In this document: one piece after another, positions 1 to 64,000 of the stretch
Layout: the number at the start of each line of letters is the position of its first letter
Numbering within the stretch: the stretch's first letter is position 1
Virus record (IMG/VR): IMGVR_UViG_3300045988_162372
Length of the DNA stretch: 64,000 nucleotides
Source of the DNA: a virus
Direction: 5' to 3' (one strand)
Notes under the pieces: model-generated
The model's database searches: none
Told to the model about the DNA's origin: nothing
The model's input: only the letters and a program-made list of their open reading frames with translations
Program-made: the position numbers and the translations under genes

Positions 1-16
1 AAACCTTTAAAACCTT

Positions 17-244
17 ATGATTATGTGGGAAATTTACGTTGCTGTATTGATAATCCTTATTTTATGTATGTTGTATGTCTACCATAACTATATGTGGTGC
101 AAAACTTGCCATAGATTTGTAAGAATACAAACGCTTTGTTATACTGAAGGCGAGAAGGATATAATGAGAGTTTATGCAAAATGTCCTAAATGCGGCAAGA
201 TGTTAAAAGACGAAATATATACCTCAATAGAAGGTGAGGAATAG
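17..244 (+). CDS. small membrane-anchored zinc-ribbon protein
   Basis: 75-aa ORF; hydrophobic N-terminal helix (VAVLIILILCMLYV) then CKTC...CPKCG cysteine pairs. Confidence 0.55.
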   Translation: MIMWEIYVAVLIILILCMLYVYHNYMWCKTCHRFVRIQTLCYTEGEKDIMRVYAKCPKCGKMLKDEIYTSIEGEE

Positions 245-271
245 AATATTAACATCATTTAACAAAATTAA

Positions 272-303
272 CTTGCATATTTTATTGAAAGTTCATACCT
301 TTG
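272..303 (+). promoter_or_regulatory. Bacteroidota-type promoter (-33/-7)
   Basis: CTTG-N20-TACCTTTG, 28 nt upstream of ATG 332. Confidence 0.6.
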
Positions 304-331
304 TGGTGTAATAATTAAAGCATCTAAGATT

Positions 332-514
332 ATGGATAAAAAGAATGTTATTATTTGTGATGGAATAGAACATGGAGATTATGTCGTATGTTCTAATTGT
401 GGCACAGTGATGCTTGTTCCTTGTGGAGAAGATATTTGCCCAATGTGCCACAAGGACGGATGTCTTATGTGGGCTGATGACGAACAGGAACATAGTGCCA
501 GTGATTTTGTATAA
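332..514 (+). CDS. small zinc-ribbon protein
   Basis: 60-aa ORF after promoter box; CSNCG...CPMCH pairs. Confidence 0.55.
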   Translation: MDKKNVIICDGIEHGDYVVCSNCGTVMLVPCGEDICPMCHKDGCLMWADDEQEHSASDFV

Positions 515-533
515 TGAAAAAAGATATAAAGAT

Positions 534-920
534 ATGAAAACAGCAAAAACTTTCAATGATTTATCTAGTGATGTTACCATTGCCTATTATAGGATTAGCA
601 CTGCCGTAATAGGATATGCAAGGTTTGTAAGGAATTGTCAGAATGAAGCAAGGTTACTTAGTAAAAGTGGAGAGATATTGGTTAATTTTGGCAAGGATAA
701 TTTATTATATACACCTTTTTTTAAATGCGAGACGTTTTTAGGGGAATGTATGTTCGCTGCTGATACTTCATTACTTATGAAAAATATTGCGCAATATCTA
801 AATAAAAATAACGAAATACAAAAACAAGAATGTATCGTCAAAGATATGGAAGAAATATTCGTTAATGAAAAAGAAAAATTGAGGAGGATGAAGCATATAT
901 TGAAAGAAACAAAAGGTTAA
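534..920 (+). CDS. hypothetical protein
   Basis: in-frame ATG (MKTAKTF..) just after stop of 332..514; the longer 414 start would overlap the upstream gene. Confidence 0.5.
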   Translation: MKTAKTFNDLSSDVTIAYYRISTAVIGYARFVRNCQNEARLLSKSGEILVNFGKDNLLYTPFFKCETFLGECMFAADTSLLMKNIAQYLNKNNEIQKQECIVKDMEEIFVNEKEKLRRMKHILKETKG

Positions 921-947
921 TTTGTTAACTTTATTTAACTCAATACA

Positions 948-979
948 TTTGGTAATTTAAAATATTCTTGTTATCTTTG
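948..979 (+). promoter_or_regulatory. Bacteroidota-type promoter (-33/-7)
   Basis: TTTG-N20-TATCTTTG upstream of ATG 1034. Confidence 0.65.
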
Positions 980-1033
980 CAATGTCAAAAGAAAAAGGTA
1001 ACAAGAATATTAATTTAATGGGAGGTATTAATT

Positions 1034-1276
1034 ATGAGAAGTATTAATAGGATTGGTAGAAAAGATACTATTAAGGCTTATTCTTATGATAAGAATAGAA
1101 AACTTATTACAAGTTTGTACGATAGTGGTTTTCATTCTATTGAAGAAATTGTAAATAGACTTAATGAAAAAGGTTCTGGATGGCTTAAAGCAATCTATGA
1201 GGTTAATATCATTAATGAGGATAAAAATATTTCTTACTGGTATGTTATTAAAGGCAACAAGATTATCAAACAATAG
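1034..1276 (+). CDS. hypothetical protein
   Basis: 80-aa ORF in co-directional gene train; no motif recognised. Confidence 0.55.
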   Translation: MRSINRIGRKDTIKAYSYDKNRKLITSLYDSGFHSIEEIVNRLNEKGSGWLKAIYEVNIINEDKNISYWYVIKGNKIIKQ

Positions 1277-1291
1277 AGAGGAGGGTAAAAT

Positions 1292-1783
1292 ATGGACTAT
1301 AAAGAGGAAGTTTTCCCATTAAATAATTTCGCTTTGTTTAGCAAAGGATGGTATTCACCAGTAAATGACGATGAGGATTTATTAACAACGGTAAAACACG
1401 TATTGGCATTGGATGGATATGACTTTATTTCTAATTACAATGACGTTCTTTGTATATTATTGAGCGAGATTGATAGGTACAACAAATATCTGGATAGTGT
1501 TAATGCAAATACTCTTAACTTGTTTAAATTCTGTAAGGAAATTAGTGAAGAAAAGAACTTGTGGCATAAGGATATAAGTAATGAAGAAGCTATTGTGAGA
1601 GTGATTGCAAAATTCTTGCGATATATGGATAGTAAATATATAAAGTTACAATGTCCTTTTTATAGCCGAAAACTTACCAAGAAGTATGGATTAACATTAC
1701 AACCTTTCTTCTATAAAAAGAGTAAGCAGGGAACAACATATAAGGAAATGAACAGAGTTGCAAACAAATATTTTAATCAATAG
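1292..1783 (+). CDS. hypothetical protein
   Basis: 163-aa ORF in co-directional gene train; no motif recognised. Confidence 0.6.
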   Translation: MDYKEEVFPLNNFALFSKGWYSPVNDDEDLLTTVKHVLALDGYDFISNYNDVLCILLSEIDRYNKYLDSVNANTLNLFKFCKEISEEKNLWHKDISNEEAIVRVIAKFLRYMDSKYIKLQCPFYSRKLTKKYGLTLQPFFYKKSKQGTTYKEMNRVANKYFNQ

Positions 1784-1797
1784 AAACATATCATATT

Positions 1798-2052
1798 ATG
1801 ATAGATACTTACGATAAGTTCTGGGATGCAGTACAGAAGATTGAAAAAACAATTAAGAGTTGTAAAACTATTGCACAAATTGAAAACTGCAAACAATGGA
1901 TGGATAATGTGTGGGATGATAACCTTTTACAATATAAAGGTTTAGGTGTGAGCTTGCAAGACATGGTTGAGATTAAACAATTATTAAATACTGCATACTC
2001 AACCCAACGGCAGATTATCTTAAATAATCAAAACTTAAAAGATGATGAATGA
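1798..2052 (+). CDS. hypothetical protein
   Basis: 84-aa ORF in gene train; no motif recognised. Confidence 0.55.
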   Translation: MIDTYDKFWDAVQKIEKTIKSCKTIAQIENCKQWMDNVWDDNLLQYKGLGVSLQDMVEIKQLLNTAYSTQRQIILNNQNLKDDE

Positions 2053-2218
2053 GAAAGAAGTACAAGATTATATAAATCGTTTGATTACTTTGCAAAAGAA
2101 TGGCGATCCTGAAATAGACCATCCCGAAGCAGATAATATATTGTGCGAGATTATAGAACAATTAGGGTATCCAGAGATTATAAAAGAATACGATAAGATA
2201 CATAAATGGTATAGTTGA
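2042..2218 (+). CDS. hypothetical small protein (58 aa, below ORF-track cutoff)
   Basis: hand-translated ATGATG..TGA ORF (MMNEKEVQDYINRL...KWYS) filling the otherwise empty 2053-2218 gap and overlapping the upstream stop. Confidence 0.4.
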   Translation: MMNEKEVQDYINRLITLQKNGDPEIDHPEADNILCEIIEQLGYPEIIKEYDKIHKWYS

Positions 2219-2243
2219 TTTATTATTTATTAACAATAAAAGT

Positions 2244-2274
2244 TTTGGATATAAAAAACATTTTTGTATCTTTG
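2244..2274 (+). promoter_or_regulatory. Bacteroidota-type promoter (-33/-7)
   Basis: TTTG-N19-TATCTTTG upstream of ATG 2322. Confidence 0.65.
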
Positions 2275-2321
2275 CAAAGTAATAAGAAAAGAGATTATTA
2301 ACGTTTAAACTGAATTATATT

Positions 2322-3362
2322 ATGTGTTTGATTAGCCAAAGTTTAAAGCCATTCGTAGCTAAGAAAGATTTGAAAGTGTTTAAAATCCTAAACAAGGATG
2401 AAAAAGGTAATTATGAAACACCCTATCAGCATTGCAAAGTTGAACTTAATAGTTTGATGCAAGCTAATGAAAATAGTGGTGATTATAGTAAATATAACTG
2501 GGGAGATGGCGGTCATAAATGCCAATTACAAATTAATGGTGGATTTATTCATTCTTTGTTCCACGATATTAAGGAATATACAGACAATAATAATCCATGT
2601 ATCGTGGTAGCTTACATTCCAGAAGGAACTGAATATTTCATCAGTACAAGGTTTATGGATGTTTGTTCCAAACAACTTAAATTGACAGATGAGATTGTTA
2701 ACATTGATGATGCAGTTCTTTCAAAAGAGGAAATGATGGATATTCTTTCACCAATTTCTGAAACTATTGACAAAGAAAAGGTAGATGCTGGATGGTTGGT
2801 AAAAAGTGATAAGACTTTTCTTCATCCGTCAGAATATACCAACGAAGTGAAAGATGATATTATTGGTGTTGTGGGAAGCATTATTGACGGGAAGATTATC
2901 GTTATTGCTCTTGATAAAACAAGATGCGAATGGTGTCAGAATAATGAGAAAGTAGATGATATGCCTACTATTCCTTATAGTGAGGTATATGATAACTTTA
3001 AGGGAAAAGAATATACTGAAATTATTAAAAATAACAAAAAATATAAAAAGGATAATAGCTATTTTCCTGCGTTTGATTATTGCCTGAAATACAAAACGAA
3101 AGGCACTGAAAGCGGTGATTGGTATCTGCCTTCAAGTGGGGAATTACATAGAATGCTCAATATGAATAGGGATGTCCTTAATTATGCTTTTTTTATTATG
3201 GGTACGGAATTAATAAAGGACGATACGGGTTACTGGGCTTCTGCCGAGACTAGCTCCACGCATGCTTGGAGTTGCTATACGTACGGTGCGGGTCTGGGCT
3301 ATTGGTACGGTAAGTGGGGTAGCGGTTACGTGCGTCCTTCCTTTGCTATTGAGGCTGATTAA
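2322..3362 (+). CDS. DUF1566 (C-type-lectin-like) domain protein, paralog of 54073..55057
   Basis: 346 aa; N-terminal MCLIS.. domain shared with 54073..55057; C-terminal GDWYLPSSGELHRML ... GYWAS ... YVRP pattern typical of DUF1566/Lcl C-terminal domains. Confidence 0.7.
   Translation: MCLISQSLKPFVAKKDLKVFKILNKDEKGNYETPYQHCKVELNSLMQANENSGDYSKYNWGDGGHKCQLQINGGFIHSLFHDIKEYTDNNNPCIVVAYIPEGTEYFISTRFMDVCSKQLKLTDEIVNIDDAVLSKEEMMDILSPISETIDKEKVDAGWLVKSDKTFLHPSEYTNEVKDDIIGVVGSIIDGKIIVIALDKTRCEWCQNNEKVDDMPTIPYSEVYDNFKGKEYTEIIKNNKKYKKDNSYFPAFDYCLKYKTKGTESGDWYLPSSGELHRMLNMNRDVLNYAFFIMGTELIKDDTGYWASAETSSTHAWSCYTYGAGLGYWYGKWGSGYVRPSFAIEAD
3221..3350 (+). other. adenine-depleted GC-rich segment (DGR variable-region-like) at 3' end of the DUF1566 gene
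   Basis: hand count about 19 A in 130 nt and about 55% G+C inside an otherwise A-rich genome; followed by hairpin GAGGCT-gatta-AGCCTC (3351-3367) across the stop codon. Confidence 0.4.
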
Positions 3363-3440
3363 GCCTCTATTAGCAGTGTAACTGCCTTATTGTAAGCAAA
3401 GCGAACTTGTATTAAGCGTTAGCTTTATTATTTACTATAC

Positions 3441-3480
3441 AGATAGTTAGTGGAACATATCTCATTAACTATCTTTTTTA
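3441..3480 (+). terminator. rho-independent terminator
   Basis: AGATAGTTA / TAACTATCT 9-bp stem followed by TTTTTT. Confidence 0.6.
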
Positions 3481-3515
3481 TTATTCTATTATTAACGTCA
3501 TTTAACCATAATAAT

Positions 3516-3546
3516 TTTGTCAGACGAAATATTTTTACTACCTTTG
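3516..3546 (+). promoter_or_regulatory. Bacteroidota-type promoter (-33/-7)
   Basis: TTTG-N19-TACCTTTG upstream of ATG 3591. Confidence 0.6.
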
Positions 3547-3590
3547 CACCTGTAAGAGATAAGGAAATAAACAAATCGGAGGTTAAAGAT

Positions 3591-3767
3591 ATGGATAAGA
3601 CGATTTCTTATGTAATGAATACCGTTGTAGGTAAGATTACAAGTGTAAGCGAATTTATGAACATCGTTTCAGACTATGATTATTGTCAGTTTGGAATAGA
3701 TAGGGGTGAAGGAGATTTCTTTTTCTTTGAATTGAAGATTAAGGAATTGTATAATAAAGGAAGGTAA
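3591..3767 (+). CDS. hypothetical small protein (possibly 5' part of a gene interrupted by the TnpB element)
   Basis: ATG 3591 (MDKTISYV..) downstream of promoter; the GTG-3450 extension in the ORF track runs through terminator and promoter. Confidence 0.4.
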   Translation: MDKTISYVMNTVVGKITSVSEFMNIVSDYDYCQFGIDRGEGDFFFFELKIKELYNKGR

Positions 3768-3874
3768 TAATATACCAGATGACCCAGAAACGAAAAAGTG
3801 ATAAAAAACGAAGTTTTCTATTAATTTTTTGGAAAGTAACCGATATTTATTAATATAATAGAAACGAGAAGAAT

Positions 3875-5095
3875 ATGAAACGTGCATACAAATACAAACT
3901 GAAACCAACAATGAGGCAGCAACAAATGTTGTTGCAGCATTTCGGTTGTTGCCGTTTCATATACAACTGGGGATTGGATAGGAAAAAGAATGCATGGACG
4001 AATGAAAAGAAATCCATAGGTTATCTTCAACTTGCAAGGGAATTAACGCTATTGAAGAATGACGGCGAACATGGTTGGCTGAAAAATGTGGCAAACGAAA
4101 GTTTGCAGCAATCATTAAGAAACTTGGATAATGCTTATACGCAGTTCTTCAAGGCAAAGAAGGGATTCCCCAAATTCAGATCGAAGAAACACAGCAAGAA
4201 CGTATGCAAGTTCATCAACAACGTGCGCTTTGACTTTGATAAATGGAAAGTCAGAATACCCAAGATGGGATGGACAAAGTTGTGTCACAACAAAGCATTT
4301 GACTTGTCCAAATGCAAGATTGGAACTCTTACAGTGTCACAGGACAAATGTGGAGACTACTGGTGCGTAATCATTGTCGAGGATGGTGAAAAACCGAAAC
4401 CGAAAGCCAAGATTTCGGAGAAAACTGCCGTTGGCGTAGATTTAGGCATCAAAGATTTTGCCATATTGTCCGATGGTACAAAATATGGAAATAACAAATT
4501 CCTTGAAAAAGGACAAATACGCTTGAAGAAATTGCAACGCAGGTTTTCAAAAGCACAGAAAGGGTCGAAAAGAAGGGAAAGGCTGAAAATTAAAATCGCA
4601 AGACAGCACAGAAGAATATCCAACCGCAGGTCGAATTTCTTGCACAAACTGACAACCGATTTAATGTGCAAATATGACACAATCTGCCTTGAGAACCTTA
4701 ATGTGCAAGGGATGATGCAAAATCATCATTTGGCAAATGCAATTTCAAGCGTTTCATGGAATGAATTTGTAAGACAACTTGCATACAAAGCCGAATGGAA
4801 TGGGAAAAACGTGATATTTATCGGCAGGTTTGAACCCAGTAGCAAGACTTGCTCTTGTTGTGGGTACATTAAGAAAGACCTATCATTGAAAGACAGAAGT
4901 TGGATTTGCTCCAAATGTGGCGCAAGCCATGACAGGGATGTGAATGCAGCAATAAACATACGCAACTTTGGATTGCATCCACAATCGCAGGTTGCGATAG
5001 AAAATAAAATCCCAGAGGTAACTGGGATAAATACGGACGGTGAGGGCAATGGCACAAGTCACCCTGTGAAACGTCAAGATAATAAACCGTGTTAG
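3875..5095 (+). CDS. tnpB: TnpB RNA-guided endonuclease (IS200/IS605 OrfB)
   Basis: 406 aa; RuvC-like D (AVGVDLG), E (ICLENLN), D (HDRDVNAAINI) and CSCCG-x16-CSKCG zinc finger. Confidence 0.9.
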   Translation: MKRAYKYKLKPTMRQQQMLLQHFGCCRFIYNWGLDRKKNAWTNEKKSIGYLQLARELTLLKNDGEHGWLKNVANESLQQSLRNLDNAYTQFFKAKKGFPKFRSKKHSKNVCKFINNVRFDFDKWKVRIPKMGWTKLCHNKAFDLSKCKIGTLTVSQDKCGDYWCVIIVEDGEKPKPKAKISEKTAVGVDLGIKDFAILSDGTKYGNNKFLEKGQIRLKKLQRRFSKAQKGSKRRERLKIKIARQHRRISNRRSNFLHKLTTDLMCKYDTICLENLNVQGMMQNHHLANAISSVSWNEFVRQLAYKAEWNGKNVIFIGRFEPSSKTCSCCGYIKKDLSLKDRSWICSKCGASHDRDVNAAINIRNFGLHPQSQVAIENKIPEVTGINTDGEGNGTSHPVKRQDNKPC

Positions 5096-5110
5096 CACAG
5101 CGATGCTGGG
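4930..5110 (+). ncRNA. putative omega/reRNA scaffold of TnpB (boundaries approximate)
   Basis: by analogy with characterised TnpB loci the guide RNA overlaps the tnpB 3' end; local stems at 4984-4998 (ATCGCA/TGCGAT), 5011-5026 (CCCAG/CTGGG), 5039-5063 (GGTGA/TCACC), 5098-5108 (CAGC/GCTG). Confidence 0.35.
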
Positions 5111-5238
5111 TGAACATGTATATCATTACCTTGAAAATGATATTGATACTGCACGTTATTACGCTGCACAAGAATTATTCTACGAATGGGTAGAAAATCT
5201 TTAATTCGTAATTTGTTTCATATAAAAATAATACATAA

Positions 5239-5760
5239 ATGCGAAAGATTTTTACATATATTGGAATTTGTTTTGCAATAGCAGGGATGGTCAATGCTGC
5301 AATGGTACATAGTGAAGAAGCAAGGGAAAACGTAACAACTGAAATGTTATTGAATGATAATGTAGACGTTTCATCTGAAATTGTTAAAGAGGATAAAGAA
5401 CTTCTTGCAGAAGAAAACAATATGAAGAAAAACAAGAACACTATTACCCATGTAAAGGTTACTTGTTATCAGCCAGTAGAAGCACAATGTGATAGTGATC
5501 CACTTATAACGGCAGATGGGAGCAAGATTGATTTACATAAATTAAAGAAAGGAAATGTTAAGTGGTGCGCTATTTCACGTGATTTGTTATGGCTCTTTCC
5601 AAAGGATAAACCTAAACGTGTACATATTGAGGGATATGGCATATACGAAGTGAGAGACGTTATGAACAAGCGTTTTAATCACAGAGTGGATATTCTTATT
5701 CATCCGTCAGAAAAGGCTAATATCAGTGAAGAAAATGTAAAAATGACAATTTTAGGATAA
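5239..5760 (+). CDS. secreted 3D/RlpA-like (MltA-type) cell-wall-binding or lytic protein
   Basis: signal peptide MRKIFTYIGICFAIAGMVNA; C-terminal TCYQP..QCDSDPLITADG..CAISRD..YEVRDVMNKRF..VDIL resembles the 3D domain. Confidence 0.6.
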   Translation: MRKIFTYIGICFAIAGMVNAAMVHSEEARENVTTEMLLNDNVDVSSEIVKEDKELLAEENNMKKNKNTITHVKVTCYQPVEAQCDSDPLITADGSKIDLHKLKKGNVKWCAISRDLLWLFPKDKPKRVHIEGYGIYEVRDVMNKRFNHRVDILIHPSEKANISEENVKMTILG

Positions 5761-5772
5761 GGAGGCAATATT

Positions 5773-6099
5773 ATGGAAGTTTTTGGGAACATTGTTTATT
5801 TCATTATTGTTGCAGGTTTGTTATTTCCAGTCAATAGTATTTTGAATGCAGTTAGAAAGAAATATGATAAAGATGCAGATGTTAAAGCGTTTTATATCTT
5901 GGCGAATGTCGATAGGGCTATCTTTATCTTGGCGATGGTTGCATTGATGGGAACATTGAATTTCTTTACAAATGAGCCAGAAGCAATAGATGTATATAGA
6001 GGAAAAACTGAATTATACATTGAACAGACAATGAGAGGTAATAAAGTCATAAAAAGCGACACCACGGTAGTTTTCAAACAAGAAAAATCTATCAAATAA
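5773..6099 (+). CDS. membrane protein
   Basis: 108 aa with two hydrophobic helices. Confidence 0.55.
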   Translation: MEVFGNIVYFIIVAGLLFPVNSILNAVRKKYDKDADVKAFYILANVDRAIFILAMVALMGTLNFFTNEPEAIDVYRGKTELYIEQTMRGNKVIKSDTTVVFKQEKSIK

Positions 6100-6119
6100 A
6101 CATCATTTAACATACAATG

Positions 6120-6151
6120 TTTGGATAATCAAAATAAAATGATTATTTTTG
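6120..6151 (+). promoter_or_regulatory. Bacteroidota-type promoter (-33/-7)
   Basis: TTTG-N20-TATTTTTG upstream of ATG 6178. Confidence 0.6.
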
Positions 6152-6177
6152 CATCATAATTAAACAAAGGAGACTTT

Positions 6178-6438
6178 ATGAAAAAGAAATATGAAAAATA
6201 TGTAGGAAAATATTTCAGACGTAAATGTGAACATTATATCATAGTGTTCCATATTATCGGATTTGAAGAAATAGATGTTATTCCTTTCTTTATTGGTGAA
6301 GAGTACATTATGTCAAAGAAAGGCGATAATTTTACAATAGAATGTCGTAAAGGATGTGAGTATTTTTTAGATGTGTTTACTGAAATAACAAAAGAAGAAT
6401 ATGCAGAACAGATTTCTTTGGGGTTTCCCCACGATTAA
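6178..6438 (+). CDS. hypothetical protein
   Basis: 86-aa ORF after promoter; no motif recognised. Confidence 0.55.
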   Translation: MKKKYEKYVGKYFRRKCEHYIIVFHIIGFEEIDVIPFFIGEEYIMSKKGDNFTIECRKGCEYFLDVFTEITKEEYAEQISLGFPHD

Positions 6439-6685
6439 TCAAATAAGGCCTGCCGATAATCTTATTGTGAAGGCTTACGGATGGGATAAGAAAGTCATTG
6501 TAGAGAAAACAATGACAGGCATTCATAAAGTGCAAGACGCAATTAATTCAATTAAAAAATGTACTGACAAAGAAGTGGTGTGGGTTAATATCTACAATAG
6601 TAGACTGGATATTTCAAGAACCTATGCAGTATTTAAGAATACACATAAAAGAACATTAATTTATGGAATTGAAGAGAAATTTTAA
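6401..6685 (+). CDS. hypothetical protein (start uncertain)
   Basis: 94-aa ORF overlapping upstream gene by 38 nt. Confidence 0.4.
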   Translation: MQNRFLWGFPTINQIRPADNLIVKAYGWDKKVIVEKTMTGIHKVQDAINSIKKCTDKEVVWVNIYNSRLDISRTYAVFKNTHKRTLIYGIEEKF

Positions 6686-6863
6686 ATTGGTTTGTTATTT
6701 GTTACTAGGAATAGGAGTGTTAGTGATTATATTAAAGATGTTTGGATTATTACCGTTTCTATCTTGGTGGGTGATATTGTTTCCTATATGGTTTCCGATT
6801 ATGGTTATTATTACTCTTATTCTCATCATTTTCTGTTTCTTGAAATATCATAATGTCATTTAA
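6663..6863 (+). CDS. small membrane protein
   Basis: 66 aa, two hydrophobic helices. Confidence 0.5.
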   Translation: MELKRNFKLVCYLLLGIGVLVIILKMFGLLPFLSWWVILFPIWFPIMVIITLILIIFCFLKYHNVI

Positions 6864-6917
6864 CAATCTGATTTTATTATTTAACATATAAAATACTGAT
6901 AATTCAAATATAATTTG

Positions 6918-6925
6918 TATCTTTG
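6918..6925 (+). promoter_or_regulatory. -7 box TATCTTTG (no clear -33)
   Basis: intergenic, 48 nt upstream of ATG 6974. Confidence 0.45.
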
Positions 6926-6973
6926 TATTGCGATAAGAAAGAAGAAGTTTAATAATTAAAACATGAAAGTGAT

Positions 6974-7279
6974 ATGAACAAGAGCAACAAGAATAAAAAT
7001 TACATGGGAGTACATCTTCGTACTTGGTATGGAGAAACTGCTATGTACTTGCTTAACAGCATTAAGGATAAAAAGATGACTCTTGAGGAAGTTATCCAAA
7101 ACTGGAACAATTGCCTCGGTGAGGGAGATAGTTTTGAATCTGAAAAAATTGATACAAATGATTGTAATAAGTTTTATATAGTTAAGGTAAACTATACTGA
7201 TTATATCATTATGTTCTCAAATTGCGAAAGCGAGGTAGATATGATGTGTGATATTTATGAAATTGAATACGAGTTATGA
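6974..7279 (+). CDS. hypothetical protein
   Basis: 101-aa ORF; no motif recognised. Confidence 0.55.
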   Translation: MNKSNKNKNYMGVHLRTWYGETAMYLLNSIKDKKMTLEEVIQNWNNCLGEGDSFESEKIDTNDCNKFYIVKVNYTDYIIMFSNCESEVDMMCDIYEIEYEL

Positions 7280-7497
7280 AAACAAACGAAATTATTTCTG
7301 AATTGTGGATTGTTACCGTATATGACGCAAGACATGACGAAATGGTAAAAGAAGTTACGGTAATTGGTAAACAAAACTTAGATAAGGCGATTAAAAACAT
7401 TAAATCCAGTTATATGGGTTATAATGTAGGTGTAAACAAAGGTATTATCTGTTTTGATGGGTATGTTGCGAAGGGTGATTATATAGGAGATTTTTAA
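7276..7497 (+). CDS. hypothetical protein
   Basis: 73-aa ORF, ATGA overlap with upstream gene. Confidence 0.55.
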   Translation: MKTNEIISELWIVTVYDARHDEMVKEVTVIGKQNLDKAIKNIKSSYMGYNVGVNKGIICFDGYVAKGDYIGDF

Positions 7498-7500
7498 GGT

Positions 7501-7809
7501 ATGGAAATAATTTTCTATTTTTGGATATTACCAGTTCTGATCGGACTGGTAATATTTTACTTTTGGAAATTCAAAGGACAGACAATAAAAGATTTTGTGG
7601 ATGAAATAAGTTACTATGATAGCATAGTACCGCCATACTGGTTGTTTATTACTTTTCCAATAGTTAATATTTTATTCATTGTCGTATGGTGTGTTTTGAT
7701 GATATATAAGGGCATATTTTTTCTATATAGAAAATTTCTGCAACCTCATATCAATTACGAAAGACTGAATAATATATTAGATAAGTTTTTGAATTTAAAA
7801 ATAAAATGA
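7501..7809 (+). CDS. membrane protein
   Basis: 102 aa, two to three hydrophobic helices. Confidence 0.55.
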   Translation: MEIIFYFWILPVLIGLVIFYFWKFKGQTIKDFVDEISYYDSIVPPYWLFITFPIVNILFIVVWCVLMIYKGIFFLYRKFLQPHINYERLNNILDKFLNLKIK

Positions 7810-8039
7810 AAGATTTTGTATATTTGTGTTTAGGAATCTGGTTTATATTATGTATAGTTGCATTCTTTTATTCCAGTTATGAAAAGGATGAACAAGAGAA
7901 GTTAATCAAGATAGGTGATAAAGTTATACTTGGAAATGACACGTTGATAGTCACCAAAATAGAATTATTTGATAAAACCTATCTTCATAACGGAGCTATT
8001 ATAGACACCAATTTTGCAATAGAAAATTTGAGTAAATGA
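7806..8039 (+). CDS. membrane-anchored protein
   Basis: 77 aa, N-terminal helix; ATGA overlap. Confidence 0.55.
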   Translation: MKDFVYLCLGIWFILCIVAFFYSSYEKDEQEKLIKIGDKVILGNDTLIVTKIELFDKTYLHNGAIIDTNFAIENLSK

Positions 8040-8062
8040 TTTATCTTATTTAACACATTATT

Positions 8063-8094
8063 CTTGCATATATTAAATATAATGTTTATCTTTG
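8063..8094 (+). promoter_or_regulatory. Bacteroidota-type promoter (-33/-7)
   Basis: CTTG-N20-TATCTTTG upstream of ATG 8144. Confidence 0.6.
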
Positions 8095-8143
8095 CAAATA
8101 AGAATAATAACCAATATAAATTTATAAAGAAAAATACCAAAAT

Positions 8144-8410
8144 ATGAATAGAAATGAACTGATACAAAGGATTGATGCGAAATTGATTGATAATGGTACG
8201 ATAAGTTTTAATGTACCGTTTTTCGTTAAGAGTGCAAATGATAACATTAAGAACATTTGCTTTGGGGAAATACAATGGGGAAATAGATATACCAACGCTG
8301 ATTTGTCTGATTTATCCAATGACGAGTTATCTGACTTATTGTATGAAGTTGAAAGACAAATTGAAAGTGATAACAATTTTATGCAGCATTGTTCTGATAT
8401 TTGGTATTGA
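8144..8410 (+). CDS. hypothetical protein
   Basis: 88-aa ORF; no motif recognised. Confidence 0.55.
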   Translation: MNRNELIQRIDAKLIDNGTISFNVPFFVKSANDNIKNICFGEIQWGNRYTNADLSDLSNDELSDLLYEVERQIESDNNFMQHCSDIWY

Positions 8411-8431
8411 TTTTTAAAAGGAGGTACACAA

Positions 8432-9157
8432 ATGAGCAAACCGAAACATACGGTATTTTGTCCAGAATGCGGGCGTAGCAAGATATTGTTTGAAACAGAG
8501 AAGAAGGCAAATTTGTTTCTTCAATACAATTCAGACGATATAGCACACAGCAATAGATACGGAAAGAAACCAGTAAGGAGTTATTATTGCAAGGTGTGTG
8601 GCGGATGGCACGTTACAAGTGTCAAAGAGAATCTATATCAAGATTATAGCCTTACTGATAGAGTTGTTTCTTTATATCATCAAGACGAATTAAATAAAAA
8701 ATTAATTTTGAAACATATAACTTCCTCTCCAACAATCAAAGAAATTGTAGATAATTTTCAATATATTGGATTATTTCTGACAAATGAGTCAAAAGATGTA
8801 CTGAAACAATATATCGAAGATAATTTTGCTGATATGATAAAAGATGGAAAGATGTATCTTGACCATTGTACAATTCTACATCGCTCTCAAAAAGAGGATA
8901 AGAAAGCATTACGTTGTCTTGACAGATATATCAAGGATAGTGGCAAAGGTATAAAGGAAACTATTGTTATAAACAAAATAGGGTATAACAATGAAGCTAT
9001 GGCGTTTGGATGTAGGGTGAATACTCCTTGCGTGAATACCCAACCTCATATTACTATCTGTACATTCGGTAACGGAAAACCTATGGCAAGTAATTCTATT
9101 ACTAATTGGAAAGATATCAATCCTATTAAAGTGAAAGCTATCATACATAGAGTTTAA
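8432..9157 (+). CDS. zinc-ribbon / 2H phosphoesterase fusion protein
   Basis: N-terminal CPECG...CKVCGGWH; C-terminal pair of H-x-T-x motifs (LDHCTILH and QPHITICTF) about 65 aa apart, the 2H (LigT/CPDase/Acb1-fold) signature. Confidence 0.55.
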   Translation: MSKPKHTVFCPECGRSKILFETEKKANLFLQYNSDDIAHSNRYGKKPVRSYYCKVCGGWHVTSVKENLYQDYSLTDRVVSLYHQDELNKKLILKHITSSPTIKEIVDNFQYIGLFLTNESKDVLKQYIEDNFADMIKDGKMYLDHCTILHRSQKEDKKALRCLDRYIKDSGKGIKETIVINKIGYNNEAMAFGCRVNTPCVNTQPHITICTFGNGKPMASNSITNWKDINPIKVKAIIHRV

Positions 9158-9178
9158 CTTCTTTTAATAGCTTAACTA

Positions 9179-9209
9179 TTGTGTATCTCAAAGAAAAGTA
9201 TTACCTTTG
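9179..9209 (+). promoter_or_regulatory. Bacteroidota-type promoter (-33/-7)
   Basis: TTG-N20-TACCTTTG upstream of ATG 9239. Confidence 0.55.
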
Positions 9210-9238
9210 CAAAGTAATAAGGAAAAAGAAACAATAAT

Positions 9239-9445
9239 ATGAAAGCAAAATTCAAACAAGGAGACAAAGTAAGAATCGTCAAGAATGGACAGGTTATTCT
9301 TGATAATGGTATTATCAGCAACATTGATATCAATGATTGCACTTTTGAAATGCAATATAGTGTTGAATATTTCAACAAGGAGAAGAATATGCAATATACA
9401 ATGATTTGTATACCAGAGAAGAATGTGGTTAAAATAATTGATTAA
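9239..9445 (+). CDS. hypothetical protein
   Basis: 68-aa ORF after promoter. Confidence 0.5.
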   Translation: MKAKFKQGDKVRIVKNGQVILDNGIISNIDINDCTFEMQYSVEYFNKEKNMQYTMICIPEKNVVKIID

Positions 9446-9464
9446 CAATTATTAACACAATAAA

Positions 9465-9496
9465 TTTGTTTAATCTAAATAAAATAATTAACTTTG
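9465..9496 (+). promoter_or_regulatory. Bacteroidota-type promoter (-33/-7)
   Basis: TTTG-N20-TAACTTTG upstream of ATG 9531. Confidence 0.6.
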
Positions 9497-9530
9497 CACT
9501 ATCAGAACAAATAAAATAGGAGGTAATATT

Positions 9531-10088
9531 ATGAACACAACTTTTAATTTCAAGAAAGGCGATTATGTAATCTTTACTGATACATATAATAATGATTATG
9601 TAGATATCATCGGGGATTATAACCCAGAGAATAATAGTGTAGAGGAAATTGTTTCCGTTATGTATATGGATAGAAATGGAGGTGAGGAAGAAGGATTTAT
9701 CTACTATCGTACAACTTTATTTTTAGATGCAGTAAAGGAAATGCGTCTTGCAACAAAGGATGAGGTAAACTTTTTGAACGCTGTCTTAATGGATGATGAC
9801 AATAAGTTTGACAAGGATAAGATGGAAGTTGTTAGCAGGGAAACTGGTACGAAGAAGACATTTCATCTGACAAGAACCGTCATGCTCGGTGGCTATTATC
9901 AAGACACTATTGATGTGGAAGCAGAGAATTTGGAAATTGCTTTAAACAAGGCCACTGAATTCAATTCATCTTCTGAAAATGTATGGGCCACTATGGATAA
10001 GGATGAAATCATTATGGACGAATCTGATATTAAACGGATAGAAATTTCTGATGCTAACGGAGAAGAGTATCGTGAAATTGATTTTTAA
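9531..10088 (+). CDS. hypothetical acidic protein
   Basis: 185-aa ORF; no motif recognised. Confidence 0.6.
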   Translation: MNTTFNFKKGDYVIFTDTYNNDYVDIIGDYNPENNSVEEIVSVMYMDRNGGEEEGFIYYRTTLFLDAVKEMRLATKDEVNFLNAVLMDDDNKFDKDKMEVVSRETGTKKTFHLTRTVMLGGYYQDTIDVEAENLEIALNKATEFNSSSENVWATMDKDEIIMDESDIKRIEISDANGEEYREIDF

Positions 10089-10097
10089 CAATGTAAT

Positions 10098-10113
10098 GTA
10101 CTTGAATGAGTAC
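10098..10113 (+). repeat. conserved hairpin GTACTT-GAAT-GAGTAC (family member 1 of 3)
   Basis: 10 nt after stop of 9531..10088; same stem as 17189 and 19023 with a C-to-T change giving a G-U pair. Confidence 0.6.
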
Positions 10114-10162
10114 AAAGGGTTTCAAAAATAATTTATTTAATTTTTATTCTCAAATGATTTAA

Positions 10163-11791
10163 ATTTATAAAAAGTATGAAAAGAAACAACACTATCGAAG
10201 AATTATCAACAAAGGCTATGTTTATCAAACATTTGTTGAGGCAAAGGAGGGTACAACTGTTTTCGACGGAATTGACGAAGCGATAGATAATGCAATTGAT
10301 GCAACTGATAAAGGGGGTAGTATCTATGTTATTGTTGATAACGAGAATAATAAAGTACAGGTACTTGATGATGGATGTGGAATGACACATACATTACTAA
10401 AAGATGTGATGCAAAATGCAACTTTTCATAAAGCAGATGGAAAATCTATTGGTATTAATGGTATTGGCATAAAAAAGTTTGCAGCTATTGTTGGTAATCT
10501 TCGTGGTTGTCGTTTGAATGTATTGTCAAGTAAGGGTGATGGATATGTTTCTTCTGCCACATTGCATATTTCTCCGAATGATGAGGAGATTATTCACCCT
10601 ACTATAGAATGGTTTGAGAATGGAAACTTACCAGATAATGGTATGAATATTATTAATGGGAAGTTGAAAGGTACTATTGCAACTTTAACTTATACAGAAG
10701 AAGTTAATTTTACCGATGATATTATTGAGCAATATTCAATTAAATATGCAGAACAAATTTTATTGAACAAGAAACACATTTTTATTAATGATAAGGAATT
10801 AGTTGCAATTGACCCTACTCATACAATAGGTATCAATGATATCAATAAAGACCTTATTGTAGATGAAGAAAATAGATTGTATATTGCTAATTTTAAATTA
10901 GAAGCCTTTATTGAGGGACAAGAGAATATTAAAATACCGTTTATTGTAACATCTGTGCAGGCACTCGATCCGTCACTTCTTCGTAAAAAATATCCTTTTG
11001 AAAATAAGCCTTTTAATTATCTGGGTGGTATATACACTATTCGTGGTGGACGTTTCATTGATTATGGTAATAATACCAATATAATGTTTGCTATGGAAAG
11101 CAGTAAACTTGGCTCAACCAAAGGCAGTGGAATGTATGGAGATATTAGTGGTAGCCTAGCTGGATACAACCGTTTGATTATTAATCTGGATAATACGGAA
11201 AGCGCACGTTTATTTGGTGTCCAATCAATTAAAAGCAAGGGAATAATTCCATTGCATGAAAATGACAACCTTTTCAAATATAAGGTTAATGTAAATGGGG
11301 TGAAAATTACGGTATTTGAAGCTATTTCATACATTCGTTGTTTTAACCATAAATTCTACACAACAACCATTAAATCTTCTAAATATAATTGGAAGAATTT
11401 TAGAGAAGATGTTTACAAGAAATTTTATGAATACGATTTTTCTACGTCCAAACAGATTAAAAAGTCAGTAACTTCTGCCACGGCACACAAGAGTAAGAAT
11501 AACGAAGAGGCGATTTATACCATCGCTGATAGTGCTTGTTATCTTAAAGTTCAATGGAAACAGAACGCTCATAACGACAAGGCAAAAATTGTGTATTCAT
11601 TACCTAATGAAGATTGTTTGTTGTACAGACGCAATAAAGAAAATGTAAATCTAATTAGTAAACTTACAACACTTTTCATAGAAGATTTTAAGTGTTTCGC
11701 TGATTATGCTCATTATGATAGGGAGGGTATTAAGAATTTACTAATTGCAAGAACAAATCAATATCTTGATAAAATGAAAGAGGAGGAATAA
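10163..11791 (+). CDS. GHKL (HATPase_c_3 / MORC-like) ATPase; start codon unresolved
   Basis: open frame from 10163; N box DEAIDNAIDA (10274-10303), G1 box DDGCGM (10367-10384), G2-like SIGINGIGIKKFA; first in-frame ATG/GTG/TTG is the M of DDGCGM at 10382. Confidence 0.65.
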   Translation: MYKKYEKKQHYRRIINKGYVYQTFVEAKEGTTVFDGIDEAIDNAIDATDKGGSIYVIVDNENNKVQVLDDGCGMTHTLLKDVMQNATFHKADGKSIGINGIGIKKFAAIVGNLRGCRLNVLSSKGDGYVSSATLHISPNDEEIIHPTIEWFENGNLPDNGMNIINGKLKGTIATLTYTEEVNFTDDIIEQYSIKYAEQILLNKKHIFINDKELVAIDPTHTIGINDINKDLIVDEENRLYIANFKLEAFIEGQENIKIPFIVTSVQALDPSLLRKKYPFENKPFNYLGGIYTIRGGRFIDYGNNTNIMFAMESSKLGSTKGSGMYGDISGSLAGYNRLIINLDNTESARLFGVQSIKSKGIIPLHENDNLFKYKVNVNGVKITVFEAISYIRCFNHKFYTTTIKSSKYNWKNFREDVYKKFYEYDFSTSKQIKKSVTSATAHKSKNNEEAIYTIADSACYLKVQWKQNAHNDKAKIVYSLPNEDCLLYRRNKENVNLISKLTTLFIEDFKCFADYAHYDREGIKNLLIARTNQYLDKMKEEE

Positions 11792-11845
11792 TATGGAAAA
11801 GTATTTTGTAATTTTTTATTATAAACCAAAGTAAATTTTAATAAA

Positions 11846-12238
11846 ATGAAAAATTTAACATTAAACAATGTGCGAATTGCATGGAATGAAAGTAAGAATA
11901 GTGAATTCTTAAAAACTAAAATGGTTGTGTATAAGTTGGTATTTCCAGATAATACTTGCTATGTAGGATTGACATCACTCACTATGTATGAAATGCTTTC
12001 AAATCTATGTAAGTATTATCATCAGGGAATGAGTAGAATTAATCAAAAAATAAAAGATTATCGTTCTTTCCTTGCTGAAGTGCTTTATGAAGCGGAAGAT
12101 AAAAATGATGCCGAGGATTATAAAAAATATGCAATTTCTAAAATAGTTAAAGAAATTGCACAGAAAGGGCATCTAAGAAAATACCACCATTTACAAGATG
12201 ATAATATTCTAAAAGTCTTATTAAACGATAGGTGGTAA
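11846..12238 (+). CDS. GIY-YIG-like domain protein (weak)
   Basis: VVYKLVFPDNTCYVGLT ... FLAEVLYEAED...DYKKYAISK resembles the GIY-x10-YIG ... E core, but the conserved Arg is not obvious. Confidence 0.35.
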   Translation: MKNLTLNNVRIAWNESKNSEFLKTKMVVYKLVFPDNTCYVGLTSLTMYEMLSNLCKYYHQGMSRINQKIKDYRSFLAEVLYEAEDKNDAEDYKKYAISKIVKEIAQKGHLRKYHHLQDDNILKVLLNDRW

Positions 12239-12973
12239 ATTCTCTGTAAATTTATTTATTCTTTCGTTAGTCATATCAACATATATTTTGAATTTTTCAA
12301 AACCAATATATTCAAAGTTATGTTGTAATGCAGCAAGAGCAACCGTACCACTACCCATAAATGGGTCTAAGACTATTATATTGTTATTCTCTTTTGATGG
12401 GATACAATCCATAATATTGTTAGGCAAGTCTATTGGGAATGGTGCGGGATGCTTTGTATTTTTTTCAAATGGGAATGACCATATTTCGTTTTTGTATTTT
12501 GTCGTAAGGCTACGATAAAAATTAGGTTTAGTTGTTTTTGTTAGCCAAAATACTAATTCAGTCATTGGTAGGAAACGACAAGTATTGACGTTATTCGTAC
12601 TTCCCCTATCCCATATAATTTCTTGTCTGATTTTGAATTTTGTTTTGAACAGCCATTGATAAGGTGATACTATTTCACCTTTATGTATTCTGTTTTTATG
12701 ATTGTAAAACATTGATCCGTCAGACTTTAAGACTCTGAAACATTCATTTAAGAAATTTATTTGCCATTTTTGGTATTCATCTTCTGGAATATTATCGACA
12801 TTTACATCATCATTGTAATCTATCGTTCCTTTCCATTTCTTACCTTTTTGTATACCGTTAAGACCTGCTTTATTGTAAGGTGGCGAAGTAATGATTAAAT
12901 CTATTGAATTATCATCCAATAATTTCAGGCCATCCATCACATCTATATTATATATTCTGTTTGTTTCTAACAT
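12221..12973 (-). CDS. beta-class DNA methyltransferase (N4-cytosine or N6-adenine)
   Basis: motif IV IITSPPYN precedes motif I LDPFMGSGTV; only minus-strand gene inside the plus-strand block, 3' ends overlap 11846..12238 by 18 nt. Confidence 0.9.
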   Translation of the reverse strand: MLETNRIYNIDVMDGLKLLDDNSIDLIITSPPYNKAGLNGIQKGKKWKGTIDYNDDVNVDNIPEDEYQKWQINFLNECFRVLKSDGSMFYNHKNRIHKGEIVSPYQWLFKTKFKIRQEIIWDRGSTNNVNTCRFLPMTELVFWLTKTTKPNFYRSLTTKYKNEIWSFPFEKNTKHPAPFPIDLPNNIMDCIPSKENNNIIVLDPFMGSGTVALAALQHNFEYIGFEKFKIYVDMTNERINKFTENLPPIV

Positions 12974-13050
12974 ATCAAATCATTTTATATATATAAATAG
13001 AGTACTGAATATATTTAGGTATAACTTTTAGTAGTTTTTAACTATTAATA

Positions 13051-13082
13051 TTTGGTTATTTGAGTTAGAATTTATATTTTTG
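13051..13082 (+). promoter_or_regulatory. Bacteroidota-type promoter (-33/-7)
   Basis: TTTG-N20-TATTTTTG upstream of ATG 13099. Confidence 0.6.
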
Positions 13083-13098
13083 CATTATTAAAAATAAA

Positions 13099-13383
13099 AT
13101 GTATAAAGTTATGGCAGTAAGAAAAGAAAGAAGTATTTACTTCACCAGAAAAGAAGAATTGGATTTTGTGAGACTTTGTACTATTCATGGTTTCAAGAAA
13201 CGTGATATTATTAAAGACGAAGAAAATAGAGTGACTAAGTTTGAAATCTATCTGCCGTTTATAAGTGGCAGTATGGAGAAGAAATTGAGCAATGTGGCAA
13301 GATACACGAATAGTCGTAGGACTTCAGCACCTTGCATTGTAGGACGGCAACATCTTATCAAAGTAACATTTAACAAAAAATAA
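13099..13383 (+). CDS. hypothetical protein
   Basis: 94-aa ORF after promoter. Confidence 0.55.
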   Translation: MYKVMAVRKERSIYFTRKEELDFVRLCTIHGFKKRDIIKDEENRVTKFEIYLPFISGSMEKKLSNVARYTNSRRTSAPCIVGRQHLIKVTFNKK

Positions 13384-13395
13384 TTGATTATAGGT

Positions 13396-13872
13396 ATGGC
13401 GACAAGAGCAACAATTACATTAAAAATCAAGGATGAAGATTTGAATAAGACAAAGAAATTTGACATTGATAAACTTCCAGAAAATACGTCTTATAATGAT
13501 GATTGCATCGAGAACTTGAGGGAGGTTACTCTTAACAAACCTTACATAAGTATTTATCATCATTTTGACGGTTATCCAGATGGATTAGGGGTTACTTTGT
13601 TTACTAAATTTCATGATTATGATAAGACATTGAATATCCTTCTAGGCGGTGATGCTTCATCCATTAACGGTGATACCATTATACAGTATTGTCCAGCTTA
13701 TCAAGATGAGGATTGGGATAGTACCAAACCAGATTTAACTGATGAAATTCCTGTTGCTGATCAAGACTATCAGTATTATTTTGACGGTGAAAAATGGTGG
13801 TTTAGAGGTTACGAGAAAACTAAATGGAAAGATTTGGAAAAGTTCTTACAAGAAAATAATTTGGTTAATTAA
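13396..13872 (+). CDS. hypothetical protein
   Basis: ATG 13396 (MATRATITLK..) preferred over TTG 13384; no motif recognised. Confidence 0.6.
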   Translation: MATRATITLKIKDEDLNKTKKFDIDKLPENTSYNDDCIENLREVTLNKPYISIYHHFDGYPDGLGVTLFTKFHDYDKTLNILLGGDASSINGDTIIQYCPAYQDEDWDSTKPDLTDEIPVADQDYQYYFDGEKWWFRGYEKTKWKDLEKFLQENNLVN

Positions 13873-13891
13873 CACTATTTAACTATTTCTT

Positions 13892-13923
13892 CTTGTTTTT
13901 TTCAAATACATCTCTTATCTTTG
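13892..13923 (+). promoter_or_regulatory. Bacteroidota-type promoter (-33/-7)
   Basis: CTTG-N20-TATCTTTG upstream of ATG 13959. Confidence 0.6.
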
Positions 13924-13958
13924 CAGTACGAAACTAAAAAAGATAGGAGATTTTTGTT

Positions 13959-14300
13959 ATGAGAGACTATGGAGTTATAGAAAAAGAAGATTTGTCTGCT
14001 GAAAATATTTATAAGACTCTTAATGAGGTCTTTAAAGATGTGGATAGAGAGTATGATTATGCTGTGATTTACTACGAACGCAAGGAAGATAAAATTACGA
14101 GATTAACAGAATTATTTGGTTGTCCTTGTTCTCAAAACATAGTGGATGTTAATGATTATGGCTGTATTGACTACTATAAAGACTTGTATGATGCCACATA
14201 CAGATGGCGTGAATTACAACAGATAACTAATAAGAGTTATCATAGGGTTGCTATTGTTTCTTATCTTGATTCAAAAATTATTATTTCAGAAGATGAATAA
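13959..14300 (+). CDS. hypothetical protein
   Basis: 113-aa ORF; no motif recognised. Confidence 0.6.
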   Translation: MRDYGVIEKEDLSAENIYKTLNEVFKDVDREYDYAVIYYERKEDKITRLTELFGCPCSQNIVDVNDYGCIDYYKDLYDATYRWRELQQITNKSYHRVAIVSYLDSKIIISEDE

Positions 14301-14682
14301 TCAAGATATATTATTTACAGATGAAATTTGGAGAAACATTGCAGGTTATAATGGCAAATACCAGATTTCAAATATGGGTAGGGTAAGACATAATGAAACA
14401 ATATTAAAACCTTACCCAAATTCTTGTGGATATTTGAGAGTTGGATTATATAAAGAAGGGAAGCATAGAAAAGAGCTGGTACACAGACTTGTTGCAGATG
14501 CTTTTATTGACAATCCTTATAATTTGCCAGTTGTTAATCACAAGAATGAGGACAAAGAAGATAATAGGGCTACTAATTTAGAATGGGCTACAATAAAAGA
14601 AAATATGAATTATGGCTCATTACAGGATAGGAAATCAAGGAGCTTAAAATTAGCATATAACAGAAGAAAAATAATCTATTAA
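14293..14682 (+). CDS. HNH homing endonuclease (NUMOD4 + HNH_3 type)
   Basis: WRNIAGYNGKYQISNMGRVR (NUMOD4) then VHRLVADAF..VNHKNEDKEDNRATNLEW (HNH); ATG 14293 overlaps upstream stop. Confidence 0.85.
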   Translation: MNNQDILFTDEIWRNIAGYNGKYQISNMGRVRHNETILKPYPNSCGYLRVGLYKEGKHRKELVHRLVADAFIDNPYNLPVVNHKNEDKEDNRATNLEWATIKENMNYGSLQDRKSRSLKLAYNRRKIIY

Positions 14683-14701
14683 CTTCAATTAACATAATAT
14701 A

Positions 14702-14733
14702 TTTGGTAGTATGAGAAATAATCACTACCTTTG
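14702..14733 (+). promoter_or_regulatory. Bacteroidota-type promoter (-33/-7)
   Basis: TTTG-N20-TACCTTTG upstream of ATG 14749. Confidence 0.65.
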
Positions 14734-14748
14734 CATTGTGTTTAAGAA

Positions 14749-15369
14749 ATGAGTTATTATTCAAAACAACAATTAAAAATCATAGGAGATAAAATTATGG
14801 GACAAAGAACTCAAATGTTAATTCAAACGGTGAATAATAAAGGTGAAAAGAAAAACCGTTTATATCATTTTCAATGGGGATTTGGTAGGACAATGTTTTT
14901 GCAGTTAATGGATTTATACCTTAGTGATTATTTTAAAGATTGTTTTCAAAGGGATTACTCTGTTTTTGACGTAACAAAACTAACCAAACATGCTTATGAT
15001 ATTACCGATGAGGTTGATATTCCAGAGGATTTGGATATAAATAATATCGAACAGGTAAAATCTATTTTCGAGCATTGTGACAACAATAATGGTGGTATGG
15101 TAATACAAGTAACTGAAGATAAAGTTGATTATCATGGGTTTCATTATCTTGTAGGTCTTGTGCTTGGTTATGAAGGCTGTTGGGATTATGACAAAGAAAT
15201 TGAAATAGAAAAGCCTTTTTCAAGATTTGTTTCTTGGAAAGAATTTTTTGAAAAAGAAGGAGGGAAATTTTGTGAAAATAAAGGATTTCTACAAATGTGG
15301 AGAGGGTTTATTAAATTTGGTAATATCAAGTTTATCAAACCGACAAAGACAAATAAAAAGAATGTATAA
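14749..15369 (+). CDS. hypothetical protein
   Basis: 206-aa ORF; no motif recognised. Confidence 0.6.
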   Translation: MSYYSKQQLKIIGDKIMGQRTQMLIQTVNNKGEKKNRLYHFQWGFGRTMFLQLMDLYLSDYFKDCFQRDYSVFDVTKLTKHAYDITDEVDIPEDLDINNIEQVKSIFEHCDNNNGGMVIQVTEDKVDYHGFHYLVGLVLGYEGCWDYDKEIEIEKPFSRFVSWKEFFEKEGGKFCENKGFLQMWRGFIKFGNIKFIKPTKTNKKNV

Positions 15370-15394
15370 TTACTAAAATATAGGAGATAAAATA

Positions 15395-15619
15395 ATGCGT
15401 AAATTGATTGGTACTATAGTTATTTTGTTGTTTTTGTATGTTGGTTTCTTTGGTTGTGAACGTTATCACATCAAACCGTTTATTGCAGAGTGGTTACAAA
15501 GTGATAAACCAGAAAAGTTAGGGAAGAATATTGAAAAAGTAAGTAACAAAGTAAAAGAAATTACAGATACTGTTGTAGAAAAGGGTGATAAGGTTATCAA
15601 TTCGGCAGTAAACGAGTAA
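15395..15619 (+). CDS. membrane-anchored protein
   Basis: 74 aa, N-terminal hydrophobic helix. Confidence 0.55.
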   Translation: MRKLIGTIVILLFLYVGFFGCERYHIKPFIAEWLQSDKPEKLGKNIEKVSNKVKEITDTVVEKGDKVINSAVNE

Positions 15620-15633
15620 AATAATATAACGAT

Positions 15634-16197
15634 ATGAAGAATACATTTAAGACATACGCAGGGCTGATTTTAGCCCTGCTGTTGGCAAGCTGTTCAACAA
15701 CAAAGGATTTTCATCTTTACCAAAGTGACCATTCATTTAAGGTAAAGGCTGAATTTGACCAGGTGTGGGAAGAAGTAATTGATTATGTTGCAGAAAGCAA
15801 TTATGAAATTACTAATTTGGAAAAAGAAAGTGGTATCATAACGATTAGTCCATGTCGTTTTAAGGCTGCATTTCAAGTAAAAGGTATGCAGAATAACAAT
15901 TACTACTATGCAGTGCAGAACTATCCTAAATATAAGAAAAAGGACTTATATGTAATAAGTAATTGGAACATCCGTGTAAAGCCTATCAATCATTATGTAA
16001 CCAAAATATCGGTGAACCTTTTGGATAACGGCAGGGTAATAGCCATTGATGACGATAAGAAGCAGACTGAATTGGATTTGGCAAACCAAAGCACAGGCAC
16101 GTTTGAAAAGAAAATACTTTATCAGATTTTGGATAATTTACGAAAGAGAAATTTTGACGAATACGATTGGAGATATTATGAAGGCGAAAATCATTGA
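15634..16197 (+). CDS. lipoprotein
   Basis: signal peptide with lipobox LLLASC (MKNTFKTYAGLILALLLASCSTT). Confidence 0.7.
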   Translation: MKNTFKTYAGLILALLLASCSTTKDFHLYQSDHSFKVKAEFDQVWEEVIDYVAESNYEITNLEKESGIITISPCRFKAAFQVKGMQNNNYYYAVQNYPKYKKKDLYVISNWNIRVKPINHYVTKISVNLLDNGRVIAIDDDKKQTELDLANQSTGTFEKKILYQILDNLRKRNFDEYDWRYYEGENH

Positions 16198-16202
16198 TAA
16201 GT

Positions 16203-16913
16203 ATGAAGTATATTCAACGATATATAAAGACGTTGGCAGATGGAGTCATTGAAAAGAAATCAGAAATATCAAACTCGGTATATTATAAATTAACTGGTAA
16301 AGACGGGAGTAGATTTACCATACGTTGTAGCGACCATTTTTCTGTAATGAAAGCATATATCACCAATGATATTGACATCATACAGGCGTTTGGTGAAAAG
16401 GATAAGTTTGTTGTAATGTATGATGAATACAACACCCCAATGATAAAAAATCGTAAAGAAACAAAAGACTTCATTAAATTCGCTTATGACTTGTATATGA
16501 TGAAAACCTTTAAAAAAGAAAGTGAAATGTTAAAGAAGAGTAAAGAAAGCATAAGTGAAGAAGAGTTGATGGAAATCAGAGATTTACCAGAAAGTGTTTC
16601 TTTGAAATGGAATAATCATCTAGCAGACGTAGTAAAACTAAAACATAAGCATACAAAAGTATTTGAAGGTGAATGGTCATCGTTCTATGGTATGCTTGTA
16701 TGTACATTTAAAGGCAGAATCGAATTTACCAAGAAGGAACGAGATATAATTGCCAAATATTTGGAAAAAGAATACCTGAACAGGGACGAAATTTGCGAAG
16801 TATTGTACAATATTGTATCATTAGAACCTAAAAGAGAGTTTAACGAAGGAAAATTAAAACAATATCTCTATCATAGATATTTGATGAAAAAAGAAGAGGA
16901 GGAAAAGAAATGA
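16203..16913 (+). CDS. hypothetical protein
   Basis: ATG 16203 preferred over TTG 16194; no motif recognised. Confidence 0.6.
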   Translation: MKYIQRYIKTLADGVIEKKSEISNSVYYKLTGKDGSRFTIRCSDHFSVMKAYITNDIDIIQAFGEKDKFVVMYDEYNTPMIKNRKETKDFIKFAYDLYMMKTFKKESEMLKKSKESISEEELMEIRDLPESVSLKWNNHLADVVKLKHKHTKVFEGEWSSFYGMLVCTFKGRIEFTKKERDIIAKYLEKEYLNRDEICEVLYNIVSLEPKREFNEGKLKQYLYHRYLMKKEEEEKK

Positions 16914-17185
16914 CAAGAGAGGAATTAAATAAGATATTGGTTGAACATCATTTTCAACTGATTTCAGAACATAATAATAAACGTGTGACTACATATACCT
17001 ATACTTGTAGTATATCGTATCTCAATCGTTTTATCACATTCAATGTACTAAACGGTAGTGATGATATATATAATGATAGTGTTCTGTATGAGATACAATC
17101 ACCAATATATCATAGAACTATTGATAGTAGTGAATGGAAAGGAATACAAGAGGTGAAAGATTATTTAATAAGAAACCATTTCTGA
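16910..17185 (+). CDS. hypothetical protein
   Basis: 91-aa ORF, ATGA overlap. Confidence 0.55.
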   Translation: MTREELNKILVEHHFQLISEHNNKRVTTYTYTCSISYLNRFITFNVLNGSDDIYNDSVLYEIQSPIYHRTIDSSEWKGIQEVKDYLIRNHF

Positions 17186-17188
17186 ATT

Positions 17189-17204
17189 GTACTCAATTGA
17201 GTAC
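17189..17204 (+). repeat. conserved hairpin / 16-bp palindrome GTACTCAATTGAGTAC (family member 2 of 3)
   Basis: 3 nt after stop of 16910..17185; followed at 17217-17230 by AAATTTATAAAAAG, identical to 10161-10174. Confidence 0.6.
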
Positions 17205-17237
17205 AAGGACTCATCTAAATTTATAAAAAGGGAAGTT

Positions 17238-17465
17238 ATGGAAACATTTGAAATAGTATTGATAATATTAGGGTTGTTAATGTTGGTCTGTGCATTACTA
17301 TACAGTTATAATAGAGGTTGCTTGAATGGCTTAATGCAAGCAAAGAAAATTGTTGAACAATTATATAATGATATGGATGAACAAAAGAAAATATATCAAG
17401 ATATCTTAAAGGCATACCAGAAACTATTAGATGAAAAGAAAGAAAAAGGGCTTAATATTAATTAA
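17238..17465 (+). CDS. small membrane protein with charged coiled C-terminus
   Basis: ATG 17238 (METFEIVLIILGLLMLVCALL..); the upstream extension in the ORF track covers the hairpin. Confidence 0.5.
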   Translation: METFEIVLIILGLLMLVCALLYSYNRGCLNGLMQAKKIVEQLYNDMDEQKKIYQDILKAYQKLLDEKKEKGLNIN

Positions 17466-17475
17466 CTATTATTCA

Positions 17476-17507
17476 TTTGGCTAAACCAATAATAAGCGGT
17501 ATCTTTG
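17476..17507 (+). promoter_or_regulatory. Bacteroidota-type promoter (-33/-7)
   Basis: TTTG-N20-TATCTTTG upstream of ATG 17534. Confidence 0.65.
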
Positions 17508-17533
17508 CAACAAATAAAATTAGAGAATATAGG

Positions 17534-17809
17534 ATGAAAGATGATAAATCAAAATATAAATTAATAGCAATAATAATGATGCTTGCAGGAATCTTATTCG
17601 ACGGTTCATTAATATTTTCCTGTATTATTGTAATGCTGTTTATGATGCCGCTTATTAACGTGAATCAAATTGAAGAAATGTCTATAAGTGAAATGACACA
17701 AGAAGATATTGAAACGATGGTTTTCAAAGCGTTGGCATATATGAGTATGTATGTTGCGAGTGTAGCGGTAGTTAATAATATGATAGAAACTGCTATGACC
17801 ACATTTTGA
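17534..17809 (+). CDS. membrane protein
   Basis: ATG 17534 (MKDDKSKYKLIAIIMMLAG..) downstream of promoter; two or three helices. Confidence 0.55.
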   Translation: MKDDKSKYKLIAIIMMLAGILFDGSLIFSCIIVMLFMMPLINVNQIEEMSISEMTQEDIETMVFKALAYMSMYVASVAVVNNMIETAMTTF

Positions 17810-17820
17810 GTTATGGGCTA

Positions 17821-18423
17821 ATGAATGATAAAAATTTATTGAAAATGATAACAAGGTATATTGCAGGAAATTGTAAGATTGATATTGAAAAGAAAAAGGC
17901 AAATGATGAGGAAATCAAAAATTATATCAATAGTTTGCCTTTTAAAATTGTAGTGTATAACAAGGATAACCAATCATTGAAGAATTTATCCGCCTTTGAC
18001 AGCATTGATAATATTCGTGATTACAAACGAATGTATGGAAAGAAAAGCTATTTTACTTTTCCTATAAAAATCGAAGGAGAAGCAAGTATCAGGATTGACG
18101 ACGATGTTGTTGTAGAGGATAGCAAAGATGGCGTTATGGCTGTTTCTAAGCGTTATATGAGGACTTTCTTTCCTGAGTTGAAGACTGCCTTATCTAAGGA
18201 TGTAAAGCTCAAAGGACGGCAAATATGCGATAATTTTATAACTTCGTCATTATCTTCCATCATTAATCGGGAATATTACAATGTAACATTGTATGAGGGT
18301 GATAATGTACAGAATCTAAATATGATATTCGCAGATGATACGCTGGTACTTAGACGATATATTACCAATAACCTTGTATTGTCTAGTAATTCAATGAGGG
18401 CATTGGTGAATGAGATTAAATGA
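17821..18423 (+). CDS. hypothetical protein
   Basis: ATG 17821 preferred over TTG 17806. Confidence 0.6.
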   Translation: MNDKNLLKMITRYIAGNCKIDIEKKKANDEEIKNYINSLPFKIVVYNKDNQSLKNLSAFDSIDNIRDYKRMYGKKSYFTFPIKIEGEASIRIDDDVVVEDSKDGVMAVSKRYMRTFFPELKTALSKDVKLKGRQICDNFITSSLSSIINREYYNVTLYEGDNVQNLNMIFADDTLVLRRYITNNLVLSSNSMRALVNEIK

Positions 18424-18441
18424 AACTAAAATAGAATTTTT

Positions 18442-18993
18442 ATGGAAAGAACAGACAAATTTGTAGCAAAATTGGATAAGTTTGATACCACCGCTTTTCC
18501 TGACAGATATTATGACATCGAGGAAATGATATATGCTTATAAAAAACTAAACGAAACTGATGAAGTGGTTAATTCTCATCTTACTGCTCTTAAAAACATT
18601 ATAAACAATGCAAGAAAAGAAAAAGGAACGATGGTAATGGATAGGATACGTTTCTGGGAAAAATTGCTATATGATTTTTATCATATCAAAGTAATGGATA
18701 ACAATGAAACTGACAAAGTGCTTTACGAATTCTATTTCTATCCTTATAAAGTGGTAAGAAGTAATTCTACCGTCTTTGGATTATATTGTGAAAAGAAAAA
18801 TCAAGATAATTTTTATGTCTATGAATGTGGTATTGTAGATAAGGGTCTTAATATCTTCAAGGATCTGGGAACAAACCCTATGGAAATTGAATATTCTGAT
18901 GAAAAGGAGATGTTGAAGAATGCAACAGATACGTGTAAGAACTTGATTGATATGCGAATGTGGAAACTGAAATACAGGGATAAGGTAATTTAA
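18442..18993 (+). CDS. hypothetical protein
   Basis: 183-aa ORF; no motif recognised. Confidence 0.6.
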   Translation: MERTDKFVAKLDKFDTTAFPDRYYDIEEMIYAYKKLNETDEVVNSHLTALKNIINNARKEKGTMVMDRIRFWEKLLYDFYHIKVMDNNETDKVLYEFYFYPYKVVRSNSTVFGLYCEKKNQDNFYVYECGIVDKGLNIFKDLGTNPMEIEYSDEKEMLKNATDTCKNLIDMRMWKLKYRDKVI

Positions 18994-19022
18994 TGTTTTG
19001 ACATAAGAAATAATTTCTGTAT

Positions 19023-19038
19023 GTACTCAATTGAGTAT
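19023..19038 (+). repeat. conserved hairpin GTACTC-AATT-GAGTAT (family member 3 of 3)
   Basis: 30 nt after stop of 18442..18993; terminal pair becomes G-U. Confidence 0.55.
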
Positions 19039-19069
19039 TATTTATTCACTAATTTTAATATAAAAGAAC

Positions 19070-19474
19070 ATGGAAGTAAAAGAATGGTTTAACAGTCTTT
19101 TTAGGAAGATTGAACCGAAAGAAAAGGCTCTGACGGCAGAGGAGGCGTATTTCAAAACCAAGTATGGTGTTTATCGTACTGTGGAACAACGTATCAAGGA
19201 CAATCAGAAGAACATCAAAGAACTTATCAAGTCAAAGGTAACACCTGCTTATAAAGCAGAAACAAAGTTCAGTTCTTTCTATTGTGTCATTGATTTGGAT
19301 GATGAATTGAAGCCTTACGTGAATGACATATTTAAGCCGTTTGTGGAGAATGGTTTTAAAGTAATCAATCTTTCAGATAAAGTTGAAGAAATCAATGATG
19401 AACTTGTATTTCTTATTTCGTGGTACAAAAACGATTTTGGAGAAGTTGTTAAGTCAAACACTAAAAATAAATAA
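19070..19474 (+). CDS. hypothetical protein
   Basis: 134-aa ORF; no motif recognised. Confidence 0.6.
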   Translation: MEVKEWFNSLFRKIEPKEKALTAEEAYFKTKYGVYRTVEQRIKDNQKNIKELIKSKVTPAYKAETKFSSFYCVIDLDDELKPYVNDIFKPFVENGFKVINLSDKVEEINDELVFLISWYKNDFGEVVKSNTKNK

Positions 19475-19479
19475 AAACT

Positions 19480-20097
19480 ATGTTTAAGAATGGAGTCGAT
19501 TTGAATAAGAATGGATGGTATTGCAAGTTCCTGGAATTTCTGTGGGGAGGCAATATTGCAAAGGAGTATAAAAACTTCTGTCCGTTGTTTTGGCTGATTA
19601 TTGGTTCAATAGTCATATCTCCAATAGTCTTGATAATAAAAGGTTTAATTCGTTTTGGTAATATCAAAATAGGATATATGCCAAATAAGGATACTGCCAT
19701 TACTATTGGAAAAAGTGTATTCTGGATTATGAGATTTGTATTTAGTTTGGTAGTAGCTATTAGTATTTCAATATTCTTATACTTAGTAGTTGTTGTCGTT
19801 AGTGATGCTATAGCACAAGGAGAAATATATATGATATTGGCAGTAATAGGGATTTCTGTAATTGTTGCTGCTATTATTGGTGGTTTCCTTTACTATCTTA
19901 TTCATTATGATGGAAAAATGGAAAAAGTCGGTTATCATTATAAAGACCTTGACACTACAAAAGATAAAATAATGGCAATACCATTTATGTTTTTGCGAAT
20001 TATTTTTGTAAAGATATTTGGTGGTTTTTTCAAACTGATAGGTGGTGCGATATATCATATTTATAAAAAATGTTGCCCTATAATTAATTGGAATTAA
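19480..20097 (+). CDS. polytopic membrane protein
   Basis: 205 aa with at least four hydrophobic helices. Confidence 0.6.
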   Translation: MFKNGVDLNKNGWYCKFLEFLWGGNIAKEYKNFCPLFWLIIGSIVISPIVLIIKGLIRFGNIKIGYMPNKDTAITIGKSVFWIMRFVFSLVVAISISIFLYLVVVVVSDAIAQGEIYMILAVIGISVIVAAIIGGFLYYLIHYDGKMEKVGYHYKDLDTTKDKIMAIPFMFLRIIFVKIFGGFFKLIGGAIYHIYKKCCPIINWN

Positions 20098-20120
20098 GAA
20101 CAATATAAAATAAAAAGATT

Positions 20121-20573
20121 ATGTTATTGATTATAATATTATTTGTGGCATTTTATATACTTGCCTATACACTCTTGAAAAATTGGGACTCTTTTAAATG
20201 GGGTGGAACTTTTGAAGGAAATCAAATGGGATTTGCAATAATTGCAACGGTGGTAGTTGCAGTAATAGTTAATGTAACTTCATATTACATCAATGTTGAT
20301 GATATCAAATATTACCCGTCAGCACCAGAAAAATGTAAAGTTACTACATACGATAAAGAGAATAATAAGATAGTAATTGATAGCGAAGATAAATGGGATA
20401 GTAATGACAAAATATTACGATATTACAACAACAATGAAGTTGATAGCTGTTATGCGGTGAAATATGTTAGCAAGGCAGATACAACATTGAGTATGGCGTG
20501 GTTATTTAATATGTTTCCACCAAAAACTGATTCTGTTATTGTTTATAATATATACAAATACAAGGAAAAATAA
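20121..20573 (+). CDS. membrane protein
   Basis: 150 aa, two N-terminal helices. Confidence 0.6.
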   Translation: MLLIIILFVAFYILAYTLLKNWDSFKWGGTFEGNQMGFAIIATVVVAVIVNVTSYYINVDDIKYYPSAPEKCKVTTYDKENNKIVIDSEDKWDSNDKILRYYNNNEVDSCYAVKYVSKADTTLSMAWLFNMFPPKTDSVIVYNIYKYKEK

Positions 20574-20607
20574 GACTATTTATATCTATAAGAATAGATA
20601 TAAAAAG

Positions 20608-21069
20608 ATGAGAAATAGAGAATACACTTTTATATACTCAAGCCCTTGCATAGAATCTTTACGGGAGCTAATAAATGAAATGTTGTTAATCTTCAATTCA
20701 CCGTTGAGGATTGACGACATTTTCTATTATGGTGTGTTTTGCAAGCCTGAAACATATGCGAATTATCAACATTGGGATGAAGCACCTCTTGACATGGAAG
20801 TACCTTTCTATTTAACTAACCCTTGTTCGACAGAGAAAGATAGAATGGAATATGTCAAAGATATTATCGTACAAGTAATGAAGGGGGAAATGGATAAGCC
20901 ATCTTGGATGATATATGTCGAAATGGAGGAAATATGTAATGAGTATGAACAAGCTCCATCAACATTCCTTTATATTGAAGTTAAGGATGAAACATATAGA
21001 ATACTTGCGGAGAAATTAATAAATTTCTTATATTCTCCAAACTTAATAATAACACTGGCAAATACTTAA
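20608..21069 (+). CDS. hypothetical protein
   Basis: ATG 20608 (MRNREYTF..) after stop of upstream gene; 20539 extension overlaps it. Confidence 0.55.
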   Translation: MRNREYTFIYSSPCIESLRELINEMLLIFNSPLRIDDIFYYGVFCKPETYANYQHWDEAPLDMEVPFYLTNPCSTEKDRMEYVKDIIVQVMKGEMDKPSWMIYVEMEEICNEYEQAPSTFLYIEVKDETYRILAEKLINFLYSPNLIITLANT

Positions 21070-21078
21070 AGGGAATAT

Positions 21079-21645
21079 ATGGGAAAACTAATAATATCAG
21101 AAAGCCGTTTGAAACAAATAATAAAGGAAGAAGTCTCTAAGTTAATCAAAGAAACATCTCAAAAATATAAGACTATTTCTATTGATGCGCCTTCGAACAA
21201 AAAGCCAATAGATAATTCAGTCAAAGTATTTTTGGCAGGAACTATTGATGCTGACACTGGAAGTGAGGATTGGCAGCACAAAATTTGTAAAAGAATAGAA
21301 GATACCACTAACAATAAATACAATATCACAATATACAATCCACGAAGAGAGGAATTCCCTGATAGCGGAAGCTCAGAAGTGAGAAGACAAATCAAGTGGG
21401 AACATAAGCACATGGATGATGCAGATTTGATAGTTATGAATATATTAGAGGATTCCAAAAGTCCTATAAGCCTTATGGAAATCGGTATGTATGCAGAGAG
21501 CGGAAAATTGGTGGTGTTCTGTAAGCCTGGTTTTTATCGTTATGATAATGTTCAAATGGTTTGTAAGAAATATAACGTGCCTTTACATAACACAAATGAT
21601 ATTGATGAGATTTGTAAATTAATTTTAAATTATAAAAAGAAATGA
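21079..21645 (+). CDS. nucleoside 2-deoxyribosyltransferase-like (DNPH1/Nuc_deoxyri_tr2-like) protein
   Basis: VFLAGTID..W..IYNPRR..IKWEH..ADLIVMN..SPISLMEIGMYA pattern. Confidence 0.6.
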   Translation: MGKLIISESRLKQIIKEEVSKLIKETSQKYKTISIDAPSNKKPIDNSVKVFLAGTIDADTGSEDWQHKICKRIEDTTNNKYNITIYNPRREEFPDSGSSEVRRQIKWEHKHMDDADLIVMNILEDSKSPISLMEIGMYAESGKLVVFCKPGFYRYDNVQMVCKKYNVPLHNTNDIDEICKLILNYKKK

Positions 21646-22697
21646 TGGAATTAGAACAAATAAAAACAATCCTGATTGATAGAGTAAAAAAATATGATAA
21701 GGATGATATAATTAATCCTATTGATATTCAGCTTTGTGCAGATATACCCACATTATTGTCTGTTATATTAAAACATAAAAAAGATGTTTGTTATAATTTA
21801 GCAGAAGATAAGTATATTGATATGTTATTGAAGAACAATACTTTGACTGTAGATTTACTTGTAGAGTTGTTTACTGAGAAAACACTTAATGAAAATTACA
21901 TTTATACAACGGGTAGTCATAGATTAAGCGGAAGTCACACATATCATGTATTTGGAAATGCGGATGTAAGCGTTTATCACGACAGCATTGTATATGCTTA
22001 TAATCAGGCAATAGTCAAAACAAGACAGAAAGCTACGTTAATAGCGTATGATGAAGTTACATTCACAGCATCTGATGACAGTGTAGTTTATTGTGATAGC
22101 ACTATAAGTGTCAATGGTGATTTCTATGAAAGAACACAAGGTTTATTATCAAATATACATGGCAAAATAAGAGCGTATGCTAATTCCAAATTGACAGCTA
22201 TCAAATGTTCTCAGATTGAAATGTATGATAAATCTACTGCTGAGATAAGATGTGGCTCAAAGGCAAAGACTCTGGATAAATCCCAAATAACTTGTTGCTA
22301 CGATTCATCTGTGGATGCTTTTGATAATTCTTGTATATACGCTTATGGTAGTTCAACTGTAAGAATGTTTAATAATTCTTATGGCTACTTCTTTGATAAT
22401 AGTTATTGCATCGCTGATTCTGCAAATGAGATAACTGCAAAGGACAATAGTATTGTTGAAGCAGGTCAATATGTTAAATTTATAAATGCCTATAATTATA
22501 GCACTATCAAGATTAAGAAAATGGGAGCAAAACTAAGGGCATACGATAATTCAATCATAGAAGATTATGCTGACATCTACACCAACGCATTAAATAATGC
22601 CGTTATTATATGGATGAACAAACATCAAATATTTAAAAACCAACAAAAATATAGCGCAGAAGTTCCATTTGATTATACAGATGAACAGAAATGCTAA
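21642..22697 (+). CDS. repeat (beta-solenoid-like) protein
   Basis: 351 aa with many degenerate x-[AY]-[YF]-D-[NSK]-S-x-[IV] repeats (AYDEV, ASDDS, FDNSC, FNNSY, FDNSY, AKDNS, AYDNS). Confidence 0.55.
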   Translation: MMELEQIKTILIDRVKKYDKDDIINPIDIQLCADIPTLLSVILKHKKDVCYNLAEDKYIDMLLKNNTLTVDLLVELFTEKTLNENYIYTTGSHRLSGSHTYHVFGNADVSVYHDSIVYAYNQAIVKTRQKATLIAYDEVTFTASDDSVVYCDSTISVNGDFYERTQGLLSNIHGKIRAYANSKLTAIKCSQIEMYDKSTAEIRCGSKAKTLDKSQITCCYDSSVDAFDNSCIYAYGSSTVRMFNNSYGYFFDNSYCIADSANEITAKDNSIVEAGQYVKFINAYNYSTIKIKKMGAKLRAYDNSIIEDYADIYTNALNNAVIIWMNKHQIFKNQQKYSAEVPFDYTDEQKC

Positions 22698-22728
22698 GAC
22701 AGAAAAATAATATGTTTTTGTATTTTTT

Positions 22729-22760
22729 AACGGGAATTATTGTGTTAGTTCCCGTTTATT
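22729..22760 (+). terminator. rho-independent terminator
   Basis: AACGGGAA / TTCCCGTT 8-bp stem then TTATTTT; overlaps next promoter. Confidence 0.6.
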
Positions 22761-22771
22761 TTGTATCTTTG
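22740..22771 (+). promoter_or_regulatory. Bacteroidota-type promoter (-33/-7)
   Basis: TTG-N21-TATCTTTG upstream of ATG 22806. Confidence 0.55.
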
Positions 22772-22805
22772 CGACAAATAATATAATCAAATAAGCTAAA
22801 CAGTT

Positions 22806-23477
22806 ATGGTAGTTATCAGTAAAGACTTAGAGAATACAATTAAAAATAAGTTTGTCGTTCCTTACTTGACTATTCTGAAAGACAATCAATATTTGGTAAT
22901 CACTGATGAAGACGATGTGATTCAAGGAAGATTTGTAAATAATGATGATAATTTAATTGAAATATTCAATATATACAATACAAAAGAAGTGGAGAAATAT
23001 GTTGAATGGATGTATCCCCTCTCATTCTTTGTTCGAGATATTGATAAATGGGAGTTGTTGAAATTCAATGTATTTGACAGAAAGGGTTATGTGCAATTTA
23101 TGAAGAACAATCTGAGAAAGAGCGTGGAACAAGTAATCAAATTTCGTAGTGATGATAATGACACCTATTCAATGATGAAAGAAAAGATTGAAAAATATGG
23201 TGGCAAAGTTGTGTCATTTGAGACTAATGATGATGGTTTACTGGTAGGAGCAACAATAACCGATGAGGATTTGTATTGGGTATACGTAGATAAAGATTTC
23301 AAAGTACATTTGTCTTCCGCTGTCGGTGCTTTCAAGGTTATAGAAAATCCTGACGATAGTTTCAAAACATTATTGCATGTAGCACAAAGTGAACCTGAGA
23401 ATATTGCACTTATTGTTAATGAAAGAGTGGAAGATGATATTGATTACATATTTACAGGATTAAAAATCAGAGAATAA
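22806..23477 (+). CDS. hypothetical protein
   Basis: 223-aa ORF; no motif recognised. Confidence 0.6.
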   Translation: MVVISKDLENTIKNKFVVPYLTILKDNQYLVITDEDDVIQGRFVNNDDNLIEIFNIYNTKEVEKYVEWMYPLSFFVRDIDKWELLKFNVFDRKGYVQFMKNNLRKSVEQVIKFRSDDNDTYSMMKEKIEKYGGKVVSFETNDDGLLVGATITDEDLYWVYVDKDFKVHLSSAVGAFKVIENPDDSFKTLLHVAQSEPENIALIVNERVEDDIDYIFTGLKIRE

Positions 23478-23478
23478 G

Positions 23479-23694
23479 ATGAAAAATATAAAAGTTTCTT
23501 ATAGAATAACTACTAAAAGTGGTGGATGGTCTAAATTTAATAGCATTGAAGGAGCTATTACATATTATAAAAAGTTATATATTCAAGGTATTAAACGTCA
23601 AATCTTAAACATTATTAAGGTAACGGAAGAATATTTACCACAGGAAGAAATTGACAAAATTAATAAAGAAATTCAAAAGGAGATTAAAATATGA
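23479..23694 (+). CDS. hypothetical protein
   Basis: 71-aa ORF in gene train. Confidence 0.5.
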   Translation: MKNIKVSYRITTKSGGWSKFNSIEGAITYYKKLYIQGIKRQILNIIKVTEEYLPQEEIDKINKEIQKEIKI

Positions 23695-24098
23695 AAACAA
23701 AAAATTACAATCAGGCATTTGAAGAATTGATTAAATGTCTTTTGAAGAACACAAAAGAAGCAAAGTGTGTCACAGCATTAAAGTTCTTGGTGGAAGAATA
23801 TAAAGGTGACGTGAATCTAAAAGAAATCGTTGTCACAGAATATGCTAAATTCTTAGGATTTTGGTTTCCTTATTTGCGAGAAACATTAAAAACTTCAAAG
23901 AAAATGCAGAATTATCTTTTGACTAAAAGATTTCTTAATCCTAATGGATGGTTTGATAAAATTTGGGATTTAAAATATGAAAAAACAGATAAAAATAGAA
24001 TGTACCAAATTATAAGTCACACACAAGCAATAGTTAAGGCTCTCATTCAGACACAGAGAAGAAAACTTGGTTTTGACCAAAACAGTACAAAATATTAA
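23691..24098 (+). CDS. hypothetical protein
   Basis: 135-aa ORF, ATGA overlap. Confidence 0.55.
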   Translation: MKTKNYNQAFEELIKCLLKNTKEAKCVTALKFLVEEYKGDVNLKEIVVTEYAKFLGFWFPYLRETLKTSKKMQNYLLTKRFLNPNGWFDKIWDLKYEKTDKNRMYQIISHTQAIVKALIQTQRRKLGFDQNSTKY

Positions 24099-24110
24099 AG
24101 ACATAGAGAA

Positions 24111-24320
24111 ATGGGCGAAGCATTTAAAGAATTTCAAAAAGAAGTACGTGGGACACTTGAAACACTTTTAATCGTGTTCATTGTTCTGAAGCTAACAGAC
24201 CTAATAAATTGGTCTTGGGTGTGGGTTTTAGCTCCATTTTGGATACCTGCATGTGTGGCAATAGTCGGAGTAATAATATATTTAATTATTTTCATCTGTA
24301 ATAAAGACATTAATGAGTAA
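24111..24320 (+). CDS. small membrane protein
   Basis: 69 aa, two hydrophobic helices. Confidence 0.55.
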   Translation: MGEAFKEFQKEVRGTLETLLIVFIVLKLTDLINWSWVWVLAPFWIPACVAIVGVIIYLIIFICNKDINE

Positions 24321-24975
24321 CACAAAATATCCAAGAACATACCATTTTCCATTTTCACCAGGTGCTACAAGCGACGATAAAATAGTTGATGAGGAATGGT
24401 TTGAATATTTCAAAGGTAAAGAATTAGTTATCACTGAAAAACTTGACGGTTCTAATACTGCCATAATGCAGAGTGGTGTATATTCTCGTTCACATGCCGC
24501 ACCATCAGTAAATGAATGGGATAAATATCTCTTTAGGCATGGTGGTATTTTCGACAAGATTAAGCCTTTAATAAGTGAGGATGAAATTATATACGGAGAA
24601 AATATGTATGCCGTTCATTCCATTGAATATGAGCATCTTCCTGATTATTTCTTTGTATTTAATATCCGTAATAGTGAAGAATATTATTCTTGGGATGAAC
24701 TTGAAGAAATGTGTGAAATCATCGGTTTGAAGCATGTTCCACTGCTTGATAGAGCAGTATTTAATAAGCCAGAGGACTTACAGAATACAATACTTGAACT
24801 TATGAAAAATGGTTCAACCTTTGGTAATACTATTGAAGGTGTTGTAGTCAGAGTAGCTGAAAGATTTTCGACACAAGATTTCAAACATAATGTAATAAAA
24901 TATGTGCGAGCAAACCATGTTCAAACTGATATTCATTGGACAAGGAATTGGAAACAGGCAAAATTGAATCCTTAA
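24313..24975 (+). CDS. ATP-dependent RNA ligase family protein (stand-alone nucleotidyltransferase domain)
   Basis: motif I EKLDGSN, III IYGENMY, IV FFVFNI, V EGVVVRV, then KYVRANH. Confidence 0.75.
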   Translation: MSNTKYPRTYHFPFSPGATSDDKIVDEEWFEYFKGKELVITEKLDGSNTAIMQSGVYSRSHAAPSVNEWDKYLFRHGGIFDKIKPLISEDEIIYGENMYAVHSIEYEHLPDYFFVFNIRNSEEYYSWDELEEMCEIIGLKHVPLLDRAVFNKPEDLQNTILELMKNGSTFGNTIEGVVVRVAERFSTQDFKHNVIKYVRANHVQTDIHWTRNWKQAKLNP

Positions 24976-24990
24976 AAACAATAAAAAATT

Positions 24991-25380
24991 ATGACATATC
25001 AGATTTATTATAGACCCGACAACTCTGCCGAAAATAGTAGAGGATATGTGATGTTCGATATTGAATATTATCGTGAACAATCTCAAACGAAAGATAAATG
25101 GTTTTCTGAAATTAGATGTCTACCTTGTGTAGAAGGTAATACACGTTTTTTAAGAGATGTATTTGAGCATAAAATAGATATTGACTTTGATTTTGAAGAA
25201 TTTATCAAAGAAGGGACTGAAATACAAGAATTACGTGGTTTACTATATGAAAGGTTTAATAACAAGCCAAAAGAAGATGAAGAATCCCGTGAATTCCATT
25301 ACCATATCTTTGGAAAAGTATTAGAAAAATTATTAAATGATTTCGCTAATAAATATAAATTATATATTAATAAAGACTAA
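24991..25380 (+). CDS. hypothetical protein
   Basis: 129-aa ORF; no motif recognised. Confidence 0.55.
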   Translation: MTYQIYYRPDNSAENSRGYVMFDIEYYREQSQTKDKWFSEIRCLPCVEGNTRFLRDVFEHKIDIDFDFEEFIKEGTEIQELRGLLYERFNNKPKEDEESREFHYHIFGKVLEKLLNDFANKYKLYINKD

Positions 25381-25398
25381 CTTAAAAAATCATAAATT

Positions 25399-25815
25399 AT
25401 GAATGTAGAAAATAAGAAAATTTGGGATGAAATTTTCCAAAAGCAGCCACCTGTAAACAATGATGATTGTTGTGTAATGTGTGAGGGTGAGAATGGCGAA
25501 TATATACCTGCAACTCCACTTGGTTTTGATGACGAGCAGAAAACATTTGATGCTTTGAAAGAAATCATCGAAACAGCTATTAAAGTCAAGAAATATAAAA
25601 CTTGGCATATAGGAAGTGGACTTGTAGAAACTTATACTGAAGATAAATCTCCCATTGAAGAGTTCGATGTTGTTTATCTTTTTTCAAAATCCTGGGAAGA
25701 GCCATTGTTCCCTGTTTTGGTTAAAGAGATTACTGACAAAGTGATTAAAGTTCAGTGGATAGGTGGAAAAGAGAATGAGGATATTATTAATAAGGAAATT
25801 CCTTACAAACAATAA
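25399..25815 (+). CDS. hypothetical protein
   Basis: 138-aa ORF; no motif recognised. Confidence 0.55.
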   Translation: MNVENKKIWDEIFQKQPPVNNDDCCVMCEGENGEYIPATPLGFDDEQKTFDALKEIIETAIKVKKYKTWHIGSGLVETYTEDKSPIEEFDVVYLFSKSWEEPLFPVLVKEITDKVIKVQWIGGKENEDIINKEIPYKQ

Positions 25816-25837
25816 TTTAATTTGAATTATTAGATAT

Positions 25838-25885
25838 AAAATGCTGTGATATGCGACAAATATCATAGCATTTTTACTTTTTTAA
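25838..25885 (+). terminator. rho-independent terminator
   Basis: 15-bp stem AAAATGCTGTGATAT / ATATCATAGCATTTT (one G-U) then T-rich tail. Confidence 0.7.
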
Positions 25886-25895
25886 CATTATAAAT

Positions 25896-25926
25896 TTTGA
25901 TTTCTGTGTTGATTTCACTATCTTTG
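25896..25926 (+). promoter_or_regulatory. Bacteroidota-type promoter (-33/-7)
   Basis: TTTG-N19-TATCTTTG upstream of ATG 25957. Confidence 0.65.
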
Positions 25927-25956
25927 CACTTAGTTAATATAAAATATAAATATAAT

Positions 25957-27162
25957 ATGGAACAAATTATCAAACATTTTACAGACAATGACGCTTATAC
26001 GTTTACTTGTCAATACTACATATTGAAGACATATCCTCGTGCTGAAGTAGAATATAAATTCTTTGATAGGAATCATACAAAGTATCCGAAAGGCTTTGCC
26101 GAGCTATTACAAGAACAGGTGAATTACATGAAAGATGTGATTATCACAGACGAAGAGATTGCATTTATGTCTAAGAATATGTATTATCTTCCTTTATGGT
26201 ATTTTACTTTCTTGAAAGGTTATAGATTTAACCCTAACGAAGTAACTATTTCACAAGATAATGAGGGTCATCTTGATATTGCGGTAAAAGGAAAGTGGTT
26301 TTCAACGATTATGTGGGAAATGCCATTACTTTCTTGTATTTCTGAATTGATGCATAAACTTAATGGTGATGAGGATAAATATAATTTAGCAACAGAATAT
26401 TGGAAAAATTATGATAAAATGACCAAAGCACTTCAAAATGGCTTAATCATCTCCGATATGGGAACAAGACGCAGATTTTCTTATAATTATCATCACAATG
26501 TAATTAGATCTTTTGTTGAAGCATCTGAAAAATCAATGGAAGAACTTTATAGTTACGGAGAATTTGTAGGAACATCAAACGTATGGCTTGCCAAAAGATA
26601 TAATTTAAGACCAATCGGTACGATGTCTCATCAAATTATTTCGTTTGAAGAAACTGTTAGTGGTATCTTTGAATGTAATAATCAAACAATGTCTAAATGG
26701 AGTGAATGTTATGATGGTTTAAACGGAACATATCTCTATGATTGTTTTGGTGATAAAGTATTCTTTAACAATTTCCAAACAAAATATGCAAAATTATTTG
26801 ATGGATTAAGAGTAGATAGTGGTGACGAGTTTGAACAAATAGAAAAAATCATTGATAAATATAAGTCTTTGGGAGTTGATCCTAAGACAAAAACTGTCGT
26901 ATTCAGCAATGGGTTGAATTTGGATAAAGCATTGGAAATACATAAATACATTGGTGGAAGAGTTAGAGATACATATGGTATCGGCACATTCTTTACTTGT
27001 GATATTGAGAATGTTAAACCTTCAAATATTGTAATCAAATTGGTAAAAGGGAGAATTACTGAACAACGTGAATGGCATGATTGTGTGAAGCTCTCCTGTG
27101 ATAAAGGAAAGACACTGGGTAATCAAGAGAAATGTAACTATTTGTCTAACATTATTAATTGA
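25957..27162 (+). CDS. pncB: nicotinate phosphoribosyltransferase
   Basis: 401 aa from ATG 25957; FTDNDAYTF, RFNPNEVTISQDNEGHLDIAVKGKW..IMWEMPLLSCISE aligns by eye with E. coli PncB ([36 protein letters not shown]). Confidence 0.85.
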   Translation: MEQIIKHFTDNDAYTFTCQYYILKTYPRAEVEYKFFDRNHTKYPKGFAELLQEQVNYMKDVIITDEEIAFMSKNMYYLPLWYFTFLKGYRFNPNEVTISQDNEGHLDIAVKGKWFSTIMWEMPLLSCISELMHKLNGDEDKYNLATEYWKNYDKMTKALQNGLIISDMGTRRRFSYNYHHNVIRSFVEASEKSMEELYSYGEFVGTSNVWLAKRYNLRPIGTMSHQIISFEETVSGIFECNNQTMSKWSECYDGLNGTYLYDCFGDKVFFNNFQTKYAKLFDGLRVDSGDEFEQIEKIIDKYKSLGVDPKTKTVVFSNGLNLDKALEIHKYIGGRVRDTYGIGTFFTCDIENVKPSNIVIKLVKGRITEQREWHDCVKLSCDKGKTLGNQEKCNYLSNIIN

Positions 27163-27169
27163 TGAAATT

Positions 27170-27979
27170 ATGAAAAATAACAAACTTATACTTTGTGGAA
27201 TTTTTGGAGATATTATCGGAAAGCATTTCGAGTTTTTGAGAATAGCCAATAAGACAAAAGACTTTGAATTGTTTAGTAAAGATTCAACATACACAGATGA
27301 TACAATGTGTACGTTGGCTGTAATGAAGTGGCTCATTGATGATGTAAAGAAGCCCTTAGCACCTATTATGCGTGAAACATGTAATGTTGAACCATATAGA
27401 GGATATGGTGGAATGTTTCGTAAATGGTTACATGATGAAACTATGAGTGCCTACGGCAGTTTTGGGAATGGCAGTGGAATGCGAGTTGCACCTGTAGGTT
27501 GGTATGCCAAGACGGAAGAAGAGTGTCTTGAACTTGCAAAGCAATCTGCGATAATCACACATAATCATCCAGAGGGTATAAAGGGTGCGCAAGCTATTGC
27601 ATTGTCTGTATTTATGGCAAAGAATGGTAAGAGCAAACAAGATATTAAAGAAAGAATAACAGAGTTGTTCCACTATAATTTGGATAGAACACTCGATGAA
27701 ATTCGCCCTCACTATCATTTTGATGTAACTTGTCAAGGCTCTGTTCCAGAAGCAATTATTTCTTTCCTTGAAAGTACATCCGTCGAAGATGCTGTAAGAA
27801 ATGCTGTTTCACTTGGTGGTGATACTGACACACAAGGAATAATGGCAGGAGCTATTGCAGAAGCATATTACAAAGATTATGGAGATAGCATTATCTATGA
27901 CAAGACGTTGGAATATCTTCCACAAAAACATCTTGATGTAATAAAGAAATTTAACGAGAAAGTAAAAAATGCACAGTAA
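27170..27979 (+). CDS. ADP-ribosylglycohydrolase (ARH/DraG family)
   Basis: ATG 27170; GDIIGKHFEF, YTDDT, GNGSGMRVAPVG, THNHPEGIKGAQA, GGDTDTQGIMAGAIAEAYY. Confidence 0.85.
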   Translation: MKNNKLILCGIFGDIIGKHFEFLRIANKTKDFELFSKDSTYTDDTMCTLAVMKWLIDDVKKPLAPIMRETCNVEPYRGYGGMFRKWLHDETMSAYGSFGNGSGMRVAPVGWYAKTEEECLELAKQSAIITHNHPEGIKGAQAIALSVFMAKNGKSKQDIKERITELFHYNLDRTLDEIRPHYHFDVTCQGSVPEAIISFLESTSVEDAVRNAVSLGGDTDTQGIMAGAIAEAYYKDYGDSIIYDKTLEYLPQKHLDVIKKFNEKVKNAQ

Positions 27980-28880
27980 TAGATTTATTGTTAAGGAAGA
28001 ACTTTCTGTATCTGATACAGTTGTAAAAATAACAAATGAAATATATACCCAATTGCTTAATAAATTAAGTATTGGAAAATCTTTTATTTCAAAAGAACGA
28101 AATGTTATAATTAAAAAAGGTATTTTTGATTATCAAACAGCAGGAAAACTCAAGAATACATCTTTTATTAAAGTAAAATATGTCGTTTATTATTTTAATG
28201 ATGAACAAGAACATCAAGCATATATGAAATACGGTTATTTCAGAATGAATTCTTCTGCTGATTATGAAAATAGGGTAATTAATTTATATTTATCAATGGT
28301 AGATAACAAACCTACGATTGATTTCAAGAGTGATATACAACACGAAGTTAATCATATATTCCAATATGATAATGGTCAGCAAAAGGATGAGGATTTCTAT
28401 AAAAAGATTATTGATTTGAACAAAAGTAAGGTTAAAATGGATAGAATCATCGCTCGTGCGTTGTATTACACTTTCCCAACGGAACAGGATTCTTTTGTTT
28501 CTCAATATTATGCTTATTTAAAACGAAATAATATCCCTATCAAACAAGCAATTAATTATCGTTATGATAAAAATTGTCCTTATTATGATTTTGATACTCT
28601 TTTTGATAATATTGATGATATAAGTGGAGAAATAACTGATGAATATACACAAGATAAATTAGGTATCAGTTCTAAAAAATTATTCAACATCTTGAATAAT
28701 GCAGATGATAGATTTACTAACAAATTAGGAAAAGTAATAATGCGTTATGTTCAAGAAAAAGAACTAAATGAAGATTTCGAACACAGCGAAATTCATCTTA
28801 AAATTGATCCTCGTTTATCATTTGTATTAGAATGTTATAAGAAAGGAATTAATGAAGAAGAAAGTGAGTATTTTGAATAA
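27969..28880 (+). CDS. HExxH (gluzincin-like) protein, paralog of 38651..39694
   Basis: QHEVNHIFQ followed about 40 aa later by YYTFPTEQDSF; overlaps ARH gene end by 11 nt (same operon). Confidence 0.45.
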   Translation: MHSNRFIVKEELSVSDTVVKITNEIYTQLLNKLSIGKSFISKERNVIIKKGIFDYQTAGKLKNTSFIKVKYVVYYFNDEQEHQAYMKYGYFRMNSSADYENRVINLYLSMVDNKPTIDFKSDIQHEVNHIFQYDNGQQKDEDFYKKIIDLNKSKVKMDRIIARALYYTFPTEQDSFVSQYYAYLKRNNIPIKQAINYRYDKNCPYYDFDTLFDNIDDISGEITDEYTQDKLGISSKKLFNILNNADDRFTNKLGKVIMRYVQEKELNEDFEHSEIHLKIDPRLSFVLECYKKGINEEESEYFE

Positions 28881-28888
28881 TATGTGTA

Positions 28889-28921
28889 ATGACTTAGAAA
28901 ATTAGTCCTAAGTCATTTTTA
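28889..28921 (+). terminator. rho-independent terminator
   Basis: ATGACTTAG / CTAAGTCAT 9-bp stem followed by TTTTT. Confidence 0.7.
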
Positions 28922-28939
28922 TATTATTAACAGTTCTAA

Positions 28940-28971
28940 TTTGTTTCTTTCATTGAAAAATGTTATCTTTG
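28940..28971 (+). promoter_or_regulatory. Bacteroidota-type promoter (-33/-7)
   Basis: TTTG-N20-TATCTTTG, about 98 nt upstream of ATG 29069. Confidence 0.65.
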
Positions 28972-29017
28972 CAACGTGAGATGTAAAAAAAAATAATGTT
29001 TAACAATAAAAGGATAT

Positions 29018-29061
29018 GTTTCAATCCCTCTCCATCCTGAAGGACGGAGTTCCCTTGAAAC
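29018..29061 (+). promoter_or_regulatory. structured 5' leader hairpin
   Basis: outer stem GTTTCAA/TTGAAAC, 5x5 pyrimidine internal loop (TCCCT/TTCCC), inner stem CTCCATCC/GGACGGAG with TGAA loop; ends 7 nt before the start codon. Confidence 0.5.
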
Positions 29062-29068
29062 AAATTAT

Positions 29069-30079
29069 ATGGAAAATAATGAACTTTTGTATGACAAGGA
29101 TTTGGCTAATCGCTTTGTAAGTGATTATAAGTTGCCTATACAGCTAACTGATAAGAAGTATTTCTTTTATTTTCTTTCATTATATGAGAAAGAATACAAA
29201 TCATTAACAAAATATATACAGCTTTGTAATTTAATCAAAGAGAAGTATTACGATTCACCTAAGCTGTTCTTGGAGAAATATTACGAAGTGCGTGATGATA
29301 TTATAAAAACTGTCGAGGCAAGTAAGGCATATCAGAAGTTTAATAATATGGATATGTCTGTGTTTTCTATTAAAAATAAAAAGAATATCACAACAAACAA
29401 TATCTATAATGAGAATAATGCAGGGCGTATTTTCGTTTCATTTGACTTAAAGAAGGCTAATTTCCAAGCATTGAAGTATGTTAACCCTGACATCGTATTA
29501 AATGCTGATACTTATCAGGATTTTATTAAGAAATTCACAGATTTGGATTATGTTGCAGAAAGCAAGTATACAAGGCAAGTAGTGTTTGGCAAAATGAACC
29601 CAAAACGTCATATTACTGTTGAAAAGTATATGATTGATAAGGTATACGAATATATCACCGAAACCCATCATCTTACGAATTGTGTATCTATGTCAAATGA
29701 CGAACTTGTATTTGATATGGGTGAGGCTAAAAAACTTGACAGTCTTGCTATTCATAGTATTAATATTACTTGTGAGATGATTAGACAATTCATCCAAACA
29801 ATGTTGGGATTTGAAATGAATTTAGAAGTTTTCAAACTGCATAAATTACAACTTTGCTGTAACAAGTTCAAGAGAAGCCCTTATTATTATAAGGAATATT
29901 TGAATACAGAAGAACCAAAAGGAAAACTGATGTGCGTACCTATGAATTACTTTGCAATTGTATATAAGCTGTTTAATAATCTACCTTTGCAAGAAGAAGA
30001 CTATCATTTCGATTATGAAGGATTGGATAGCAAATATTGTGAGAATTTTTACCTTCTAACTGATTTTCAAAATAACTAA
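29069..30079 (+). CDS. compact family-A-polymerase-like protein (tentative)
   Basis: IFVSFDLKKANFQAL (motif A-like), SKYTRQVVFGKMNP (motif B-like), SMSNDELVFDMG (compare Pol I QVHDELVFE), MNLEVFKL; only about 85 aa between the A and C aspartates. Confidence 0.4.
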   Translation: MENNELLYDKDLANRFVSDYKLPIQLTDKKYFFYFLSLYEKEYKSLTKYIQLCNLIKEKYYDSPKLFLEKYYEVRDDIIKTVEASKAYQKFNNMDMSVFSIKNKKNITTNNIYNENNAGRIFVSFDLKKANFQALKYVNPDIVLNADTYQDFIKKFTDLDYVAESKYTRQVVFGKMNPKRHITVEKYMIDKVYEYITETHHLTNCVSMSNDELVFDMGEAKKLDSLAIHSINITCEMIRQFIQTMLGFEMNLEVFKLHKLQLCCNKFKRSPYYYKEYLNTEEPKGKLMCVPMNYFAIVYKLFNNLPLQEEDYHFDYEGLDSKYCENFYLLTDFQNN

Positions 30080-30083
30080 ATAT

Positions 30084-31130
30084 ATGGATAATAATAAAAC
30101 AAGTATTATATTTTTTGGTTCTGGGGATTTTCCTTACCCTACATTTAAGACCATTGTAGAGAATGAAGTTTATGATGTGAAAGGTTTGGTTACTTCTCCG
30201 TATAAGCCGTATTTTTATTCTGAGACATTGAAAGATGTAGCAGAAAGAAACAATATACCTGTGTTTTCAACACATAAGCCAAATTGTGCAGAGCTTGTCG
30301 AATGGTTGAAAGAAAAGGAAACCGACATTTTCTGTGTGATTTCTTATAAATTCCTTTCAAATGATATATTGAGAATTCCAAAGATAACAGCATTTAATGT
30401 ACACGCTTCATTACTGCCACTACTTCGAGGTGCTGCCCCTATTAACTGGGCAATCAGATATGGTTTTAAAAATACTGGTTTAACCTCATTTGTATTAAAT
30501 GAACATATTGATTGCGGAGAGATTATAAATAATATAAGTATCCCGATTGAAAGTAATGATGATTATGGTGTAGTTTTCAATAGATTATCTGTTCTTAATG
30601 TTGGCTTTACCATTGAAACAATATCACGTTTAAGAAAGTCTGATTGGAGACGTTATTTAATACTTCAACCAGATCATATTGAAGATGATATGTTCATGAA
30701 TGCTCCAAGATTGAATAATGATAATTGTACATTAAATACACATATATTTTCTGCATTTAATTATGCAATACCACAACTTTATGATGTGATTAGGTCGCTA
30801 TCACCAAATATAGGGTTAAATATTACATTAAGGGCAATGAATGAAGAAAGAAATGGTTTCTGTTGCCTTAAAAAATATGATGCCAAAATATATAAAGCTA
30901 AACTTTTTCCTGAGATACCAGAAGAACATAAAAGTTATTGCAAGAGTTATTCAAACGTGGTAACTGATGGTAAATCTTTCATGTACTTAGTTAATAATTT
31001 AAACACACAAATTATATCCATTGAAGAAATACAATTAGCAGGAAAGAAAAAACTTAATATAAAGGATTTTGTTGCAGGTTTTCAATGGGCAAGAGATAAA
31101 AATGTATATTTGCTAATAACTGGTAGATAA
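30084..31130 (+). CDS. methionyl-tRNA formyltransferase-like formyltransferase
   Basis: IIFFGSGDF..., NVHASLLPLLRGAAPINWAI, TGLTSFVLNEHIDCGEI match the Fmt N-terminal domain; C-terminal extension present. Confidence 0.75.
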   Translation: MDNNKTSIIFFGSGDFPYPTFKTIVENEVYDVKGLVTSPYKPYFYSETLKDVAERNNIPVFSTHKPNCAELVEWLKEKETDIFCVISYKFLSNDILRIPKITAFNVHASLLPLLRGAAPINWAIRYGFKNTGLTSFVLNEHIDCGEIINNISIPIESNDDYGVVFNRLSVLNVGFTIETISRLRKSDWRRYLILQPDHIEDDMFMNAPRLNNDNCTLNTHIFSAFNYAIPQLYDVIRSLSPNIGLNITLRAMNEERNGFCCLKKYDAKIYKAKLFPEIPEEHKSYCKSYSNVVTDGKSFMYLVNNLNTQIISIEEIQLAGKKKLNIKDFVAGFQWARDKNVYLLITGR

Positions 31131-31146
31131 CAAAAAACTTAAATAA

Positions 31147-32358
31147 ATGACATTAAATTTAACGTATAAAGGAAATAAATGGTTGAGTGGGGCAATTCCT
31201 GCTCTTTTGATACACTGCTGCATTGGCAGTGTATATTGTTGGTCTTTGATTAAGAACAACATCGCAATTGAAATGGGTGTGGCTTCTTCCCAAATTGAAT
31301 TTGCATTTTCATTGGCAATTTTCTTTTTGGGCATGAGTGCTGCGTTCTGTGGCAGATTCATCGAAAAGAACGTGAAGTATTCTTCACTTATTTCAGCGAT
31401 TTGCTTTACTTCTGGATTGTTCTTGACAACAGTTGCGATGCATTTGCATAGTATACCCTTGCTGTTCTTATCTTACGGATGTATCATGGGTATCGGATTG
31501 GGTATAGGCTATTTAAGTCCAGTCAAAACATTGATGTTATGGTTCAGCGAACATAAGGGCTTGGCAACTGGTATTGCTATTAGTGGCTTTGGATTATCAA
31601 AAGCAATTCTTTCACCATTCATTGAATGGTGTAATGCAAATTATTCCATTTATGTAACATTGTGGGCTATTTCATTGATAAGTATGTTCTGTATGTTATT
31701 GGCTTCAGCACTTATTAAAAAACCTGAAGGATGGGTGGAAACTACTGATAAATTTTCGATAAAGGATGTGTGGAAAATAATTACAAATTCAGAGTATATT
31801 AAGATATGGCTGATATTTTACATTAACATAACCTTGGGTTTATGTCTGATAAGTTTTGAGAAAGATTTATGTCTTACTAACGGCATAGTTGCTGTGGGCA
31901 TTATATCGTCATTAACGGCATTGTTCAATACTATTGGTAGATTTGGCTATTCTTCCTGTTCGGACTTTTTAAAACGTAAGGAAATAATCTATGTTATTAT
32001 ATTTGCAAGCAGTTTGATAGTATGCGCCATATATGGCTTAAATCTGATTAATATTGGGGTTGCAACAATACTATTGCTTTGCGTTATTAACGCAGGATAC
32101 GGTGGAGGGTTTTCTACTTTACCCACATTACTACAATCCAAATTCGGTATGGGGAATATCTCAACTATTCATGGTTTAGCATTAAGTGCTTGGGCGTGGG
32201 CTGGGCTTTCAGGAAATCAGTTATCTAATCTTGTGATTAATAGAATGGGATTAGGATATGAACACCTGATAACAATAGTTGCTTGTTTATATTGCATTAG
32301 CTTGATAATTACATTAACTATCAAAAATAAAATATGGAAAATAAAGAGAAACAATTAA
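31147..32358 (+). CDS. MFS transporter (oxalate/formate antiporter-like)
   Basis: 403 aa, about 12 hydrophobic helices; N-terminal GSVYCWS motif typical of OFA/YhjX-type MFS. Confidence 0.75.
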   Translation: MTLNLTYKGNKWLSGAIPALLIHCCIGSVYCWSLIKNNIAIEMGVASSQIEFAFSLAIFFLGMSAAFCGRFIEKNVKYSSLISAICFTSGLFLTTVAMHLHSIPLLFLSYGCIMGIGLGIGYLSPVKTLMLWFSEHKGLATGIAISGFGLSKAILSPFIEWCNANYSIYVTLWAISLISMFCMLLASALIKKPEGWVETTDKFSIKDVWKIITNSEYIKIWLIFYINITLGLCLISFEKDLCLTNGIVAVGIISSLTALFNTIGRFGYSSCSDFLKRKEIIYVIIFASSLIVCAIYGLNLINIGVATILLLCVINAGYGGGFSTLPTLLQSKFGMGNISTIHGLALSAWAWAGLSGNQLSNLVINRMGLGYEHLITIVACLYCISLIITLTIKNKIWKIKRNN

Positions 32359-32687
32359 TTGATGGCTTCATTGAAAAATATGAAGATAATGATTATTTTC
32401 GCAACAAGTGTCTTTATATGTTAGACACAGATGAAATGATGAATCGTATTGATGAGAGAGACTGTTACCATGAATTTGGTGATGATTTATTAGATGAGTT
32501 TGAAGATTATGAATTGATAAACTATCTTGAAAAAGAGGGGTATAACGTATCTGATAGAAAGATTGAGGATGAGAGCATCGTTGATATGATATACAGTATC
32601 TGTAAGACATTGTCCCCACGAAGATATCTTGGTAAAGAAGATATGAAAGAGTTAATTAATGATTATATTGATACTTGGATTTGTTGA
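32334..32687 (+). CDS. hypothetical acidic protein
   Basis: 117-aa ORF; no motif recognised. Confidence 0.5.
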   Translation: MENKEKQLIDGFIEKYEDNDYFRNKCLYMLDTDEMMNRIDERDCYHEFGDDLLDEFEDYELINYLEKEGYNVSDRKIEDESIVDMIYSICKTLSPRRYLGKEDMKELINDYIDTWIC

Positions 32688-32704
32688 TTTCAAAATATTT
32701 TCGT

Positions 32705-32914
32705 ATGTTTGCGGTGAGTTTTGAAGAATATATAGAAAAAGTCAAAAGTAATCTTTATTGCAATTTGTCCGAGGATGAAAAGAAAGTTTTTTATTCTTAT
32801 GATTTCACCGAAGATGAAATTGATAATAACTTGGAATATTTCAAAGATTGTTATAACAATGATATATCTGCATATACCTCATTGTTATTTTTTGCTGATT
32901 ATTTAAGAAAATAA
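32705..32914 (+). CDS. hypothetical protein
   Basis: ATG 32705 (MFAVSFEEY..) preferred over TTG 32675. Confidence 0.45.
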   Translation: MFAVSFEEYIEKVKSNLYCNLSEDEKKVFYSYDFTEDEIDNNLEYFKDCYNNDISAYTSLLFFADYLRK

Positions 32915-32917
32915 AAT

Positions 32918-33655
32918 ATGGGAAATATTAAATATAATGATGTAATAAGAAGTATCTCATATGACCAGCATGAGATACTATACAATATAATGAAGATGCA
33001 TAATAACGGAAAAGCGTTTGATTGCGATATTACATATAGTACAGGCAAGTTCTATGGTAAATTTAATGTCGAAACATTAGATGGAAATAAGGTTGAAATA
33101 GAGATTCCACAGCCTAAATTCAAGTTCGATGTATGCCCACAATCTGATGATGTGGTGCAAATTGAGGATGGAAAACTGTTGCCGTTGGAAGATAATAGTA
33201 TAAGCAGTATTGTAGTTGATTTACCTTTTGTTGTATCCCCACATACAGCACCAAGTATATTGAATGATAATGGGGATAAGAAAAAGAATATTATTTTTAA
33301 ACGGTTTTCAAGTTACTATCCGTAGTATACAATGCCTAAATCATACAGTCATTGGCTTAACGAAGCATATAGGGTGTTAAAAAATGAGGGAATTGTTGTA
33401 TTTAAAACACAATCTACTATTTCCGCACGTAAGAACATTATGATGCCCTATTATTCTTGGATGGAAGCAGAAAAAGCAGGTTTTTATACTTTGGACGAAT
33501 TCATCTTATTGGCAAAGAATAGACTTCATTCAGGCAAGATAAAAAAACAGGAACATGCAAGAAAATTTCATTCACATTTCTTTGTATTCAAGAAAAGTGT
33601 AAAAGAAAAACCAATAAATTACTATAAATTTAAAACAAATGGAAATAACAAATAA
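32918..33655 (+). pseudogene. SAM-methyltransferase-like gene interrupted by one in-frame TAG (33323-33325)
   Basis: 32918..33325 and 33332..33655 are in the same frame; VVDLPF (motif IV-like) lies before and AYRVLKNEGIVVFK after the TAG. Confidence 0.5.
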
Positions 33656-33944
33656 CTTTATGCAAATAAAAGAGCAAACCTTTGAACAAAAGGTAGAAAT
33701 GTATATGCAATGTGATAAGAAAAAACTTGCAGAAATGCTTGCGATGAGGGATATGATCGACGAACAGAAGAACAAAGAAAAAGAGAATATCGTAGAACCA
33801 TATTTTCCTAATAAATCAAGTTTACCTTATTGGTATAACAAATGCAAAACTTGGAGTGATTGCGTAAATCCTCATTATGATTGCATTAATTGTCCTTTAA
33901 GAGATGGGATGTCAATAAACAAGAAGACTGAAGTAACTTGTTGA
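33639..33944 (+). CDS. hypothetical Cys-rich protein
   Basis: 101-aa ORF; C-terminal CKTWSDC..CINCP. Confidence 0.5.
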   Translation: MEITNNFMQIKEQTFEQKVEMYMQCDKKKLAEMLAMRDMIDEQKNKEKENIVEPYFPNKSSLPYWYNKCKTWSDCVNPHYDCINCPLRDGMSINKKTEVTC

Positions 33945-33974
33945 ATATGATAATTTATTATTAGGATTAAACAA

Positions 33975-34313
33975 ATGATAGAAAAAGTTACAATTACTGA
34001 TAGTTTGCAAAAAGAAATATTAGTTAATAAAGATGTTAAATCATGGCTTGAAAAATTATCTGAAAAAATAGATATAATTGATAATATTCAAGAATTATAT
34101 ATTGATTATTCAATAACAAATAAAGCCATAAGAGCAGATATTTTGGTTAAGAATAATGTTCTTATAATGTTGAGACATATTATTGATGATGATAAGGATG
34201 ATATTGTTTCTTATTCAATATCTATCGGTAAGACAGTAATGGAAGTTAATTGGTGTGGTATAGAAAAATTAAATGATAAAATAAATGAAAACAAAAAGAA
34301 ATACAATTGGTGA
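33975..34313 (+). CDS. hypothetical protein
   Basis: 112-aa ORF; no motif recognised. Confidence 0.55.
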   Translation: MIEKVTITDSLQKEILVNKDVKSWLEKLSEKIDIIDNIQELYIDYSITNKAIRADILVKNNVLIMLRHIIDDDKDDIVSYSISIGKTVMEVNWCGIEKLNDKINENKKKYNW

Positions 34314-34749
34314 TGCAAGACATTACAAAGACGAAATCAAAGATTTAGTTGGGAAGAAACTGCCTATTTGCGTTGACTTTGATGGTTGTTTATGCGCTCA
34401 TCATTATCCAATGATAGGCAAAGAAAATAAACCATGTGTTGAAGTATTAAAGAAATGGCAAGAAAATGGAGTAGGCATCATTCTTGACACAATGCGTGAC
34501 GGTAAACAACTTGAAGAAGCTGTGCAATGGTGCAAGGATAGAGGAATTAAATTGTACGGTATAGGTAAAGAACCAGGACAAGAAAAGTGGACTACAAGCA
34601 ACAAATGTTATGGAATATTCAGTGTTGATGATAGAAATCTTGGAGTACCTTTGGTTATAGAAGAAGGCGAGAGGCCAAGAGTTGATTGGAAAAAGATTGA
34701 TGAGCTATATACAGAGCAAATTTTAGAAATGGCAAAACCATACAAGTGA
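34285..34749 (+). CDS. HAD-superfamily-like phosphatase (tentative)
   Basis: CVDFDGCL (DxDx motif I-like), ILDTMR, FSVDDRN (motif IV-like). Confidence 0.45.
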   Translation: MKTKRNTIGDARHYKDEIKDLVGKKLPICVDFDGCLCAHHYPMIGKENKPCVEVLKKWQENGVGIILDTMRDGKQLEEAVQWCKDRGIKLYGIGKEPGQEKWTTSNKCYGIFSVDDRNLGVPLVIEEGERPRVDWKKIDELYTEQILEMAKPYK

Positions 34750-34750
34750 T

Positions 34751-35080
34751 ATGTTTATAAAAAAATTACCTAAAATTGTCGGAAAAAGATATGAACTACA
34801 GACAAACATTTATTATGTTCGTTTTAAAATTACAGACGAAAGTGAAATATATCTCGAAGATGTAATTATACATCCAAAATATCGTAGAAAAGGCTATTTG
34901 AGAAAGATAATGGATAATCTCTGCACTGAATACAAATGTTCTTTATTCTTTGAAAGCGCAAGAGATGAGCTTATTCCAATGTATGAGCATATAGGTGCTT
35001 TTGTCTATGAGCCTGACGAAAATGGAAATGTTTGTAGATGCAAAACAATGATATATGATCCTTTAGGCATAAATTATTGA
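34751..35080 (+). CDS. small GNAT-like acetyltransferase (tentative)
   Basis: IIHPKYRRKGYLRKIMDNL resembles the GNAT motif A. Confidence 0.45.
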   Translation: MFIKKLPKIVGKRYELQTNIYYVRFKITDESEIYLEDVIIHPKYRRKGYLRKIMDNLCTEYKCSLFFESARDELIPMYEHIGAFVYEPDENGNVCRCKTMIYDPLGINY

Positions 35081-35132
35081 TTTTCTTGTTAATCATAGTT
35101 ATATTATATAAAAGATAAATATAAACACAATT

Positions 35133-35351
35133 ATGCAACAATATAGAAGATTTAAATTTGTAAAACCCTTTGTAGACCACGGTGAAGTCGTGCCAGCAGG
35201 TTCTGAACTTACGCTTATGGGTGATAGAGTATTTTTCAATGGTGGTCAGATTATGCCAGGTTTGCACAACCTATTCTATAACCTTATTATGCAGGAGATA
35301 AAAAAACCTTATTACTTGAGAGAAGTTCCTATTCCATATAACAAAGTCTAA
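35133..35351 (+). CDS. hypothetical protein
   Basis: 72-aa ORF. Confidence 0.5.
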   Translation: MQQYRRFKFVKPFVDHGEVVPAGSELTLMGDRVFFNGGQIMPGLHNLFYNLIMQEIKKPYYLREVPIPYNKV

Positions 35352-35360
35352 TTTTAATTA

Positions 35361-35885
35361 ATGCATCCGATAGTAGAATATATCAAGAATAGTTGGAAAG
35401 AACATAGGAATAATTCTGATAAAAAAAATACCTTTGCAGTCAATAGATACATATTCCCTCAAATAGTAGATATGCTATCTGATTGCAAAGATATTGCTTT
35501 CATTTCCATTGGTGAGACAAAAGATTGCATTGAATATAATAAGTTTGAGGATTATGGGCATTATCTTAAAGATAGTAAAAACGTATTGAATATTGACTTT
35601 GATGATTTAGAATGCGATTTTACTTTTGAAGGATACAACTTTAAAGCAATTACTGACGAACAAGCAGTACAGATATATGATTTTCTCATGAAACATTCGG
35701 ATAAACATATTATCTGTCATTGCAGGGCAGGAAAGAGCAGAAGTGCAGCAATTTCAGAGTTTCTTTTGCAGATGTTTTCTGACAAATATGAAGAATGTGA
35801 AGCGAACAGAATAAATAGTGATAAAACTCCAAACGGAGAAGTATTAAGAAAATTAAAAAGAATATATTATGAATACCCAAACTAA
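35361..35885 (+). CDS. cysteine phosphatase (PTP/dual-specificity or RNA 5'-phosphatase type)
   Basis: HCX5R(S/T) signature ICHCRAGKSRS. Confidence 0.75.
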   Translation: MHPIVEYIKNSWKEHRNNSDKKNTFAVNRYIFPQIVDMLSDCKDIAFISIGETKDCIEYNKFEDYGHYLKDSKNVLNIDFDDLECDFTFEGYNFKAITDEQAVQIYDFLMKHSDKHIICHCRAGKSRSAAISEFLLQMFSDKYEECEANRINSDKTPNGEVLRKLKRIYYEYPN

Positions 35886-36045
35886 AAGAAAAACTTTATA
35901 TACAGCTTATAATAATTTATACAAGTATTGCAAACGATTAGCTTTAAAGGTTTCAGATACATTTAGAAAAAGAGCTATAGAATGTTTGCATAAGATGTCT
36001 GATGAACAAATAAATGAACTATATAAACAATATAAAGAAAAATGA
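35869..36045 (+). CDS. hypothetical small protein (58 aa, below ORF-track cutoff)
   Basis: hand-translated MNTQTKRKTLYTAY...YKQYKEK; ATGA overlap with next gene. Confidence 0.4.
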   Translation: MNTQTKRKTLYTAYNNLYKYCKRLALKVSDTFRKRAIECLHKMSDEQINELYKQYKEK

Positions 36046-36686
36046 CAACTCAACAGATATGGTTCACTTCGGATATCCACGCCTTCCATAAAAACATCCT
36101 AAAACATTGTCCTGAACGGCAAAAGATATGTGGAGCAAAAGATGAAAACGATGTCGAAGCATGGGATAAGTGGATGATTGAGAAATGGAATTCTACCATT
36201 TCCAAGAAAGATATGGTGTATATTCTTGGAGATTTTGCCTTCGGCTCTCCTGAAAGTGTAAGAAAACTTTTGGATAAATTACACGGAAAGAAATTCCTTA
36301 TTCTTGGCAACCATGACAAATCTTCTGAACATCTTGATAATTATTTCGTGCAAATAACCCAACAGAAATTGGTAACATTTAAGAAGTCTAACTTTGATTT
36401 TCTTGACGAGGACTTTCAAGTATTTATGTGCCATTATCCGATGGTTACTTGGGCAAGTAAACATTATGGTGTGATAAATGCACATGGTCACTGTCATGGA
36501 AGATTGGATGATTATAATGAAGCATCAACAGATTTACGTGTAGATGTTGGAATTGATGGAAAACTTGCAAATTTCAAGTTCATTACCCTTGAACAAATAT
36601 ATAGGTATTTCAAAGAGAAAACCAAAGGAGAGAAGTTTATCCACTATGCGATGGAGAAGAAAAACGAGAACTTAATGGTGATATAA
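36042..36686 (+). CDS. calcineurin-like metallophosphoesterase
   Basis: FTSDIHAFH, ILGDF, LGNHD, AHGHCHG motifs. Confidence 0.8.
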   Translation: MTTQQIWFTSDIHAFHKNILKHCPERQKICGAKDENDVEAWDKWMIEKWNSTISKKDMVYILGDFAFGSPESVRKLLDKLHGKKFLILGNHDKSSEHLDNYFVQITQQKLVTFKKSNFDFLDEDFQVFMCHYPMVTWASKHYGVINAHGHCHGRLDDYNEASTDLRVDVGIDGKLANFKFITLEQIYRYFKEKTKGEKFIHYAMEKKNENLMVI

Positions 36687-36718
36687 TTATCTTTTAACAG
36701 TTTTTTAACACGGAATAT

Positions 36719-36749
36719 TTTGTCATATACAAATATATTCGTACCTTTG
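36719..36749 (+). promoter_or_regulatory. Bacteroidota-type promoter (-33/-7)
   Basis: TTTG-N19-TACCTTTG upstream of ATG 36805. Confidence 0.65.
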
Positions 36750-36804
36750 CAACAGAAAACGAGAAAAGAACTCAAAGTTTAACATTTTAAAAAGACATTT
36801 AGTT

Positions 36805-37317
36805 ATGAGCAGAAAATTGAAAGTAGGAGAATCTGTACGAGTTAATGAAACTGGTGAATACGGAGTTATTAAAGGACGTGAGATTGTGCCTACTGATAGT
36901 AAGCGTATTGAAATTCAGTACATTGTGAAAACTGGTGAGGGAATTAACAAATGGAAGGCATATTCCAAGAAGGAGTTGTCGCCAATTGTCAAGACAAATA
37001 CGGAAGTATATCCAAAAGTATATACCAATATGTTCATTGATGACAAGACAGACCGTGAACTGATGTTGGTAGCCATTGTTGGCAAGAATTACGTTAACCA
37101 CAAGGTTCTTCGCATGGGATATGCTTTGCGTCATCCTCACGATGAGAGTAATACCAAGATGGCATTGAAGATTGCAAAGCATCGTGCTATTGAACGTCCT
37201 ATCTGCATCTTGGAAAGCTATTACAAGGGTGAGTTCAATGAAGATACTGTTAATTCATTGATGTCCGCAAAGGCTCGCTACATCTTTACTCATTTGGAGA
37301 ACTTTGTGAAGAAGTAA
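36805..37317 (+). CDS. hypothetical protein
   Basis: 170-aa ORF bracketed by its own promoter and terminator. Confidence 0.6.
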   Translation: MSRKLKVGESVRVNETGEYGVIKGREIVPTDSKRIEIQYIVKTGEGINKWKAYSKKELSPIVKTNTEVYPKVYTNMFIDDKTDRELMLVAIVGKNYVNHKVLRMGYALRHPHDESNTKMALKIAKHRAIERPICILESYYKGEFNEDTVNSLMSAKARYIFTHLENFVKK

Positions 37318-37350
37318 ATCTTTGTAATTTAATTTTGTTGTTGTTTTTTG

Positions 37351-37405
37351 GAATGCGGAGGAAATAAGTCAATATGGCATTTGTTTCTTTCGCATTCTTT
37401 TATTA
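37351..37405 (+). terminator. rho-independent terminator
   Basis: about 18-bp stem GAATGCGGAGGAAATAAG / CATTTGTTTCTTTCGCATTC (several G-U pairs) then TTTTATTATTTT. Confidence 0.6.
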
Positions 37406-37416
37406 TTTTGAAATAT

Positions 37417-37809
37417 ATGATCGATAATTCAAAAGAATATATAGCTTGTTCTGCCTTACATTATGATAACGGCAAAAAATATCATTTCATGGAAGGTTAT
37501 GGAATCAAAAGTGGCTTCGTAATAGGTGGATTACGTCATCCTTTCATTATGTCTGTTTTACCTGAAAATGTATATGTAGCAGAAGAAAGGCAAAAAGAAT
37601 TAAATCCAGAACTTGAATGGAACAAGGATTTAGAAAAACATGAAGTCATACAAGGTTTCATTACCTCGTATGGTCGTTTTGTCGATAGAAAAGAAGCAAT
37701 GAAAATAGCTTTGGAATGTGGTCAAGTTAAAAAAGAAGAACTTGGGAATGAAAGAATTGGTCTATTTTCAGAAGACATATTTCCCGAACAAGCGTATTAT
37801 GCAAAATAA
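37417..37809 (+). CDS. hypothetical protein
   Basis: ATG 37417 (MIDNSKEY..) after terminator; 37348 extension runs through the hairpin. Confidence 0.55.
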   Translation: MIDNSKEYIACSALHYDNGKKYHFMEGYGIKSGFVIGGLRHPFIMSVLPENVYVAEERQKELNPELEWNKDLEKHEVIQGFITSYGRFVDRKEAMKIALECGQVKKEELGNERIGLFSEDIFPEQAYYAK

Positions 37810-37829
37810 TAACTATAAAAAATAATAGT

Positions 37830-38624
37830 ATGGCACAGAGTGGTTTTAAGAAGATATTGGTTATTGGCGATAACCATGAACAGATAATAAAGAAATATTC
37901 TGCCGACACAAAGGTAGAAAAGTACGTTTATATGAAACGTGATGATGCCGAGAAGAATCAACGCAAATATTTGAAATATTTGGACACGCTGTTGAATAAC
38001 ACGGAAATCAAGCTTCCAGAATACCAGAGAGAGGTATACCAAGACCTTTATATGGATATCAAGGAAATGGATGATTTTGAATATTACCTTTATGCAACAA
38101 AAGGCTGTACTTATGACGAAGACAATGGTGATGCCTTGACTGATAAGAATCCTAATGCACATTATCAATATGAAAAATGTTATCAGAAATCTCTTTTGAA
38201 ATATGGAGAGGAAGGTGAAGGAACATTCTCCAATCCGTTTCATTTGTTGGACGGAAGCCTATCATATTCAGCAAAGAAAGAAGATATTGATTGGAGCGTG
38301 GAACATATGTACCATATTGATATATATGAAGCAGCTTGGGATATTGTAGTCAATGGACGTGAACCACAAAACAAACAGGAGGAAATCATAAAGAATAATA
38401 TGTCAAGAAAGCTCAATTACTTTATGAATTTCAAAAACAAGGATGAATATGTAAAACATTCTTGCTCATTCTGGTGTTATGGAGTTGCAACTGATAAGGA
38501 ATATATTGAAATGGACGGAACAACAGAAGACAAGCAGTGGGTTGCGAACTTTTATGACAGATTTATTGTTCCTCTTCCTGATGATACATTACTTACAATA
38601 TATGAAGCGAAATCGTTAAATTAA
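37830..38624 (+). CDS. hypothetical protein
   Basis: 264-aa ORF; no motif recognised. Confidence 0.6.
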   Translation: MAQSGFKKILVIGDNHEQIIKKYSADTKVEKYVYMKRDDAEKNQRKYLKYLDTLLNNTEIKLPEYQREVYQDLYMDIKEMDDFEYYLYATKGCTYDEDNGDALTDKNPNAHYQYEKCYQKSLLKYGEEGEGTFSNPFHLLDGSLSYSAKKEDIDWSVEHMYHIDIYEAAWDIVVNGREPQNKQEEIIKNNMSRKLNYFMNFKNKDEYVKHSCSFWCYGVATDKEYIEMDGTTEDKQWVANFYDRFIVPLPDDTLLTIYEAKSLN

Positions 38625-38650
38625 ACAAGAAACTTAAAAACCTTTCTACA

Positions 38651-39694
38651 ATGGATATATATGATATAATTGAGGAAGAATATGCCTCTTATGTGTTTAG
38701 AAACAAGACATTAAATACATTGGGTACATTCCTATTTGAAAGCCGTAGAATAAATGATGAGGTGAATGAGCTAACTAATAAAATATCTGATTATATTATG
38801 CAGAATCCATCTGTTGAATTACAAACAGGTACAAATGGAAAGATGTATTTTAAATATTTACCTAAATTTGATATAGGAACGAATTATTTCATGCTCTATC
38901 CTAATATCATAATAAAAATAATTTTATCAGATAAAAAAGGCAAATCAGACAGTTCGATTTCACCTTCCTCCAAAGAAGTTCCATTTAAAAATAATAAATT
39001 AAATAACCCTACTATTATAATTAGGCATACCAATACACGGCCTGTAATTGATAAAACTTTATTAGAAAATGCTTTAAGCCATGAAATAATGCATGGTTAT
39101 CGAATGTTACAAATATATTTGAGAAATGAAAAAGATAACGGTAATAGAGACGTTAAACGTCAAAAACTTTATAATAACATTTCTGATTTTACTAATGATG
39201 ATGAATTTGTACATCTTATTAAAACATCATATTATATTACGGATATAGATGAAATCAATGCTAATGCAGCTTCTGAAGCTCATTATATATTATCAAACAA
39301 AAATATCCATTTTTATAATTATAAAGAATATCTTAACAAAATACCTTTTTATGATAAAATAAATGAAATTAGAAATAATATTAATCTTATTAAAAATTTA
39401 ATCGCAAATAACGAAGAAAATAAAAAGATATTTGGACAAATAATTTCACTCGTCATTTATCAAGGAAAATATGAAAATAATCCATTAATTGCATTTAATA
39501 AGTTATATAATAGATTACAAAGAACATATACATATTGTATAAGACGTTTTTATGATATATTATGGTCAGCATTAGATAAAGATAATAGAGATAGAGTTTC
39601 TCCAATATATCAAAATAAAATGACACAAGAGGAATTGCATCGAGAATTATTAAAGTTATTAAAGGAAAGCAAAAGAAATGTTAAGAAAAAGTAA
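38651..39694 (+). CDS. HExxH (gluzincin-like) protein, paralog of 27969..28880
   Basis: LSHEIMHGY followed about 45 aa later by YYITDIDEINA. Confidence 0.45.
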   Translation: MDIYDIIEEEYASYVFRNKTLNTLGTFLFESRRINDEVNELTNKISDYIMQNPSVELQTGTNGKMYFKYLPKFDIGTNYFMLYPNIIIKIILSDKKGKSDSSISPSSKEVPFKNNKLNNPTIIIRHTNTRPVIDKTLLENALSHEIMHGYRMLQIYLRNEKDNGNRDVKRQKLYNNISDFTNDDEFVHLIKTSYYITDIDEINANAASEAHYILSNKNIHFYNYKEYLNKIPFYDKINEIRNNINLIKNLIANNEENKKIFGQIISLVIYQGKYENNPLIAFNKLYNRLQRTYTYCIRRFYDILWSALDKDNRDRVSPIYQNKMTQEELHRELLKLLKESKRNVKKK

Positions 39695-39731
39695 TGTCAT
39701 AATTTTATTTTTTTTTTTTAACTAAAAATAT

Positions 39732-39762
39732 TTTGGTATGATTATTTAATATCATATCTTTG
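39732..39762 (+). promoter_or_regulatory. Bacteroidota-type promoter (-33/-7)
   Basis: TTTG-N19-TATCTTTG upstream of ATG 39791; preceded by a T12 run (39708-39719). Confidence 0.65.
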
Positions 39763-39790
39763 TAAGGCGAAATTAAAATTAAATATTATC

Positions 39791-41122
39791 ATGAAATTTG
39801 TAGAATTATTTGATAACGATATGAAACCAAAGTGGGATATAATAGAAAACATCCCACAGTTTGCAGCACTTAAGACAACCAAGCAAAGCAATACTTGGCA
39901 TAAAGAGGGTGATGCTCTTAGGCATACACGGCTTGTTGTTGAAAATATGCAAAGAGAATTGGATGAACAGAATATTGACAATCATTCTGCATATTATCTT
40001 GTAATGATGTCTGCCGCACTTTGTCATGACTTAGGCAAGGCAACTTCAACCAAATGGGATAAAGAGAAGAATGACTATGTATGTAATCATCATGGACAAG
40101 CAGGTGAGAATATTACCCGTATGTTGTTTTATGATGAGAAATTTATCATAAGGGAACTTGTATGCTATATGGTACGTTGGCATATGAATTTACATCATAT
40201 CTTGGATGATGAGGAAAAAGTTGATGAGAAACTGATAAATATGGCTCACGGATGGGTATCAATTCAAGATATGTTACTTCTCAACAAATGTGATTCTCTT
40301 GGAAGCCAGAATGACATTGAAACAAGAGAATTCCTTGAGAACAGATGGGATACCATTAAGGAAAGAGCAGAGAAGTTGGATGTATTTGATATGGTCTATG
40401 ATGATTATAATACGAAACATATATGTGAAAATCTGAATACTGCCCTAAATGCATCTAATCCAATTGCTCCATTTTCATTTATGACACTAAATTGGAGGGA
40501 TGTGCGAGAGTCTTGTAGTAATATATTGAGGCATACTCCTATAAATTGGAAAACAAATAATATAAAGATATTAAATCAATTCACTGTCTTTATGATGGTA
40601 GGTATTCCTGGAAGTGGTAAAGATACTATTATACGAAAATACTTAAATGATATTCCAACTGTATGTAGAGATGATATCCGCACTGAAATAGGTATTCAAG
40701 GAGAGAAGCCTATGGGTAATAAAGAACAGGAGAAGAAAGTGACTCAAATATTCGAGGAAAGAATGTTGGAATATTGCAAACAAGGTAAGAGTTTTGTTAT
40801 TAATAATACAAACCTTAAAAAGCAATACCGTAACAGATTCTTGGATATCATAAAGCCTTATAAACCAGTCGTGATTTATATTTATGTGGAAGCTCCGTCA
40901 ATAGTTGATAATTTTGCAAGACGTGCTGGACAAATAGATAAGGATATAATACGCAGGATGGCTTCAAACTTTGATTTCCCTTATCCTACGGAATATACTA
41001 CTTTGTGGCTCGATATACAAGGTGAACCACAATTCACTGAAATATATGGTAACGCAATGATGAGTCATATAATTCAAGATATGATGCAACCAAGAAAGAA
41101 GAAAGATGAACAAGAACATTAA
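39791..41122 (+). CDS. HD-Pnk: HD phosphoesterase fused to P-loop polynucleotide 5'-kinase
   Basis: N-terminal H..(ALRHTRLV)..CHDLGKA..HHG HD domain; C-terminal MMVGIPGSGKDT Walker A, CRDDIR, NNTNL; same architecture as bacterial HD-Pnk end-healing enzymes. Confidence 0.8.
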   Translation: MKFVELFDNDMKPKWDIIENIPQFAALKTTKQSNTWHKEGDALRHTRLVVENMQRELDEQNIDNHSAYYLVMMSAALCHDLGKATSTKWDKEKNDYVCNHHGQAGENITRMLFYDEKFIIRELVCYMVRWHMNLHHILDDEEKVDEKLINMAHGWVSIQDMLLLNKCDSLGSQNDIETREFLENRWDTIKERAEKLDVFDMVYDDYNTKHICENLNTALNASNPIAPFSFMTLNWRDVRESCSNILRHTPINWKTNNIKILNQFTVFMMVGIPGSGKDTIIRKYLNDIPTVCRDDIRTEIGIQGEKPMGNKEQEKKVTQIFEERMLEYCKQGKSFVINNTNLKKQYRNRFLDIIKPYKPVVIYIYVEAPSIVDNFARRAGQIDKDIIRRMASNFDFPYPTEYTTLWLDIQGEPQFTEIYGNAMMSHIIQDMMQPRKKKDEQEH

Positions 41123-41369
41123 TCTATTTGGTGAGGACATCACTAAAGAAATCGAAGCAGAGGAAAGGAAACATAAATATTCAGAAAGGGCTAAGAAAGC
41201 GGCCGAAACAAGGAAAAGACATAAGGCTGAACAAGAAGCCCTTTTTGATAAAATGTTCACCATTGCGAGAAGTGAATGTGATTTATTTGGTAATAAATAT
41301 ACCGACGAGGAAAGAAAAGAAGCTGAGAAATATATTAGGGAAAACTTTAAAAAAAGAAATAAGAAATGA
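41106..41369 (+). CDS. hypothetical Lys/Glu-rich protein
   Basis: 87-aa ORF. Confidence 0.5.
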   Translation: MNKNINLFGEDITKEIEAEERKHKYSERAKKAAETRKRHKAEQEALFDKMFTIARSECDLFGNKYTDEERKEAEKYIRENFKKRNKK

Positions 41370-41785
41370 TAGTATCAGAAGAATTTTTGCTTGAGAAATT
41401 AAAAGGATACAAACAGAAAACTTGGTCAGGACATTGGACTAACAAGGGAAACATCCACTTTATTTTGTGGAATTTGTTAGGAATATTCAACGGACATTAT
41501 AATGTGGTTGTTAATCCAGAAACCTTTGAATATCGAGTTAAAAAGCATAGTGAATATGGTAATCTTGTTTCATACCTACCAACACAAGAAACAACCGTTT
41601 GGACAAAAGAAAATATGTCACAAGAACAAATAGATTATATTGAGCCTTGTATTGCCAAAACTTTGTATGATTTGCTATACCCTTCGATTTTTTCTTATAA
41701 TACAAAAGAAGGTTATTCCCAATGGTTATCCAATCTTCTTGTGGATGATGATACGTTTGAATTTACCTGGAAATGGCGAGAATAA
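41366..41785 (+). CDS. hypothetical protein
   Basis: 139-aa ORF, ATGA overlap. Confidence 0.55.
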   Translation: MIVSEEFLLEKLKGYKQKTWSGHWTNKGNIHFILWNLLGIFNGHYNVVVNPETFEYRVKKHSEYGNLVSYLPTQETTVWTKENMSQEQIDYIEPCIAKTLYDLLYPSIFSYNTKEGYSQWLSNLLVDDDTFEFTWKWRE

Positions 41786-41802
41786 ATTAAAAAATATAAA
41801 AT

Positions 41803-42489
41803 ATGGAATATACTCTTGAAACAAGTTCAGAAACTTTTATTAATAAAATAAAAAAATTTCTTCATTATGGAAACATAATGATAGATTTGGAAACATTGTC
41901 TACCAGAACCAATGCATCCATAATAAGCGTTGCTGCCGTAGAATTTGGATTAAATGGTGATACTGGCAGGGAAATGATATTAAAAATCAAACCATCAGAA
42001 TGGGGAAAATATGATAGACATATTGATGGTAATACAATCGCATGGTGGATGGGACAAGATGCAGAGGCTGTTAAAAACCTTTTTGCAAAGGACGGGGAAG
42101 ATTTCACGTTGCTTGATGCCTTATCTCATTTGTCTGATTTTGTAAAAGAATGTGATATGCCTATACCAATTACGCAAGAACAAGAAATGACTGCCAGTTT
42201 TATGAGCAGTTTCAGATACAGTGATGTAAAAGACAAAAGGATTAAAGTATGGGGAAATGGTTCTACAATGGATATTACAATTCTTCAATCTGCTTATGAG
42301 TATTTCAATATGCAGATACCGTGGCAATATTGGGCTGTAAATGATGTGCGTACTATTGTGGATTTAAACCCTGAAATTAAAAAGAACTGTACTTTTGAAG
42401 GTGTGAAACATAATCCTATTGACGATTGTAATTATCAGATTAAATATATGACTGAAACAATTAAAAATATTAGAGAAAATAGATATTAA
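41803..42489 (+). CDS. DEDDh 3'-5' exonuclease (Rv2179c-like exoribonuclease type)
   Basis: MIDLETLS (DxE), WGNGSTMDITIL (D), HNPIDDCNYQ (H-x4-D). Confidence 0.75.
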   Translation: MEYTLETSSETFINKIKKFLHYGNIMIDLETLSTRTNASIISVAAVEFGLNGDTGREMILKIKPSEWGKYDRHIDGNTIAWWMGQDAEAVKNLFAKDGEDFTLLDALSHLSDFVKECDMPIPITQEQEMTASFMSSFRYSDVKDKRIKVWGNGSTMDITILQSAYEYFNMQIPWQYWAVNDVRTIVDLNPEIKKNCTFEGVKHNPIDDCNYQIKYMTETIKNIRENRY

Positions 42490-42545
42490 TTTTTTTTACA
42501 AAAATTATATGTTGAAAATATTTTCGCATTAAAAAATTTAAAAAT

Positions 42546-42983
42546 ATGGCACTTTTGAAACTTATAGTTTATGCATTGTTAATTTGTACTGGGGTAATAG
42601 GGTTAATTTGCTTCGGATACTATTTATTATTCATCTTAAAAACTAATTTCGCAGAAACAAGAAAATATTTGGATCAATTTCCTGATAAATTTAAAAATTA
42701 TACTGATGAATATCATTCTTATTGTAATGGTGATATTCTAATACACTTATATGATAATAGGGATACAAAACGTTTGTACAATAGATATACAGTTACGATT
42801 GAATATAATTTATTGGGTTACATTATATATAATGATGCTATTAATATAATACGAGTACCGTATCCGTTTTTCAAAAAGGAAAGAAAGTGGCTTAATAATT
42901 TATTTAGACAAAAATATGAAAGAGTTAAAAAGCAAGAGATGAAAGAAATGAACAAATTAATAGAAGTAATGAAAAATAATTAG
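42546..42983 (+). CDS. membrane-anchored protein
   Basis: 145 aa, N-terminal helix. Confidence 0.55.
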   Translation: MALLKLIVYALLICTGVIGLICFGYYLLFILKTNFAETRKYLDQFPDKFKNYTDEYHSYCNGDILIHLYDNRDTKRLYNRYTVTIEYNLLGYIIYNDAINIIRVPYPFFKKERKWLNNLFRQKYERVKKQEMKEMNKLIEVMKNN

Positions 42984-42987
42984 AAAT

Positions 42988-43215
42988 ATGGAAAAGAAAG
43001 AACTAAACGAACACAATGAGTGTTATTATTGCAAACTCATGTACCGTATTCCTGGTGATGCGCATATTGGTTGTAAGAAGTTTTGTGAAGGTAATAAATT
43101 TAATGCACATGGCATTAGATGTGGATGGGTCGTAATTATGCCGATGCTTGACCTTTGCAATTTTGATCCTGTGTGGAAAGAAACCATGTGTCCGAATTTT
43201 GAAGAAAATAAATAA
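42988..43215 (+). CDS. hypothetical Cys-rich protein
   Basis: 75-aa ORF with seven Cys. Confidence 0.5.
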   Translation: MEKKELNEHNECYYCKLMYRIPGDAHIGCKKFCEGNKFNAHGIRCGWVVIMPMLDLCNFDPVWKETMCPNFEENK

Positions 43216-43235
43216 AACATTAAAATCATACAAAC

Positions 43236-43826
43236 ATGAAAAAGTTAAAAGAATGTTATAATTTGTATATTAACGAATGTATTGATAAAGATGCACTTAA
43301 AAGTCTGAATGAAGATATTATCAAGTATACAACGGAGATTGAGGAGATTTTATGTGAAAATGAGAATGAATTAAGAAGTTGTGGATATCCTATTCCAGAT
43401 AGAAATAATGTCACTAAACCTATTTTCTATCTTCACATAAATACTTTTGGCGGTTCTGTATATGACGGTCTTGGAATATACAACATCATCAGGAAATTGT
43501 CAGAAGATTATAAAGTCATCGCCTATTGTCGTGGCTATATCATGTCTATGGGTATTCCTATTATCCTTGCTGCGACAGAACGTTATTCATACCCTGATAC
43601 CACGTTTATGATACATGAAATAAGTAGTTTCTATTGGGGGAAATTGACTGAGGCAAAAGAAAACCTGCAAGAAATTGAACGTCTAAACAAAGCTATATGT
43701 GATATTATTGTTAGACACACTTCAATTACACAAGATATGTTGGATGATTGGTATAAACATAAGAAAGATGTGTTTATGTCGGCACAACAAGCACTTGATT
43801 ATAAGTTGATTGATAAAATACTCTAA
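43236..43826 (+). CDS. clpP: ClpP-like serine protease (S14)
   Basis: HINTFGGSVYDGLGIYNII, GYIMSMGIPIILAA (Ser), TFMIHE (His). Confidence 0.75.
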   Translation: MKKLKECYNLYINECIDKDALKSLNEDIIKYTTEIEEILCENENELRSCGYPIPDRNNVTKPIFYLHINTFGGSVYDGLGIYNIIRKLSEDYKVIAYCRGYIMSMGIPIILAATERYSYPDTTFMIHEISSFYWGKLTEAKENLQEIERLNKAICDIIVRHTSITQDMLDDWYKHKKDVFMSAQQALDYKLIDKIL

Positions 43827-43854
43827 TCAGTTATATTTTTTTAACGAAATATAT

Positions 43855-43885
43855 TTTGGTATAATTCTCTAATGTTGTACATTTG
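43855..43885 (+). promoter_or_regulatory. Bacteroidota-type promoter (-33/-7)
   Basis: TTTG-N19-TACATTTG upstream of ATG 43922. Confidence 0.6.
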
Positions 43886-43921
43886 CAATGTGAATAATAA
43901 AATACATATTGTAAATTAAAA

Positions 43922-44161
43922 ATGGAAAACAATGTTAGAGAATTTTTGGTATTGGAAGGTTATACAAATGATTTGTTGATGATAAATTCTTCAGGCTCAA
44001 TGAAAATGACAAGACTTATCAAGCTTGACCCAAACAATAAAGAATTGGATGAAGAAATTGTGGATATTGCTGTTACATCAACAAATGAATATGGAACGCA
44101 TCCGTTATTTGATGAGTTGCTTGGAAAGAAAATAAGATTAAAGGTAGAAATTTTGAAATAA
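43922..44161 (+). CDS. hypothetical protein
   Basis: 79-aa ORF after promoter. Confidence 0.5.
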   Translation: MENNVREFLVLEGYTNDLLMINSSGSMKMTRLIKLDPNNKELDEEIVDIAVTSTNEYGTHPLFDELLGKKIRLKVEILK

Positions 44162-44176
44162 TAAAAAGAGAATTGA

Positions 44177-45043
44177 ATGGCAATAAACCTTTTAAAAATT
44201 AACGCAGAAGCCGTACTATGTACGGGTGATTTGCATGGAAACCTGAATAGCATTGGATACCAGATTAAACAGTTTGGTATCCAAAATTCAGTTCTGATAT
44301 GTTGTGGGGATATTGGATTAGGCTTTAATAAGTTGGAATATTATAAACAATACTTGAATAAGTTGAAGAAGGTATTGACCAAATATAATGATTATGTCAT
44401 TCTTCTTAGGGGTAATCATGATGATAAGGCGTATTTCGACAATAAGCTCATTAATGATAAAAGGATTAAGGCGGTTTCTGATTATACAATAGTGCAGGTA
44501 TATCCTATGGATGATACAGAATGCCTTTCTCTTCCATACAATGTGTTATGTGTCGGTGGAGCTACCTCAATTGACAGAATGCACAGAATTAGTGTAAACA
44601 ACAAACTGTTGATGGAATATTCCAAACATCATAATATGGAAACTTTGGAGGAAGCAAAAAAGAATTGTCTGAAATGTTATTGGGAAGACGAAGCACCTGT
44701 ATATGATGAAGAGACACTGAATGAGATTAAGGAACAAGGAATTACCATTGATGCTGTAACAACACATACTTGTCCATCTTTCTGTCAACCATTGACTAAG
44801 GATGGCATTCGATATTGGATGCAGTTTGACACTAATCTTGAAAAAGATATTGACAATGAACGCAACGTGATGGATAAACTTTATGATAAGTTGATAGAGG
44901 ATAAACACCCATTATCTGTATGGTGTTATGGCCATTATCATTATCATCATAATGACAGTATTAATGGAATAAGATATTACCTCCTTGATATGGAGAGAAA
45001 TGGAAAGATGGATATAATAACGATATATAAAAGTGGAAAATAA
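44177..45043 (+). CDS. calcineurin-like metallophosphoesterase (lambda-PPase-like)
   Basis: CTGDLHGN, CCGDIGLGF, LRGNHDD, GHYHYHH. Confidence 0.8.
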   Translation: MAINLLKINAEAVLCTGDLHGNLNSIGYQIKQFGIQNSVLICCGDIGLGFNKLEYYKQYLNKLKKVLTKYNDYVILLRGNHDDKAYFDNKLINDKRIKAVSDYTIVQVYPMDDTECLSLPYNVLCVGGATSIDRMHRISVNNKLLMEYSKHHNMETLEEAKKNCLKCYWEDEAPVYDEETLNEIKEQGITIDAVTTHTCPSFCQPLTKDGIRYWMQFDTNLEKDIDNERNVMDKLYDKLIEDKHPLSVWCYGHYHYHHNDSINGIRYYLLDMERNGKMDIITIYKSGK

Positions 45044-45347
45044 GATAGATTATAAAGAACAAATATTTCAGTTAAAGCATTTGCATCAACAAACAGGACA
45101 AGTAATTGATAAAATGTCGTTGTTGGAAATAGATGCAGAACATATGTATGCAAGAAACATTCTTTATCTATTATTTTCAATAATGAGGAAGAATTTGAAT
45201 ACATTGGATGAGTTTTTGCAAATACTAAATGACATAGAACATGAACAAGAGGAAGGACATAAACTTATCAAACGAATATACTCTAAAACTTGGTTCGCAA
45301 ATTCTTCTGGGATAGAAATTTCAAATGATAACGAGACAAAAACTTAA
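45033..45347 (+). CDS. hypothetical protein (GTG start uncertain)
   Basis: 104-aa ORF; alternative ATG at 45114. Confidence 0.4.
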   Translation: MENKIDYKEQIFQLKHLHQQTGQVIDKMSLLEIDAEHMYARNILYLLFSIMRKNLNTLDEFLQILNDIEHEQEEGHKLIKRIYSKTWFANSSGIEISNDNETKT

Positions 45348-45353
45348 TATATA

Positions 45354-45887
45354 ATGAAAGGAATAATTGCAATAAAAAATATATCGGATGTAATCACAAA
45401 TTCTTCAAGCGAAGTGTTTATGTTACAAACTGATGGTGTCATTAAAGGTATTAAAAATAACATTGAAAAATATCACAATGAACATATGTGGTATCACAAC
45501 GATTTTTCTGAACTTCCTGATGATATTAAACAGCTATTAGGCGGTGAGGATATTTTAAATGAAGCGGAAAAAATGCTCAATGAATCTTCTGGCGAAGGTG
45601 GAGAAATTAACATTTATGATTGGGAGGACGCATATAACGGATATTGCAAAATATACAAAAAACATTCCAAGAGTTTCACACCCGAACAGTGGGCAAAAAA
45701 AATTGATATACCATTGGAAGAATTGAAGAAAATCATTGTGGTTGATGTGGATTGGGCAGCTAAAAGTACTATCTCCATGTTAAAAGAACGTTATAATGTT
45801 GTCTTTGAAGGAGATATTTATTACGAATCAAAATATAGTGATGCCTTTGCGTATGCTTCCTATGCTAACGGAGAAAACTATCTATAA
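45354..45887 (+). CDS. ITNSSSE-motif family protein, copy 1
   Basis: N-terminus MKGIIAIKNISDVITNSSSEVFML; C-terminal IIVVDVDW. Confidence 0.6.
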   Translation: MKGIIAIKNISDVITNSSSEVFMLQTDGVIKGIKNNIEKYHNEHMWYHNDFSELPDDIKQLLGGEDILNEAEKMLNESSGEGGEINIYDWEDAYNGYCKIYKKHSKSFTPEQWAKKIDIPLEELKKIIVVDVDWAAKSTISMLKERYNVVFEGDIYYESKYSDAFAYASYANGENYL

Positions 45888-45896
45888 CAAAAATTT

Positions 45897-46580
45897 TTGA
45901 ATATGAAACACTACGATTCTATTCCAAGTATCAAAGAGGACAAATCTTTGGTCGGAGAAAATATTTTTGCTTTTAATAAATTGGACGGACAAAACTTCTG
46001 TGCAAAATATTCTCCAAAAGTGAATGAATTTACAATGTTTGGCAGTAGAACACAAAATGTGGATGAAACTTCCGAACAATTCGGAGATGCTGTTAGATAT
46101 TTCAAAGCTAACTTGGAGACACCGTTGAAAGAAGTTATTAAAAATAACAAAGGGAAAAATCAAATCTTTCATGGTATTGAAGAGATAACATTTTTCTTTG
46201 AATGGTATGGTGAGCATAGTTTTGCTGGTTTTCATCAGCCTAATGAAACATTAAAACTTGCATTAATAGATGTTTTTTTGAAAAAGAAAGGTTATATTGA
46301 GCCTAAAATATTTGTTGATATATTCTATGATAATCCATCAATAGAAACACCATTATTGGTATATAGTGGAAAATTGACAAATGATTTCATAAAGGCAATT
46401 CAAGAAAATGACTATACAGAAGCAAATTGTAACTTAAATGAGGTAAAAGAAGGCGTTGTCTGCAAACGTTCAACACTTCTGAAAGGGCAAAGACTTCCAA
46501 TGGTAAAGATTAAAACACAATGGTGGCTTGATAAATTGCATAGCACATTCTCAGAAGAACAATGCAAGAAATTAGAATAA
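45897..46580 (+). CDS. Rnl2-like RNA ligase nucleotidyltransferase
   Basis: motif I FNKLDGQN, III FFFEWYGEHSFAG, IV LALIDVF, V EGVVCK, then VKIKT. Confidence 0.7.
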   Translation: MNMKHYDSIPSIKEDKSLVGENIFAFNKLDGQNFCAKYSPKVNEFTMFGSRTQNVDETSEQFGDAVRYFKANLETPLKEVIKNNKGKNQIFHGIEEITFFFEWYGEHSFAGFHQPNETLKLALIDVFLKKKGYIEPKIFVDIFYDNPSIETPLLVYSGKLTNDFIKAIQENDYTEANCNLNEVKEGVVCKRSTLLKGQRLPMVKIKTQWWLDKLHSTFSEEQCKKLE

Positions 46581-46622
46581 GATAATAAAAAGGATTTATT
46601 AACAATTAAAATTGAATATAAT

Positions 46623-48167
46623 ATGACAAAAGAAATTTTCACGCTGTCAGAAAATGCGAAACTGGAATATTCTTGTACAGTAGTTCAAATTGGGGAAGTA
46701 AAACCTGTTGAAGGTTCAGACTTTCTTGGTTCAACACTAGTAAATGGTAATCCTATAGTTGTGCGCAAAGACCAAATCAAGGAGGGTGATATAATGATAT
46801 ATGCCCCTATTGAAACTGTGCTTAACAAACAATTTCTCTCTGTAAACAACCTATTTGAAATTGGAGAAAAAGAACTGAATTCAAATTTTAAGGAAGTTCA
46901 AGCACTTATCAATGAGGGAAAGAAAGAAGATGCTAAGAAAAAGGTGGGCTTCTTTAATAAGCATGGTCGTGTGAAGCTTATCCGCTTGCGTGGGTGTCCG
47001 TCTATGGGTTTCCTTATTGAAAAGGAGTCACTTGTAAAGTGGAAACCTAAGTTGCAGGACGTTGATTTCTCTCAATACGTGGATAAGGACTTTGATACCA
47101 TTGATGGGGAACTCTTTGTCAAGGTATATGTGCCTTATGTACCACCTATAAGAACAAGGGATAAATCAGCAAAACGAGACAAGAAATTAAAAAGATTTTC
47201 AAGACTTATTGAAGGTGAATTTAAGTTTCATTACGATACACAACAACTTGCTCGTAACATTCATCTGATTAAGCCAGATGATAAAGTGTTAATAACCAAC
47301 AAATTACATGGCACGAGCTTCATTTGCGCTAACATATTGACAAAGAAACCTGTTCAGCTTTCCAACATTCAAAAGCTCTTTAACAAGATGTCTAATAAAA
47401 AGATTAAGAAGTTAAAAAAGCAGAATGCTACTCACTATGCAGATAAGAAAAGATTGGAAAATCAAATCAAGCAGTATGAAAAGATTAAGAGACCTACATA
47501 TACTGTCGGATATGGTAATATCTATTCTTCTCATACTGTCATTAAAAATCAGTATATTAATAGTGGTGTAAATAGTGGCTTCTATGGAGTGGATATTTGG
47601 GGAGTATACGATAAGATTATGAAACCTTATATTCCACAAGGTATGACGTTGTATGGCGAAATCTGCGGTTATCTTGACGCTACTGGCAAGATGATACAGA
47701 AGGGTTACGACTATGGCTGCAAAGTAGGCGAAAATTTTTTGATGCCGTATCGTATCACCACTACAAAAGAAGACCATACTAAGAAGGAATGGACTGTGAA
47801 AGAGGTATATGATTGGACTGTCAAACTCTTGAAAGAACATCCTGAATTAAAAAAGAATGTAAGACCTATTACAATTCTTTACAGTGGTACATTAAAGGAC
47901 TTGTATCCAGAAATTAGTGTTTCTGATCATTGGCATGAGAATGTTCTTGAAACTATGAGAAATGATAAGGAACATTTCGGAATGGAAGAGCTTGAACCTG
48001 AATGTATCAATAAAGTTCCGAGAGAAGGAATTGTCTTGAGAATTATGGAAGACCCTGTGGCTGAGGCATTTAAGTTGAAGAGTTTCCGCTTTCTTGACAG
48101 AGAGAGGTCTGAAATGGACAAGGGACAAGTTGATATGGAAATGGCTGATGCCTACACTGAACAATAA
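46623..48167 (+). CDS. RNA ligase with N-terminal OB-like domain (Rnl5-like architecture)
   Basis: N-terminal VVQIGEVKPVEGSDFLGSTLVNGNPIVV (OB/tRNA-binding-like); motif I TNKLHGTSF, III TLYGEICGY, V EGIVLRI..FKLKS. Confidence 0.7.
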   Translation: MTKEIFTLSENAKLEYSCTVVQIGEVKPVEGSDFLGSTLVNGNPIVVRKDQIKEGDIMIYAPIETVLNKQFLSVNNLFEIGEKELNSNFKEVQALINEGKKEDAKKKVGFFNKHGRVKLIRLRGCPSMGFLIEKESLVKWKPKLQDVDFSQYVDKDFDTIDGELFVKVYVPYVPPIRTRDKSAKRDKKLKRFSRLIEGEFKFHYDTQQLARNIHLIKPDDKVLITNKLHGTSFICANILTKKPVQLSNIQKLFNKMSNKKIKKLKKQNATHYADKKRLENQIKQYEKIKRPTYTVGYGNIYSSHTVIKNQYINSGVNSGFYGVDIWGVYDKIMKPYIPQGMTLYGEICGYLDATGKMIQKGYDYGCKVGENFLMPYRITTTKEDHTKKEWTVKEVYDWTVKLLKEHPELKKNVRPITILYSGTLKDLYPEISVSDHWHENVLETMRNDKEHFGMEELEPECINKVPREGIVLRIMEDPVAEAFKLKSFRFLDRERSEMDKGQVDMEMADAYTEQ

Positions 48168-48169
48168 AT

Positions 48170-48199
48170 AAATCCCCACAATACGAAAAGTGGGGATTT
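48170..48199 (+). terminator. terminator-like hairpin
   Basis: AAATCCCCAC / GTGGGGATTT 10-bp stem directly after the stop; short T tail. Confidence 0.55.
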
Positions 48200-48230
48200 C
48201 AAATATTAAACTCTAAAAATTGTAGAAATT

Positions 48231-48740
48231 ATGAAGAAAATTAACATTAAATCATTGACGGACGTGATTACAAACTCTTCGACAGAGATATTCACAATCT
48301 ATAATAAAGAGGCTGTTAATAAAATCAAACAGATGGTTAATTCTATACTTGCGCTGAGTGACGCTACTTCTAATCTGACATTCGATGACTTGTTTGAGGT
48401 TGATTATCGTCTTTACGATTATGGAACGGGAGAACTTATCATAAATCTTGTAGAAAAACTGAAAGAAAAAGGCTATATAGAACATGCAGAAGCTATCAAT
48501 GCTACCGTTACAACGGAAGAAGAATTGTGGAACTATTCCAAACAAAACAATATCTATGATGTTGTTATGGAAATTATCGAAAAAATTGATGATGATAATT
48601 ACGACGATTACCGTATAATAGATGGTATTCATATCAAAGCCAAAAATAATCCTAATGTGGATAAAGCAAAACTTGACAAGGCGGTTGATATGCTTAATAA
48701 CATCGACCACATCTTTGAACAATACGCTTCTTATTGCTAA
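48231..48740 (+). CDS. ITNSSSE-motif family protein, copy 2
   Basis: N-terminus MKKINIKSLTDVITNSSTEIFTI. Confidence 0.6.
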   Translation: MKKINIKSLTDVITNSSTEIFTIYNKEAVNKIKQMVNSILALSDATSNLTFDDLFEVDYRLYDYGTGELIINLVEKLKEKGYIEHAEAINATVTTEEELWNYSKQNNIYDVVMEIIEKIDDDNYDDYRIIDGIHIKAKNNPNVDKAKLDKAVDMLNNIDHIFEQYASYC

Positions 48741-48745
48741 ATGAC

Positions 48746-48770
48746 AAAATCACAGTGCATTGTGATTTTT
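48746..48770 (+). terminator. rho-independent terminator
   Basis: AAAATCACA / TGTGATTTT stem, loop GTGCAT, T tail; a degenerate copy of the same hairpin lies at 48807-48831. Confidence 0.6.
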
Positions 48771-48841
48771 GAAGAAATAAGATAATTTTGAAACATTGTT
48801 GAGTATAAAATTCACATTACAGTGTGATTTTGCATTAATTA

Positions 48842-48882
48842 ACGTCAAATATTTGCATATGTCAGATATTTGACGTATTTTT
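48842..48882 (+). terminator. hairpin with T tail (terminator or operator)
   Basis: ACGTCAAATAT / ATATTTGACGT 11-bp stem, 13-nt loop, then ATTTTT. Confidence 0.5.
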
Positions 48883-48901
48883 GTGTTCAAATAAAAGGAT
48901 T

Positions 48902-49162
48902 ATGATTAAGAAGAATAAAGGATTGAGAAATGCAATAAAAAAAGCGGAAGAGAAATATTGTGAAGCATCTTCTGCATTGCAGTTGATAAAACAATATGTA
49001 GTGTTTCAAGGGTTTGATGATGAAACGCCTGAAATATCTATTGCCTCTGGTGATGAAATAATTGCATTGTATAAAGGAAGAGAAATTGATAGAAACGGAA
49101 TAATAGACCTTATGGAAATACGAGGTTTTATCACACCCGAAGATTTTGGATTTTACAATTAA
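48902..49162 (+). CDS. hypothetical protein
   Basis: ATG 48902 (MIKKNKGLRN..) after the hairpins. Confidence 0.5.
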   Translation: MIKKNKGLRNAIKKAEEKYCEASSALQLIKQYVVFQGFDDETPEISIASGDEIIALYKGREIDRNGIIDLMEIRGFITPEDFGFYN

Positions 49163-49181
49163 CAAAAGAATATGAAAGATT

Positions 49182-49523
49182 ATGCTGAGATTATTCAATT
49201 ACAAAGAAACAAACTTAAATCATCTGGTACATGAACTTCAACGAGAAAAAGTCATTGAAGGATATGTATCTTGGGAACGATTAGATAGGTTTAATGATAA
49301 CCATGACTATCAAATCTTAGAATGGGATAAATTTAGAAAGGAAAGAAAGGTATCTTTTTGGTGGAAATGTACAACCATCTTCTTTTTCATCTATTATCTT
49401 TTGGTGTTGATATATTGTTTGTTAAAACTATTGTTCACTGGTAGTTTCTATATATCAACTCAAAGCACATTGGGAAAAATACAAATGAAATGGGCTGATA
49501 AAATTAAATTTGATATCGCATGA
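49182..49523 (+). CDS. membrane-anchored protein
   Basis: 113 aa with one C-terminal-half helix (TTIFFFIYYLLVLIYCLL). Confidence 0.5.
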   Translation: MLRLFNYKETNLNHLVHELQREKVIEGYVSWERLDRFNDNHDYQILEWDKFRKERKVSFWWKCTTIFFFIYYLLVLIYCLLKLLFTGSFYISTQSTLGKIQMKWADKIKFDIA

Positions 49524-49822
49524 AATACAGGCTACCAAGAAAATTAAAGAAAGCTGTCAAGAAATGTATTATCATTTCTGGCGTTGATACGAATTCTAAA
49601 CTGACCACAATTAGGGTAGTCGGTAATGTCAAATATGTCGGAAGACATACAAAATATACTAAAAAGGCAATTAGAATTCTTAGACAAAGAGATTATGACG
49701 CATTCCATAAACGATTAGTAAACATTTTAAAAAATTCATACGCTAAAAGTATAAATAAAGAAAATTTAAAATTTTCAAAGGTTTTGTATGATTGGGATAT
49801 TATTATCAGGGAGAAAAATTAA
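49520..49822 (+). CDS. hypothetical basic protein
   Basis: 100 aa, Lys/Arg-rich; ATGA overlap. Confidence 0.5.
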   Translation: MKYRLPRKLKKAVKKCIIISGVDTNSKLTTIRVVGNVKYVGRHTKYTKKAIRILRQRDYDAFHKRLVNILKNSYAKSINKENLKFSKVLYDWDIIIREKN

Positions 49823-50224
49823 ATGAAAAAGATTATTAAGAACGTATCAGATGTGATTACGAATTCTTCCAGTGAAGTTTTCGTGATGAATAAAGAAGAT
49901 GCTTGTGAAATTGCGCTCTTCGATAAAGACAATGAAACCTATGATTGTATTTCAATTCATAAGATGGATGAGAATTGGGTGAGAACACAAGGAAGTTGGG
50001 AAGCACAAATGATTTGCGACCTTCTTAAAATTAACAATCCATTCAATGAGAATTTCTATCCAGATGAAGATGATTGGTCTGAATTTGTAGATGAACATTT
50101 GGATGATATGAAAGAGAATGTATTTGGAAAATACTACATAGACATTGAAGACCATTTTGCTAATGCGGAAGAAATCCTTGAATTTTCAAGAAGCCATTGT
50201 GAATGGTCTGACTATAGACATTAA
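49823..50224 (+). CDS. ITNSSSE-motif family protein, copy 3
   Basis: MKKIIKNVSDVITNSSSEVFVM; C-terminal KYYIDIEDHFANAEEI. Confidence 0.6.
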   Translation: MKKIIKNVSDVITNSSSEVFVMNKEDACEIALFDKDNETYDCISIHKMDENWVRTQGSWEAQMICDLLKINNPFNENFYPDEDDWSEFVDEHLDDMKENVFGKYYIDIEDHFANAEEILEFSRSHCEWSDYRH

Positions 50225-50241
50225 AAACTAAAATAGAAAAT

Positions 50242-50652
50242 ATGAAACAATGTTTTATAATTAAATCAATCAGTGATATCATTACGAACTCGTCTTCCGA
50301 AGTTTTTGTTTTGAACAAGGAAGATGCAAGATATTTTGCAATACGTTCATTTGATGAAGATACTTGTGATTGTATTTCAGTTACTAAAATGGACTATGGT
50401 TGGATATACGAACTAGGACGTTTTGAGACAGAAATTTTCCAAACATTGCTTGGGATAGCTGACGAGTTATTGTCCAGAGATACTACACCAACAGAAGAAG
50501 AGTGGAATGCTTTTTGTTTGAAATATTCGGATGAAATAGAAGAAAAGGTACTTAACAAATACATTATTGAAATCGAAGATCATTACCTTAATGCAATTGA
50601 AGAAATTGATAAGGCACGTGATAAATGTTTATATTATGAGAACTTACACTAA
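50242..50652 (+). CDS. ITNSSSE-motif family protein, copy 4
   Basis: MKQCFIIKSISDIITNSSSEVFVL; C-terminal KYIIEIEDHYLNAIEEI. Confidence 0.6.
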   Translation: MKQCFIIKSISDIITNSSSEVFVLNKEDARYFAIRSFDEDTCDCISVTKMDYGWIYELGRFETEIFQTLLGIADELLSRDTTPTEEEWNAFCLKYSDEIEEKVLNKYIIEIEDHYLNAIEEIDKARDKCLYYENLH

Positions 50653-50666
50653 AAAAAAATATAATT

Positions 50667-51116
50667 ATGAAATATCATTTACTAAAAATCAAATCAATTA
50701 CAGATGTGATAACTAACTCATCTACAGAAGTATTTTTGTTGAAAAATACAAATGCATTCAAAGAGTTGAATGACTCATTGCGTTCGCTAAAAGCTGATTA
50801 TATCTTTAATACCGAAGAGGTATTAAAAGAATATCTTTCCGATTGTTATGAAGGTAATTCGTATAAATATGAATATTTATCAAACTTCTTGGATTCTAAT
50901 CCGTTGGCTAATTATGACTTTATCTATATGGTCAAAGATAATCTTAAGAAATCTTTTGATGAAACATGGGAATTTGTCAAATCGTGCTATCTGCCTTTGA
51001 TCGGCTATGCGGTCATTACTACTGAAGACGATTGCCTTTCTGATATGCAGTCGTTGGAATTGGATAAGATATGTGAGTTCAAATCAAAACACGGCGGATT
51101 TTTTGACCGCTACTAA
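50667..51116 (+). CDS. ITNSSSE-motif family protein, copy 5
   Basis: MKYHLLKIKSITDVITNSSTEVFLL; C-terminal GYAVITTEDD. Confidence 0.6.
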   Translation: MKYHLLKIKSITDVITNSSTEVFLLKNTNAFKELNDSLRSLKADYIFNTEEVLKEYLSDCYEGNSYKYEYLSNFLDSNPLANYDFIYMVKDNLKKSFDETWEFVKSCYLPLIGYAVITTEDDCLSDMQSLELDKICEFKSKHGGFFDRY

Positions 51117-51129
51117 AAATAAGGGAAAA

Positions 51130-51678
51130 ATGAGGATATATGTCGTTTTGAAATTCCCTTCTCTGCTGACAGATGATAACATCTTTCTGAGTGAAGAGGA
51201 CGCTTATAAATGCGCATCACAGTTGGGAAGGGAATACAAAGTTCACTCTTATCTCGTGAATGAAAGTTATGAAGCGAATGAGAAATTCCTTTGGCGAGTT
51301 TCCATATATAATGATGGAAATAATAAAGTAGATAAAGTGATTGGAAAACCAGAGAAAGAATTGGTGCGCTACTTCGATACTGATAATGAGAGCTATATGT
51401 TCCTAATTCCATCATATACCTATGATGAAGCTTTGAACAAAGCATTGGCTTATTATAAGGATATCGAAAGTAAACCCGAAAAATACAACTTCCTTAAAGA
51501 AAAATTAATATCCAAGAAAACGGATTTCTATCATAAAGGATTGCCATATAAATGCCCTACCTACGAACTTGGGACAAATAACATTCTTCTTAGAAAAGAC
51601 GAATATATTAACTACGCAGTCTTGACAAAAGAACAGTCAAACATTGTTTCTAAATTTAACATCATTTATCTCGGATAA
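51130..51678 (+). CDS. hypothetical protein
   Basis: ATG 51130 (MRIYVVLKF..) after stop of copy 5; 51007 extension overlaps it. Confidence 0.55.
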   Translation: MRIYVVLKFPSLLTDDNIFLSEEDAYKCASQLGREYKVHSYLVNESYEANEKFLWRVSIYNDGNNKVDKVIGKPEKELVRYFDTDNESYMFLIPSYTYDEALNKALAYYKDIESKPEKYNFLKEKLISKKTDFYHKGLPYKCPTYELGTNNILLRKDEYINYAVLTKEQSNIVSKFNIIYLG

Positions 51679-51702
51679 TTTTTATTTTTCAAATCTTTGT
51701 TA

Positions 51703-51710
51703 TATCTTTG
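51703..51710 (+). promoter_or_regulatory. -7 box TATCTTTG (no clear -33)
   Basis: intergenic, 30 nt upstream of ATG 51741. Confidence 0.45.
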
Positions 51711-51740
51711 CAATGTGAAACTTAAAAAACAGAGTATCAA

Positions 51741-52202
51741 ATGAAACAGGAAATCACAGAAAAACAGGAGGCTTACCTTTGTGTGTGCTTTCTATTAAAA
51801 AAACTTGGATACAAAGAGGGTTCAAGGGCTTCAGTTGTAATATTTGATGACGATTATATATATGATGAAGATCCTGACCATCCTGAAAGTCATAAAAAGG
51901 GTGAGATGCGTTTCTATGACCACTATTATAAAAACAGTGATGAGGATACCAATCGTTGTGAGATGCCCACATTGGAAGAGATTAATATGTGGTTGTTGAA
52001 ACAGAAGGGCTATTATGTAGGAATTAATATCAATGATGGTAAACACTTTGATTACACTGTTTACGAAAAACAGAAAGGATGTACTATCAGCCTATTTGAA
52101 TGGGTAGGAATTATTCACGGCATTAGTGAAAGCCTTAATCCAGAAGAATCATATATTAAAGGTTTTAGAAGTATATTGACAAAACTAAAAACATCGAAAT
52201 AA
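51741..52202 (+). CDS. hypothetical protein
   Basis: 153-aa ORF. Confidence 0.55.
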   Translation: MKQEITEKQEAYLCVCFLLKKLGYKEGSRASVVIFDDDYIYDEDPDHPESHKKGEMRFYDHYYKNSDEDTNRCEMPTLEEINMWLLKQKGYYVGININDGKHFDYTVYEKQKGCTISLFEWVGIIHGISESLNPEESYIKGFRSILTKLKTSK

Positions 52203-52205
52203 ATT

Positions 52206-53189
52206 ATGGCAAAGAAAATCAGCAAGGACAAATGGGTAGGTCTAAAAATGAGAAACCTCCCCGATTATAATTACAGTGCGATTTGGAGCAATCTGGTTAC
52301 AATCCGTCTTGACAAAGGCGAGGTAATGGAACTTCCACCTGACCAGAGCGAATTCTATGATGTCTCTCTTGGTAACAAATGTACCACTGGAAAATGTAAT
52401 TTTTGTTATGTGGCAGCAAATCCAAATGGAAAATACTATGAGGATATTTGCGAAACTTGGAAAAAGTGGATGTCATTGTATCCAGATAAGTATGATGATA
52501 AAGGTAATTTACTAACTATCAAACCTTTACAAATAGCAATAGGAAGTGAGGGAGAGCCTTTGGAACATCCAAATATATGTGATTTCCTCAAAACGGTATA
52601 CGAAACGGATGTTGTTCCTAACTACACAACTAATGGTGTGATTCTTTCATATTGGGATAAGCCTGAAAGCAAGTATTATCAAAAAGCAAATGATATCCTT
52701 GCTGTAACATCTCTTTATGTTGGCGGTGTTGCGGTCAGCTTTGGAAACAAGGCACTTCGTCAATATGCAAAGAACGCTATTGAAGGATTGCTTGCAAAAG
52801 GTAATTGTCATGTTATGATACATCATATCATTTCGACAATGGAAAGTGTGGATGAATTTGTTGAATGTTGGAAAGAATATGGCGACAAGATTAAAAATCA
52901 TGTATTGCTTCCATTGATGCCTTCTGGTAGAAGCAAAAAAGGTATTGATGACGGCGTGTTTGAATATCTTGAGAAGGTTGTAAAGGAGAATAATATAGGT
53001 AATGTTGCCTTTGGTGCGCACTTTATCAAGTATCTTGAAAAATCAGACAAGATTAAGACATGGCTTTATCCTGCTGAGAGTTATTCAAAAAACGTAATCC
53101 TTACAAAAGACTGTGTACAGATTACACCAAGTTCATTTGATTTGAAACCTATCAAAAAGATTGATTTAAGTAATATTAATTTAAAATAA
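52206..53189 (+). CDS. radical-SAM-like enzyme with Cx4Cx2C cluster motif
   Basis: GNKCTTGKCNFCYVA, IGSEGEPLEHP (GGE-like), NYTTNG. Confidence 0.65.
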   Translation: MAKKISKDKWVGLKMRNLPDYNYSAIWSNLVTIRLDKGEVMELPPDQSEFYDVSLGNKCTTGKCNFCYVAANPNGKYYEDICETWKKWMSLYPDKYDDKGNLLTIKPLQIAIGSEGEPLEHPNICDFLKTVYETDVVPNYTTNGVILSYWDKPESKYYQKANDILAVTSLYVGGVAVSFGNKALRQYAKNAIEGLLAKGNCHVMIHHIISTMESVDEFVECWKEYGDKIKNHVLLPLMPSGRSKKGIDDGVFEYLEKVVKENNIGNVAFGAHFIKYLEKSDKIKTWLYPAESYSKNVILTKDCVQITPSSFDLKPIKKIDLSNINLK

Positions 53190-53190
53190 A

Positions 53191-53445
53191 ATGATAAATA
53201 TTAAACGATTTTTATGTCATCATAAATATGATTATATTATATGCGAAGATGTCATTGCTAATATTGAAAATGACAATGATGATTTAGAAGATGAATCACT
53301 TTATATGGCAATTGTATATTGTCCGAAATGTGGAAAAATATTTCTAAAAACAAGGATTTTCAATAATATGTTATCTGGCATTGACAAAATAAGAGAATTT
53401 CAAAGAATTACTAAGAAAAGTATTAAAAAAATAACAGTTAAGTAA
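53191..53445 (+). CDS. small zinc-ribbon-like protein
   Basis: 84 aa; CHH..C...CPKCG. Confidence 0.5.
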   Translation: MINIKRFLCHHKYDYIICEDVIANIENDNDDLEDESLYMAIVYCPKCGKIFLKTRIFNNMLSGIDKIREFQRITKKSIKKITVK

Positions 53446-53448
53446 AAT

Positions 53449-53961
53449 ATGACACAAATTATTAAAAATACAGAGCTAATCACCTCATTAATTAAACAAG
53501 TAATCGAACACGAAGGTACTGGTGATAAGATATATAATTATTATGCTAATGTTTGCCGCTTAGTACCAGATAAAGTAATAATGGTAGATGACTTTACCGA
53601 ATTATTATATCCTATTTATTATCAAAAAGTTGCTGATGATTTGAATTTGCATAATAAAAAATGTTTCATCAGCATCCCTATTACAGGTGTTGAAGAACAA
53701 GCAAGAGAAGAATGTAAAAAGGTGCAAAAACTATTCTCTGAATATTTGACAGATTGTGAAGTATTCTCACCATTTGAAGTTGCTCCTGAAAAGAATATGC
53801 CTGATTCCTATTATATGGGTAAAGATATTGAACAACTTATGAATTGTAATATTATGATACAAATGAACGGATGGGAAAATAGTAAAGGATGTAGAGTAGA
53901 GAATTTCGTTGCAGATACTTATAACATTGAAAAGATTCCTGTTGATAGTTTGTTTATTTAA
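53449..53961 (+). CDS. DUF4406 / nucleoside-deoxyribosyltransferase-like domain protein
   Basis: C-terminal half KKCFISIPITG...VFSPFE...MNCNIMIQMNGWENSKGCRVENFVA matches the DUF4406 pattern (..cD.v..l.gW..S.G...E...A). Confidence 0.55.
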   Translation: MTQIIKNTELITSLIKQVIEHEGTGDKIYNYYANVCRLVPDKVIMVDDFTELLYPIYYQKVADDLNLHNKKCFISIPITGVEEQAREECKKVQKLFSEYLTDCEVFSPFEVAPEKNMPDSYYMGKDIEQLMNCNIMIQMNGWENSKGCRVENFVADTYNIEKIPVDSLFI

Positions 53962-53990
53962 TCTAATAAGAAAATTATATTTCTACATTT

Positions 53991-54029
53991 AAAAAACAGA
54001 TACTTAAATCAGTATCTGTTTTTTTTTTT
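53991..54029 (+). terminator. rho-independent terminator
   Basis: AAAAAACAGATACT / AGTATCTGTTTTTT stem, loop TAAATC, T run extending to 54029. Confidence 0.75.
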
Positions 54030-54072
54030 AATATTTATATGAAGAAATAATATTTTTATAATTCTTTAAAAT

Positions 54073-55057
54073 ATGTGTTTAATTACTTCACAATTTAAAG
54101 CATATACACCTACAAGCGAGATAACGGCATATAAACTTGTCAAGAAAGCGACTAACAAGGAAAATATCTATTATTCTCCATTTCAAGGAGCTGTATATGA
54201 TTTTAATTCAAAAACTTCTCCCATACAATTATCAACTGGTAAAAAGAAAGAAACTGCTTCGACAAATCATGGTAATAAGAATTCATGGGGGGGGGTGGCT
54301 TCATGCTTTGCTTAATCCAAGCGAATACCCTTTATATCAAGACAAATATGTTATTCTAAGAGTAACAATACCCACATACCATGAAGATAATGATGGAAAT
54401 AGAATTGACACTGTTGTTTATATTTCAGACAATATGAATGAAATATGTACTAATAATATGAACATCTATAATGAAGTAATAGATATAAATTCTGCAAAGG
54501 TTAATTTATCAAGTGTTCCAATAAATTTTGAATTACCAGAAGGCATTAACATATCTTATAGTGGCAACAATATTAATCTTACTGTCAATTCACATAGCTA
54601 TACATTAGTAACAAGTTCTCCTAATTTTAATTCTTCTGTACAATGGGCAAAAGTTAAACCTGCTTCTGACATTATATCTGAATTTACTGATTTGCCTCAA
54701 TCCTACAAAGCAGCTAAACAATACTTCAATGGTAAAAATGATACCTCTATCATTAAACAGCTAGAAACAGAATACGAAAGGAAAAATAATAACAATATAT
54801 GTTATGAAGCAATAACAAAACTACAAGATGGGGAATATTTGCCTTCAATTGGCGAATTAAATGAGATAATTCAATATCAACATTACATTAACTACGAATT
54901 AAAACGTAATAACTCTGATAAACTTATCCAAAATGCTACATATTTTAGTAGCACACCATATTCGATTAATAATGTGTGGACTGTTAATGCAGAATATCTG
55001 ACGATATATAATTACTATTCAAGACAGAACAAATGTCTATTCTTACCTGTTAGATAA
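54073..55057 (+). pseudogene. DUF1566-domain gene (paralog of 2322..3362) split by a frameshift in a G9 tract
   Basis: 54073..54315 (MCLITSQ..) and 54137..55057 (..GGGWLHALLN.. YLPSIGELNEII..) each match successive parts of the 2322 protein; frames change inside G9 at 54287-54295. Confidence 0.7.
54287..54295 (+). repeat. G9 homopolymer (only G/C run longer than 5 that I saw)
   Basis: attcatGGGGGGGGGtggctt; G8 or G11 would restore one continuous reading frame. Confidence 0.9.
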
Positions 55058-55064
55058 TAATATA

Positions 55065-55096
55065 AATCCTACCAACATTTTGTAATTGGTAGGATT
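55065..55096. terminator. bidirectional terminator at the strand-switch point
   Basis: AATCCTACCAA / TTGGTAGGATT 11-bp stem between convergent genes ending at 55057 (+) and 55106 (-); T-rich on both sides. Confidence 0.7.
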
Positions 55097-55105
55097 ATTT
55101 CTTTT

Positions 55106-55996
55106 CTAAGAATTCCAAATGTCAAATGCTTGTATTATTTGTTCCTTGATATAAGGAAGTTTTATCTTTTCATATTCCCCATTATCTTTTAACCATATAA
55201 TACGCCTATCTATAACATCATAGCCCAAATTTTCAAGCATCATCGAATACAAACTAAGCTGAATGGTATAATGAGAGAGAGCTTCATCTATCATATCATC
55301 AAATGGTTGTAACATTGTAATGTTATTGTTACGATTGTAACTCTTTGATAATGAGGTATTTGTTTTAAAATCGGTCAAAATTATACTCCATTTATCTTTA
55401 TATTTATATGCTAATGTAGTATCTGCCGTACCACAGAATACTTCTCTAATACCAAATTTATTTCCTAATGGCATATACATCTTACATTCGGGAAGCAATG
55501 GATATATCTCTGGTATATTTAACAAATCTTGCCAATATTTCTGTATCGCATCTTGCTTTGGCCCATACGGTATCAAATAACCATCTTCGTATTGAGGCTT
55601 GATTACATCACATATTTCCTCCTCTTTTAAGTTTGTTATAAACCTTTGTAAGTTCTCCCCATAAAGATGTACACTTGATCCGTTGTTTGTTGCCTTAATA
55701 TTATTCTCGTGCCACATCCTTTGTACCTGTTCTTTTGTTGAATCATATTTAAGGGCATACCTCAATGCAATCTCATCCCAATCACTTTCAGGTTCATATC
55801 TTGCAATAATAGTAGATGCTGATGGTATCTTTTCAATAACAGTACCATCAGCGTTATGCAAATTGTATATATGTCCTTCTTCAATAAATTCCAGATTAGC
55901 AAAAGATGAAAGGATATGCTCTCTCATCTTTGTTACCTCTATTGGTTCTGGATTTTCCTTTAACCTTTTTTCTATATCACTTTTATGTATTAACAT
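55106..55996 (-). CDS. PD-(D/E)XK nuclease (RecB/Cas4-like fold, no Cys cluster)
   Basis: GHIYNL..PSASTII, GSSVH, CGTADTTL (D), ILTDFKT (D/E-x-K), YTIQLSLYSMM (QxxxY). Confidence 0.65.
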   Translation of the reverse strand: MLIHKSDIEKRLKENPEPIEVTKMREHILSSFANLEFIEEGHIYNLHNADGTVIEKIPSASTIIARYEPESDWDEIALRYALKYDSTKEQVQRMWHENNIKATNNGSSVHLYGENLQRFITNLKEEEICDVIKPQYEDGYLIPYGPKQDAIQKYWQDLLNIPEIYPLLPECKMYMPLGNKFGIREVFCGTADTTLAYKYKDKWSIILTDFKTNTSLSKSYNRNNNITMLQPFDDMIDEALSHYTIQLSLYSMMLENLGYDVIDRRIIWLKDNGEYEKIKLPYIKEQIIQAFDIWNS

Positions 55997-57563
55997 ATTT
56001 CTTTTTCAAATTAAAGTATTTATTCTTATCAAAATATGGCAGATATTCTTCATAGAAATCTTTACTTTTTGTAAACTGCCAATAAGGTTCAATGTCTTCT
56101 TCCTCATTATTGCTATTGTCTTTTGAAAATAACCAGGCAACAACAAAATTGTCTTTGGGAAGATTATTATCTATCGAAATTCCAATGTAACCACTCGGTG
56201 TTTGTCCTTGTATTCTGCAAGGCTTTTGCAAATCAATCTCTATTTTGATACAGTTCTCGTCATCATCACAAATAGTCATATGTTTACCAATCTGTTTTAC
56301 AGAAACAACACGAAATGGCAACGCTCCATTAGCTTTAAATGATGCGCAGTCATCATATTCAATAATATCATTTTTAGTGAGGATTTTCAATGTAGAAAGA
56401 AAATCATTAACAGCAATTATATGACCATACGGATCTATGATAGTATCATCACTATAACTGTATGTATTAAATCCGTTTACTTTAATTACGACACTATCAA
56501 TTGTTAAACCGTCATAACAGGTTGTAGTTATTTCGGAATTGGTTGTATATATGTCTGAAGCATCTCCACCAGTGAAAACAAAGAAATCGTGGGAATATAA
56601 TTCGTATAAGGCTTTCTGTAAATCATTCTTATCTTGTTTCTTCTCGCCATCTGTGCTATATGCTTTGTGATTTGTTTCCAATTGTTTCCAATCCATATTT
56701 GCAGGGAACAATTGTAATCCTGGTACATATTTTATACCAAGTTCCTTACAATCAGCCTTTGTAAGAGAGAATATTGTTGTATTATCTCCACCTATTTGTT
56801 TTACGATGACAGCATCTATCTCGATGTTATTCAGTTTGTCAATTTTCCCAACAACGACATAAGTCCTTTCAATGTTCTGAAAATCTTCTTCCCCTTGCAA
56901 TACAAGGGCATACTTATCCCCTCTATTGAATGATAATTGCGGAAGATAGTCTTGTTTCTTCGATGGTAACGACTTTATATTATTTTCATTTCCATCAATT
57001 TCTGCCATTAAAAAACTCTCATCATTAATAATGATGTCAGTTCTTTTGATAGAACACTTTTGTCTATTAATATATTTGTATGTCTGTACCTTTATTTCCA
57101 TACCATTACTATCAAAACCTAATATTTGATATGGCAACACTTCTCCTTTATAAAAGGAGGCATATCCATGTCCGTAATCAATATTATGGTGCGCTTTTAT
57201 TTTTAGGCAATGATATAAATCAAATAAAGGCATTAATTTACCGTTTGGTAGACATACAGTCTTTTCATCTATCTTTCTGATACCTTTGACCACGCCGAAA
57301 ATAAAACTTAGAGTACCATCAGAATTTCTATTGTGCATTGTACGACCGTGATCTATTTCCACTGTAATCTCGGAATATGGCGTATATATGTAATTTGTCA
57401 AATCTATCATTTGTGACGGATTAGAAGCGTTAAAATCAGCTATTGAATCTACTGGTATAGTTATTTTTGTATCATCCATATAACTGATTTCCACTGTTTG
57501 TTCAACCTCATTATAAGATGTGCTTTTTATCAATCTATCTATTTCATTAGAAATTGAGGGCAT
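55983..57563 (-). CDS. hypothetical protein (526 aa)
   Basis: longest ORF in the window; no motif recognised. Confidence 0.65.
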   Translation of the reverse strand: MPSISNEIDRLIKSTSYNEVEQTVEISYMDDTKITIPVDSIADFNASNPSQMIDLTNYIYTPYSEITVEIDHGRTMHNRNSDGTLSFIFGVVKGIRKIDEKTVCLPNGKLMPLFDLYHCLKIKAHHNIDYGHGYASFYKGEVLPYQILGFDSNGMEIKVQTYKYINRQKCSIKRTDIIINDESFLMAEIDGNENNIKSLPSKKQDYLPQLSFNRGDKYALVLQGEEDFQNIERTYVVVGKIDKLNNIEIDAVIVKQIGGDNTTIFSLTKADCKELGIKYVPGLQLFPANMDWKQLETNHKAYSTDGEKKQDKNDLQKALYELYSHDFFVFTGGDASDIYTTNSEITTTCYDGLTIDSVVIKVNGFNTYSYSDDTIIDPYGHIIAVNDFLSTLKILTKNDIIEYDDCASFKANGALPFRVVSVKQIGKHMTICDDDENCIKIEIDLQKPCRIQGQTPSGYIGISIDNNLPKDNFVVAWLFSKDNSNNEEEDIEPYWQFTKSKDFYEEYLPYFDKNKYFNLKKKYVNT

Positions 57564-57589
57564 TTCTCATATATGTTATACTATTTATT

Positions 57590-58714
57590 TTATTTCACCA
57601 TTGCCGTCATTGCCGACTCAAGCTCTTTTTCAACCTTAATGATTTCTTCTTCCGTTGCTTTCCTATTTTTGGTTGCTTCCTCATGGATTGCTTGTACTTC
57701 TTTCAGCGTTTCGATGAGTCTTGCAGTAGTGGTACGCAGGGTTTCCACATCAACGACACTTCTTTCACTTTCTTTAGCAACATATATACTGTTTTGTTTC
57801 AAAAGTTCAGAATTCTTCAAAAGAATTTGATTAGTAGTATCACTGATTTTCTTCTGTGCATCAATGTTATTCTTCTGATTGTTCAACGCAACAGCAATTG
57901 ATAGCTGGTTTCTCCACACTGGAATTGTTGTGGAAATAATGCTTTGAGCTTTGTCTGCAACTGAAAGATTGTTATACTGTACAGTTCTAATCTGTGGAAG
58001 TGATTGTTTGATGACATATCTAAGTGTAAACATATCATTCAAACGCCTTTCAAGATTATTCTTGAACACTTGTGTATCTTGTATCTCAGTGGCAGTATAT
58101 TTGTCAGGATTCTGTTCCATATCTTGAATGGAACTTTCTAATTCTTCTACCTTTATCTTTCCTGCGATGATAAGTTCCTCAATCTGTTGACCATATAGAA
58201 TATTATTATCGAACATAACCTGCAAGGCATTATTATCACGTAAAGCAAGCATTCGCATTGCAGTAATCTTCTTGGATATTTCATCCACGTTCTGTGCAAT
58301 GCTGTCATATTTCTTCATTATCTTTTCAACTGATTTTACTAAATTCTTCAAAATAGGTATTCTACTGAGGAATTTCTTGATAGGTGATATATCCTCAAAA
58401 TCATCAAGCTCAACATAGCCAAGTTCAGTAAGTAAGTTGTCCACCAATGTGCCGATTTCTCCACACTTTGATGTCCTTACAGCATTCAAGAAATCATTGG
58501 AATACTTCGTCATAGAAGTCTGCAAATCAGAGCCAAAACTTGATACCGAGTTAATGTCTTTGACGACAAGACAAGAATTCAATCTGTTATATTTAGCTTT
58601 TTCCTCTTCTGTTAAGTTTGCAAGATTAATCTCTCCGTTCTCGCTTACTCTTTTTACCAATGCATTAGTAACTATTTTCTCTTTGTTTTCGATATTGTTG
58701 TTGTTATTTTCCAT
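57590..58714 (-). CDS. telA: TelA-like (toxic anion resistance family) protein
   Basis: 374 aa; SSFGSDLQTSMTKYSNDFLNAVRTSKCGEIGTLVDNLL and long coiled regions as in TelA/KlaA proteins. Confidence 0.7.
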   Translation of the reverse strand: MENNNNNIENKEKIVTNALVKRVSENGEINLANLTEEEKAKYNRLNSCLVVKDINSVSSFGSDLQTSMTKYSNDFLNAVRTSKCGEIGTLVDNLLTELGYVELDDFEDISPIKKFLSRIPILKNLVKSVEKIMKKYDSIAQNVDEISKKITAMRMLALRDNNALQVMFDNNILYGQQIEELIIAGKIKVEELESSIQDMEQNPDKYTATEIQDTQVFKNNLERRLNDMFTLRYVIKQSLPQIRTVQYNNLSVADKAQSIISTTIPVWRNQLSIAVALNNQKNNIDAQKKISDTTNQILLKNSELLKQNSIYVAKESERSVVDVETLRTTTARLIETLKEVQAIHEEATKNRKATEEEIIKVEKELESAMTAMVK

Positions 58715-58747
58715 ATTTATTCTAATTATGTTGTTAAATTAATAATA

Positions 58748-58783
58748 GGTAGGTATCTAATTGTTGCCAATCAAACACCTACC
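58748..58783 (-). terminator. terminator-like hairpin after ssb
   Basis: GGTAGGT / ACCTACC stem with 22-nt loop, U-rich (TATTATT) tail on the minus strand. Confidence 0.4.
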
Positions 58784-58828
58784 ATTGTCAAAAGATAAGA
58801 GAGATACATCGTTTGTTCTCAAATTGGT

Positions 58829-59347
58829 TTAGAATGGCAAATCATCATCGCTATCACCATTAACCAAAGGAATCTTCAAGCCTGAATTATCGACAACAGC
58901 TTGTTGCTCAGGTGTCAACATCTTAGTCTGTGTTTTTGGAATTTCCACTTCACTTGTTTGCTTTGAAGCGGATACTGGTGCTGCTTGTGATGTTTGATTT
59001 CCGTTTCCATCATTATTCCTATTGCTTGACTCTGAGAAATAAATCATTTCTGCACGGATATTTCTTCCAACCTCACAATTACCAGTGATTTTATTAGGAT
59101 AAACATTATCTGAATATTCCCCGATCACATTAATAGGTCTTCCCTTAGTCAGATACTTCTGAATGTTCATACCTTGTGTTGTAAAACAAGTTACTGAAAA
59201 CCAATAAGTGATAGGATTTCCTTGTTCATCCTTTGCATCACCAAACTCGTTATTTGCCATACGGAAGTGAATGTATTCCCTTCCCGATTGTGTAGTTTTC
59301 TTAACAGCGTCAGAAACAACTCTTCCGCTGAGTGTCATAATTCTCAT
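58829..59347 (-). CDS. ssb: single-stranded DNA-binding protein
   Basis: N-terminal OB-fold pattern (LSGRVVSDAV..., WFSVTCF) and canonical acidic tip DDDLPF. Confidence 0.9.
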   Translation of the reverse strand: MRIMTLSGRVVSDAVKKTTQSGREYIHFRMANNEFGDAKDEQGNPITYWFSVTCFTTQGMNIQKYLTKGRPINVIGEYSDNVYPNKITGNCEVGRNIRAEMIYFSESSNRNNDGNGNQTSQAAPVSASKQTSEVEIPKTQTKMLTPEQQAVVDNSGLKIPLVNGDSDDDLPF

Positions 59348-59405
59348 TTCTTTTTATTCTTTTTAAATTGTTCAACAATATGTTTTCCTTTATGTTTTCT
59401 CGATG

Positions 59406-59413
59406 CAAATATA
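59406..59413 (-). promoter_or_regulatory. -7 box TATATTTG on minus strand
   Basis: 58 nt upstream of ssb ATG; -33 region reads TTTT rather than TTTG. Confidence 0.5.
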
Positions 59414-59459
59414 CTACTTTTTCTCGAAATATAAAACTGTTTAATGGTTTTTAACATTG

Positions 59460-60257
59460 TTATTTTCTGATTATATCCAATAGCTTTTCCCTGTTATATT
59501 CGTCATTCAATACAAAAGCATCATGCTCAGTCCATATATTCCTTATATATGTCAAGTTCAATTCTTCATTGACTTGTCTAACTTCTTCCTTGTATATAAA
59601 ACGTCCATATTTCTTCCCATCTGAAAAATCAGTATTCCAGTCAATACCTTTCTTTTCTTTTAGAAGTGCAATCTGTTCATCAGTATTCAAATTGAGAAGT
59701 TCTTTATGGGAAAGATATGTTTGTGCTGCCTGTTGTTTTGAATTTTTAATGCAGTCATTCTGTCTATAGAGACACCACGCAAACATATCGTTTTCGTTTG
59801 GTACATTCCAAGCCTTGCAATCAAATTCAACAAGTTTCTGGCCTTCTACCATCTGTATCATATCACTTTGTGAACAAGGCGTATTCAATAAATCCATTGT
59901 TACCATATGATTGAACTTTGATGCTGCCATAGCTGCTGCGATTGACTGCAATTTGCATAAGCGATATCCGAAGAACGTATCAGTTGTTGGTGTGTCAAAA
60001 TCAGATAATGCCATAGTAATTTCATCTGATTGCACATACGCAAATTTGCATCCGCCAATATTCTTGCAAAGATACTTGGCGGTTTCATTCATATAATGAA
60101 TAAACTTGTTATCAAATGGTTTTTCATACTTATTTTTAATCAATTTTGAGAATGCTCTTCCGTCAAGCATCATTATTACATACTGATTAGGCACAAGCCT
60201 ATAATCTGACAAACTCCTATAATATAAACATTTATCTTCTAGATTCTTAAAATTCAT
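59460..60257 (-). CDS. Thg1-like protein (tRNA-His guanylyltransferase family, 3'-5' polymerase)
   Basis: YVIMMLDGRAFSKL, KPFD, AYVQSDEITMAL match the Thg1/TLP palm motifs. Confidence 0.8.
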   Translation of the reverse strand: MNFKNLEDKCLYYRSLSDYRLVPNQYVIMMLDGRAFSKLIKNKYEKPFDNKFIHYMNETAKYLCKNIGGCKFAYVQSDEITMALSDFDTPTTDTFFGYRLCKLQSIAAAMAASKFNHMVTMDLLNTPCSQSDMIQMVEGQKLVEFDCKAWNVPNENDMFAWCLYRQNDCIKNSKQQAAQTYLSHKELLNLNTDEQIALLKEKKGIDWNTDFSDGKKYGRFIYKEEVRQVNEELNLTYIRNIWTEHDAFVLNDEYNREKLLDIIRK

Positions 60258-60323
60258 TTCCCTCTCTTTTTATTTTAACTAAAAAAAAACTATATTTTAT
60301 AGAATAAAATGTTTTAATAAAAA

Positions 60324-60722
60324 TTAAATTAGTTTGGCTATAAGTTCTGTATATTTATCAAATAATCCATCTGGATATTCCTTTAATGTTCCATTCTTGT
60401 CAATAGGGATTTTCTTACCAAGAAATTTGACGTAATATCCATAAACTTGTTTTTCTTTTATTTGCGCCAAAATATCTGTATAAACAAGTTGGTTGTTAGT
60501 GCAAACAAGCAATTCATCATTTGGTTTATAGATAGAACAATACTCATTTTTAATATCTCTCGCAACTACTTCATTTTCTTCTATTTCTGTAACATTTATG
60601 ACACTACCTTGTCCATAAACACATTCAATTATAAATTTTCCATCAATAAGATATTTGCTTACACAAATGTCATTTTCAATATAAAGTGATTCTCCATATT
60701 TCTCAGCATAGTCATCAAGCAT
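60324..60722 (-). CDS. hypothetical protein
   Basis: ATG at 60722 (MLDDYAEKYG..) preferred over TTG 60731. Confidence 0.55.
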   Translation of the reverse strand: MLDDYAEKYGESLYIENDICVSKYLIDGKFIIECVYGQGSVINVTEIEENEVVARDIKNEYCSIYKPNDELLVCTNNQLVYTDILAQIKEKQVYGYYVKFLGKKIPIDKNGTLKEYPDGLFDKYTELIAKLI

Positions 60723-60824
60723 ATAAAACAATGTATTTTCAGGAAAACGACCTTTCTTATATTCCTTGTCTTTATATTCATCACTGTCATATTTTTTGAT
60801 ACACTTACGTATAACATCAGCACG

Positions 60825-60971
60825 TTATTCAACAGTTAGACTATGTATTTTCTCTATCCATTTGTCCTTCCAACTATTGAGGAAAAATTCTCTTTTATTT
60901 TTCTCTTCCAATCTTTGCTTATATTCATCACTTTCAAGATATTTCTTCAATGATTCTACTATACTCCCCAT
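60825..60971 (-). CDS. hypothetical small protein (48 aa, below ORF-track cutoff)
   Basis: hand-translated MGSIVESLKKYLESDEYKQRLEEKNK...HSLTVE; same frame as 60324..60722 across one TAA. Confidence 0.35.
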   Translation of the reverse strand: MGSIVESLKKYLESDEYKQRLEEKNKREFFLNSWKDKWIEKIHSLTVE

Positions 60972-61252
60972 GACTTTGTTTTTTTATAAAATTTCTCTGT
61001 TTGTATCTGCTTTTTAATCTTTTCCCTATCTTCTTCTGTTAGAATACGATTTTTGTTTTTTCCTATGTGCCATTTTCCACAAACTTGACATTTATATATT
61101 GAATATTTATGTATTGTTTGTGGCTTCAGATTCATCTTTCTTGCCATAACAAGAGCTTCTTCTTGTGTCGCATAACATTTCTTCGACTTGTATTGTTTCT
61201 CACCGTTCTCGTTATAATGAGAGAACGTATAATGGGTATTCTTCTCGCACAT
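60959..61252 (-). CDS. zinc-ribbon protein
   Basis: YKCQVCGKWHIG, same Y-x-C-x-V-C-G-x-W-H element as the N-terminus of 8432..9157. Confidence 0.55.
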   Translation of the reverse strand: MCEKNTHYTFSHYNENGEKQYKSKKCYATQEEALVMARKMNLKPQTIHKYSIYKCQVCGKWHIGKNKNRILTEEDREKIKKQIQTEKFYKKTKSWGV

Positions 61253-61264
61253 AGTAATTTGGTT

Positions 61265-61855
61265 TTAAAGATTGTCAAAATTCTCAATGAACCAATTGGC
61301 GGCACATCTTGCTTCTTCTTTAGTTAGCCATTTCTGGTTTTTATTTTCATCAATCACATCAAATTTTCCTATCTTTGCATACCAGTGCGTACCATTATCC
61401 CATTGAATGTATCTTACGTCATCCAAAGACATCTTTTCATCGTCTGGATAAACTAATTTCTCCTTAATTACTGTTTCGATAACCTCAAGGGTGGAATTGT
61501 CAACTAGTGACACCATTTCTTTATTCAAATAGAATTTTACACCTTTATTGAAAAGGTTTATTTCTGATTGAAGCATCAAGTTTTCAACCTTAGTAGCCAC
61601 AATGACCCACGGCAATCCTTGATTTTCTGGTTTCTGTGCCGTGATTTCCACAATATAAGGGAAACGATGTTCGTAATGGCCTACGCCACCTATACTGAGA
61701 TACCTAAAATAATCAGCAACACCTTCCTTAAAATAACTTTTTCCATAGGTGTTAAAATGCTCTTTGATGGTATTAATGGAATCAGCTAACAGATACCAAT
61801 GCCCTTTATCATTTTCCTTACCTTTGTTTCGTATTTTTGCAAATGTATAACTCAT
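61265..61855 (-). CDS. hypothetical protein
   Basis: 196-aa ORF downstream of a minus-strand -7 box. Confidence 0.6.
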   Translation of the reverse strand: MSYTFAKIRNKGKENDKGHWYLLADSINTIKEHFNTYGKSYFKEGVADYFRYLSIGGVGHYEHRFPYIVEITAQKPENQGLPWVIVATKVENLMLQSEINLFNKGVKFYLNKEMVSLVDNSTLEVIETVIKEKLVYPDDEKMSLDDVRYIQWDNGTHWYAKIGKFDVIDENKNQKWLTKEEARCAANWFIENFDNL

Positions 61856-61890
61856 AGCTTATTCTCTTATTTCTTCTAAGTTTGATAATG

Positions 61891-61898
61891 CAAAGATA
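61891..61898 (-). promoter_or_regulatory. -7 box TATCTTTG on minus strand
   Basis: 35 nt upstream of ATG 61855; no clear -33. Confidence 0.5.
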
Positions 61899-61941
61899 AG
61901 GCAATATATTGGAATAAAGAAATTATAATCGTTAATTAATA

Positions 61942-62550
61942 CTAATCTCTCCACAATTTATTATCGACAATAAATTTCCTAACCTTATCAGGAACATAAA
62001 AGTTTATAGTCTTACCCTGCCTTATTTCTCTTCTGATAAATGTTGAACTCAGGTTTGAAAGAGGACAATTATGCAATATCTTTATATTTTTGATATTGTA
62101 TTTGTTTTCCAAATTATTTATTTCTTTCTCGCAATCAATATTACCTCTTGGGATAACAATAATATTAACCATTGATAACAATTCATCAATTTTGTACCAA
62201 TTATCCAACTGTTTCACATTATCAGCACCAACAATCAGAGAGAACTCCACATTATAAGACAATTCCTGTAATTTTTTAACTGTATTATAAGTATATGTCG
62301 GTCTTGATAACATTTCTTCAATGTAAGAATAAGACATTCGTCTATTTTCGATATCACAAATAGATAACTCAATCATGTTACATCTCATACTGAAATCTGC
62401 TAATTCGTTACCAGTATATTTAAATGGTGCATCTGGGCTTGGTATAAATAATACTTTGTCAACATTAGCATTGTTTAATACATAGTTAGCGATCATTAAA
62501 TGCCCGTTATGAATAGGATTAAATGTTCCGATAAATAAAGCTGTTGTCAT
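61942..62550 (-). CDS. nadD: nicotinate/nicotinamide-mononucleotide adenylyltransferase
   Basis: FIGTFNPIHNGHL (H/TxGH) and SSTFIRREI (ISSTxxR) motifs. Confidence 0.85.
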   Translation of the reverse strand: MTTALFIGTFNPIHNGHLMIANYVLNNANVDKVLFIPSPDAPFKYTGNELADFSMRCNMIELSICDIENRRMSYSYIEEMLSRPTYTYNTVKKLQELSYNVEFSLIVGADNVKQLDNWYKIDELLSMVNIIVIPRGNIDCEKEINNLENKYNIKNIKILHNCPLSNLSSTFIRREIRQGKTINFYVPDKVRKFIVDNKLWRD

Positions 62551-62900
62551 TTACTATTTTTCTTTATTAAATAATTACATGTTCCAGTTTTCCTATGTAT
62601 GCAGTTTGTCAAACAATCATTACAGAATAGTTTACCATCGCTGTTTTTCTTTAATATTATAAAATGATATTTGCAATAATCGTCCTCTTCTGGTATATCT
62701 AAATTGTCCTGTTTTTCAACATCGTTTTTTAAAACTATTTCTTTAGGTTCTTCATCTTCCCATTTGACTTCTGGAAATAATCCAGAAGGGAGTTGAATAA
62801 CTGTTGTAGTTGCACTACTCATTAACCAAAACTCTTCTCTTTTAGAAGGTTTTTCTGAAAAAAGGTACAATTCTTCGTCTTTATCTCTTGCTATCCACAT
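62547..62900 (-). CDS. hypothetical Cys-rich protein
   Basis: 117-aa ORF; ATGA-type overlap with nadD. Confidence 0.55.
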   Translation of the reverse strand: MWIARDKDEELYLFSEKPSKREEFWLMSSATTTVIQLPSGLFPEVKWEDEEPKEIVLKNDVEKQDNLDIPEEDDYCKYHFIILKKNSDGKLFCNDCLTNCIHRKTGTCNYLIKKNSK

Positions 62901-62903
62901 AGT

Positions 62904-63098
62904 TTATTCCTCCTCTGTTAAAGTATCATCAGGAATATCGTTCCACTTTTCGATGAAGATATTGAGATATTCCCCATATTCTTCATCAGACCATCCATGC
63001 AATGATTGCATTACTGCTTTAAGTTCACCTTCTTCGGCTATTCTTAAAAGACCGCCTATAAATACTCTGAATATGTTATTCTTACAAATCTTTGCCAT
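62904..63098 (-). CDS. hypothetical protein
   Basis: 64-aa ORF in minus-strand gene train. Confidence 0.5.
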   Translation of the reverse strand: MAKICKNNIFRVFIGGLLRIAEEGELKAVMQSLHGWSDEEYGEYLNIFIEKWNDIPDDTLTEEE

Positions 63099-63100
63099 AG

Positions 63101-63991
63101 TTATTCCTCCCAGTTTATCTTAGTAGTTGTAATATAACCTTTAGGGCAAGCATTATCAAAGGCATCTTTTCTCGTCTTATAGATAGTCTGTTCTATTAAA
63201 CGCTCATTGTTATTGGTTTCTTCCCTATACACATTCACCCATCCCTCTTTCTTTTCTGGAAGCATCATAAGATCTTCATCTTTCGGGTTCTGTGAATCAA
63301 CTATGTACCCATCAATACCATAGAATAAAACTTCTTCAAAATCCCCGTCAAAAGCTGTAACACAAGCAACGATTTTATAATAATCACCATTAATTCTGTC
63401 AAAGCAAATAATCCTTGCCTTTCTTCCATCTCTTGTGCATACTGGCTTGCCTTGTTTAGCCGAGTTAATATCGAATGGGGTTAATGTAGGTTTATCATCA
63501 CAACCTTTAAAGTGGGAAGTAAACTTGTCATCACACCAATATTTGATATTCTCGATAATCTTATTTACATCTTTCATCATTACCTCCTCACTGCTATATT
63601 TTGTTTCAGAATGAATAAAATAATCGTAAGCACCACTATCTTTTGTTTGCAATTCAATATGCCACGGCTGTGAAGTACCAATATAACGCCTATCAAAAAC
63701 TCGTGCAATAATTGCAAGTGAATGAGGGTTATCACAAGTGAAGAAAATCATAAATCTATCCTTGCAATGGCCGCAACAACTTTCTGTTGTGCATACATCT
63801 GAAATTGAATTTAGCACATCACAAATCTGAATGCATTCTTTATCCATATTTCCGTCATAATTATCTTTCTTTTCTTCCATATCTTCTTTGTTTTTAATTT
63901 CTATTGATATTGTCTCATTTACCATATTATATGTAGTAATAATTGAATTATTAGTAAATATAGGCTTTACAAATACTTTGTACCGTTGCAT
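63101..63991 (-). CDS. hypothetical protein
   Basis: 296-aa ORF; Cys cluster CTTESCCGHC; no family recognised. Confidence 0.6.
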   Translation of the reverse strand: MQRYKVFVKPIFTNNSIITTYNMVNETISIEIKNKEDMEEKKDNYDGNMDKECIQICDVLNSISDVCTTESCCGHCKDRFMIFFTCDNPHSLAIIARVFDRRYIGTSQPWHIELQTKDSGAYDYFIHSETKYSSEEVMMKDVNKIIENIKYWCDDKFTSHFKGCDDKPTLTPFDINSAKQGKPVCTRDGRKARIICFDRINGDYYKIVACVTAFDGDFEEVLFYGIDGYIVDSQNPKDEDLMMLPEKKEGWVNVYREETNNNERLIEQTIYKTRKDAFDNACPKGYITTTKINWEE

Positions 63992-64000
63992 GGTAATATT

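Follow-up and report, generated by a model that had tools for sequence, protein, structure and literature searches.

The adenine-depleted 3′ end of a gene in the window (the whole 64,000-nucleotide stretch of viral DNA analysed here) serves, at a probability of about 93% judged from sequence comparison, as variable region VR2 of an active diversity-generating retroelement (DGR). The cassette of this element is encoded on the other strand, 70.5 kb away in the same human-gut phage genome of ~350 kb. The original prediction, made from the window alone, had allowed for two cases, a target remote from its cassette and an orphaned one; comparison with related assemblies settles this in favour of a remote target that has been rewritten recently. 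The gene and its variable region are:

2322..3362, + strand: DGR target gene, an intact ORF of 346 aa, beta-rich in its N-terminal part and with a DUF1566/Lcl_C (C-type-lectin-like) domain at the C terminus
3224..3345, + strand: VR2, 122 nt, codons 302-341, homologous to the template repeat (TR)

Composition of the gene end and its match to a template repeat

A recount of positions 3221-3350 gave A=19, C=29, G=43 and T=39, which reproduces the 19 adenines (14.6%) and the 55.4% G+C from which a DGR variable region had been proposed. Adenine makes up 36.5% of the whole window and 36.7% of the rest of the gene (2322-3220), and the window's G+C content is 31.3%; only 0.1% of 130-nt intervals are as A-poor and 0.03% as G+C-rich as this segment, into which the G+C maximum of the entire 64-kb window falls. 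The paralogue named beforehand as a composition control, the gene ending at 55057, is of ordinary composition, with 47 A in its last 130 nt (36%), and has a weak Lcl_C match. With no DGR involved, such a composition might also come from a lectin loop rich in Gly, Tyr, Trp and Ser, or from a G+C-rich patch acquired by horizontal transfer; in keeping with this, the encoded peptide is Gly/Tyr/Trp-rich and the segment is the window's G+C maximum. We give this explanation a negligible chance, however, in view of the non-diversified DUF1566 paralogue of ordinary composition, the restriction of differences to the first two positions of specific codons, and a same-genome TR that agrees with the segment in 101 of 122 positions and departs from it only at adenines. 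As this case shows, adenine depletion alone can flag a DGR target whose cassette is out of view.

Alignment of VR2 with its own TR revealed that the 21 mismatches, all at TR adenines (hypergeometric p = 1.4e-13), have the relation by which a DGR template and its variable region are recognised; the same was true of all 15 mismatches between this TR and a second variable region, VR1 (p = 2.5e-9). The genome search that had been proposed, for a repeat with adenine-only mismatches, thus returned a 122-nt TR, and the homology placed the variable interval at 3224-3345, within 3-5 nt of the predicted 3221-3350. The TR contains 38 A in its 122 nt, mostly within 14 AAY codons. Relative to it, VR2 carries A-to-N substitutions, mostly A-to-G in this copy, which account for the A-poor, G+C-rich composition of 3224-3345. 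Nine comparisons were made within single genomes, eight of VR1 with the TR and one of the L014 VR2 with the L009 TR, and of their 164 mismatches 160 were at TR adenines; the L007 TR (TAT at codons 303 and 310) and the L008 cassette represent other lineages and were left out of the window mismatch count. TR codon 334 is AGC in the window lineage, for which the AAC predicted earlier was wrong.

The cassette that carries the template repeat

The cassette comprises the following features, in window-equivalent coordinates:

72,534-73,739, − strand: reverse transcriptase (RT), 401 aa, with Pfam, PHROG and PDB matches
73,860-73,981, − strand: TR, 122 nt, with A-only differences to the VRs
74,154-74,543, − strand: avd, a 129-aa ORF immediately upstream of the TR, with a PHROG match
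74,713-77,355, − strand: fibre-like target gene, 880 aa, carrying VR1, the second VR

These coordinates were read from assemblies other than the window's record, belonging to the same strain (L015 and L029) or to the same sequencing run (L030). L029 is 100% identical to window positions 60,330-64,000 (0 mismatches in 3,671 nt), L015 has 1 mismatch to the window in 12,059 nt, and L030 was assembled from ERR414413, the run of the window's ENA record; the TR is identical in L029 and L030. The cassette is located 8.5-13 kb past the right edge of the window in the ~350-kb genome, and the distance from the TR to VR2, on opposite strands, is 70.5 kb in the window strain and ~75 kb in the 363-kb scaffold_7.

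The RT and avd genes, for which a search next to any TR had been suggested, both adjoin it. The RT ORF begins 119 nt past the TR and is intact in the window's strain (401 aa), with the motifs IGNLTSQ and YVDD, and the SQ motif is DGR-specific. Its product matched Pfam RVT_1 at E 1.2e-18, with 68 bits where the cut-off is 29.6, and the PHROG reverse transcriptase (1.7e-81), and its best PDB match (E 1e-25) was 8ub7, labelled only 'Reverse transcriptase', which we take to be the Bordetella phage enzyme. The avd product matched phrog_3206, 'Avd protein of DGR' (1e-12), and Pfam bAvd below the cut-off (25.9 bits against 40); a PDB sequence search with it returned no match. VR2 is a non-adjacent target in the sense of Wu et al. 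2018, namely an A-only VR away from the cassette that is not part of another DGR.

The report of neither TR nor RT inside the window also held. The repeat finder, low-stringency BLAST, an A-tolerant ungapped scan and BLAST with the true TR detected no TR in it, Pfam detected no RT among its larger ORFs (NAPRTase, ADP-ribosylglycohydrolase, formyltransferase, MFS and TnpB were found), and neither element occurred within 10 kb upstream. The TR pattern had no match in GTDB genome contigs or in IMG/VR, where earlier TR patterns matched only VRs and the only long contig (216 kb) ends ~24 kb past the VR, before the cassette.

Hypervariability and recent rewriting of VR2

Comparison of 55 homologues revealed 54 distinct VR peptides, and the variation was confined to particular codons, in the manner that had been anticipated. 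Codons 303, 310, 314, 317, 319, 321, 322, 324, 326, 327, 329, 330, 333 and 335 each showed 9-15 residue types beside the invariant residues W305, S307, V337 and R338, sequence differences in the VR were limited to the first two positions of specific codons, and one 90%-identity cluster contained 197 distinct sequences. The residue sets at the hypervariable codons are those reachable from AAY codons via adenine-only changes; a TR predicted from them in AAY codons, followed by an AAY-based pattern search, led to the actual TR. Nine of 13 cassettes share one and the same TR, so that among the related genomes hypervariability at adenine-templated codons is found together with a stable template. 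K331 (AAG) and E309 (GAG) are nearly invariant although TR adenines are present in both codons, which we assume to be due to selection.

Several variants of the TR itself mark the transfer to the VRs. The private non-adenine variant of the window strain, C55T (codon 319 AAT), was copied into both VRs. In scaffold_7, to which L009 and L014 both correspond, a private TAT at codon 336 is shared by the TR and VR1 of L009 with the VR2 of L014, located 75 kb from them, and the TR variants of L024 recur in its VR1. The occurrence of strain-private TR substitutions in the remote VR of two independent lineages indicates that VR2 was rewritten after these TR mutations arose, and the lack of any non-adenine mismatch between VR2 and its own TR indicates no decay since the last homing event.

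The exact 346-aa protein was found on at least five contigs from different samples; the VR is therefore stable between samples in this strain, and homing must be episodic. The same recurrence, together with a correlation between scaffold and VR divergence (Spearman 0.46) and a cassette that is inverted and 70 kb off, would also suit a relic VR, that is, a past DGR substrate whose composition is a fossil and whose strain differences are old. We consider a relic highly unlikely, because it conflicts with the strain-private substitutions in two lineages, with the zero non-adenine mismatches to its own TR, with three protein pairs that are identical at residues 1-300 and differ in their VRs, and with the intact RT and the conserved recognition flank.

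The 3′ boundary, the flank and the second target

Three features define the 3′ side of VR2:

3326..3345, + strand: invariant VR/TR 3′ end TTACGTGCGTCCTTCCTTTG, IMH-like, including the G+C-rich CGTGCGTCC and lying past the last frequently mutated adenine
3346..3374, + strand: VR-specific 3′ flank CTATTGAGGCTGATTAAGCCTCTATTAGC, 29 nt, common to both targets and not in the TR, a candidate recognition element
3351..3367, + strand: inverted repeat GAGGCT-GATTA-AGCCTC, hairpin- or cruciform-forming, with a 6-bp stem and a 5-nt loop, overlapping the stop codon

Mutation counts over 12 VRs fell off sharply toward this boundary: TR position 101 was changed in 9, position 102 in 5 and position 105 in 1, with none beyond, and over 3326..3345 neither the VRs nor the TR show any difference other than lineage variants. 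By comparison with the Bordetella phage system (PMC5758913), this stretch may act as the IMH. The 29-nt flank is identical 3′ of VR1 and VR2 in the same genome, whereas the TR instead continues with ATTATAAAATGCACAGG. Since the 5′ flanks of the two VRs are unrelated, as is the sequence past 3374, homology between the two targets amounts to only the 122-nt VR plus the flank (151 nt); two inverted targets with nothing else in common would delimit a natural minimal recognition element.

The GAGGCT-GATTA-AGCCTC hairpin had been noted as straddling the stop codon, and the TAA indeed occupies 3360-3362. As DNA it has a folding energy of -5.9 kcal/mol (z = -3.3), and it is not terminator-like because the T-run after it is missing. 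The flank is conserved in 12 of 12 VR copies: three of them have an A/T change in the loop of the hairpin, its stem is altered once, and L020 differs at the penultimate base of the flank. No compensatory changes in the hairpin were found among the copies compared. An IMH-like boundary followed by an inverted repeat, present and conserved at the VRs and lacking at the TR, is the arrangement of a DGR. The part in target recognition that had been ascribed to the hairpin fits its position in a flank conserved at both targets with no TR copy, and this conservation, with the analogy to known systems, suggests such a role for the flank and hairpin together.

By analogy with Bordetella phage BPP-1, the TR would be transcribed and an RT-Avd complex would copy it into cDNA, misincorporating opposite template adenines; the cDNA would then replace the VR at any locus with VR homology and a 3′ recognition element, presumably the G+C-rich VR end followed by the 29-nt flank with its GAGGCT/AGCCTC inverted repeat. 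One TR diversifies both the cassette-adjacent fibre-like protein and the remote 346-aa DUF1566 protein, the products of otherwise unrelated genes that carry this module. Seventeen positions distinguish VR1 from VR2 within one genome, and in the alignment every one of them is a TR-adenine position, which indicates that the two VRs were written independently. Were VR1 the only true DGR substrate, VR2 might instead owe its variation to gene conversion, through recombination between the two 150-nt modules; the 151 nt of shared homology, flank included, and eight substitutions identical in VR1 and VR2 of the window's genome are compatible with this. Conversion would homogenise the two VRs, however, and the 17 adenine-templated differences, with substitutions unique to each VR and a similar picture in scaffold_7, make it even less likely than a relic, all the more as non-adjacent targets and the action of avd-TR-RT in trans are both established for DGRs (PMC5758913).

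The target gene and its product

Two further features flank the target gene:

2244..2274, + strand: promoter-like motif of Bacteroidetes type (TTTG ... TAtcTTTG), 48 nt 5′ of the ATG
3441..3474, + strand: terminator-like stem-loop and T-run, a 13-pair stem followed by TTTTTATTAT, a consensus scan match only

A DUF1566 or C-type-lectin-like end had been predicted for the protein. Pfam Lcl_C/DUF1566 (PF07603) matched residues 242-339 (E 6e-5) with 23.7 bits, short of the curated cut-off of 34.9, and the structural comparison agreed with this assignment. With the AlphaFold model (pLDDT 89.5, pTM 0.89) as query, the top PDB fold match in Foldseek was 4eps (E 9e-9), which is a fimbrial protein of B. 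ovatus. The C-terminal domain of Lcl (8q4e) matched at E 2e-3, and among viral proteins both DUF1566 and tail-fibre entries matched, with E values as low as 1e-12. The model and its matches place the VR in a C-terminal ligand-binding fold of the C-type-lectin type (CLec/DUF1566/FGE). A PDB sequence search returned no match, and no pilin or tail-fibre N-terminal domain was detectable.

The target gene lies among small hypothetical genes, far from the cassette. Across the window there are 26 occurrences of TTTG-N17-23-TANNTTTG, where 5.6 would be expected and none of 100 shuffles reached 26, which suggests that the gene has its own promoter at 2244..2274; this motif is also a member of repeat family D4. 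The stem-loop at 3441..3474 is probably the end of the target-gene transcript. Downstream of it, a TnpB gene (3875..5095, three Pfam domains) is present as had been stated, at 513 nt past the target stop codon rather than 400 nt; it is an unrelated insertion specific to the strain.

The promoter-like motif and the terminator-like site, the position in a small early-type gene block ~70 kb from the fibre genes, and the lack of a detectable fibre or pilin N-terminal domain led us to a speculative and rather improbable reading, in which the remote protein is a soluble, separately expressed binder rather than a virion receptor-binding protein, and one TR co-diversifies a tail fibre and a non-structural effector. 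Its ligand could then be, for example, a variable host surface, defence or intracellular component, and the 151-nt module of VR and flank would be a portable 'diversify-me' cassette, graftable onto unrelated genes genome-wide.

Comparison with known DGRs

The prototype DGR (mtd VR, avd, TR, brt) is that of BPP-1, a phage with a genome of ~42 kb. It has one adjacent target, in contrast to the two found here, one of them inverted and 70.5 kb off in a ~350-kb genome; the present system also differs in a hairpin of 6-bp stem and 5-nt loop over the stop codon, and in a target fold that is DUF1566/Lcl_C-like, not Mtd-like. The two systems share adenine-specific TR-to-VR differences, AAY codons in the TR, a VR at the 3′ end of a C-type-lectin-fold gene, the order avd-TR-RT, and a G+C-rich VR end followed by an inverted repeat missing from the TR (PMC5758913).

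Remote targets were surveyed by Wu et al. 2018 (PMC5758913), who found non-adjacent targets in 45 of 372 DGRs; the Treponema denticola DGR has seven such targets. As in the present case, one TR serves several distant VRs, recognised by A-only differences. Targets more than 100 kb away are essentially confined to non-phage DGRs, and nearly all phage-associated non-adjacent targets are within 50 kb of the RT (PMC5758913); the phage-borne target described here, at 70.5 kb (75 kb in scaffold_7), exceeds the ~50 kb typical for phage DGRs, a distance made possible by a jumbo genome. The survey approach of Roux et al. 2021 does not, by its own account, detect remote targets, and two-target DGRs ('tentaclins') are described for crAss-like phages (PMC10743442). 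The remote target is thus a clear case of a kind already known, not an unprecedented one.

Macadangdang et al. (bioRxiv 10.1101/2024.11.15.621889) defined 'domain group 1' of Bacteroides and gut-phage DGR variable proteins, 70% of them prophage-encoded, by a 4EPS-like (type V pilin-like) fold. The top PDB match of the 346-aa protein was likewise 4eps, a likeness at the level of a fold match; it differs from the group in its lack of a detectable pilin or tail-fibre N-terminal domain and in its distance from the cassette.

Identity and distribution of the phage

The replicon resembles the Jug (jumbo gut) phages of Bacteroides and Phocaeicola (Chen et al. 2026, PMC12880540) in its human gut origin, its Bacteroidetes-type promoters, and a size and composition (contigs of 351-363 kb, 31% G+C) near those of their curated genomes (360-402 kb, ~30% G+C), a likeness of general properties. 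The promoters point to a Bacteroidetes host. The main text of the Jug paper mentions neither DGRs nor reverse transcriptases; if the replicon is a Jug phage, the DGR would add to that description a system for diversification of host range or adhesion. Megablast of window positions 1-20,000 against GenBank phages (August 2025 release) gave no match, and the megaplasmids of a preprint (PMC12934698) are unrelated elements of Bacillota. The lineage occurs very widely in the human gut; its distinct VR alleles and its RT-bearing contigs number in the hundreds in public assemblies. As for the remaining window ORFs, PHROGs identified RNA-repair enzymes among them, and ORF 63101..63991 (296 aa) is part of a 372-aa gene that starts beyond the window.

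Composition and context of the target 3′ end

The A-poor, G+C-rich 3′ end of the target gene noted in the original prediction was confirmed by count: positions 3221–3350 contain 19 A, 29 C, 43 G and 39 T (14.6% A, 55% G+C), compared with 36.5% A in the whole window (31% G+C) and 36.7% A in the rest of the gene. Just 0.1% of the window's 130-nt windows are as A-poor, and the highest G+C content in all 64 kb falls at this segment. Residues 242–339 of the product match Pfam Lcl_C/DUF1566 at 23.7 bits, under the curated cut-off of 34.9. The gene and its flanking elements are arranged as follows.

2244–2274: Bacteroidetes-type promoter-like motif of the target gene
2322..3362, plus strand: target ORF, 346 aa
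3351–3367: inverted repeat GAGGCT-GATTA-AGCCTC, overlapping the stop codon of the target gene
3441–3474: terminator-like site, 3′ of the hairpin

The hairpin noted across the stop codon was thus recovered; its folding energy as DNA is −5.9 kcal/mol (z = −3.3), and a T-run is absent. The DUF1566/Lcl_C-like gene proposed as a control of ordinary composition (54137..55057; 306 aa, PHROG 4245 like the target) served as such, with an A-rich final 130 nt (47 A); it has no match to the template repeat (TR) and is a non-diversified paralogue of the target's binding domain.

The TnpB gene noted near the target is present at 3875..5095 (406 aa; HTH_OrfB_IS605, OrfB_IS605 and a Cas12f1-like TNB domain; TnpA absent). 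The element is a strain-specific insertion of ~1.37 kb (window 3763–5130): two related genomes, L014 and L004, align over window 1–3762 and 5131–7256, with ~220 nt between in place of the element. Near the cassette, L019, L022 and L027 have further TnpB copies, and L014 has one on the opposite strand; since the sites differ among strains, TnpB elements appear to be actively moving in the phage lineage.

A remote cassette carrying the template

As originally stated, the window holds neither a TR nor a reverse transcriptase (RT): no repeat of 3221–3350 was found within it and no RT among its scanned ORFs, nor was an RT found within 10 kb upstream on contigs carrying the exact target protein. A TR-specific search pattern built from inferred AAY codons matched two metagenome contigs. 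Locus L007 has the order 129-aa ORF, TR, 401-aa RT. The RT matches Pfam RVT_1 (1.2e-18) and PHROG RT (1.7e-81), contains the motifs IGNLTSQ and YVDD, and has 8ub7 as its best PDB match (1e-25); for the 129-aa ORF, the orthologue in L009 matches PHROG 'Avd protein of DGR' at 1e-12, with Pfam bAvd under cut-off. An RT 98% identical to that of L007 is located on scaffold_7 (363,202 bp) at ~243.6–244.8 kb on the minus strand, and the same scaffold has a variant of the target gene at 168.6–169.6 kb on the plus strand. Over many more loci the cassette layout was constant, comprising a 195-aa fibre-repeat protein, an 880-aa gene, the accessory variability determinant (avd), TR, RT and a D12 methyltransferase, and the 880-aa gene ends at its 3′ side in a second variable region (VR1), which matches window 3224–3374.

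The full cassette is also present in the window's own strain, past the window's right edge. Window-equivalent coordinates beyond position 64,000 derive from near-identical assemblies of this strain and of the window's sequencing run: two loci of one 312,870-bp contig, L015 (1 mismatch to the window over 12,059 nt) and L029 (0 over 3,671 nt), and L030, which was assembled independently from ERR414413, the run that the window's ENA record names, and is 100% identical over a 774-nt overlap.

72,534–73,739, minus strand: RT, intact
73,860–73,981, minus strand: TR
74,154–74,543, minus strand: avd
74,713–77,355, minus strand: 880-aa gene
74,730–74,851, minus strand: VR1, inside the 880-aa gene

Both RT and avd, which the original prediction proposed to look for beside a template, therefore adjoin the TR in the same genome, at a TR–VR2 distance of 70.5 kb and on opposite strands (VR2, the target's variable region, 3224–3345).

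The D12-class adenine methyltransferase directly 3′ of the RT has 286–288 aa in some strains (L010 2432..3298, L022 2651..3511); in many strains, the window's among them, it was called at 178 aa, with a ~545-nt gap behind the RT (L029 8286–9366), and this shorter gene may be truncated or frameshifted. A LAGLIDADG endonuclease gene lies a few genes beyond D12 in L019, L020, L021 and L024. A more distant second cassette (L008 698–807, ULSG01021021.1) has a TR ~74% identical and the same AAY codon layout, so that this DUF1566-type VR/TR design is apparently common to a wider group of elements.

Adenine-specific transfer from TR to both variable regions

The TR of the window's strain, identical in its L029 and L030 copies, contains 38 A in 122 nt. 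It is the predicted repeat with mismatches at its adenines alone: VR2 differs from it at 21 positions, 21/21 at TR adenines (hypergeometric p = 1.4e-13), and the A-to-G (15), A-to-T (4) and A-to-C (2) changes account for the A-poor, G-rich composition of VR2. VR1 differs from the same TR at 15 positions, again all adenines (15/15). The two variable regions differ from each other at 17 positions, all adenine-templated, and thus were written independently, neither being copied from the other.

When VR2 is compared with the TR consensus from other strains, a single non-adenine mismatch appears, at the third position of codon 319, and exactly this C-to-T change is also found in the TR and VR1 of the window's strain. 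Similarly, on scaffold_7, codon 336 of the TR is a private TAT that recurs in the adjacent VR1 and in VR2 75 kb off. The presence of private TR variants in both variable regions indicates that information flow from TR to VR postdates strain divergence. The TR itself is stable (9/13 copies identical), and the exact VR2 allele was seen again in several samples, indicating that homing is episodic.

The original prediction had left the target either remote from its cassette or orphaned; the TR 70.5 kb away on the opposite strand, with its private variants in VR2, decides for a remote target. All sequence-level defining features of a diversity-generating retroelement (DGR) were tested and found, and we consider it highly probable (roughly 0.93) that 3224–3345 is a DGR variable region whose target is remote and not orphaned.

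Remote-target DGRs are already established, with non-adjacent targets in 45/372 DGRs (PMC5758913), and large metagenomic surveys state that such targets are undetectable by them (PMC8144416). Whereas phage-associated non-adjacent targets were 'in nearly all cases within 50 kb of the RT' (PMC5758913), the phage-borne target here lies at 70–75 kb in inverted orientation; the present case adds a phage example at greater distance and widens the known range, a distance that a 350-kb phage genome permits.

Hypervariability in the population

Human-gut metagenome contigs, the longest of 351 kb, also encode the exact 346-aa protein. Clustering at 90% identity places it in a group of 197 distinct sequences, and there are many more clusters at 75–95% identity. 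In an alignment of 55 full-length homologues, mean column entropy was 0.1–0.7 bits at residues 1–300 versus 1.2–1.7 bits at 301–340. The hypervariability expected at particular codons was observed at 14 of them (303, 310, 314, 317, 319, 321, 322, 324, 326, 327, 329, 330, 333 and 335), each with 9–15 residue types and interspersed between the invariant W305, S307, V337 and R338. The residue sets are those obtainable from AAY codons via adenine-only changes, and DNA differences are located at positions 1 and 2 of these codons. The VR peptide differs in 54/55 homologues, and three protein pairs have identical residues 1–300 and different VRs.

A putative target-recognition element

The target protein and the 880-aa protein have their last 48 residues in common and nothing else, and DNA homology of the two genes starts precisely where TR homology starts. 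At the other end, VR1/VR2 homology runs 29 nt beyond TR homology (CTATTGAGGCTGATTAAGCCTCTATTAGC, window 3346–3374) before the loci diverge, and the TR's own continuation is unrelated to this flank, which includes the GAGGCT/AGCCTC hairpin. The flank was kept in 12/12 VR copies examined, bar a few base changes: three copies have an A/T change in the loop, the stem is altered once, and L020 differs at the penultimate base. The last often-mutated adenines are TR positions 101–102, and the following 20 nt, CGTGCGTCC included, are invariant. The Bordetella phage DGR has the same arrangement, in which the VR ends in a G+C-rich IMH and an inverted repeat without TR counterpart follows (PMC5758913). 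By conservation and by this analogy, the flank and hairpin, whose stem carries no compensatory changes, may act in target recognition.

Predicted fold of the target protein

The AlphaFold model of the target (32 sequences) is of high confidence, with a pLDDT of 89.5 and a pTM of 0.89. Foldseek matched it to a Bacteroides ovatus fimbrial protein (4eps, E 9e-9), to the Legionella Lcl C-terminal domain (8q4e, E 2e-3) and, in the viral library, to gut-phage DUF1566 and tail-fibre proteins (E down to 1e-12); the N-terminal ~200 residues gave no informative match. 4EPS-like folds define one of five Bacteroides DGR variable-protein groups (Macadangdang et al., bioRxiv 10.1101/2024.11.15.621889).

The replicon and its other features

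Contigs of the replicon are 312–363 kb, from human gut, with 31% G+C and phage-type genes (fibre repeat, YopX, Phage_HP1_YO09, SSB, RNA-repair, NAD-salvage), providing evidence for a jumbo phage of a Bacteroidetes host. The promoter motif TTTG-N17-23-TAnnTTTG occurs 26 times in the window versus 5.6 expected by shuffling, which suggests a Bacteroidetes host and many genes with individual promoters. It lies mostly ahead of small plus-strand ORFs (948–979, 2244–2274, 6120–6151, 9465–9496, 13051–13082, 39732–39762 and 43855–43885, for example) and corresponds to families D1, D3 and D4 of the repeat finder. The recently described Jug phages (PMC12880540) agree in size, G+C content, habitat and host type and are a possible assignment; DGRs and reverse transcriptases do not come up in the main text describing them.

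A metabolic gene cluster unusual for a phage spans 25897..32358, and SSB and TelA lie near RNA-repair genes.

25897..27162: nicotinate phosphoribosyltransferase
27098..27979: ADP-ribosylglycohydrolase
30084..31130: formyltransferase
31147..32358: major-facilitator-superfamily transporter
57590..58714, minus strand: TelA
58829..59347, minus strand: SSB

RNA-repair and tRNA-related genes are dispersed (8432..9157, 39791..41122, 44177..45043, 46623..48167 and 59460..60257), the set comprising a tRNA_lig_CPD-like protein, a polynucleotide kinase with a tRNA-nucleotidyltransferase-like part, a metallophosphoesterase, an RNA ligase and a Thg1-like tRNA-His guanylyltransferase. The ORF at 63101..63991 (296 aa, minus strand) covers the C-terminal portion of a 372-aa Phage_HP1_YO09 gene that begins past the right edge (L015 8332..9450). 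A 55-nt direct repeat occurs five times (45385–45439, 48259–48313, 49848–49902, 50273–50327 and 50701–50755; 67–100% identity), its copies 0.4–2.9 kb apart within consecutive ORFs, and would seem to be a motif conserved among small paralogous genes of one family.

What the first reader, a model, noticed from the sequence alone, without database searches (positions are those of the whole stretch)
25896..28921. Self-contained pncB / ADP-ribosylglycohydrolase / HExxH-protein operon (NAD salvage plus ADP-ribose removal)
A promoter (25896-25926) and two strong terminators (25838-25885 upstream, 28889-28921 downstream) delimit a three-gene unit. It contains nicotinate phosphoribosyltransferase, an ARH/DraG-type ADP-ribosylglycohydrolase, and a 303-aa HExxH protein whose start overlaps the ARH stop by 11 nt.

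A nadD-type adenylyltransferase lies at 61942-62550 on the other strand. No nadE was seen in the window.

Established knowledge: many anti-phage systems (SIR2- and TIR-based) deplete NAD+, and some phages carry NAD+ reconstitution pathways. ARH enzymes reverse ADP-ribosylation or release ADP-ribose.

This set is nicotinate-based (Preiss-Handler steps 1-2). It is physically coupled to an ARH and to an uncharacterised putative metalloenzyme, which could be a missing step or a regulator. That combination is not one I recognise as described.
Basis: partly seen in the sequence, partly recalled or inferred. Interest (0 to 1): 0.7.

Follow-up and report, generated by a model that had tools for sequence, protein, structure and literature searches.

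The report
Phage NAD-salvage and ADP-ribose-hydrolase cassette
A giant virus of gut Bacteroidota carries a small, separately switched three-gene unit, with an enzyme that rebuilds the coenzyme NAD from nicotinate, an enzyme that cuts off ADP-ribose, and an unknown metal-binding protein; the first two fit an already described theme of phages defending their NAD supply, and only the third is truly uncharacterised.

Summary
A Bacteroidota-type promoter (25896-25926) and two hairpin terminators bracket three co-directional genes. They are a genuine PncB (25957-27162), an ARH3-like ADP-ribosylglycohydrolase (27170-27979), and a 303-aa HExxH protein (27969-28880) that overlaps the ARH stop by 11 nt. 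A NadD lies at 61942-62550(-). No nadE is in the window.

pncB plus nadD (plus nadE) in gut jumbo phages of Bacteroidota has already been described bioinformatically (Li et al. 2024). ADP-ribose-processing genes beside or inside phage NAD+ operons also have precedents (NADAR with NadV/NadM; RyDEP within NARP1).

Related phages show a fixed backbone, pncB ... u336-fmt, with a variable slot between. The slot holds ARH alone, HExxH alone (one or two copies), or both, so neither gene needs the other.

The HExxH protein belongs to a multi-copy family of about 200 clusters, found so far only in metagenomic and viral contigs. Its H-E-x-x-H...E residues are conserved and its predicted structure is confident, but it matches no solved structure and no Pfam, PHROG or PADLOC family. 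It is more likely a zinc hydrolase or protease than a missing NAD step.

I read the unit as an early counter-defence cassette. That role is not experimentally tested.

The parts
25838..25885 (+). Intrinsic-terminator-like hairpin (15-bp stem, 7-nt loop) plus U-run. It closes the preceding unit (gene 25399-25815).
   Evidence: Terminator scan. RNA fold -17.3 kcal/mol, z = -5.4.
25896..25926 (+). Bacteroidota-type promoter: TTTG (-33) then 19 nt then TATCTTTG (-7).
   Evidence: Exact match to TTTG-N17-21-TAnnTTTG. There are 21 matches in the window against 4.2 expected. A promoter sits in the same position in front of pncB in L008 and L032.
25957..27162 (+). pncB, nicotinate phosphoribosyltransferase (401 aa).
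   Evidence: Pfam NAPRTase_N plus NAPRTase. TIGR01514 351.5 bits, above the 269.55 cut-off. Best solved relative is 2IM5, E 1.9e-79, with catalytic motifs kept.
27170..27979 (+). ARH3-like ADP-ribosylglycohydrolase (269 aa).
   Evidence: PF03747, E 1e-33. phrog_6572. Best solved relative is ARH3 (6g1p), E 1.5e-17. The FE, YTDDT and GGDTDT motifs align.
27969..28880 (+). HExxH protein (303 aa). It belongs to an uncharacterised family seen only in metagenomic and viral contigs. It is a predicted zinc hydrolase with a C-terminal helix-turn-helix-like region.
   Evidence: Invariant H125, H129 and E172, and E126 in at least 90% of 105 sequences. 197 representative clusters. AF2 pLDDT 89, pTM 0.80. 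No PDB, Pfam, PHROG or PADLOC match.
28888..28922 (+). Terminator-like hairpin (10-bp stem, 10-nt loop) plus UUUUU.
   Evidence: RNA fold -11.6 kcal/mol, z = -3.9. Sequence shown.
28940..28971 (+). Next Bacteroidota-type promoter. It starts the downstream unit u336-fmt-MFS.
   Evidence: The equivalent promoter is conserved in L008, L022, L032 and L034.
29069..32358 (+). Downstream syntenic unit: unknown 336-aa protein (29069-30079), Fmt-like formyltransferase (30084-31130), and MFS transporter of the oxalate/formate-lactate family (31147-32358).
   Evidence: u336 and fmt follow the pncB slot in L006, L008, L009, L022 and L034.
38651..39694 (+). Second, distant HExxH paralogue (347 aa).
   Evidence: hhalign against the family profile: probability 60%, E 9e-5, over the HExxH...K..LY...YYT..E core. 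A 57% homologue sits two genes upstream of pncB in L032.
61942..62550 (-). nadD, nicotinate-nucleotide adenylyltransferase (201 aa).
   Evidence: PF01467. TIGR00482 159.6 bits, above the 112.45 cut-off.

Best explanation
This is an early cassette, transcribed by the host RNA polymerase, in a jumbo phage that infects Bacteroidota. It occupies a conserved but flexible accessory slot: pncB, then [ARH and/or HExxH], then u336-fmt.

Shown:
- The promoter-to-terminator unit is real.
- PncB and NadD are bona fide family members with catalytic motifs intact.
- ARH has an intact ARH3-type active site.
- ARH and HExxH come and go independently next to pncB in related phages.

Inferred:
- PncB makes NaMN from nicotinate and PRPP, and the phage NadD makes NaAD. 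A NadE from the host, or from elsewhere in the phage, completes NAD+. This props up the NAD+ pool that host NADase-type immunity (SIR2, TIR and similar) or the phage's own NAD-consuming enzymes deplete.
- ARH hydrolyses O-linked ADP-ribose made by host NAD-consuming immunity, either on macromolecules or in ADPr-derived signals.
- The HExxH protein is a zinc-dependent hydrolase, most probably a peptidase, and belongs to a diversifying, multi-copy phage family. It acts on a host or phage protein and is not a step in NAD synthesis.

The three genes are co-expressed because they serve the same early counter-defence programme, not because they form one pathway.
For: Unit boundaries.

PncB:
- Pfam domains, equivalog score and motifs aligned to solved PncBs.
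- A second pncB lineage occupies the same slot in L032 and L034. It is only 39% identical to the window's PncB. It scores 409 bits against P. gingivalis PncB, against 270 bits for the window's. This argues for selection to keep a pncB at the head of this unit.

NadD.

ARH:
- Motifs.
- pncB-ARH adjacency is kept down to 65% ARH identity.
- A 26-aa ARH remnant lies between pncB and HExxH in L029. This suggests ARH was ancestral there and was later lost.

Variable slot:
- Window, L008 and L022 versus L032 and L034 versus L006 and L009 versus L029.
- An IS605-type insertion is tolerated in the slot in L008.

HExxH:
- Conserved metal-site residues.
- Topology of a beta-sheet, then the HExxH helix, then a helix bearing the conserved Glu.
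- Repeated sub-threshold hits to the SprT-like, BSP, DUF6782 and DUF2268 zincin families, and a Spartan SprT hit.
- Tandem duplicates (L006, L009, L014) and a second paralogue in the window.

Counter-defence flavour of the neighbourhoods:
- Tad2-like, Macro and LigT genes in relatives.
- RNA ligases and other RNA-repair genes, including Thg1, in the window.

Precedents: NARP1-3, RyDEP inside NARP1, and NAD-jumbo phages.
Against: - Nothing here is experimental.
- The Preiss-Handler route starts from nicotinate, whereas NADases release nicotinamide. A nicotinamidase is therefore needed and none was identified. No nadE is in this 64-kb window.
- The pncB-ARH pairing is confined to this phage clade. 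0 of 84 bacterial and 0 of 79 other viral loci of the same ARH subfamily have pncB within 5 kb.
- The ARH subfamily is widespread in cellular genomes with no conserved partner, so its substrate is open.
- Iyer et al. argue that phage ARG domains prefer macromolecular adducts.
- The HExxH protein reaches no curated threshold in any family library. A confident model finds no zincin in the PDB: best E 0.35, TM below 0.2.
- Synteny among related phages can be inherited rather than selected.
Confidence: 0.5

Rival explanations
1. Metabolic augmentation rather than counter-defence. PncB and NadD are auxiliary metabolic genes that raise NAD+ for the phage's own NAD-consuming enzymes (ligases, RNA-repair chemistry). 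ARH clears ADP-ribose by-products or reverses the phage's own ADP-ribosylation.
For: Li et al. 2024 propose that NAD-jumbo phages both make and consume NAD+. The window is packed with RNA-repair genes: a 2H/CPD-like protein, several RNA ligases, a PNK-like kinase and Thg1. Iyer et al. link NAD+ to viral RNA repair.
Against: The Pfam scan found no ADP-ribosyltransferase, KptA/Tpt1, sirtuin or NAD-dependent ligase in the window. ARH is lost in some lineages, as expected of a host-dependent accessory gene. The experimentally tested phage NAD+ pathways all act as counter-defence.
Confidence: 0.2
2. Co-transcribed mosaic without functional coupling. The slot after pncB is simply a permissive insertion hotspot. 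ARH and HExxH are unrelated cargo whose adjacency to pncB carries no functional meaning.
For: ARH and HExxH are present or absent independently, and an IS605-type element is inserted in the slot in L008. Distant HExxH homologues lie next to a terminase, a methyltransferase, an IMPDH-like gene, LigT or NDT-like genes. No other ARH locus has pncB nearby.
Against: Linkage of pncB with HExxH-superfamily members recurs in four different arrangements: downstream, tandem, flanking on both sides, and the HExxH2 type upstream. pncB-ARH adjacency survives replacement by a 39%-identical pncB. The promoter and terminator boundaries of the unit are conserved.
Confidence: 0.2
3. The HExxH protein is the missing metabolic step: a metal-dependent amidohydrolase such as a nicotinamidase. 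It would convert the nicotinamide released by host NADases into the nicotinate that PncB uses.
For: PncB needs nicotinate, while NADases yield nicotinamide. No PncA-like gene is in the window. HExxH family members lie immediately beside pncB in the window, L006, L009 and L029. An HExxH...E site is an amide-hydrolysing site by chemistry (inference).
Against: The family occurs in several copies per genome, in tandem or as distant paralogues. It diverges much faster than PncB: 42-49% identity against 81% in L006. L032 and L034 keep pncB-ARH without an HExxH gene in the slot. Many members are far from any pncB. The C-terminal helix-turn-helix-like region suggests a macromolecular partner. Known nicotinamidases have a different fold (established knowledge).
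Confidence: 0.07

Closest known systems
'NAD-jumbo phages' with Preiss-Handler genes (Li et al., Microbiome 2024, PMC11662467; Kuafu clade, Bacteroidota hosts)
   Same: A gut jumbo-phage setting (relatives on contigs of 216-338 kb) with Bacteroidota signals. The phage encodes pncB and nadD, and NAD+ synthesis is proposed as a possible counter to NAD+ depletion.
   Different: That work is a gene-content survey. It does not mention ADP-ribosylglycohydrolases or the HExxH family. Here nadD is 35 kb away on the other strand, not clustered with pncB, and nadE was not seen in the window. Membership of the Kuafu clade could not be checked.
NARP1 (Adps + Namat), NARP2 (NamPT + NMNAT), NARP3 (PnuC + NadR)
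   Same: Phage-encoded rebuilding of NAD+ as a metabolite-level counter to SIR2, TIR and other NADase defences, carried in compact early operons.
   Different: None of the defining enzymes is present. The phosphoribosyltransferase passes the PncB equivalog, not NamPT or Namat, and no PRPS-like, PnuC or NadR gene is in the window. The substrate is nicotinate, which NADases do not release directly. A PncB-based route has not been validated as counter-defence; the founding NARP paper (Osterman et al. preprint) mentions neither pncB nor nicotinate.
RyDEP glycosidase inserted in a NARP1 operon (Lopez Rivera et al. 2026, PMC13232231)
   Same: The architecture matches: an ADP-ribose O-glycosidic hydrolase inserted as variable cargo inside a phage NAD+-synthesis operon, and absent from close relatives (compared).
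   Different: RyDEP has a RyR-repeat fold and ARH is unrelated. RyDEP's product, ADPR, feeds NARP1 directly, whereas ADPR is not a PncB substrate. Activity of this ARH on 2'/3'cADPR is untested.
Viral NAD+-ADPr network of Iyer, Burroughs, Anantharaman and Aravind 2022 (PMC9503650)
   Same: ADPr-processing domains (there NADAR) lie in phage neighbourhoods with NAD+ salvage genes. ARG/ARH domains occur in about 5% of jumbo phages. The network is linked to RNA repair.
   Different: That survey lists NadV, NadM and NadR as the phage NAD+ enzymes, not PncB or NadD. It reports NADAR rather than ARG beside salvage genes.
ARH3 (ADPRHL2/ADPRS), eukaryotic O-glycosidic ADP-ribosylhydrolase
   Same: It is the best solved relative (E 1.5e-17). 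The Glu of the FE motif, the TDDT motif and the GGDTDT metal-binding motif all align.
   Different: The phage protein is about 80 residues shorter (269 against about 350 aa). It belongs to a very large prokaryotic subfamily, with more than 7,900 hits, whose substrate is unknown and whose genomic context varies.
Minimal zincin / gluzincin metallopeptidases (SprT/Spartan, ImmA/IrrE M78, BSP, DUF2268, DUF6782; ArdC-type anti-restriction proteases)
   Same: HExxH sits on a helix after a beta-sheet, with an invariant Glu on a later helix. Weak hits to these families recur. IrrE also combines a peptidase domain with a helix-turn-helix (my own knowledge).
   Different: No hit reaches a curated threshold. 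Foldseek finds no solved zincin despite pLDDT 89. The Glu is 43 residues after the second His. The conserved N-terminal EELSVSD segment and the C-terminal tail are unique to this family.

Membership tests
PncB / NAPRTase (TIGR01514) | N-terminal NAPRTase_N domain plus C-terminal phosphoribosyltransferase barrel | tested here: met
   PF17767, E 5e-32, and PF04095, E 1.6e-45.
PncB / NAPRTase (TIGR01514) | Score above the curated equivalog cut-off | tested here: met
   351.5 bits against a cut-off of 269.55. The PRK05321 subfamily model scores 377.5 against 379, just below.
PncB / NAPRTase (TIGR01514) | Phospho-histidine and PRPP-binding motifs (GTRRRFS, GTxxH, DSGD, GIGT) | tested here: met
   All align with 2IM5 and 1YIR: DMGTRRRFS, IGTMSHQ, RVDSGD, YGIGTFFT.
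PncB / NAPRTase (TIGR01514) | Nicotinate + PRPP to NaMN activity | not testable with these tools
   Needs an enzyme assay.
ADP-ribosylglycohydrolase (PF03747), ARH3-like | Family domain above Pfam's gathering score | tested here: met
   117.7 bits against 26.2. phrog_6572, E 2e-47.
ADP-ribosylglycohydrolase (PF03747), ARH3-like | Binuclear-metal acidic motifs (TDDT; GGDTDT) and the ARH3 catalytic Glu | tested here: met
   YTDDT, SLGGDTDT and HFEF align to the ARH3 equivalents. E21, D43, D44, D218, D220 and T221 are invariant in 20 homologues.
ADP-ribosylglycohydrolase (PF03747), ARH3-like | Substrate (Ser-ADPr, PAR, OAADPr, cADPR isomers, Arg-ADPr) | not testable with these tools
   The DraG and Tri1 equivalogs score far below their cut-offs: 49.9 against 337 and 24.8 against 490.
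NadD (TIGR00482) | Score above the equivalog cut-off, plus the GxFxPxHxGH and ISSTxxR motifs | tested here: met
   159.6 bits against 112.45. GTFNPIHNGH and SSTFIRREI are in the sequence.
Complete phage Preiss-Handler pathway (pncB + nadD + nadE) | NAD synthetase NadE encoded by the phage | tested here: inconclusive
   Not in this 64-kb window. The rest of the genome, over 200 kb, is not available.
NARP1 | PRPS-like Adps plus a NamPT-family Namat | tested here: not met
   No PRPP-synthetase-like gene is present. The phosphoribosyltransferase is a PncB equivalog with a NAPRTase_N domain.
NARP2 / NARP3 | NamPT plus NMNAT, or PnuC plus NadR | tested here: not met
   The Pfam scan of the window's ORFs found no NamPT, PnuC or NadR.
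Zincin (Peptidase_MA-like) metallopeptidase | HExxH on a helix, with both His and the Glu conserved | tested here: met
   H125 and H129 are invariant, and E126 is present in at least 90% of 105 sequences. They lie on helix 119-134.
Zincin (Peptidase_MA-like) metallopeptidase | Third metal ligand (Glu, His or Asp) on a downstream helix | tested here: inconclusive
   E172 is invariant and sits at the start of helix 170-186. The model coordinates could not be inspected to check the geometry.
Zincin (Peptidase_MA-like) metallopeptidase | Significant sequence match to a curated peptidase family | tested here: not met
   Only sub-threshold hits: SprT-like in 12 of 105 sequences (best E 0.0016), BSP in 12 of 105, and DUF6782 in 8 of 105. 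The PDB profile search gave Spartan at E 1.6.
Zincin (Peptidase_MA-like) metallopeptidase | Structural match to a solved zincin | tested here: not met
   Foldseek against the PDB with the pLDDT-89 model: best E 0.35, TM below 0.2, and no peptidase among the top 50. BFVD gave only weak hits to proteins labelled IrrE-like, SprT-like or metallopeptidase, E 0.8-1.9.

The most novel reading that the evidence does not exclude
The cassette is a two- or three-layer answer to TIR/SIR2 (Thoeris-type) immunity in Bacteroidota.

- The ARH3-like enzyme would be a second class of glycosidase, structurally unrelated to RyDEP, that cleaves the ribose-ribose bond of 2'/3'cADPR signals. This is the same bond type that ARH3 cuts in poly(ADP-ribose).
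- PncB and NadD would be a fourth, nicotinate-based phage NAD+ reconstitution route.
- The HExxH family would be a new-fold zinc hydrolase acting in the same conflict. It would either deamidate nicotinamide to feed PncB or proteolyse the NADase effector.
Probability: 0.12. Interest if true: 0.8.

Novelty: new variant of a known kind. Interest (0 to 1): 0.4.

Why it matters
Three phage NAD+ reconstitution pathways have been validated (NARP1-3), and none uses nicotinate. A PncB-headed early operon is kept in one slot across a clade of Bacteroidota jumbo phages, even after replacement by a different pncB lineage. That makes it a concrete candidate for a fourth route, in a host phylum where anti-phage immunity is little studied.

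The ARH cargo gives a testable candidate for enzymatic removal of ADP-ribose adducts or ADPr-based signals in gut phages.

The HExxH family has about 200 clusters, occurs in several copies per genome, and has a confidently predicted structure with no solved relative. It is a well-defined piece of phage dark matter with an obvious active site to mutate.

None of this overturns current ideas. It extends a known theme.

Tried and rejected
- DNA and protein searches of the INPHARED phage collection. The 3.2-kb region has no blastn match. The HExxH protein has no tblastn match. pncB matches only at 24-40% identity in 13 phage records, 4 of them huge 'uncultured phage' genomes of 0.46-0.74 Mb.
- HExxH against Pfam, PHROGs, NCBIfam and PADLOC, both as a single sequence and for every member of the alignments. 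Nothing came above threshold.
- Profile searches of PDB sequences. The best hits were FliA region 3/4 at E 0.15 and Spartan at E 1.6.
- Two AlphaFold models and three Foldseek searches.
- Longer family members (386-917 aa), looked at for informative fusion partners. None had a Pfam domain.
- Is the MFS transporter downstream a NiaP-type niacin permease? It is not. It belongs to the oxalate/formate-lactate family.
- Is the kinase-like domain fused to ARH in some phages a NadR-type nicotinamide-riboside kinase? It shows only generic P-loop kinase similarity.
- Do Tad2, Macro or LigT homologues of related phages occur in this window? None does.
- Is the pncB-ARH pairing general? It is rejected: 0 of 163 loci, and the bacterial loci have no conserved neighbour.
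- A scan of GTDB genomes for the HExxH family with close patterns found nothing. The broader alignment was too divergent for the pattern scan.
- Genome-wide co-occurrence of HExxH with pncB could not be tested, because only up to 10 kb on each side of each contig hit is retrievable.

Full report
**What is there.** The window has about 31% G+C. Genes run on the + strand up to about 55 kb and on the - strand after that. Between 25.8 and 28.95 kb the sequence shows the following, in order.

- A 15-bp hairpin followed by a U-run at 25838-25885. It folds at -17.3 kcal/mol, z = -5.4.
- A promoter at 25896-25926.
- Three + strand genes.
- A 10-bp hairpin followed by UUUUU at 28888-28922. It folds at -11.6 kcal/mol, z = -3.9.
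- A second promoter at 28940-28971.

The promoters are not sigma-70-like; that scan is not enriched. They match the Bacteroidota form TTTG-N17-21-TAnnTTTG. This pattern occurs 21 times in the window against 4.2 expected, almost always just upstream of + strand genes. The core TATCTTTGCA is also enriched, 38 against 11.3.

The gene coordinates are 25957-27162, 27170-27979 and 27969-28880. The last overlaps the ARH stop by 11 nt. Its stated start coordinate, 25896, is where the promoter begins; pncB itself most likely starts at ATG 25957.

**The two recognisable enzymes.**

- Gene 1 carries both PncB domains and passes NCBI's PncB equivalog at 351.5 bits against a cut-off of 269.55.
- It aligns end to end with solved PncBs, best with 2IM5. 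The GTRRRFS, GTMSHQ (phospho-His), DSGD and GIGT motifs are intact.
- It is therefore PncB, not a NamPT- or Namat-type enzyme.
- Gene 2 is an ADP-ribosylglycohydrolase (PF03747, phrog_6572). Its best solved relative is ARH3, and the FE, TDDT and GGDTDT active-site motifs align. These residues are invariant in 20 homologues.
- The NadD at 61942-62550(-) passes its equivalog.
- I called 113 ORFs across the window and scanned them against Pfam, using concatenates for most. None matched NAD synthetase, NamPT, a PRPS-like enzyme, PnuC, NadR, PncA, an ADP-ribosyltransferase or KptA.
- The scan did show a dense set of RNA-repair and nucleotide-metabolism genes.

**The HExxH protein.** It has no hit in Pfam, PHROGs, NCBIfam or PADLOC.

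- Homologues form 45 clusters at 90% identity. Nearly all are about 300 aa, and several lie on contigs of 200-340 kb.
- The exhaustive search gives 197 representative clusters.
- Across 105 diverse members, H125, Y166 and E172 are invariant. E10, E126, H129, G136, Y144, Y181, L184 and K252 are at least 90% conserved.
- With this deep alignment AlphaFold gives pLDDT 89 and pTM 0.80. The model has an N-terminal helix, a four-to-five-stranded sheet, the HExxH helix (119-134), and a helical bundle whose helix 170-186 begins with the invariant Glu.
- That topology, plus recurrent sub-threshold hits to the SprT-like, BSP, DUF6782 and DUF2268 families and to Spartan, points to a zincin-like hydrolase.
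- Against that, Foldseek finds no solved relative (best E 0.35). Only weak matches appear among predicted viral structures.
- Residues 224-264 resemble a sigma-70 region-4 helix-turn-helix (FliA, E 0.15). This is only a lead.
- A second, distant paralogue lies at 38651-39694 (hhalign probability 60%, E 9e-5).
- Tandem copies occur in L006, L009 and L014.

I file it as an uncharacterised family with a probable metal-hydrolase site. It is not a member of any named peptidase family.

**Is the trio a functional unit?** Context in related contigs answers this.

| Loci | Gene order |
|---|---|
| Window, L008, L022, L040 | pncB-ARH-HExxH-u336-fmt(-MFS); L008 has an IS605-type tnpB/tnpA insertion between ARH and HExxH |
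| L032, L034 (ARH 65-70% identical) | pncB-ARH-u336-fmt, with no HExxH in the slot |
| L006, L009 (HExxH 49%) | pncB-HExxH-HExxH-u336-fmt, with no ARH |
| L029 | HExxH-u138-pncB-[26-aa ARH remnant]-HExxH-[26-aa u336 remnant]-fmt |

- The pncB of L032 and L034 is only 39% identical to the window's, and it is much closer to P. gingivalis PncB (409 against 270 bits).
- L032 also has an HExxH2-type paralogue two genes upstream of pncB.
- The promoter in front of pncB and the promoter in front of u336 recur in these loci.
- More distant HExxH homologues (26-41% identity) lie beside LigT, Macro/RNA ligase/NDT-like, methyltransferase/IMPDH-like, terminase or replication genes.
- The ARH subfamily is very large: more than 7,900 hits, at least 594 stretches in GTDB genomes across many phyla, and 363 in IMG/VR.
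- Of 84 bacterial and 79 other viral loci of this subfamily, none has a pncB within 5 kb. No neighbour is conserved in bacteria.

So there is a conserved pncB-headed unit followed by u336-fmt, with a variable slot that holds ARH and/or HExxH. The pairing is clade-specific, and the two cargo genes are independently dispensable.

**Mechanism, with its status.**

- Shown: the unit boundaries, family membership and intact motifs of PncB, ARH and NadD, and the slot variability.
- Inferred: PncB and NadD, with a NadE from elsewhere, boost NAD+ from nicotinate.
- Inferred: ARH removes O-linked ADP-ribose produced by host NAD-consuming immunity.
- Inferred: HExxH is a zinc hydrolase, probably a protease, acting on a protein partner.
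- Several features fit a counter-defence cassette better than a housekeeping pathway. These are the early host-type promoter, the accessory gain-and-loss pattern, the retention of a pncB in this slot despite lineage replacement, and the Tad2-like, Macro and LigT genes in relatives' neighbourhoods.
- I put this reading at about 0.5.
- Its main weaknesses are threefold. Nicotinate is not what NADases release. No nadE or pncA was seen. Synteny among relatives may simply be inherited.

**Comparison with what is known.**

- Li et al. 2024 reported 174 gut 'NAD-jumbo phages', including a Bacteroidota-infecting clade with pncB-nadD-nadE clusters. They suggested counter-defence, without experiments and without mention of ADP-ribosylhydrolases.
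- The experimentally validated routes are NARP1 (Adps + Namat), NARP2 (NamPT + NMNAT) and NARP3 (PnuC + NadR). None of their defining genes is present here. The founding NARP paper (Osterman et al. preprint) mentions neither pncB nor nicotinate.
- Iyer et al. 2022 found ARG domains in about 5% of jumbo phages, and found NADAR domains beside NadV and NadM.
- Lopez Rivera et al. 2026 showed that RyDEP, a cADPR-isomer glycosidase, is inserted inside a NARP1 operon and is absent from a close relative. This is the closest architectural precedent for ARH in the pncB unit.

The finding is therefore a new variant of a known theme, with one truly uncharacterised component.

**Verdict.**

- Observation confirmed. 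Interpretation partly supported.
- Interest 0.4.
- The most novel reading not excluded has three parts: ARH as a new class of ADPr-signal glycosidase, a nicotinate-based 'NARP4', and HExxH as a new-fold hydrolase in the same conflict. I give it a probability of about 0.12. It would be of high interest if true.

Noticed in passing
window 8432-9157, 24313-24975, 39791-41122, 41803-42489, 45903-46580, 46623-48167, 59460-60257(-): An unusually rich RNA-repair set: a 2H / fungal tRNA-ligase CPD-like protein, an Rnl-type RNA ligase, an HD plus P-loop kinase (Pnkp/CCA-like), an Rv2179c-like 3'-5' exoribonuclease, a KxDG ligase-like protein (seen by eye only, no family hit), a DRB0094-type RNA ligase and a Thg1 tRNA-His guanylyltransferase. 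Together they suggest repair of host-cleaved tRNAs.
   Followed up: partly
window 30084-31130 and 31147-32358: An Fmt-like formyltransferase (TIGR00460 136 bits, below its cut-off) is followed directly by an MFS transporter of the oxalate/formate-L-lactate (MCT-like) family. A phage-borne carboxylate carrier is unusual. Whether it imports formate, lactate or the monocarboxylate nicotinate is unknown.
   Followed up: partly
window 29069-30079: A 336-aa protein with no family match always follows the pncB slot in relatives (54-99% identity in L006, L008, L009, L022 and L034). Only a 26-aa remnant is left in L029.
   Followed up: partly
window 38651-39694: A second HExxH protein (347 aa) is a distant paralogue of the one in the finding. 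It sits immediately upstream of the HD/kinase RNA-repair gene, and a 57% homologue lies near pncB in L032.
   Followed up: partly
window 45354-45887, 48231-48740, 49823-50224, 50242-50652: Four paralogous small proteins share an N-terminal 'SD(V/I)ITNSSSE(V/I)F' motif. The same family lies next to the ARH gene in another group of IMG/VR phage contigs (L170-L193).
   Followed up: no
window 3875-5095; L008 6151-7947; L001 6333-7873; L006 13040-14799: IS605/IS607-type TnpB (OrfB_IS605 plus Cas12f-like TNB) elements are common in this phage group. In L008 one is inserted exactly between ARH and HExxH.
   Followed up: partly
window 21079-21645 and 53449-53961: Two nucleoside 2-deoxyribosyltransferase-like genes (PF15891 and DUF4406). 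An NDT2 homologue directly follows the HExxH gene in L001 and L024.
   Followed up: no
L032 4829-5989, L034 4828-5988: A different pncB lineage occupies the same slot before ARH. It is 39% identical to the window's PncB and much closer to P. gingivalis PncB, which looks like in-situ xenologous replacement.
   Followed up: yes
L056 3775-5034; P0211/P0212 (L030 6001-7338); P0230-P0299: The ARH subfamily occurs fused to an N-terminal Nudix domain in a Bacteroidales MAG (my reading of the sequence, not scanned against Pfam). It is fused to a C-terminal AAA_28 P-loop kinase-like domain on long metagenomic contigs whose neighbouring genes look phage-like, and to DUF1810 in many metagenomic proteins.
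   Followed up: partly
L001 14843-15130, L006 15844-16143: Tad2-like (anti-Thoeris sponge family, PF11195) genes lie 7 kb downstream of the HExxH gene in related jumbo phages. No homologue is in this window.
   Followed up: yes
window 43236-43826, 57590-58714(-), 12221-12973(-), 52206-53189: Other accessory genes: a ClpP-like protease, TelA, an N4/N6 DNA methyltransferase on the opposite strand, and a protein with a Cys-rich motif that looks radical-SAM-like (not confirmed by Pfam) and is conserved in other ARH-bearing phage contigs.
   Followed up: no

Follow-up and report, generated by a model that had tools for sequence, protein, structure and literature searches.

A compact viral palm-domain protein that resembles Y-family more than family-A DNA polymerases and is encoded near RNA-repair genes

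The open reading frame (ORF) at 29069-30079 of the window, the whole stretch of 64,000 nucleotides of viral DNA analysed here, encodes a protein of 336 residues that represents a large, unannotated and nearly virus-restricted family of compact polymerase-like enzymes. These look more like Y-family than family-A DNA polymerases. The best explanation, to which we give about even confidence, is that the protein is an active two-metal-ion nucleotidyltransferase with a right-hand palm that takes part in tRNA or RNA-end repair, its nearest solved relatives being the Y-family DNA polymerases.

The sequence check found the ATG-initiated ORF on the plus strand as described, together with the four motif strings picked out in a preliminary description made from the DNA alone (residues 120-135, 165-178, 205-218 and 250-257, with D126 and D211/E212 correctly numbered). 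AlphaFold predicted the structure confidently both at full length (pLDDT 94, pTM 0.88) and for the core only (pLDDT 94.1, pTM 0.87). Both models contain strand β1, a 50-residue helical insert, α1, a β-hairpin with D211-E212, α2 and β4, which places the protein, as modelled, in the classic (RRM-like) right-hand palm polymerase superfamily. D126, at the end of β1, and D211/E212, at the β2-β3 turn, occupy the catalytic-carboxylate positions that the labels "motif A" and "motif C" had implied, and MNLEVFKL, taken to be the strand after the post-hairpin helix, falls in β4. The drastically reduced fingers that had been proposed correspond to the 50-residue insert, and the proposed lack of an exonuclease domain agrees with a Pfam search of the protein in which neither an exonuclease nor any other domain was matched. 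In the full-length model the helical domain is N-terminal, where it is possibly thumb-like or substrate-binding, and the C-terminal 70 residues form a small β-rich segment.

The catalytic aspartates are 85 residues apart, as previously estimated, compared with 177 in E. coli PolA (D705 to D882) and 95 in E. coli DinB (D8 to D103). Among 351 aligned homologues, D126, N131, R169, G174 and D211 are each present in all 351, K166 and S124 in 348, E212 in 346, D311 in 343 and F314 in 323, so that the two acidic motifs singled out earlier for a conservation check are retained almost throughout; conservation of the motifs is far above chance. The mini-fingers helix has the family consensus S-K-Y-x-R-Q-V-I-F-G-x-L-N-P-K-R, with no Y-G. 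All features are listed in Table 1.

Table 1. Coordinates of the 336-residue protein, its conserved segments and the surrounding locus.
Feature	Position	Strand	Basis and remarks
NAPRTase, upstream	25957..27162	+	Pfam search
ADP-ribosylglycohydrolase, upstream	27167..27979	+	Pfam search
Terminator-like hairpin	28888..28917	+	10-bp stem AATGACTTAG/CTAAGTCATT, then T-run; sequence and fold
Bacteroidota-type promoter	28940..28971	+	-33 TTTG, 20-nt spacer, -7 TATCTTTG; pattern enrichment; repeat family D2
5' UTR hairpin, 45 nt	29017..29061	+	Fold; lineage-specific; ends 8 nt before the ATG
Target CDS	29069..30079	+	Compact palm-domain nucleotidyltransferase or polymerase-like protein, 336 aa
N-terminal all-helical domain, residues 1-105	29069..29383	+	Predicted secondary structure; conserved R15-F16-x2-D19-x3-P23
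Palm strand β1 ending in D126, then helix start with N131 (D+5) and Q133	29426..29473	+	Model strand 120-127, helix 130-138
Mini-fingers helix S165-K166-x2-R169-x3-F173-G174-x2-N177-P178	29561..29602	+	Model helix 166-174; predicted to bind triphosphate
Palm β2-β3 hairpin, D211-E212 at turn	29681..29722	+	Model strands 205-208 and 212-219; motif C, equivalent to Y-family motif III
Palm strand β4 start, MNLEVFKL	29816..29839	+	Model strand 250-263, after helix 225-246
C-terminal segment E309-x-D311-x-H-F-x-x-E-G	29993..30022	+	Conservation; D311 nearly invariant
Fmt-like formyltransferase	30084..31130	+	Pfam Formyl_trans_N 9e-19, Formyl_trans_C 5e-7; same operon as the target CDS
MFS transporter, third gene of the unit	31147..32358	+	Pfam MFS_1 6e-26; follows Fmt also in loci L169 and L170

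The suggestion of a polymerase-type palm is borne out by structural comparison. In a Foldseek search of the PDB, most matches of the full-length model were to polymerases, primase-associated pseudo-polymerases and RTs; the core was modelled separately because long alignments of high rmsd, to UL8 and PolB, dominated this search. With the core model, 43 of the top 50 matches were Y-family polymerases (six distinct enzymes, probability 0.95-1.00, TMq 0.43-0.51), in alignments covering only about 146-198 columns. Five belonged to family A (TMq 0.36-0.38, probability 0.80-0.87, rmsd about 11 Å), and the matches outside the Y-family comprised PolA, a single Cas10 chain and UL8. Since no PDB match reached E ≤ 1e-3 and TMq peaked near 0.5, placement at the family level relies on many concordant weak matches.

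At the level of sequence profiles, Pfam DNA_pol_A gave no match at E ≤ 1 to the protein or to 57 family members, so the assignment to family A made in the preliminary description did not hold up. The Y-family catalytic profile (Pfam IMS, PF00817) did not match the 336-residue protein itself; among family members, P0171 reached 23.7 bits, above the gathering score of 23.2, covering just 60 of the 148 profile positions, P0052 and P0078 were marginal (E = 0.078), and the others tested gave no match. The three alignments span motif III, the next helix and the next strand. Neither IMS_C and IMS_HHH nor Thg1 and GGDEF were matched in the protein or in the family members searched. When the core was compared with a Y-family profile, hhalign produced one alignment of 119 columns (P = 0.0034) that sets D126 on DinB D8 and D211/E212 on D103/E104. 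Against a profile of 36 viral and bacterial PolA sequences it aligned motif C only (P about 0.02-0.03, probability about 2%), leaving D126 off the motif-A Asp; these figures are pairwise P-values, and the HH probabilities were low throughout (2-9%). At full length the PolY and PolA profiles gave equal, non-significant motif-C matches, and only the core-restricted run separated them; matching the family profile to E. coli DinB, UmuC or PolA one sequence at a time was too insensitive, and global mode was unusable. In the profile alignments the D211-E212 segment pairs with SLDEA of DinB and with VHDE of PolA. No profile alignment, by contrast, pairs residues 165-178 with motif B, as had been proposed, and the family has S-K-x-x-R-x3-F-G there instead of R-x3-K-x3-F-G-x2-Y-G.

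The ORF was described as the first gene of an operon behind a long structured leader. Its leading position agrees with the promoter found upstream and with the terminator-like hairpin and T-run that precede it. The promoter fits TTTG-N20-TAnnTTTG, which we take to be the Bacteroides promoter consensus, and the 5' UTR predicted from it is about 90 nt long; the pattern TTTG-N19-21-TAnnTTTG occurs 20 times in the window, 17 of them on the coding strand, against 2.68 expected, and none of 100 shuffles reaches 20. The hairpin in front of it would terminate the upstream transcription unit, a role we infer because a simple terminator scan passed it over (too few G-C pairs, 10-nt loop). As for the leader, the 188-nt spacer upstream of the ORF does fold (z = -3.7), but it splits into this terminator-like hairpin and a single 45-nt hairpin; the last 60 nt before the ORF fold at -17.7 kcal/mol (z = -4.7). 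The 45-nt hairpin occurs once in the window, is missing from 11 of 12 orthologous upstream regions and drew from Rfam only a sub-threshold match to CRISPR-DR9 (23 bits, gathering score 45). Given no Rfam family and no conservation in orthologous loci, a conserved riboswitch-like leader was rejected.

The Fmt-like gene reported downstream is real and begins 5 nt after the stop codon (TIGR00460 fmt, 1e-39, 136 bits, below the 201.5-bit cut-off). The same gene order recurs in loci L169, L170, L171, L172, L175 and L252, but the linkage is confined to the window's own clade, one of 24 clusters. The window also carries two RNA-ligase-domain genes, an HD-kinase gene, two metallophosphatase genes and a gene for an Rv2179c-like exoribonuclease. 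Paralogues at 15781, 19394 and 39197, where short DNA repeats resemble the motif-B and motif-C codons, were considered and rejected by tblastn and by the family HMM against six-frame ORFs.

The family, which is carried by jumbo phages, falls into 617 clusters at 90% identity and 1,741 at 50%; nearly all are 300-350 residues long. Searches with the protein and the family profiles found no match in Pfam, PHROGs, NCBIfam, PADLOC or PDB sequences. Members occur in only seven MAG contigs among the genomes of 185,579 cellular species and in three of 50,697 phage records, where all are unannotated or hypothetical. One of these is gp208 of Salicola phage SCTP-2; its gene is surrounded by hypothetical genes, with a topoisomerase II gene about 8 kb away. 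In the longer phage members (up to 419 residues) the extensions contain no Pfam domain. A structural search of BFVD added 11 giant-virus proteins (E 1e-7 to 1e-15, all at E ≤ 1.4e-7; TM up to 0.79), and the annotation of some of them names an R3H or a DEDDy-exonuclease domain. The "R3H domain protein" A0A1V0SKG9 of Klosneuvirus KNV1 gives a full-length match (E 1.4e-15, TMq 0.79, 330 columns, 21% identity), and others come from Hyperionvirus (A0A3G5ABH4), Clandestinovirus (A0A8F8PN35) and Medusavirus ("DEDDy 3'-5' exonuclease", A0A3T1CWG1). Judged by these structural matches, the giant-virus proteins most likely belong to the same family; they differ in their eukaryotic-virus origin, and the annotations of some suggest additional modules, either R3H, which binds single-stranded nucleic acid, or DEDDy exonuclease. 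The family is not described in the literature consulted, which included a jumbo-phage survey, work on TV-Pol, the Thg1 palm, RlaP and Pandoravirus annotation, and the Viral AlphaFold Database, the RNA-repair survey of Burroughs & Aravind 2016 lying outside this scope; it may be an undescribed repair polymerase.

Gene neighbourhoods fit the earlier idea of a non-replicative enzyme acting on RNA or tRNA ends. When members were clustered at 50% identity, a gene for a CCA-adding enzyme, RlaP, RNA ligase or YqeY lay within 10 kb in 17 of 24 clusters and within 500 bp in 10, in a sample where related phages are not independent. The arrangements vary, with the CCA-adding enzyme at -10, +2, +3 or about +200 bp, RlaP overlapping and RNA ligase at +19. 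In two of the remaining clusters Thg1 or PTH2 is 1.3-2.2 kb away (Thg1 at 1.3 kb in locus L223), and at least five of the 24 have no RNA-repair neighbour among the genes tested. The MAG loci show the same RNA-repair pattern, and the family neighbourhoods showed no repeated association with genes for replication or recombination. Genes for NAPRT, NADAR or ARH also recur near family members, and the support from neighbourhoods amounts to guilt by association inside counter-defence islands that carry NAD-salvage genes as well.

A minimal family-A polymerase (PolA, TV-Pol or CcPol-like) with truncated fingers, as the preliminary description had it, now seems most improbable. Motif C (S-N-D-E-L-V-F, against Q-V-H-D-E-L-V-F in Klenow) is exactly the segment that hhalign selects, PolA accounts for five chains in the top 50 core matches, and the all-helical insert with basic residues and F-G is reminiscent of the O-helix. 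Family A, TV-Pol and SCCmec CcPol also place an N-terminal helical module before the palm, like the thumb of PolA and TV-Pol, and helical fingers after β1, and TV-Pol likewise has no nuclease domain (PMC2579912). However, a motif-A Asp on a palm strand and a motif-C D-E hairpin are common to several palm families and therefore do not single out family A; the alignment to the PolA profile misplaces D126, and the PolA structural matches are fewer and worse than those to the Y-family. The defining R-x3-K is replaced by K-x2-R, and the O-helix Y-G is absent. TV-Pol, as published, has 400-600 residues, R-x3-K in an HTH fingers module and a β-hairpin Arg, recovers PolA in PSI-BLAST and HHpred, and is linked to D5 helicase, integrase or transposase (Iyer, Abhiman & Aravind 2008; PMC2579912). 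The present family (300-350 residues, K-x2-R, RNA-repair neighbours, fingers about half the TV-Pol size) shares neither the length, the R-x3-K, the detectability from PolA nor the linkage, and is set apart by that description. Almost as improbable is a palm enzyme that extends no polynucleotide, either a nucleotide cyclase or oligonucleotide synthase (GGDEF, Cas10 or class III cyclase-like) making or mimicking an anti-defence signal, or a Thg1-like 3'-5' adding enzyme. Such enzymes have the same palm fold, and the islands in which the gene sits carry genes of NAD and ADP-ribose metabolism (NAPRTase, NADAR and ADP-ribosylglycohydrolase). Thg1/TLP is itself compact and palm-based with a hairpin of the S-D-E type, and it occurs both in jumbo phages and in giant viruses, in settings of tRNA repair (PMC2904730, PMC7824862). 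Against this, the family has the β1-α1 insert, a usual feature of true polymerases that Thg1, GGDEF and Cas10 lack (PMC2904730), it gave no Thg1 or GGDEF Pfam match, and polymerases outnumber cyclase-type proteins by about 49 to 1 among the core matches. A genuine Thg1 is moreover encoded next to the family member in L223, so that the family cannot simply be equated with Thg1.

A stripped-down Y-family-like DNA polymerase that would bypass lesions or fill short gaps in phage or giant-virus DNA, with the RNA-repair neighbours as mere co-members of the island, is more credible, yet still unlikely in our view. The closest solved structures are translesion polymerases (DinB/Pol IV, Dpo4, Dbh, Pol iota and Pol kappa represent the Y-family), and the protein has in common with these an RRM-type palm, the Asp at the end of β1 and the S-x-D-E hairpin in register, a similar spacing of the aspartates, small fingers, the absence of an exonuclease and a length of about 340 residues. 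The P0171 match to IMS and the DinB register of both catalytic positions favour this reading. So does the Medusavirus homologue, whose 695 residues and DEDDy annotation suggest a fusion and suit a DNA polymerase equally well, and a topoisomerase gene lies nearby in both SCTP-2 and L223. The protein is nevertheless not a true Y-family member. It has neither the little-finger/PAD that Y-family enzymes need to grip DNA nor a C-terminal helical thumb, its insert is all-helical whereas Y-family fingers contain β-structure, and it adds the conserved 105-residue N-terminal helical domain and the C-terminal D311 segment. By sequence register, the rNTP-excluding aromatic steric gate is replaced by an Asn in 351 of 351 homologues. 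The present family is virus-restricted and is linked to genes of tRNA repair, not of SOS or replication; this linkage is tight and variably arranged, with the CCA-adding enzyme within 10 bp in places.

We therefore return to the RNA-end-repair nucleotidyltransferase as the preferred reading. The analysis shows the fold class, the conserved catalytic set, the distribution of the family and its gene linkage; the catalytic activity, sugar preference, RNA substrate and template dependence that we infer for the protein would arise as follows. From the model and the conservation, D126 and D211/E212 would bind two Mg2+ ions, and K166 and R169 on the helical mini-fingers insert would grip the triphosphate of the incoming nucleotide. 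The fifth residue after the catalytic Asp is the sugar steric-gate position in A-family, Y-family and RT polymerases (Klenow E710, DinB F13, Dpo4 Y12), and the five-residue spacing of D8 and F13 was confirmed in the actual E. coli DinB sequence. N131 would stand at this position, an assignment made by counting along the chain (D+5) and not by structural superposition; being small and polar, it would be expected to tolerate or hydrogen-bond a 2'-OH, and use of rNTPs is predicted. The job would be to extend or fill in the 3' ends of damaged tRNA or other RNA over short patches, within a phage counter-defence RNA-repair toolkit and not in genome replication; this appears the most likely role since the gene persistently lies beside genes for the CCA-adding enzyme, RlaP, RNA ligase, YqeY, Thg1, PTH2 and Fmt-like proteins. 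A narrower proposal, tentative and rather doubtful, is a dedicated RNA-repair polymerase that would use rNTPs to refill the 3' strand of a tRNA acceptor stem trimmed by a nuclease, or some other recessed 3' end of RNA, with the 5' strand as template, and hand its product to the adjacent CCA-adding enzyme.

If the narrower proposal holds, acceptor-stem refilling would mirror, on the 3' side, the Thg1-like repair of 5' ends and would be a new class of enzymatic activity for a Y-family-like palm, common to jumbo phages and giant viruses. To our knowledge, the enzyme behind the template-dependent 3' tRNA-editing activity of some animal mitochondria has long escaped identification, and a polymerase of this kind would then be a candidate model for it. 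The prediction is directly testable because a cultured phage, Salicola phage SCTP-2, encodes a family member, and an rNTP-using Y-family-like mini-polymerase could serve as a reagent. If active, these proteins would form a new family in the right-hand polymerase superfamily, with about 1,700 clusters in large viruses of bacteria and eukaryotes, and would bear on the minimum size of a functional polymerase core. They would also add a component to the phage RNA-repair toolkit, which now consists of Pnkp, RNA ligases, RlaP, the CCA-adding enzyme and Thg1.

The ORF at 29069-30079 (+) opens with an ATG and encodes 336 residues; the four peptides singled out in the preliminary description are present at residues 120-135, 165-178, 205-218 and 250-257, with D126 and D211/E212 correctly numbered. 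A word-indexed search returned 617 homologues of this target protein, named only "hypothetical protein" at their source and matching no Pfam domain, some on contigs reaching 370 kb. An exhaustive search with a HMMER profile brought in 1,741 clusters (50% identity) at E ≤ 1e-3, 727 of them at E ≤ 1e-30; members measure 300-350 aa in almost all of them. The family is large, unannotated and virus-restricted. Among 185,579 prokaryotic species, with one genome each, it occurs in only seven loci, all on MAG contigs and several with the phage-type neighbour genes of the viral loci. Three of 50,697 deposited phage genomes carry it: Salicola phage SCTP-2 (gp208, "hypothetical protein", 440-kb genome), an uncultured phage of 642 kb and a faecal contig. 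The literature searched contains no description of the family.

Conservation was scored in alignments of 35, 57 and 351 sequences. In the 351 sequences D126, N131, R169, G174 and D211 are invariant, and K166 and S124 (348 each), E212 (346), D311 (343) and S165 (341) are nearly so, revealing an invariant centre of two carboxylates plus basic residues. At the sequence level this set reads as the signature of a catalytic centre, and the homologue alignment proposed earlier bears out the initial choice of acidic residues.

Using AlphaFold2 with the family alignment, the full-length target was modelled with a pLDDT of 94 and a pTM of 0.88. The predicted order of elements, β1-[insert]-α1-β2-β3-α2-β4, is that of the classic RRM-like polymerase palm, with the acidic residues modelled at the canonical positions, an arrangement also described in a survey (PMC7824862). 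Full-length Foldseek gave no PDB match at E ≤ 1e-3, and the matches are almost throughout right-hand polymerases or their derivatives (HSV UL8, retron and DGR reverse transcriptases, Pol ι, Dpo4, Pol κ, Pol II, Pol α, RB69, and KlenTaq at rank 45). Structure prediction and Foldseek, both proposed at the outset, thus return a polymerase-type palm for target and core alike, and the predicted fold is confident. In BFVD, a library of predicted viral structures, 11 proteins of giant viruses match the full-length model, with E of 1e-7 to 1e-15 and TMq up to 0.79. Their sources are klosneuviruses, Tupanvirus, Moumouvirus, pandoraviruses, Clandestinovirus and Medusavirus, and existing annotations call two of them "R3H domain protein" and another "DEDDy 3'-5' exonuclease". 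This link to giant viruses is structural only, at the level of models.

The preliminary description had assigned the palm motifs to family A (PolA-like), an assignment that is not supported: Pfam, core profile alignment, core structure search and aspartate spacing all lie nearer the Y-family of translesion polymerases. No family member tested matches Pfam DNA_pol_A, whereas P0171 scores 23.7 bits against IMS, the profile of the Y-family catalytic core, and so passes its gathering threshold of 23.2 bits; two further members are borderline. In each of the three the aligned region comprises the S-x-D-E hairpin, the helix after it and the strand that comes next. Reference profiles were seeded with E. 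coli DinB, UmuC and PolA and T7 gp5, and 160 viral loci harvested with these were added. Full-length hhalign placed the motif-C region in register with both families at similar, non-significant values (P = 0.032 for Y, 0.022 for A), and a PolY-PolA control gave only junk alignments. The two separated once each of the three alignments was trimmed to its catalytic core: the Y-family then aligns over 119 columns (P = 0.0034), pairing D126 with DinB D8 and D211/E212 with D103/E104 simultaneously, whereas PolA aligns over motif C alone (P = 0.031), with D126 on a non-catalytic Asp. The core re-modelled alone (residues 105-270; pLDDT 94.1, pTM 0.87) has Y-family enzymes (Pol ι, Dpo4, Dbh, E. coli Pol IV, MsDpo4, Pol κ) as 43 of its best 50 PDB matches, with TMq of 0.43-0.51, probability of 0.95-1.00 and 13-18% identity. 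Five are family A (Bst, Taq; TMq 0.36-0.38, probability 0.80-0.87, rmsd ~11 Å), and Cas10 and UL8 account for one each. The catalytic aspartates are 85 residues apart in the target, 95 in DinB and 177 in PolA. Each line is weak singly (no E-value ≤ 1e-3), but they agree, and the family is closer to Y-family than to A-family polymerases.

It is not, however, a Y-family member either. Pfam IMS_C and IMS_HHH find no match, and the target lacks a little-finger/PAD or HhH module, Y-family structural alignments ending at 150-200 columns. Its β1-α1 insert consists of helices only, in contrast to the β-containing fingers of the Y-family, and a conserved helical domain of 105 residues precedes its palm. 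At catalytic Asp+5, DinB has the aromatic steric gate F13 and all 351 aligned family sequences have Asn (N131). Klenow E710 is the equivalent of that gate, and the position of both residues was confirmed in the real sequences. A DNA translesion or gap-filling role, which the Y-family kinship would suit, seems rather unlikely for a protein with this gate residue and the RNA-repair neighbours described below. Identity with family A is very improbable, as is identity with TV-Pol, known from the literature as a "minimal PolA-like" family. TV-Pol proteins have 400-600 aa, an R-x3-K in an HTH fingers module and a β-hairpin Arg, recover PolA by PSI-BLAST/HHpred and are linked to D5 helicases or transposases; by this description the family shows none of the defining features (PMC2579912). 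The tRNA repair polymerase Thg1 is excluded because it lacks the β1-α1 insert (PMC2904730), no member matches Pfam Thg1, and a genuine Thg1 adjoins one member. We regard the family as a new one among the right-hand palm polymerases.

Features of the window, of other loci carrying family members (L-numbers) and of the AlphaFold2 model of the target
Feature	Position	Remark
TnpB/IS605 OrfB-like gene	3875-5095	HTH_OrfB_IS605, OrfB_IS605, Cas12f1-like TNB domain
303-aa protein gene	27969-28880	directly 5' of target
Hairpin + T-run	28888-28917	directly after upstream gene's stop codon
Presumed Bacteroidota-type promoter	28940-28971	TTTG-N20-TATCTTTG
Other promoter-pattern sites (examples)	948-979, 2244-2274, 9465-9496, 25896-25926, 39732-39762, 43855-43885	
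45-nt hairpin, near-perfect	29017-29061	GTTTCAATCCCTCTCCATCC...GGACGGAGTTCCCTTGAAAC; ends 8 nt 5' of target ATG
Fmt-like formyltransferase gene	30084-31130	both Fmt domains present
MFS transporter gene, 12-TM-type	31147-32358; L169 9701-10897; L170 9428-10615	
HD + AAA_33 kinase gene	39791-41122	
Rv2179c-like 3'-5' exoribonuclease gene	41803-42489	
ClpP-like protease gene	43236-43826	
Metallophosphatase gene	44177-45043	
RNA-ligase-domain genes	45897-46580 and 46623-48167	
Weak HECT_2-like match	55983-57563	minus-strand block
TelA-like gene	57590-58714	minus-strand block
CCA-adding enzyme gene	L168 5189-6991	600 aa
137-aa ORF	L001 7572-7985	directly upstream of family gene
Thg1 gene, bona fide	L223 7912-8712 (-)	near family member
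PTH2 peptidyl-tRNA hydrolase gene	L237 13285-13998 (+)	near family member
All-helical N-terminal domain	residues 10-99	
Strand ending at D126	residues 120-127	
Short-helix run	residues 130-174	includes S165-K166-x2-R169-x3-F-G174 helix
Long helix	residues 178-200	
β-hairpin	residues 205-208 + 212-219	D211-E212 at turn
Long helix	residues 225-246	
Long strand	from residue 250	
Small β-rich C-terminal segment		bears D311

The window has a G+C content of ~30% and nearly all its genes up to ~54 kb on the + strand; a strand switch marks ~54000-64000, with a change of G+C-skew sign at ~54-55 kb. The TnpB-like gene lies in a local G+C bump (0.37 vs ~0.30) and is probably a mobile insertion. The pattern TTTG-N19-21-TAnnTTTG, which we take to be the Bacteroidota-type promoter consensus, occurs 20 times against 2.7 expected, a 7-fold excess over shuffles, and nearly every site precedes a + strand gene; the host is therefore probably a member of Bacteroidota, whose sigma factor would be used. 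One site lies in the 188-nt spacer upstream of the target, which thus heads its own transcription unit, as the claim of a first place in an operon had it. Of the long structured leader proposed there, the spacer does contain two hairpins; the one before the ATG is present once in the window, is not conserved upstream of orthologues and has no Rfam match above threshold (CRISPR-DR9, minus strand, 23 vs 45 bits gathering score). It is thus not a family feature, and may regulate translation or be a lone repeat-like element.

Upstream of the target lie genes for an NAPRTase, an ADP-ribosylglycohydrolase and the 303-aa protein, which has no match in Pfam, PHROGs, NCBIfam or PADLOC and recurs in L171 as a tandem pair ahead of the family gene. 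Downstream, the Fmt-like gene starts 5 nt past the target stop, as described before, and is followed by the MFS transporter gene, which keeps this place behind the Fmt-like gene in several phages; such a transporter is unusual phage cargo. The Fmt-MFS pairing is real but confined to the window's own clade. Scoring 136 bits, well below the 201.5-bit TIGR00460 equivalog cut-off, the Fmt-like protein may formylate a substrate other than initiator Met-tRNA. An RNA-repair cluster spans 39791-48167, the window's set comprising two RNA-ligase-domain genes, an HD-kinase, two metallophosphatases and the exoribonuclease; the window has no tRNA genes, and neither a CCA-adding enzyme nor RlaP was seen in its annotated part.

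Genomic context was compared for the window, for four look-up loci and for 80 loci from IMG/VR (24 clusters at 50% identity), with annotated neighbour genes as phmmer queries within ±10 kb. In 17 of the 24 clusters a gene for CCA-adding enzyme, RlaP, RNA ligase or YqeY occurs no more than 10 kb away; 12 clusters have one within 3 kb, and 10 have one within 500 bp. The CCA-adding enzyme gene is found directly before the family gene (-10 bp) or after it (at +2, +3 or ~+200 bp, or at +2.3 kb), while RlaP overlaps it or lies 31 bp off, RNA ligase is at +19 bp, and YqeY is at +4, -6 or -121 bp. Such differences between clades argue against simple inherited synteny. MAG loci show the same pattern, with the orders RNA ligase-target-Fmt, CCA-YqeY-NADAR-target and target-RlaP. 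Two clusters without any of the four genes have Thg1 at 1.3 kb (L223) and PTH2 at 2.2 kb (L237), extending the tRNA theme. The linkage of the family to tRNA/RNA-repair genes is persistent. NAPRTase, NADAR and ARH genes of NAD salvage and ADP-ribose metabolism also recur, as expected in jumbo-phage counter-defence islands (PMC7824862). Part of the L168 CCA-adding enzyme is matched by the 137-aa ORF of L001, so this enzyme seems split, or endowed with a detachable C-terminal module, in some phages.

Taken together, the target is very probably an active polymerase-type nucleotidyltransferase. It would use two-metal nucleotidyl transfer, with K166 and R169 holding the incoming triphosphate and N131 at the sugar-gate position permitting or favouring ribonucleotides; the substrate would be a damaged RNA or tRNA end. 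For a role in RNA/tRNA repair we judge the chances evenly balanced, and a narrower version, in which a template-directed RNA fill-in polymerase would restore trimmed acceptor stems before the CCA-adding enzyme acts, is unlikely and speculative. The finding is of fairly high interest because the family is large, is confined to large viruses of bacteria and eukaryotes, and has a testable link to RNA repair.
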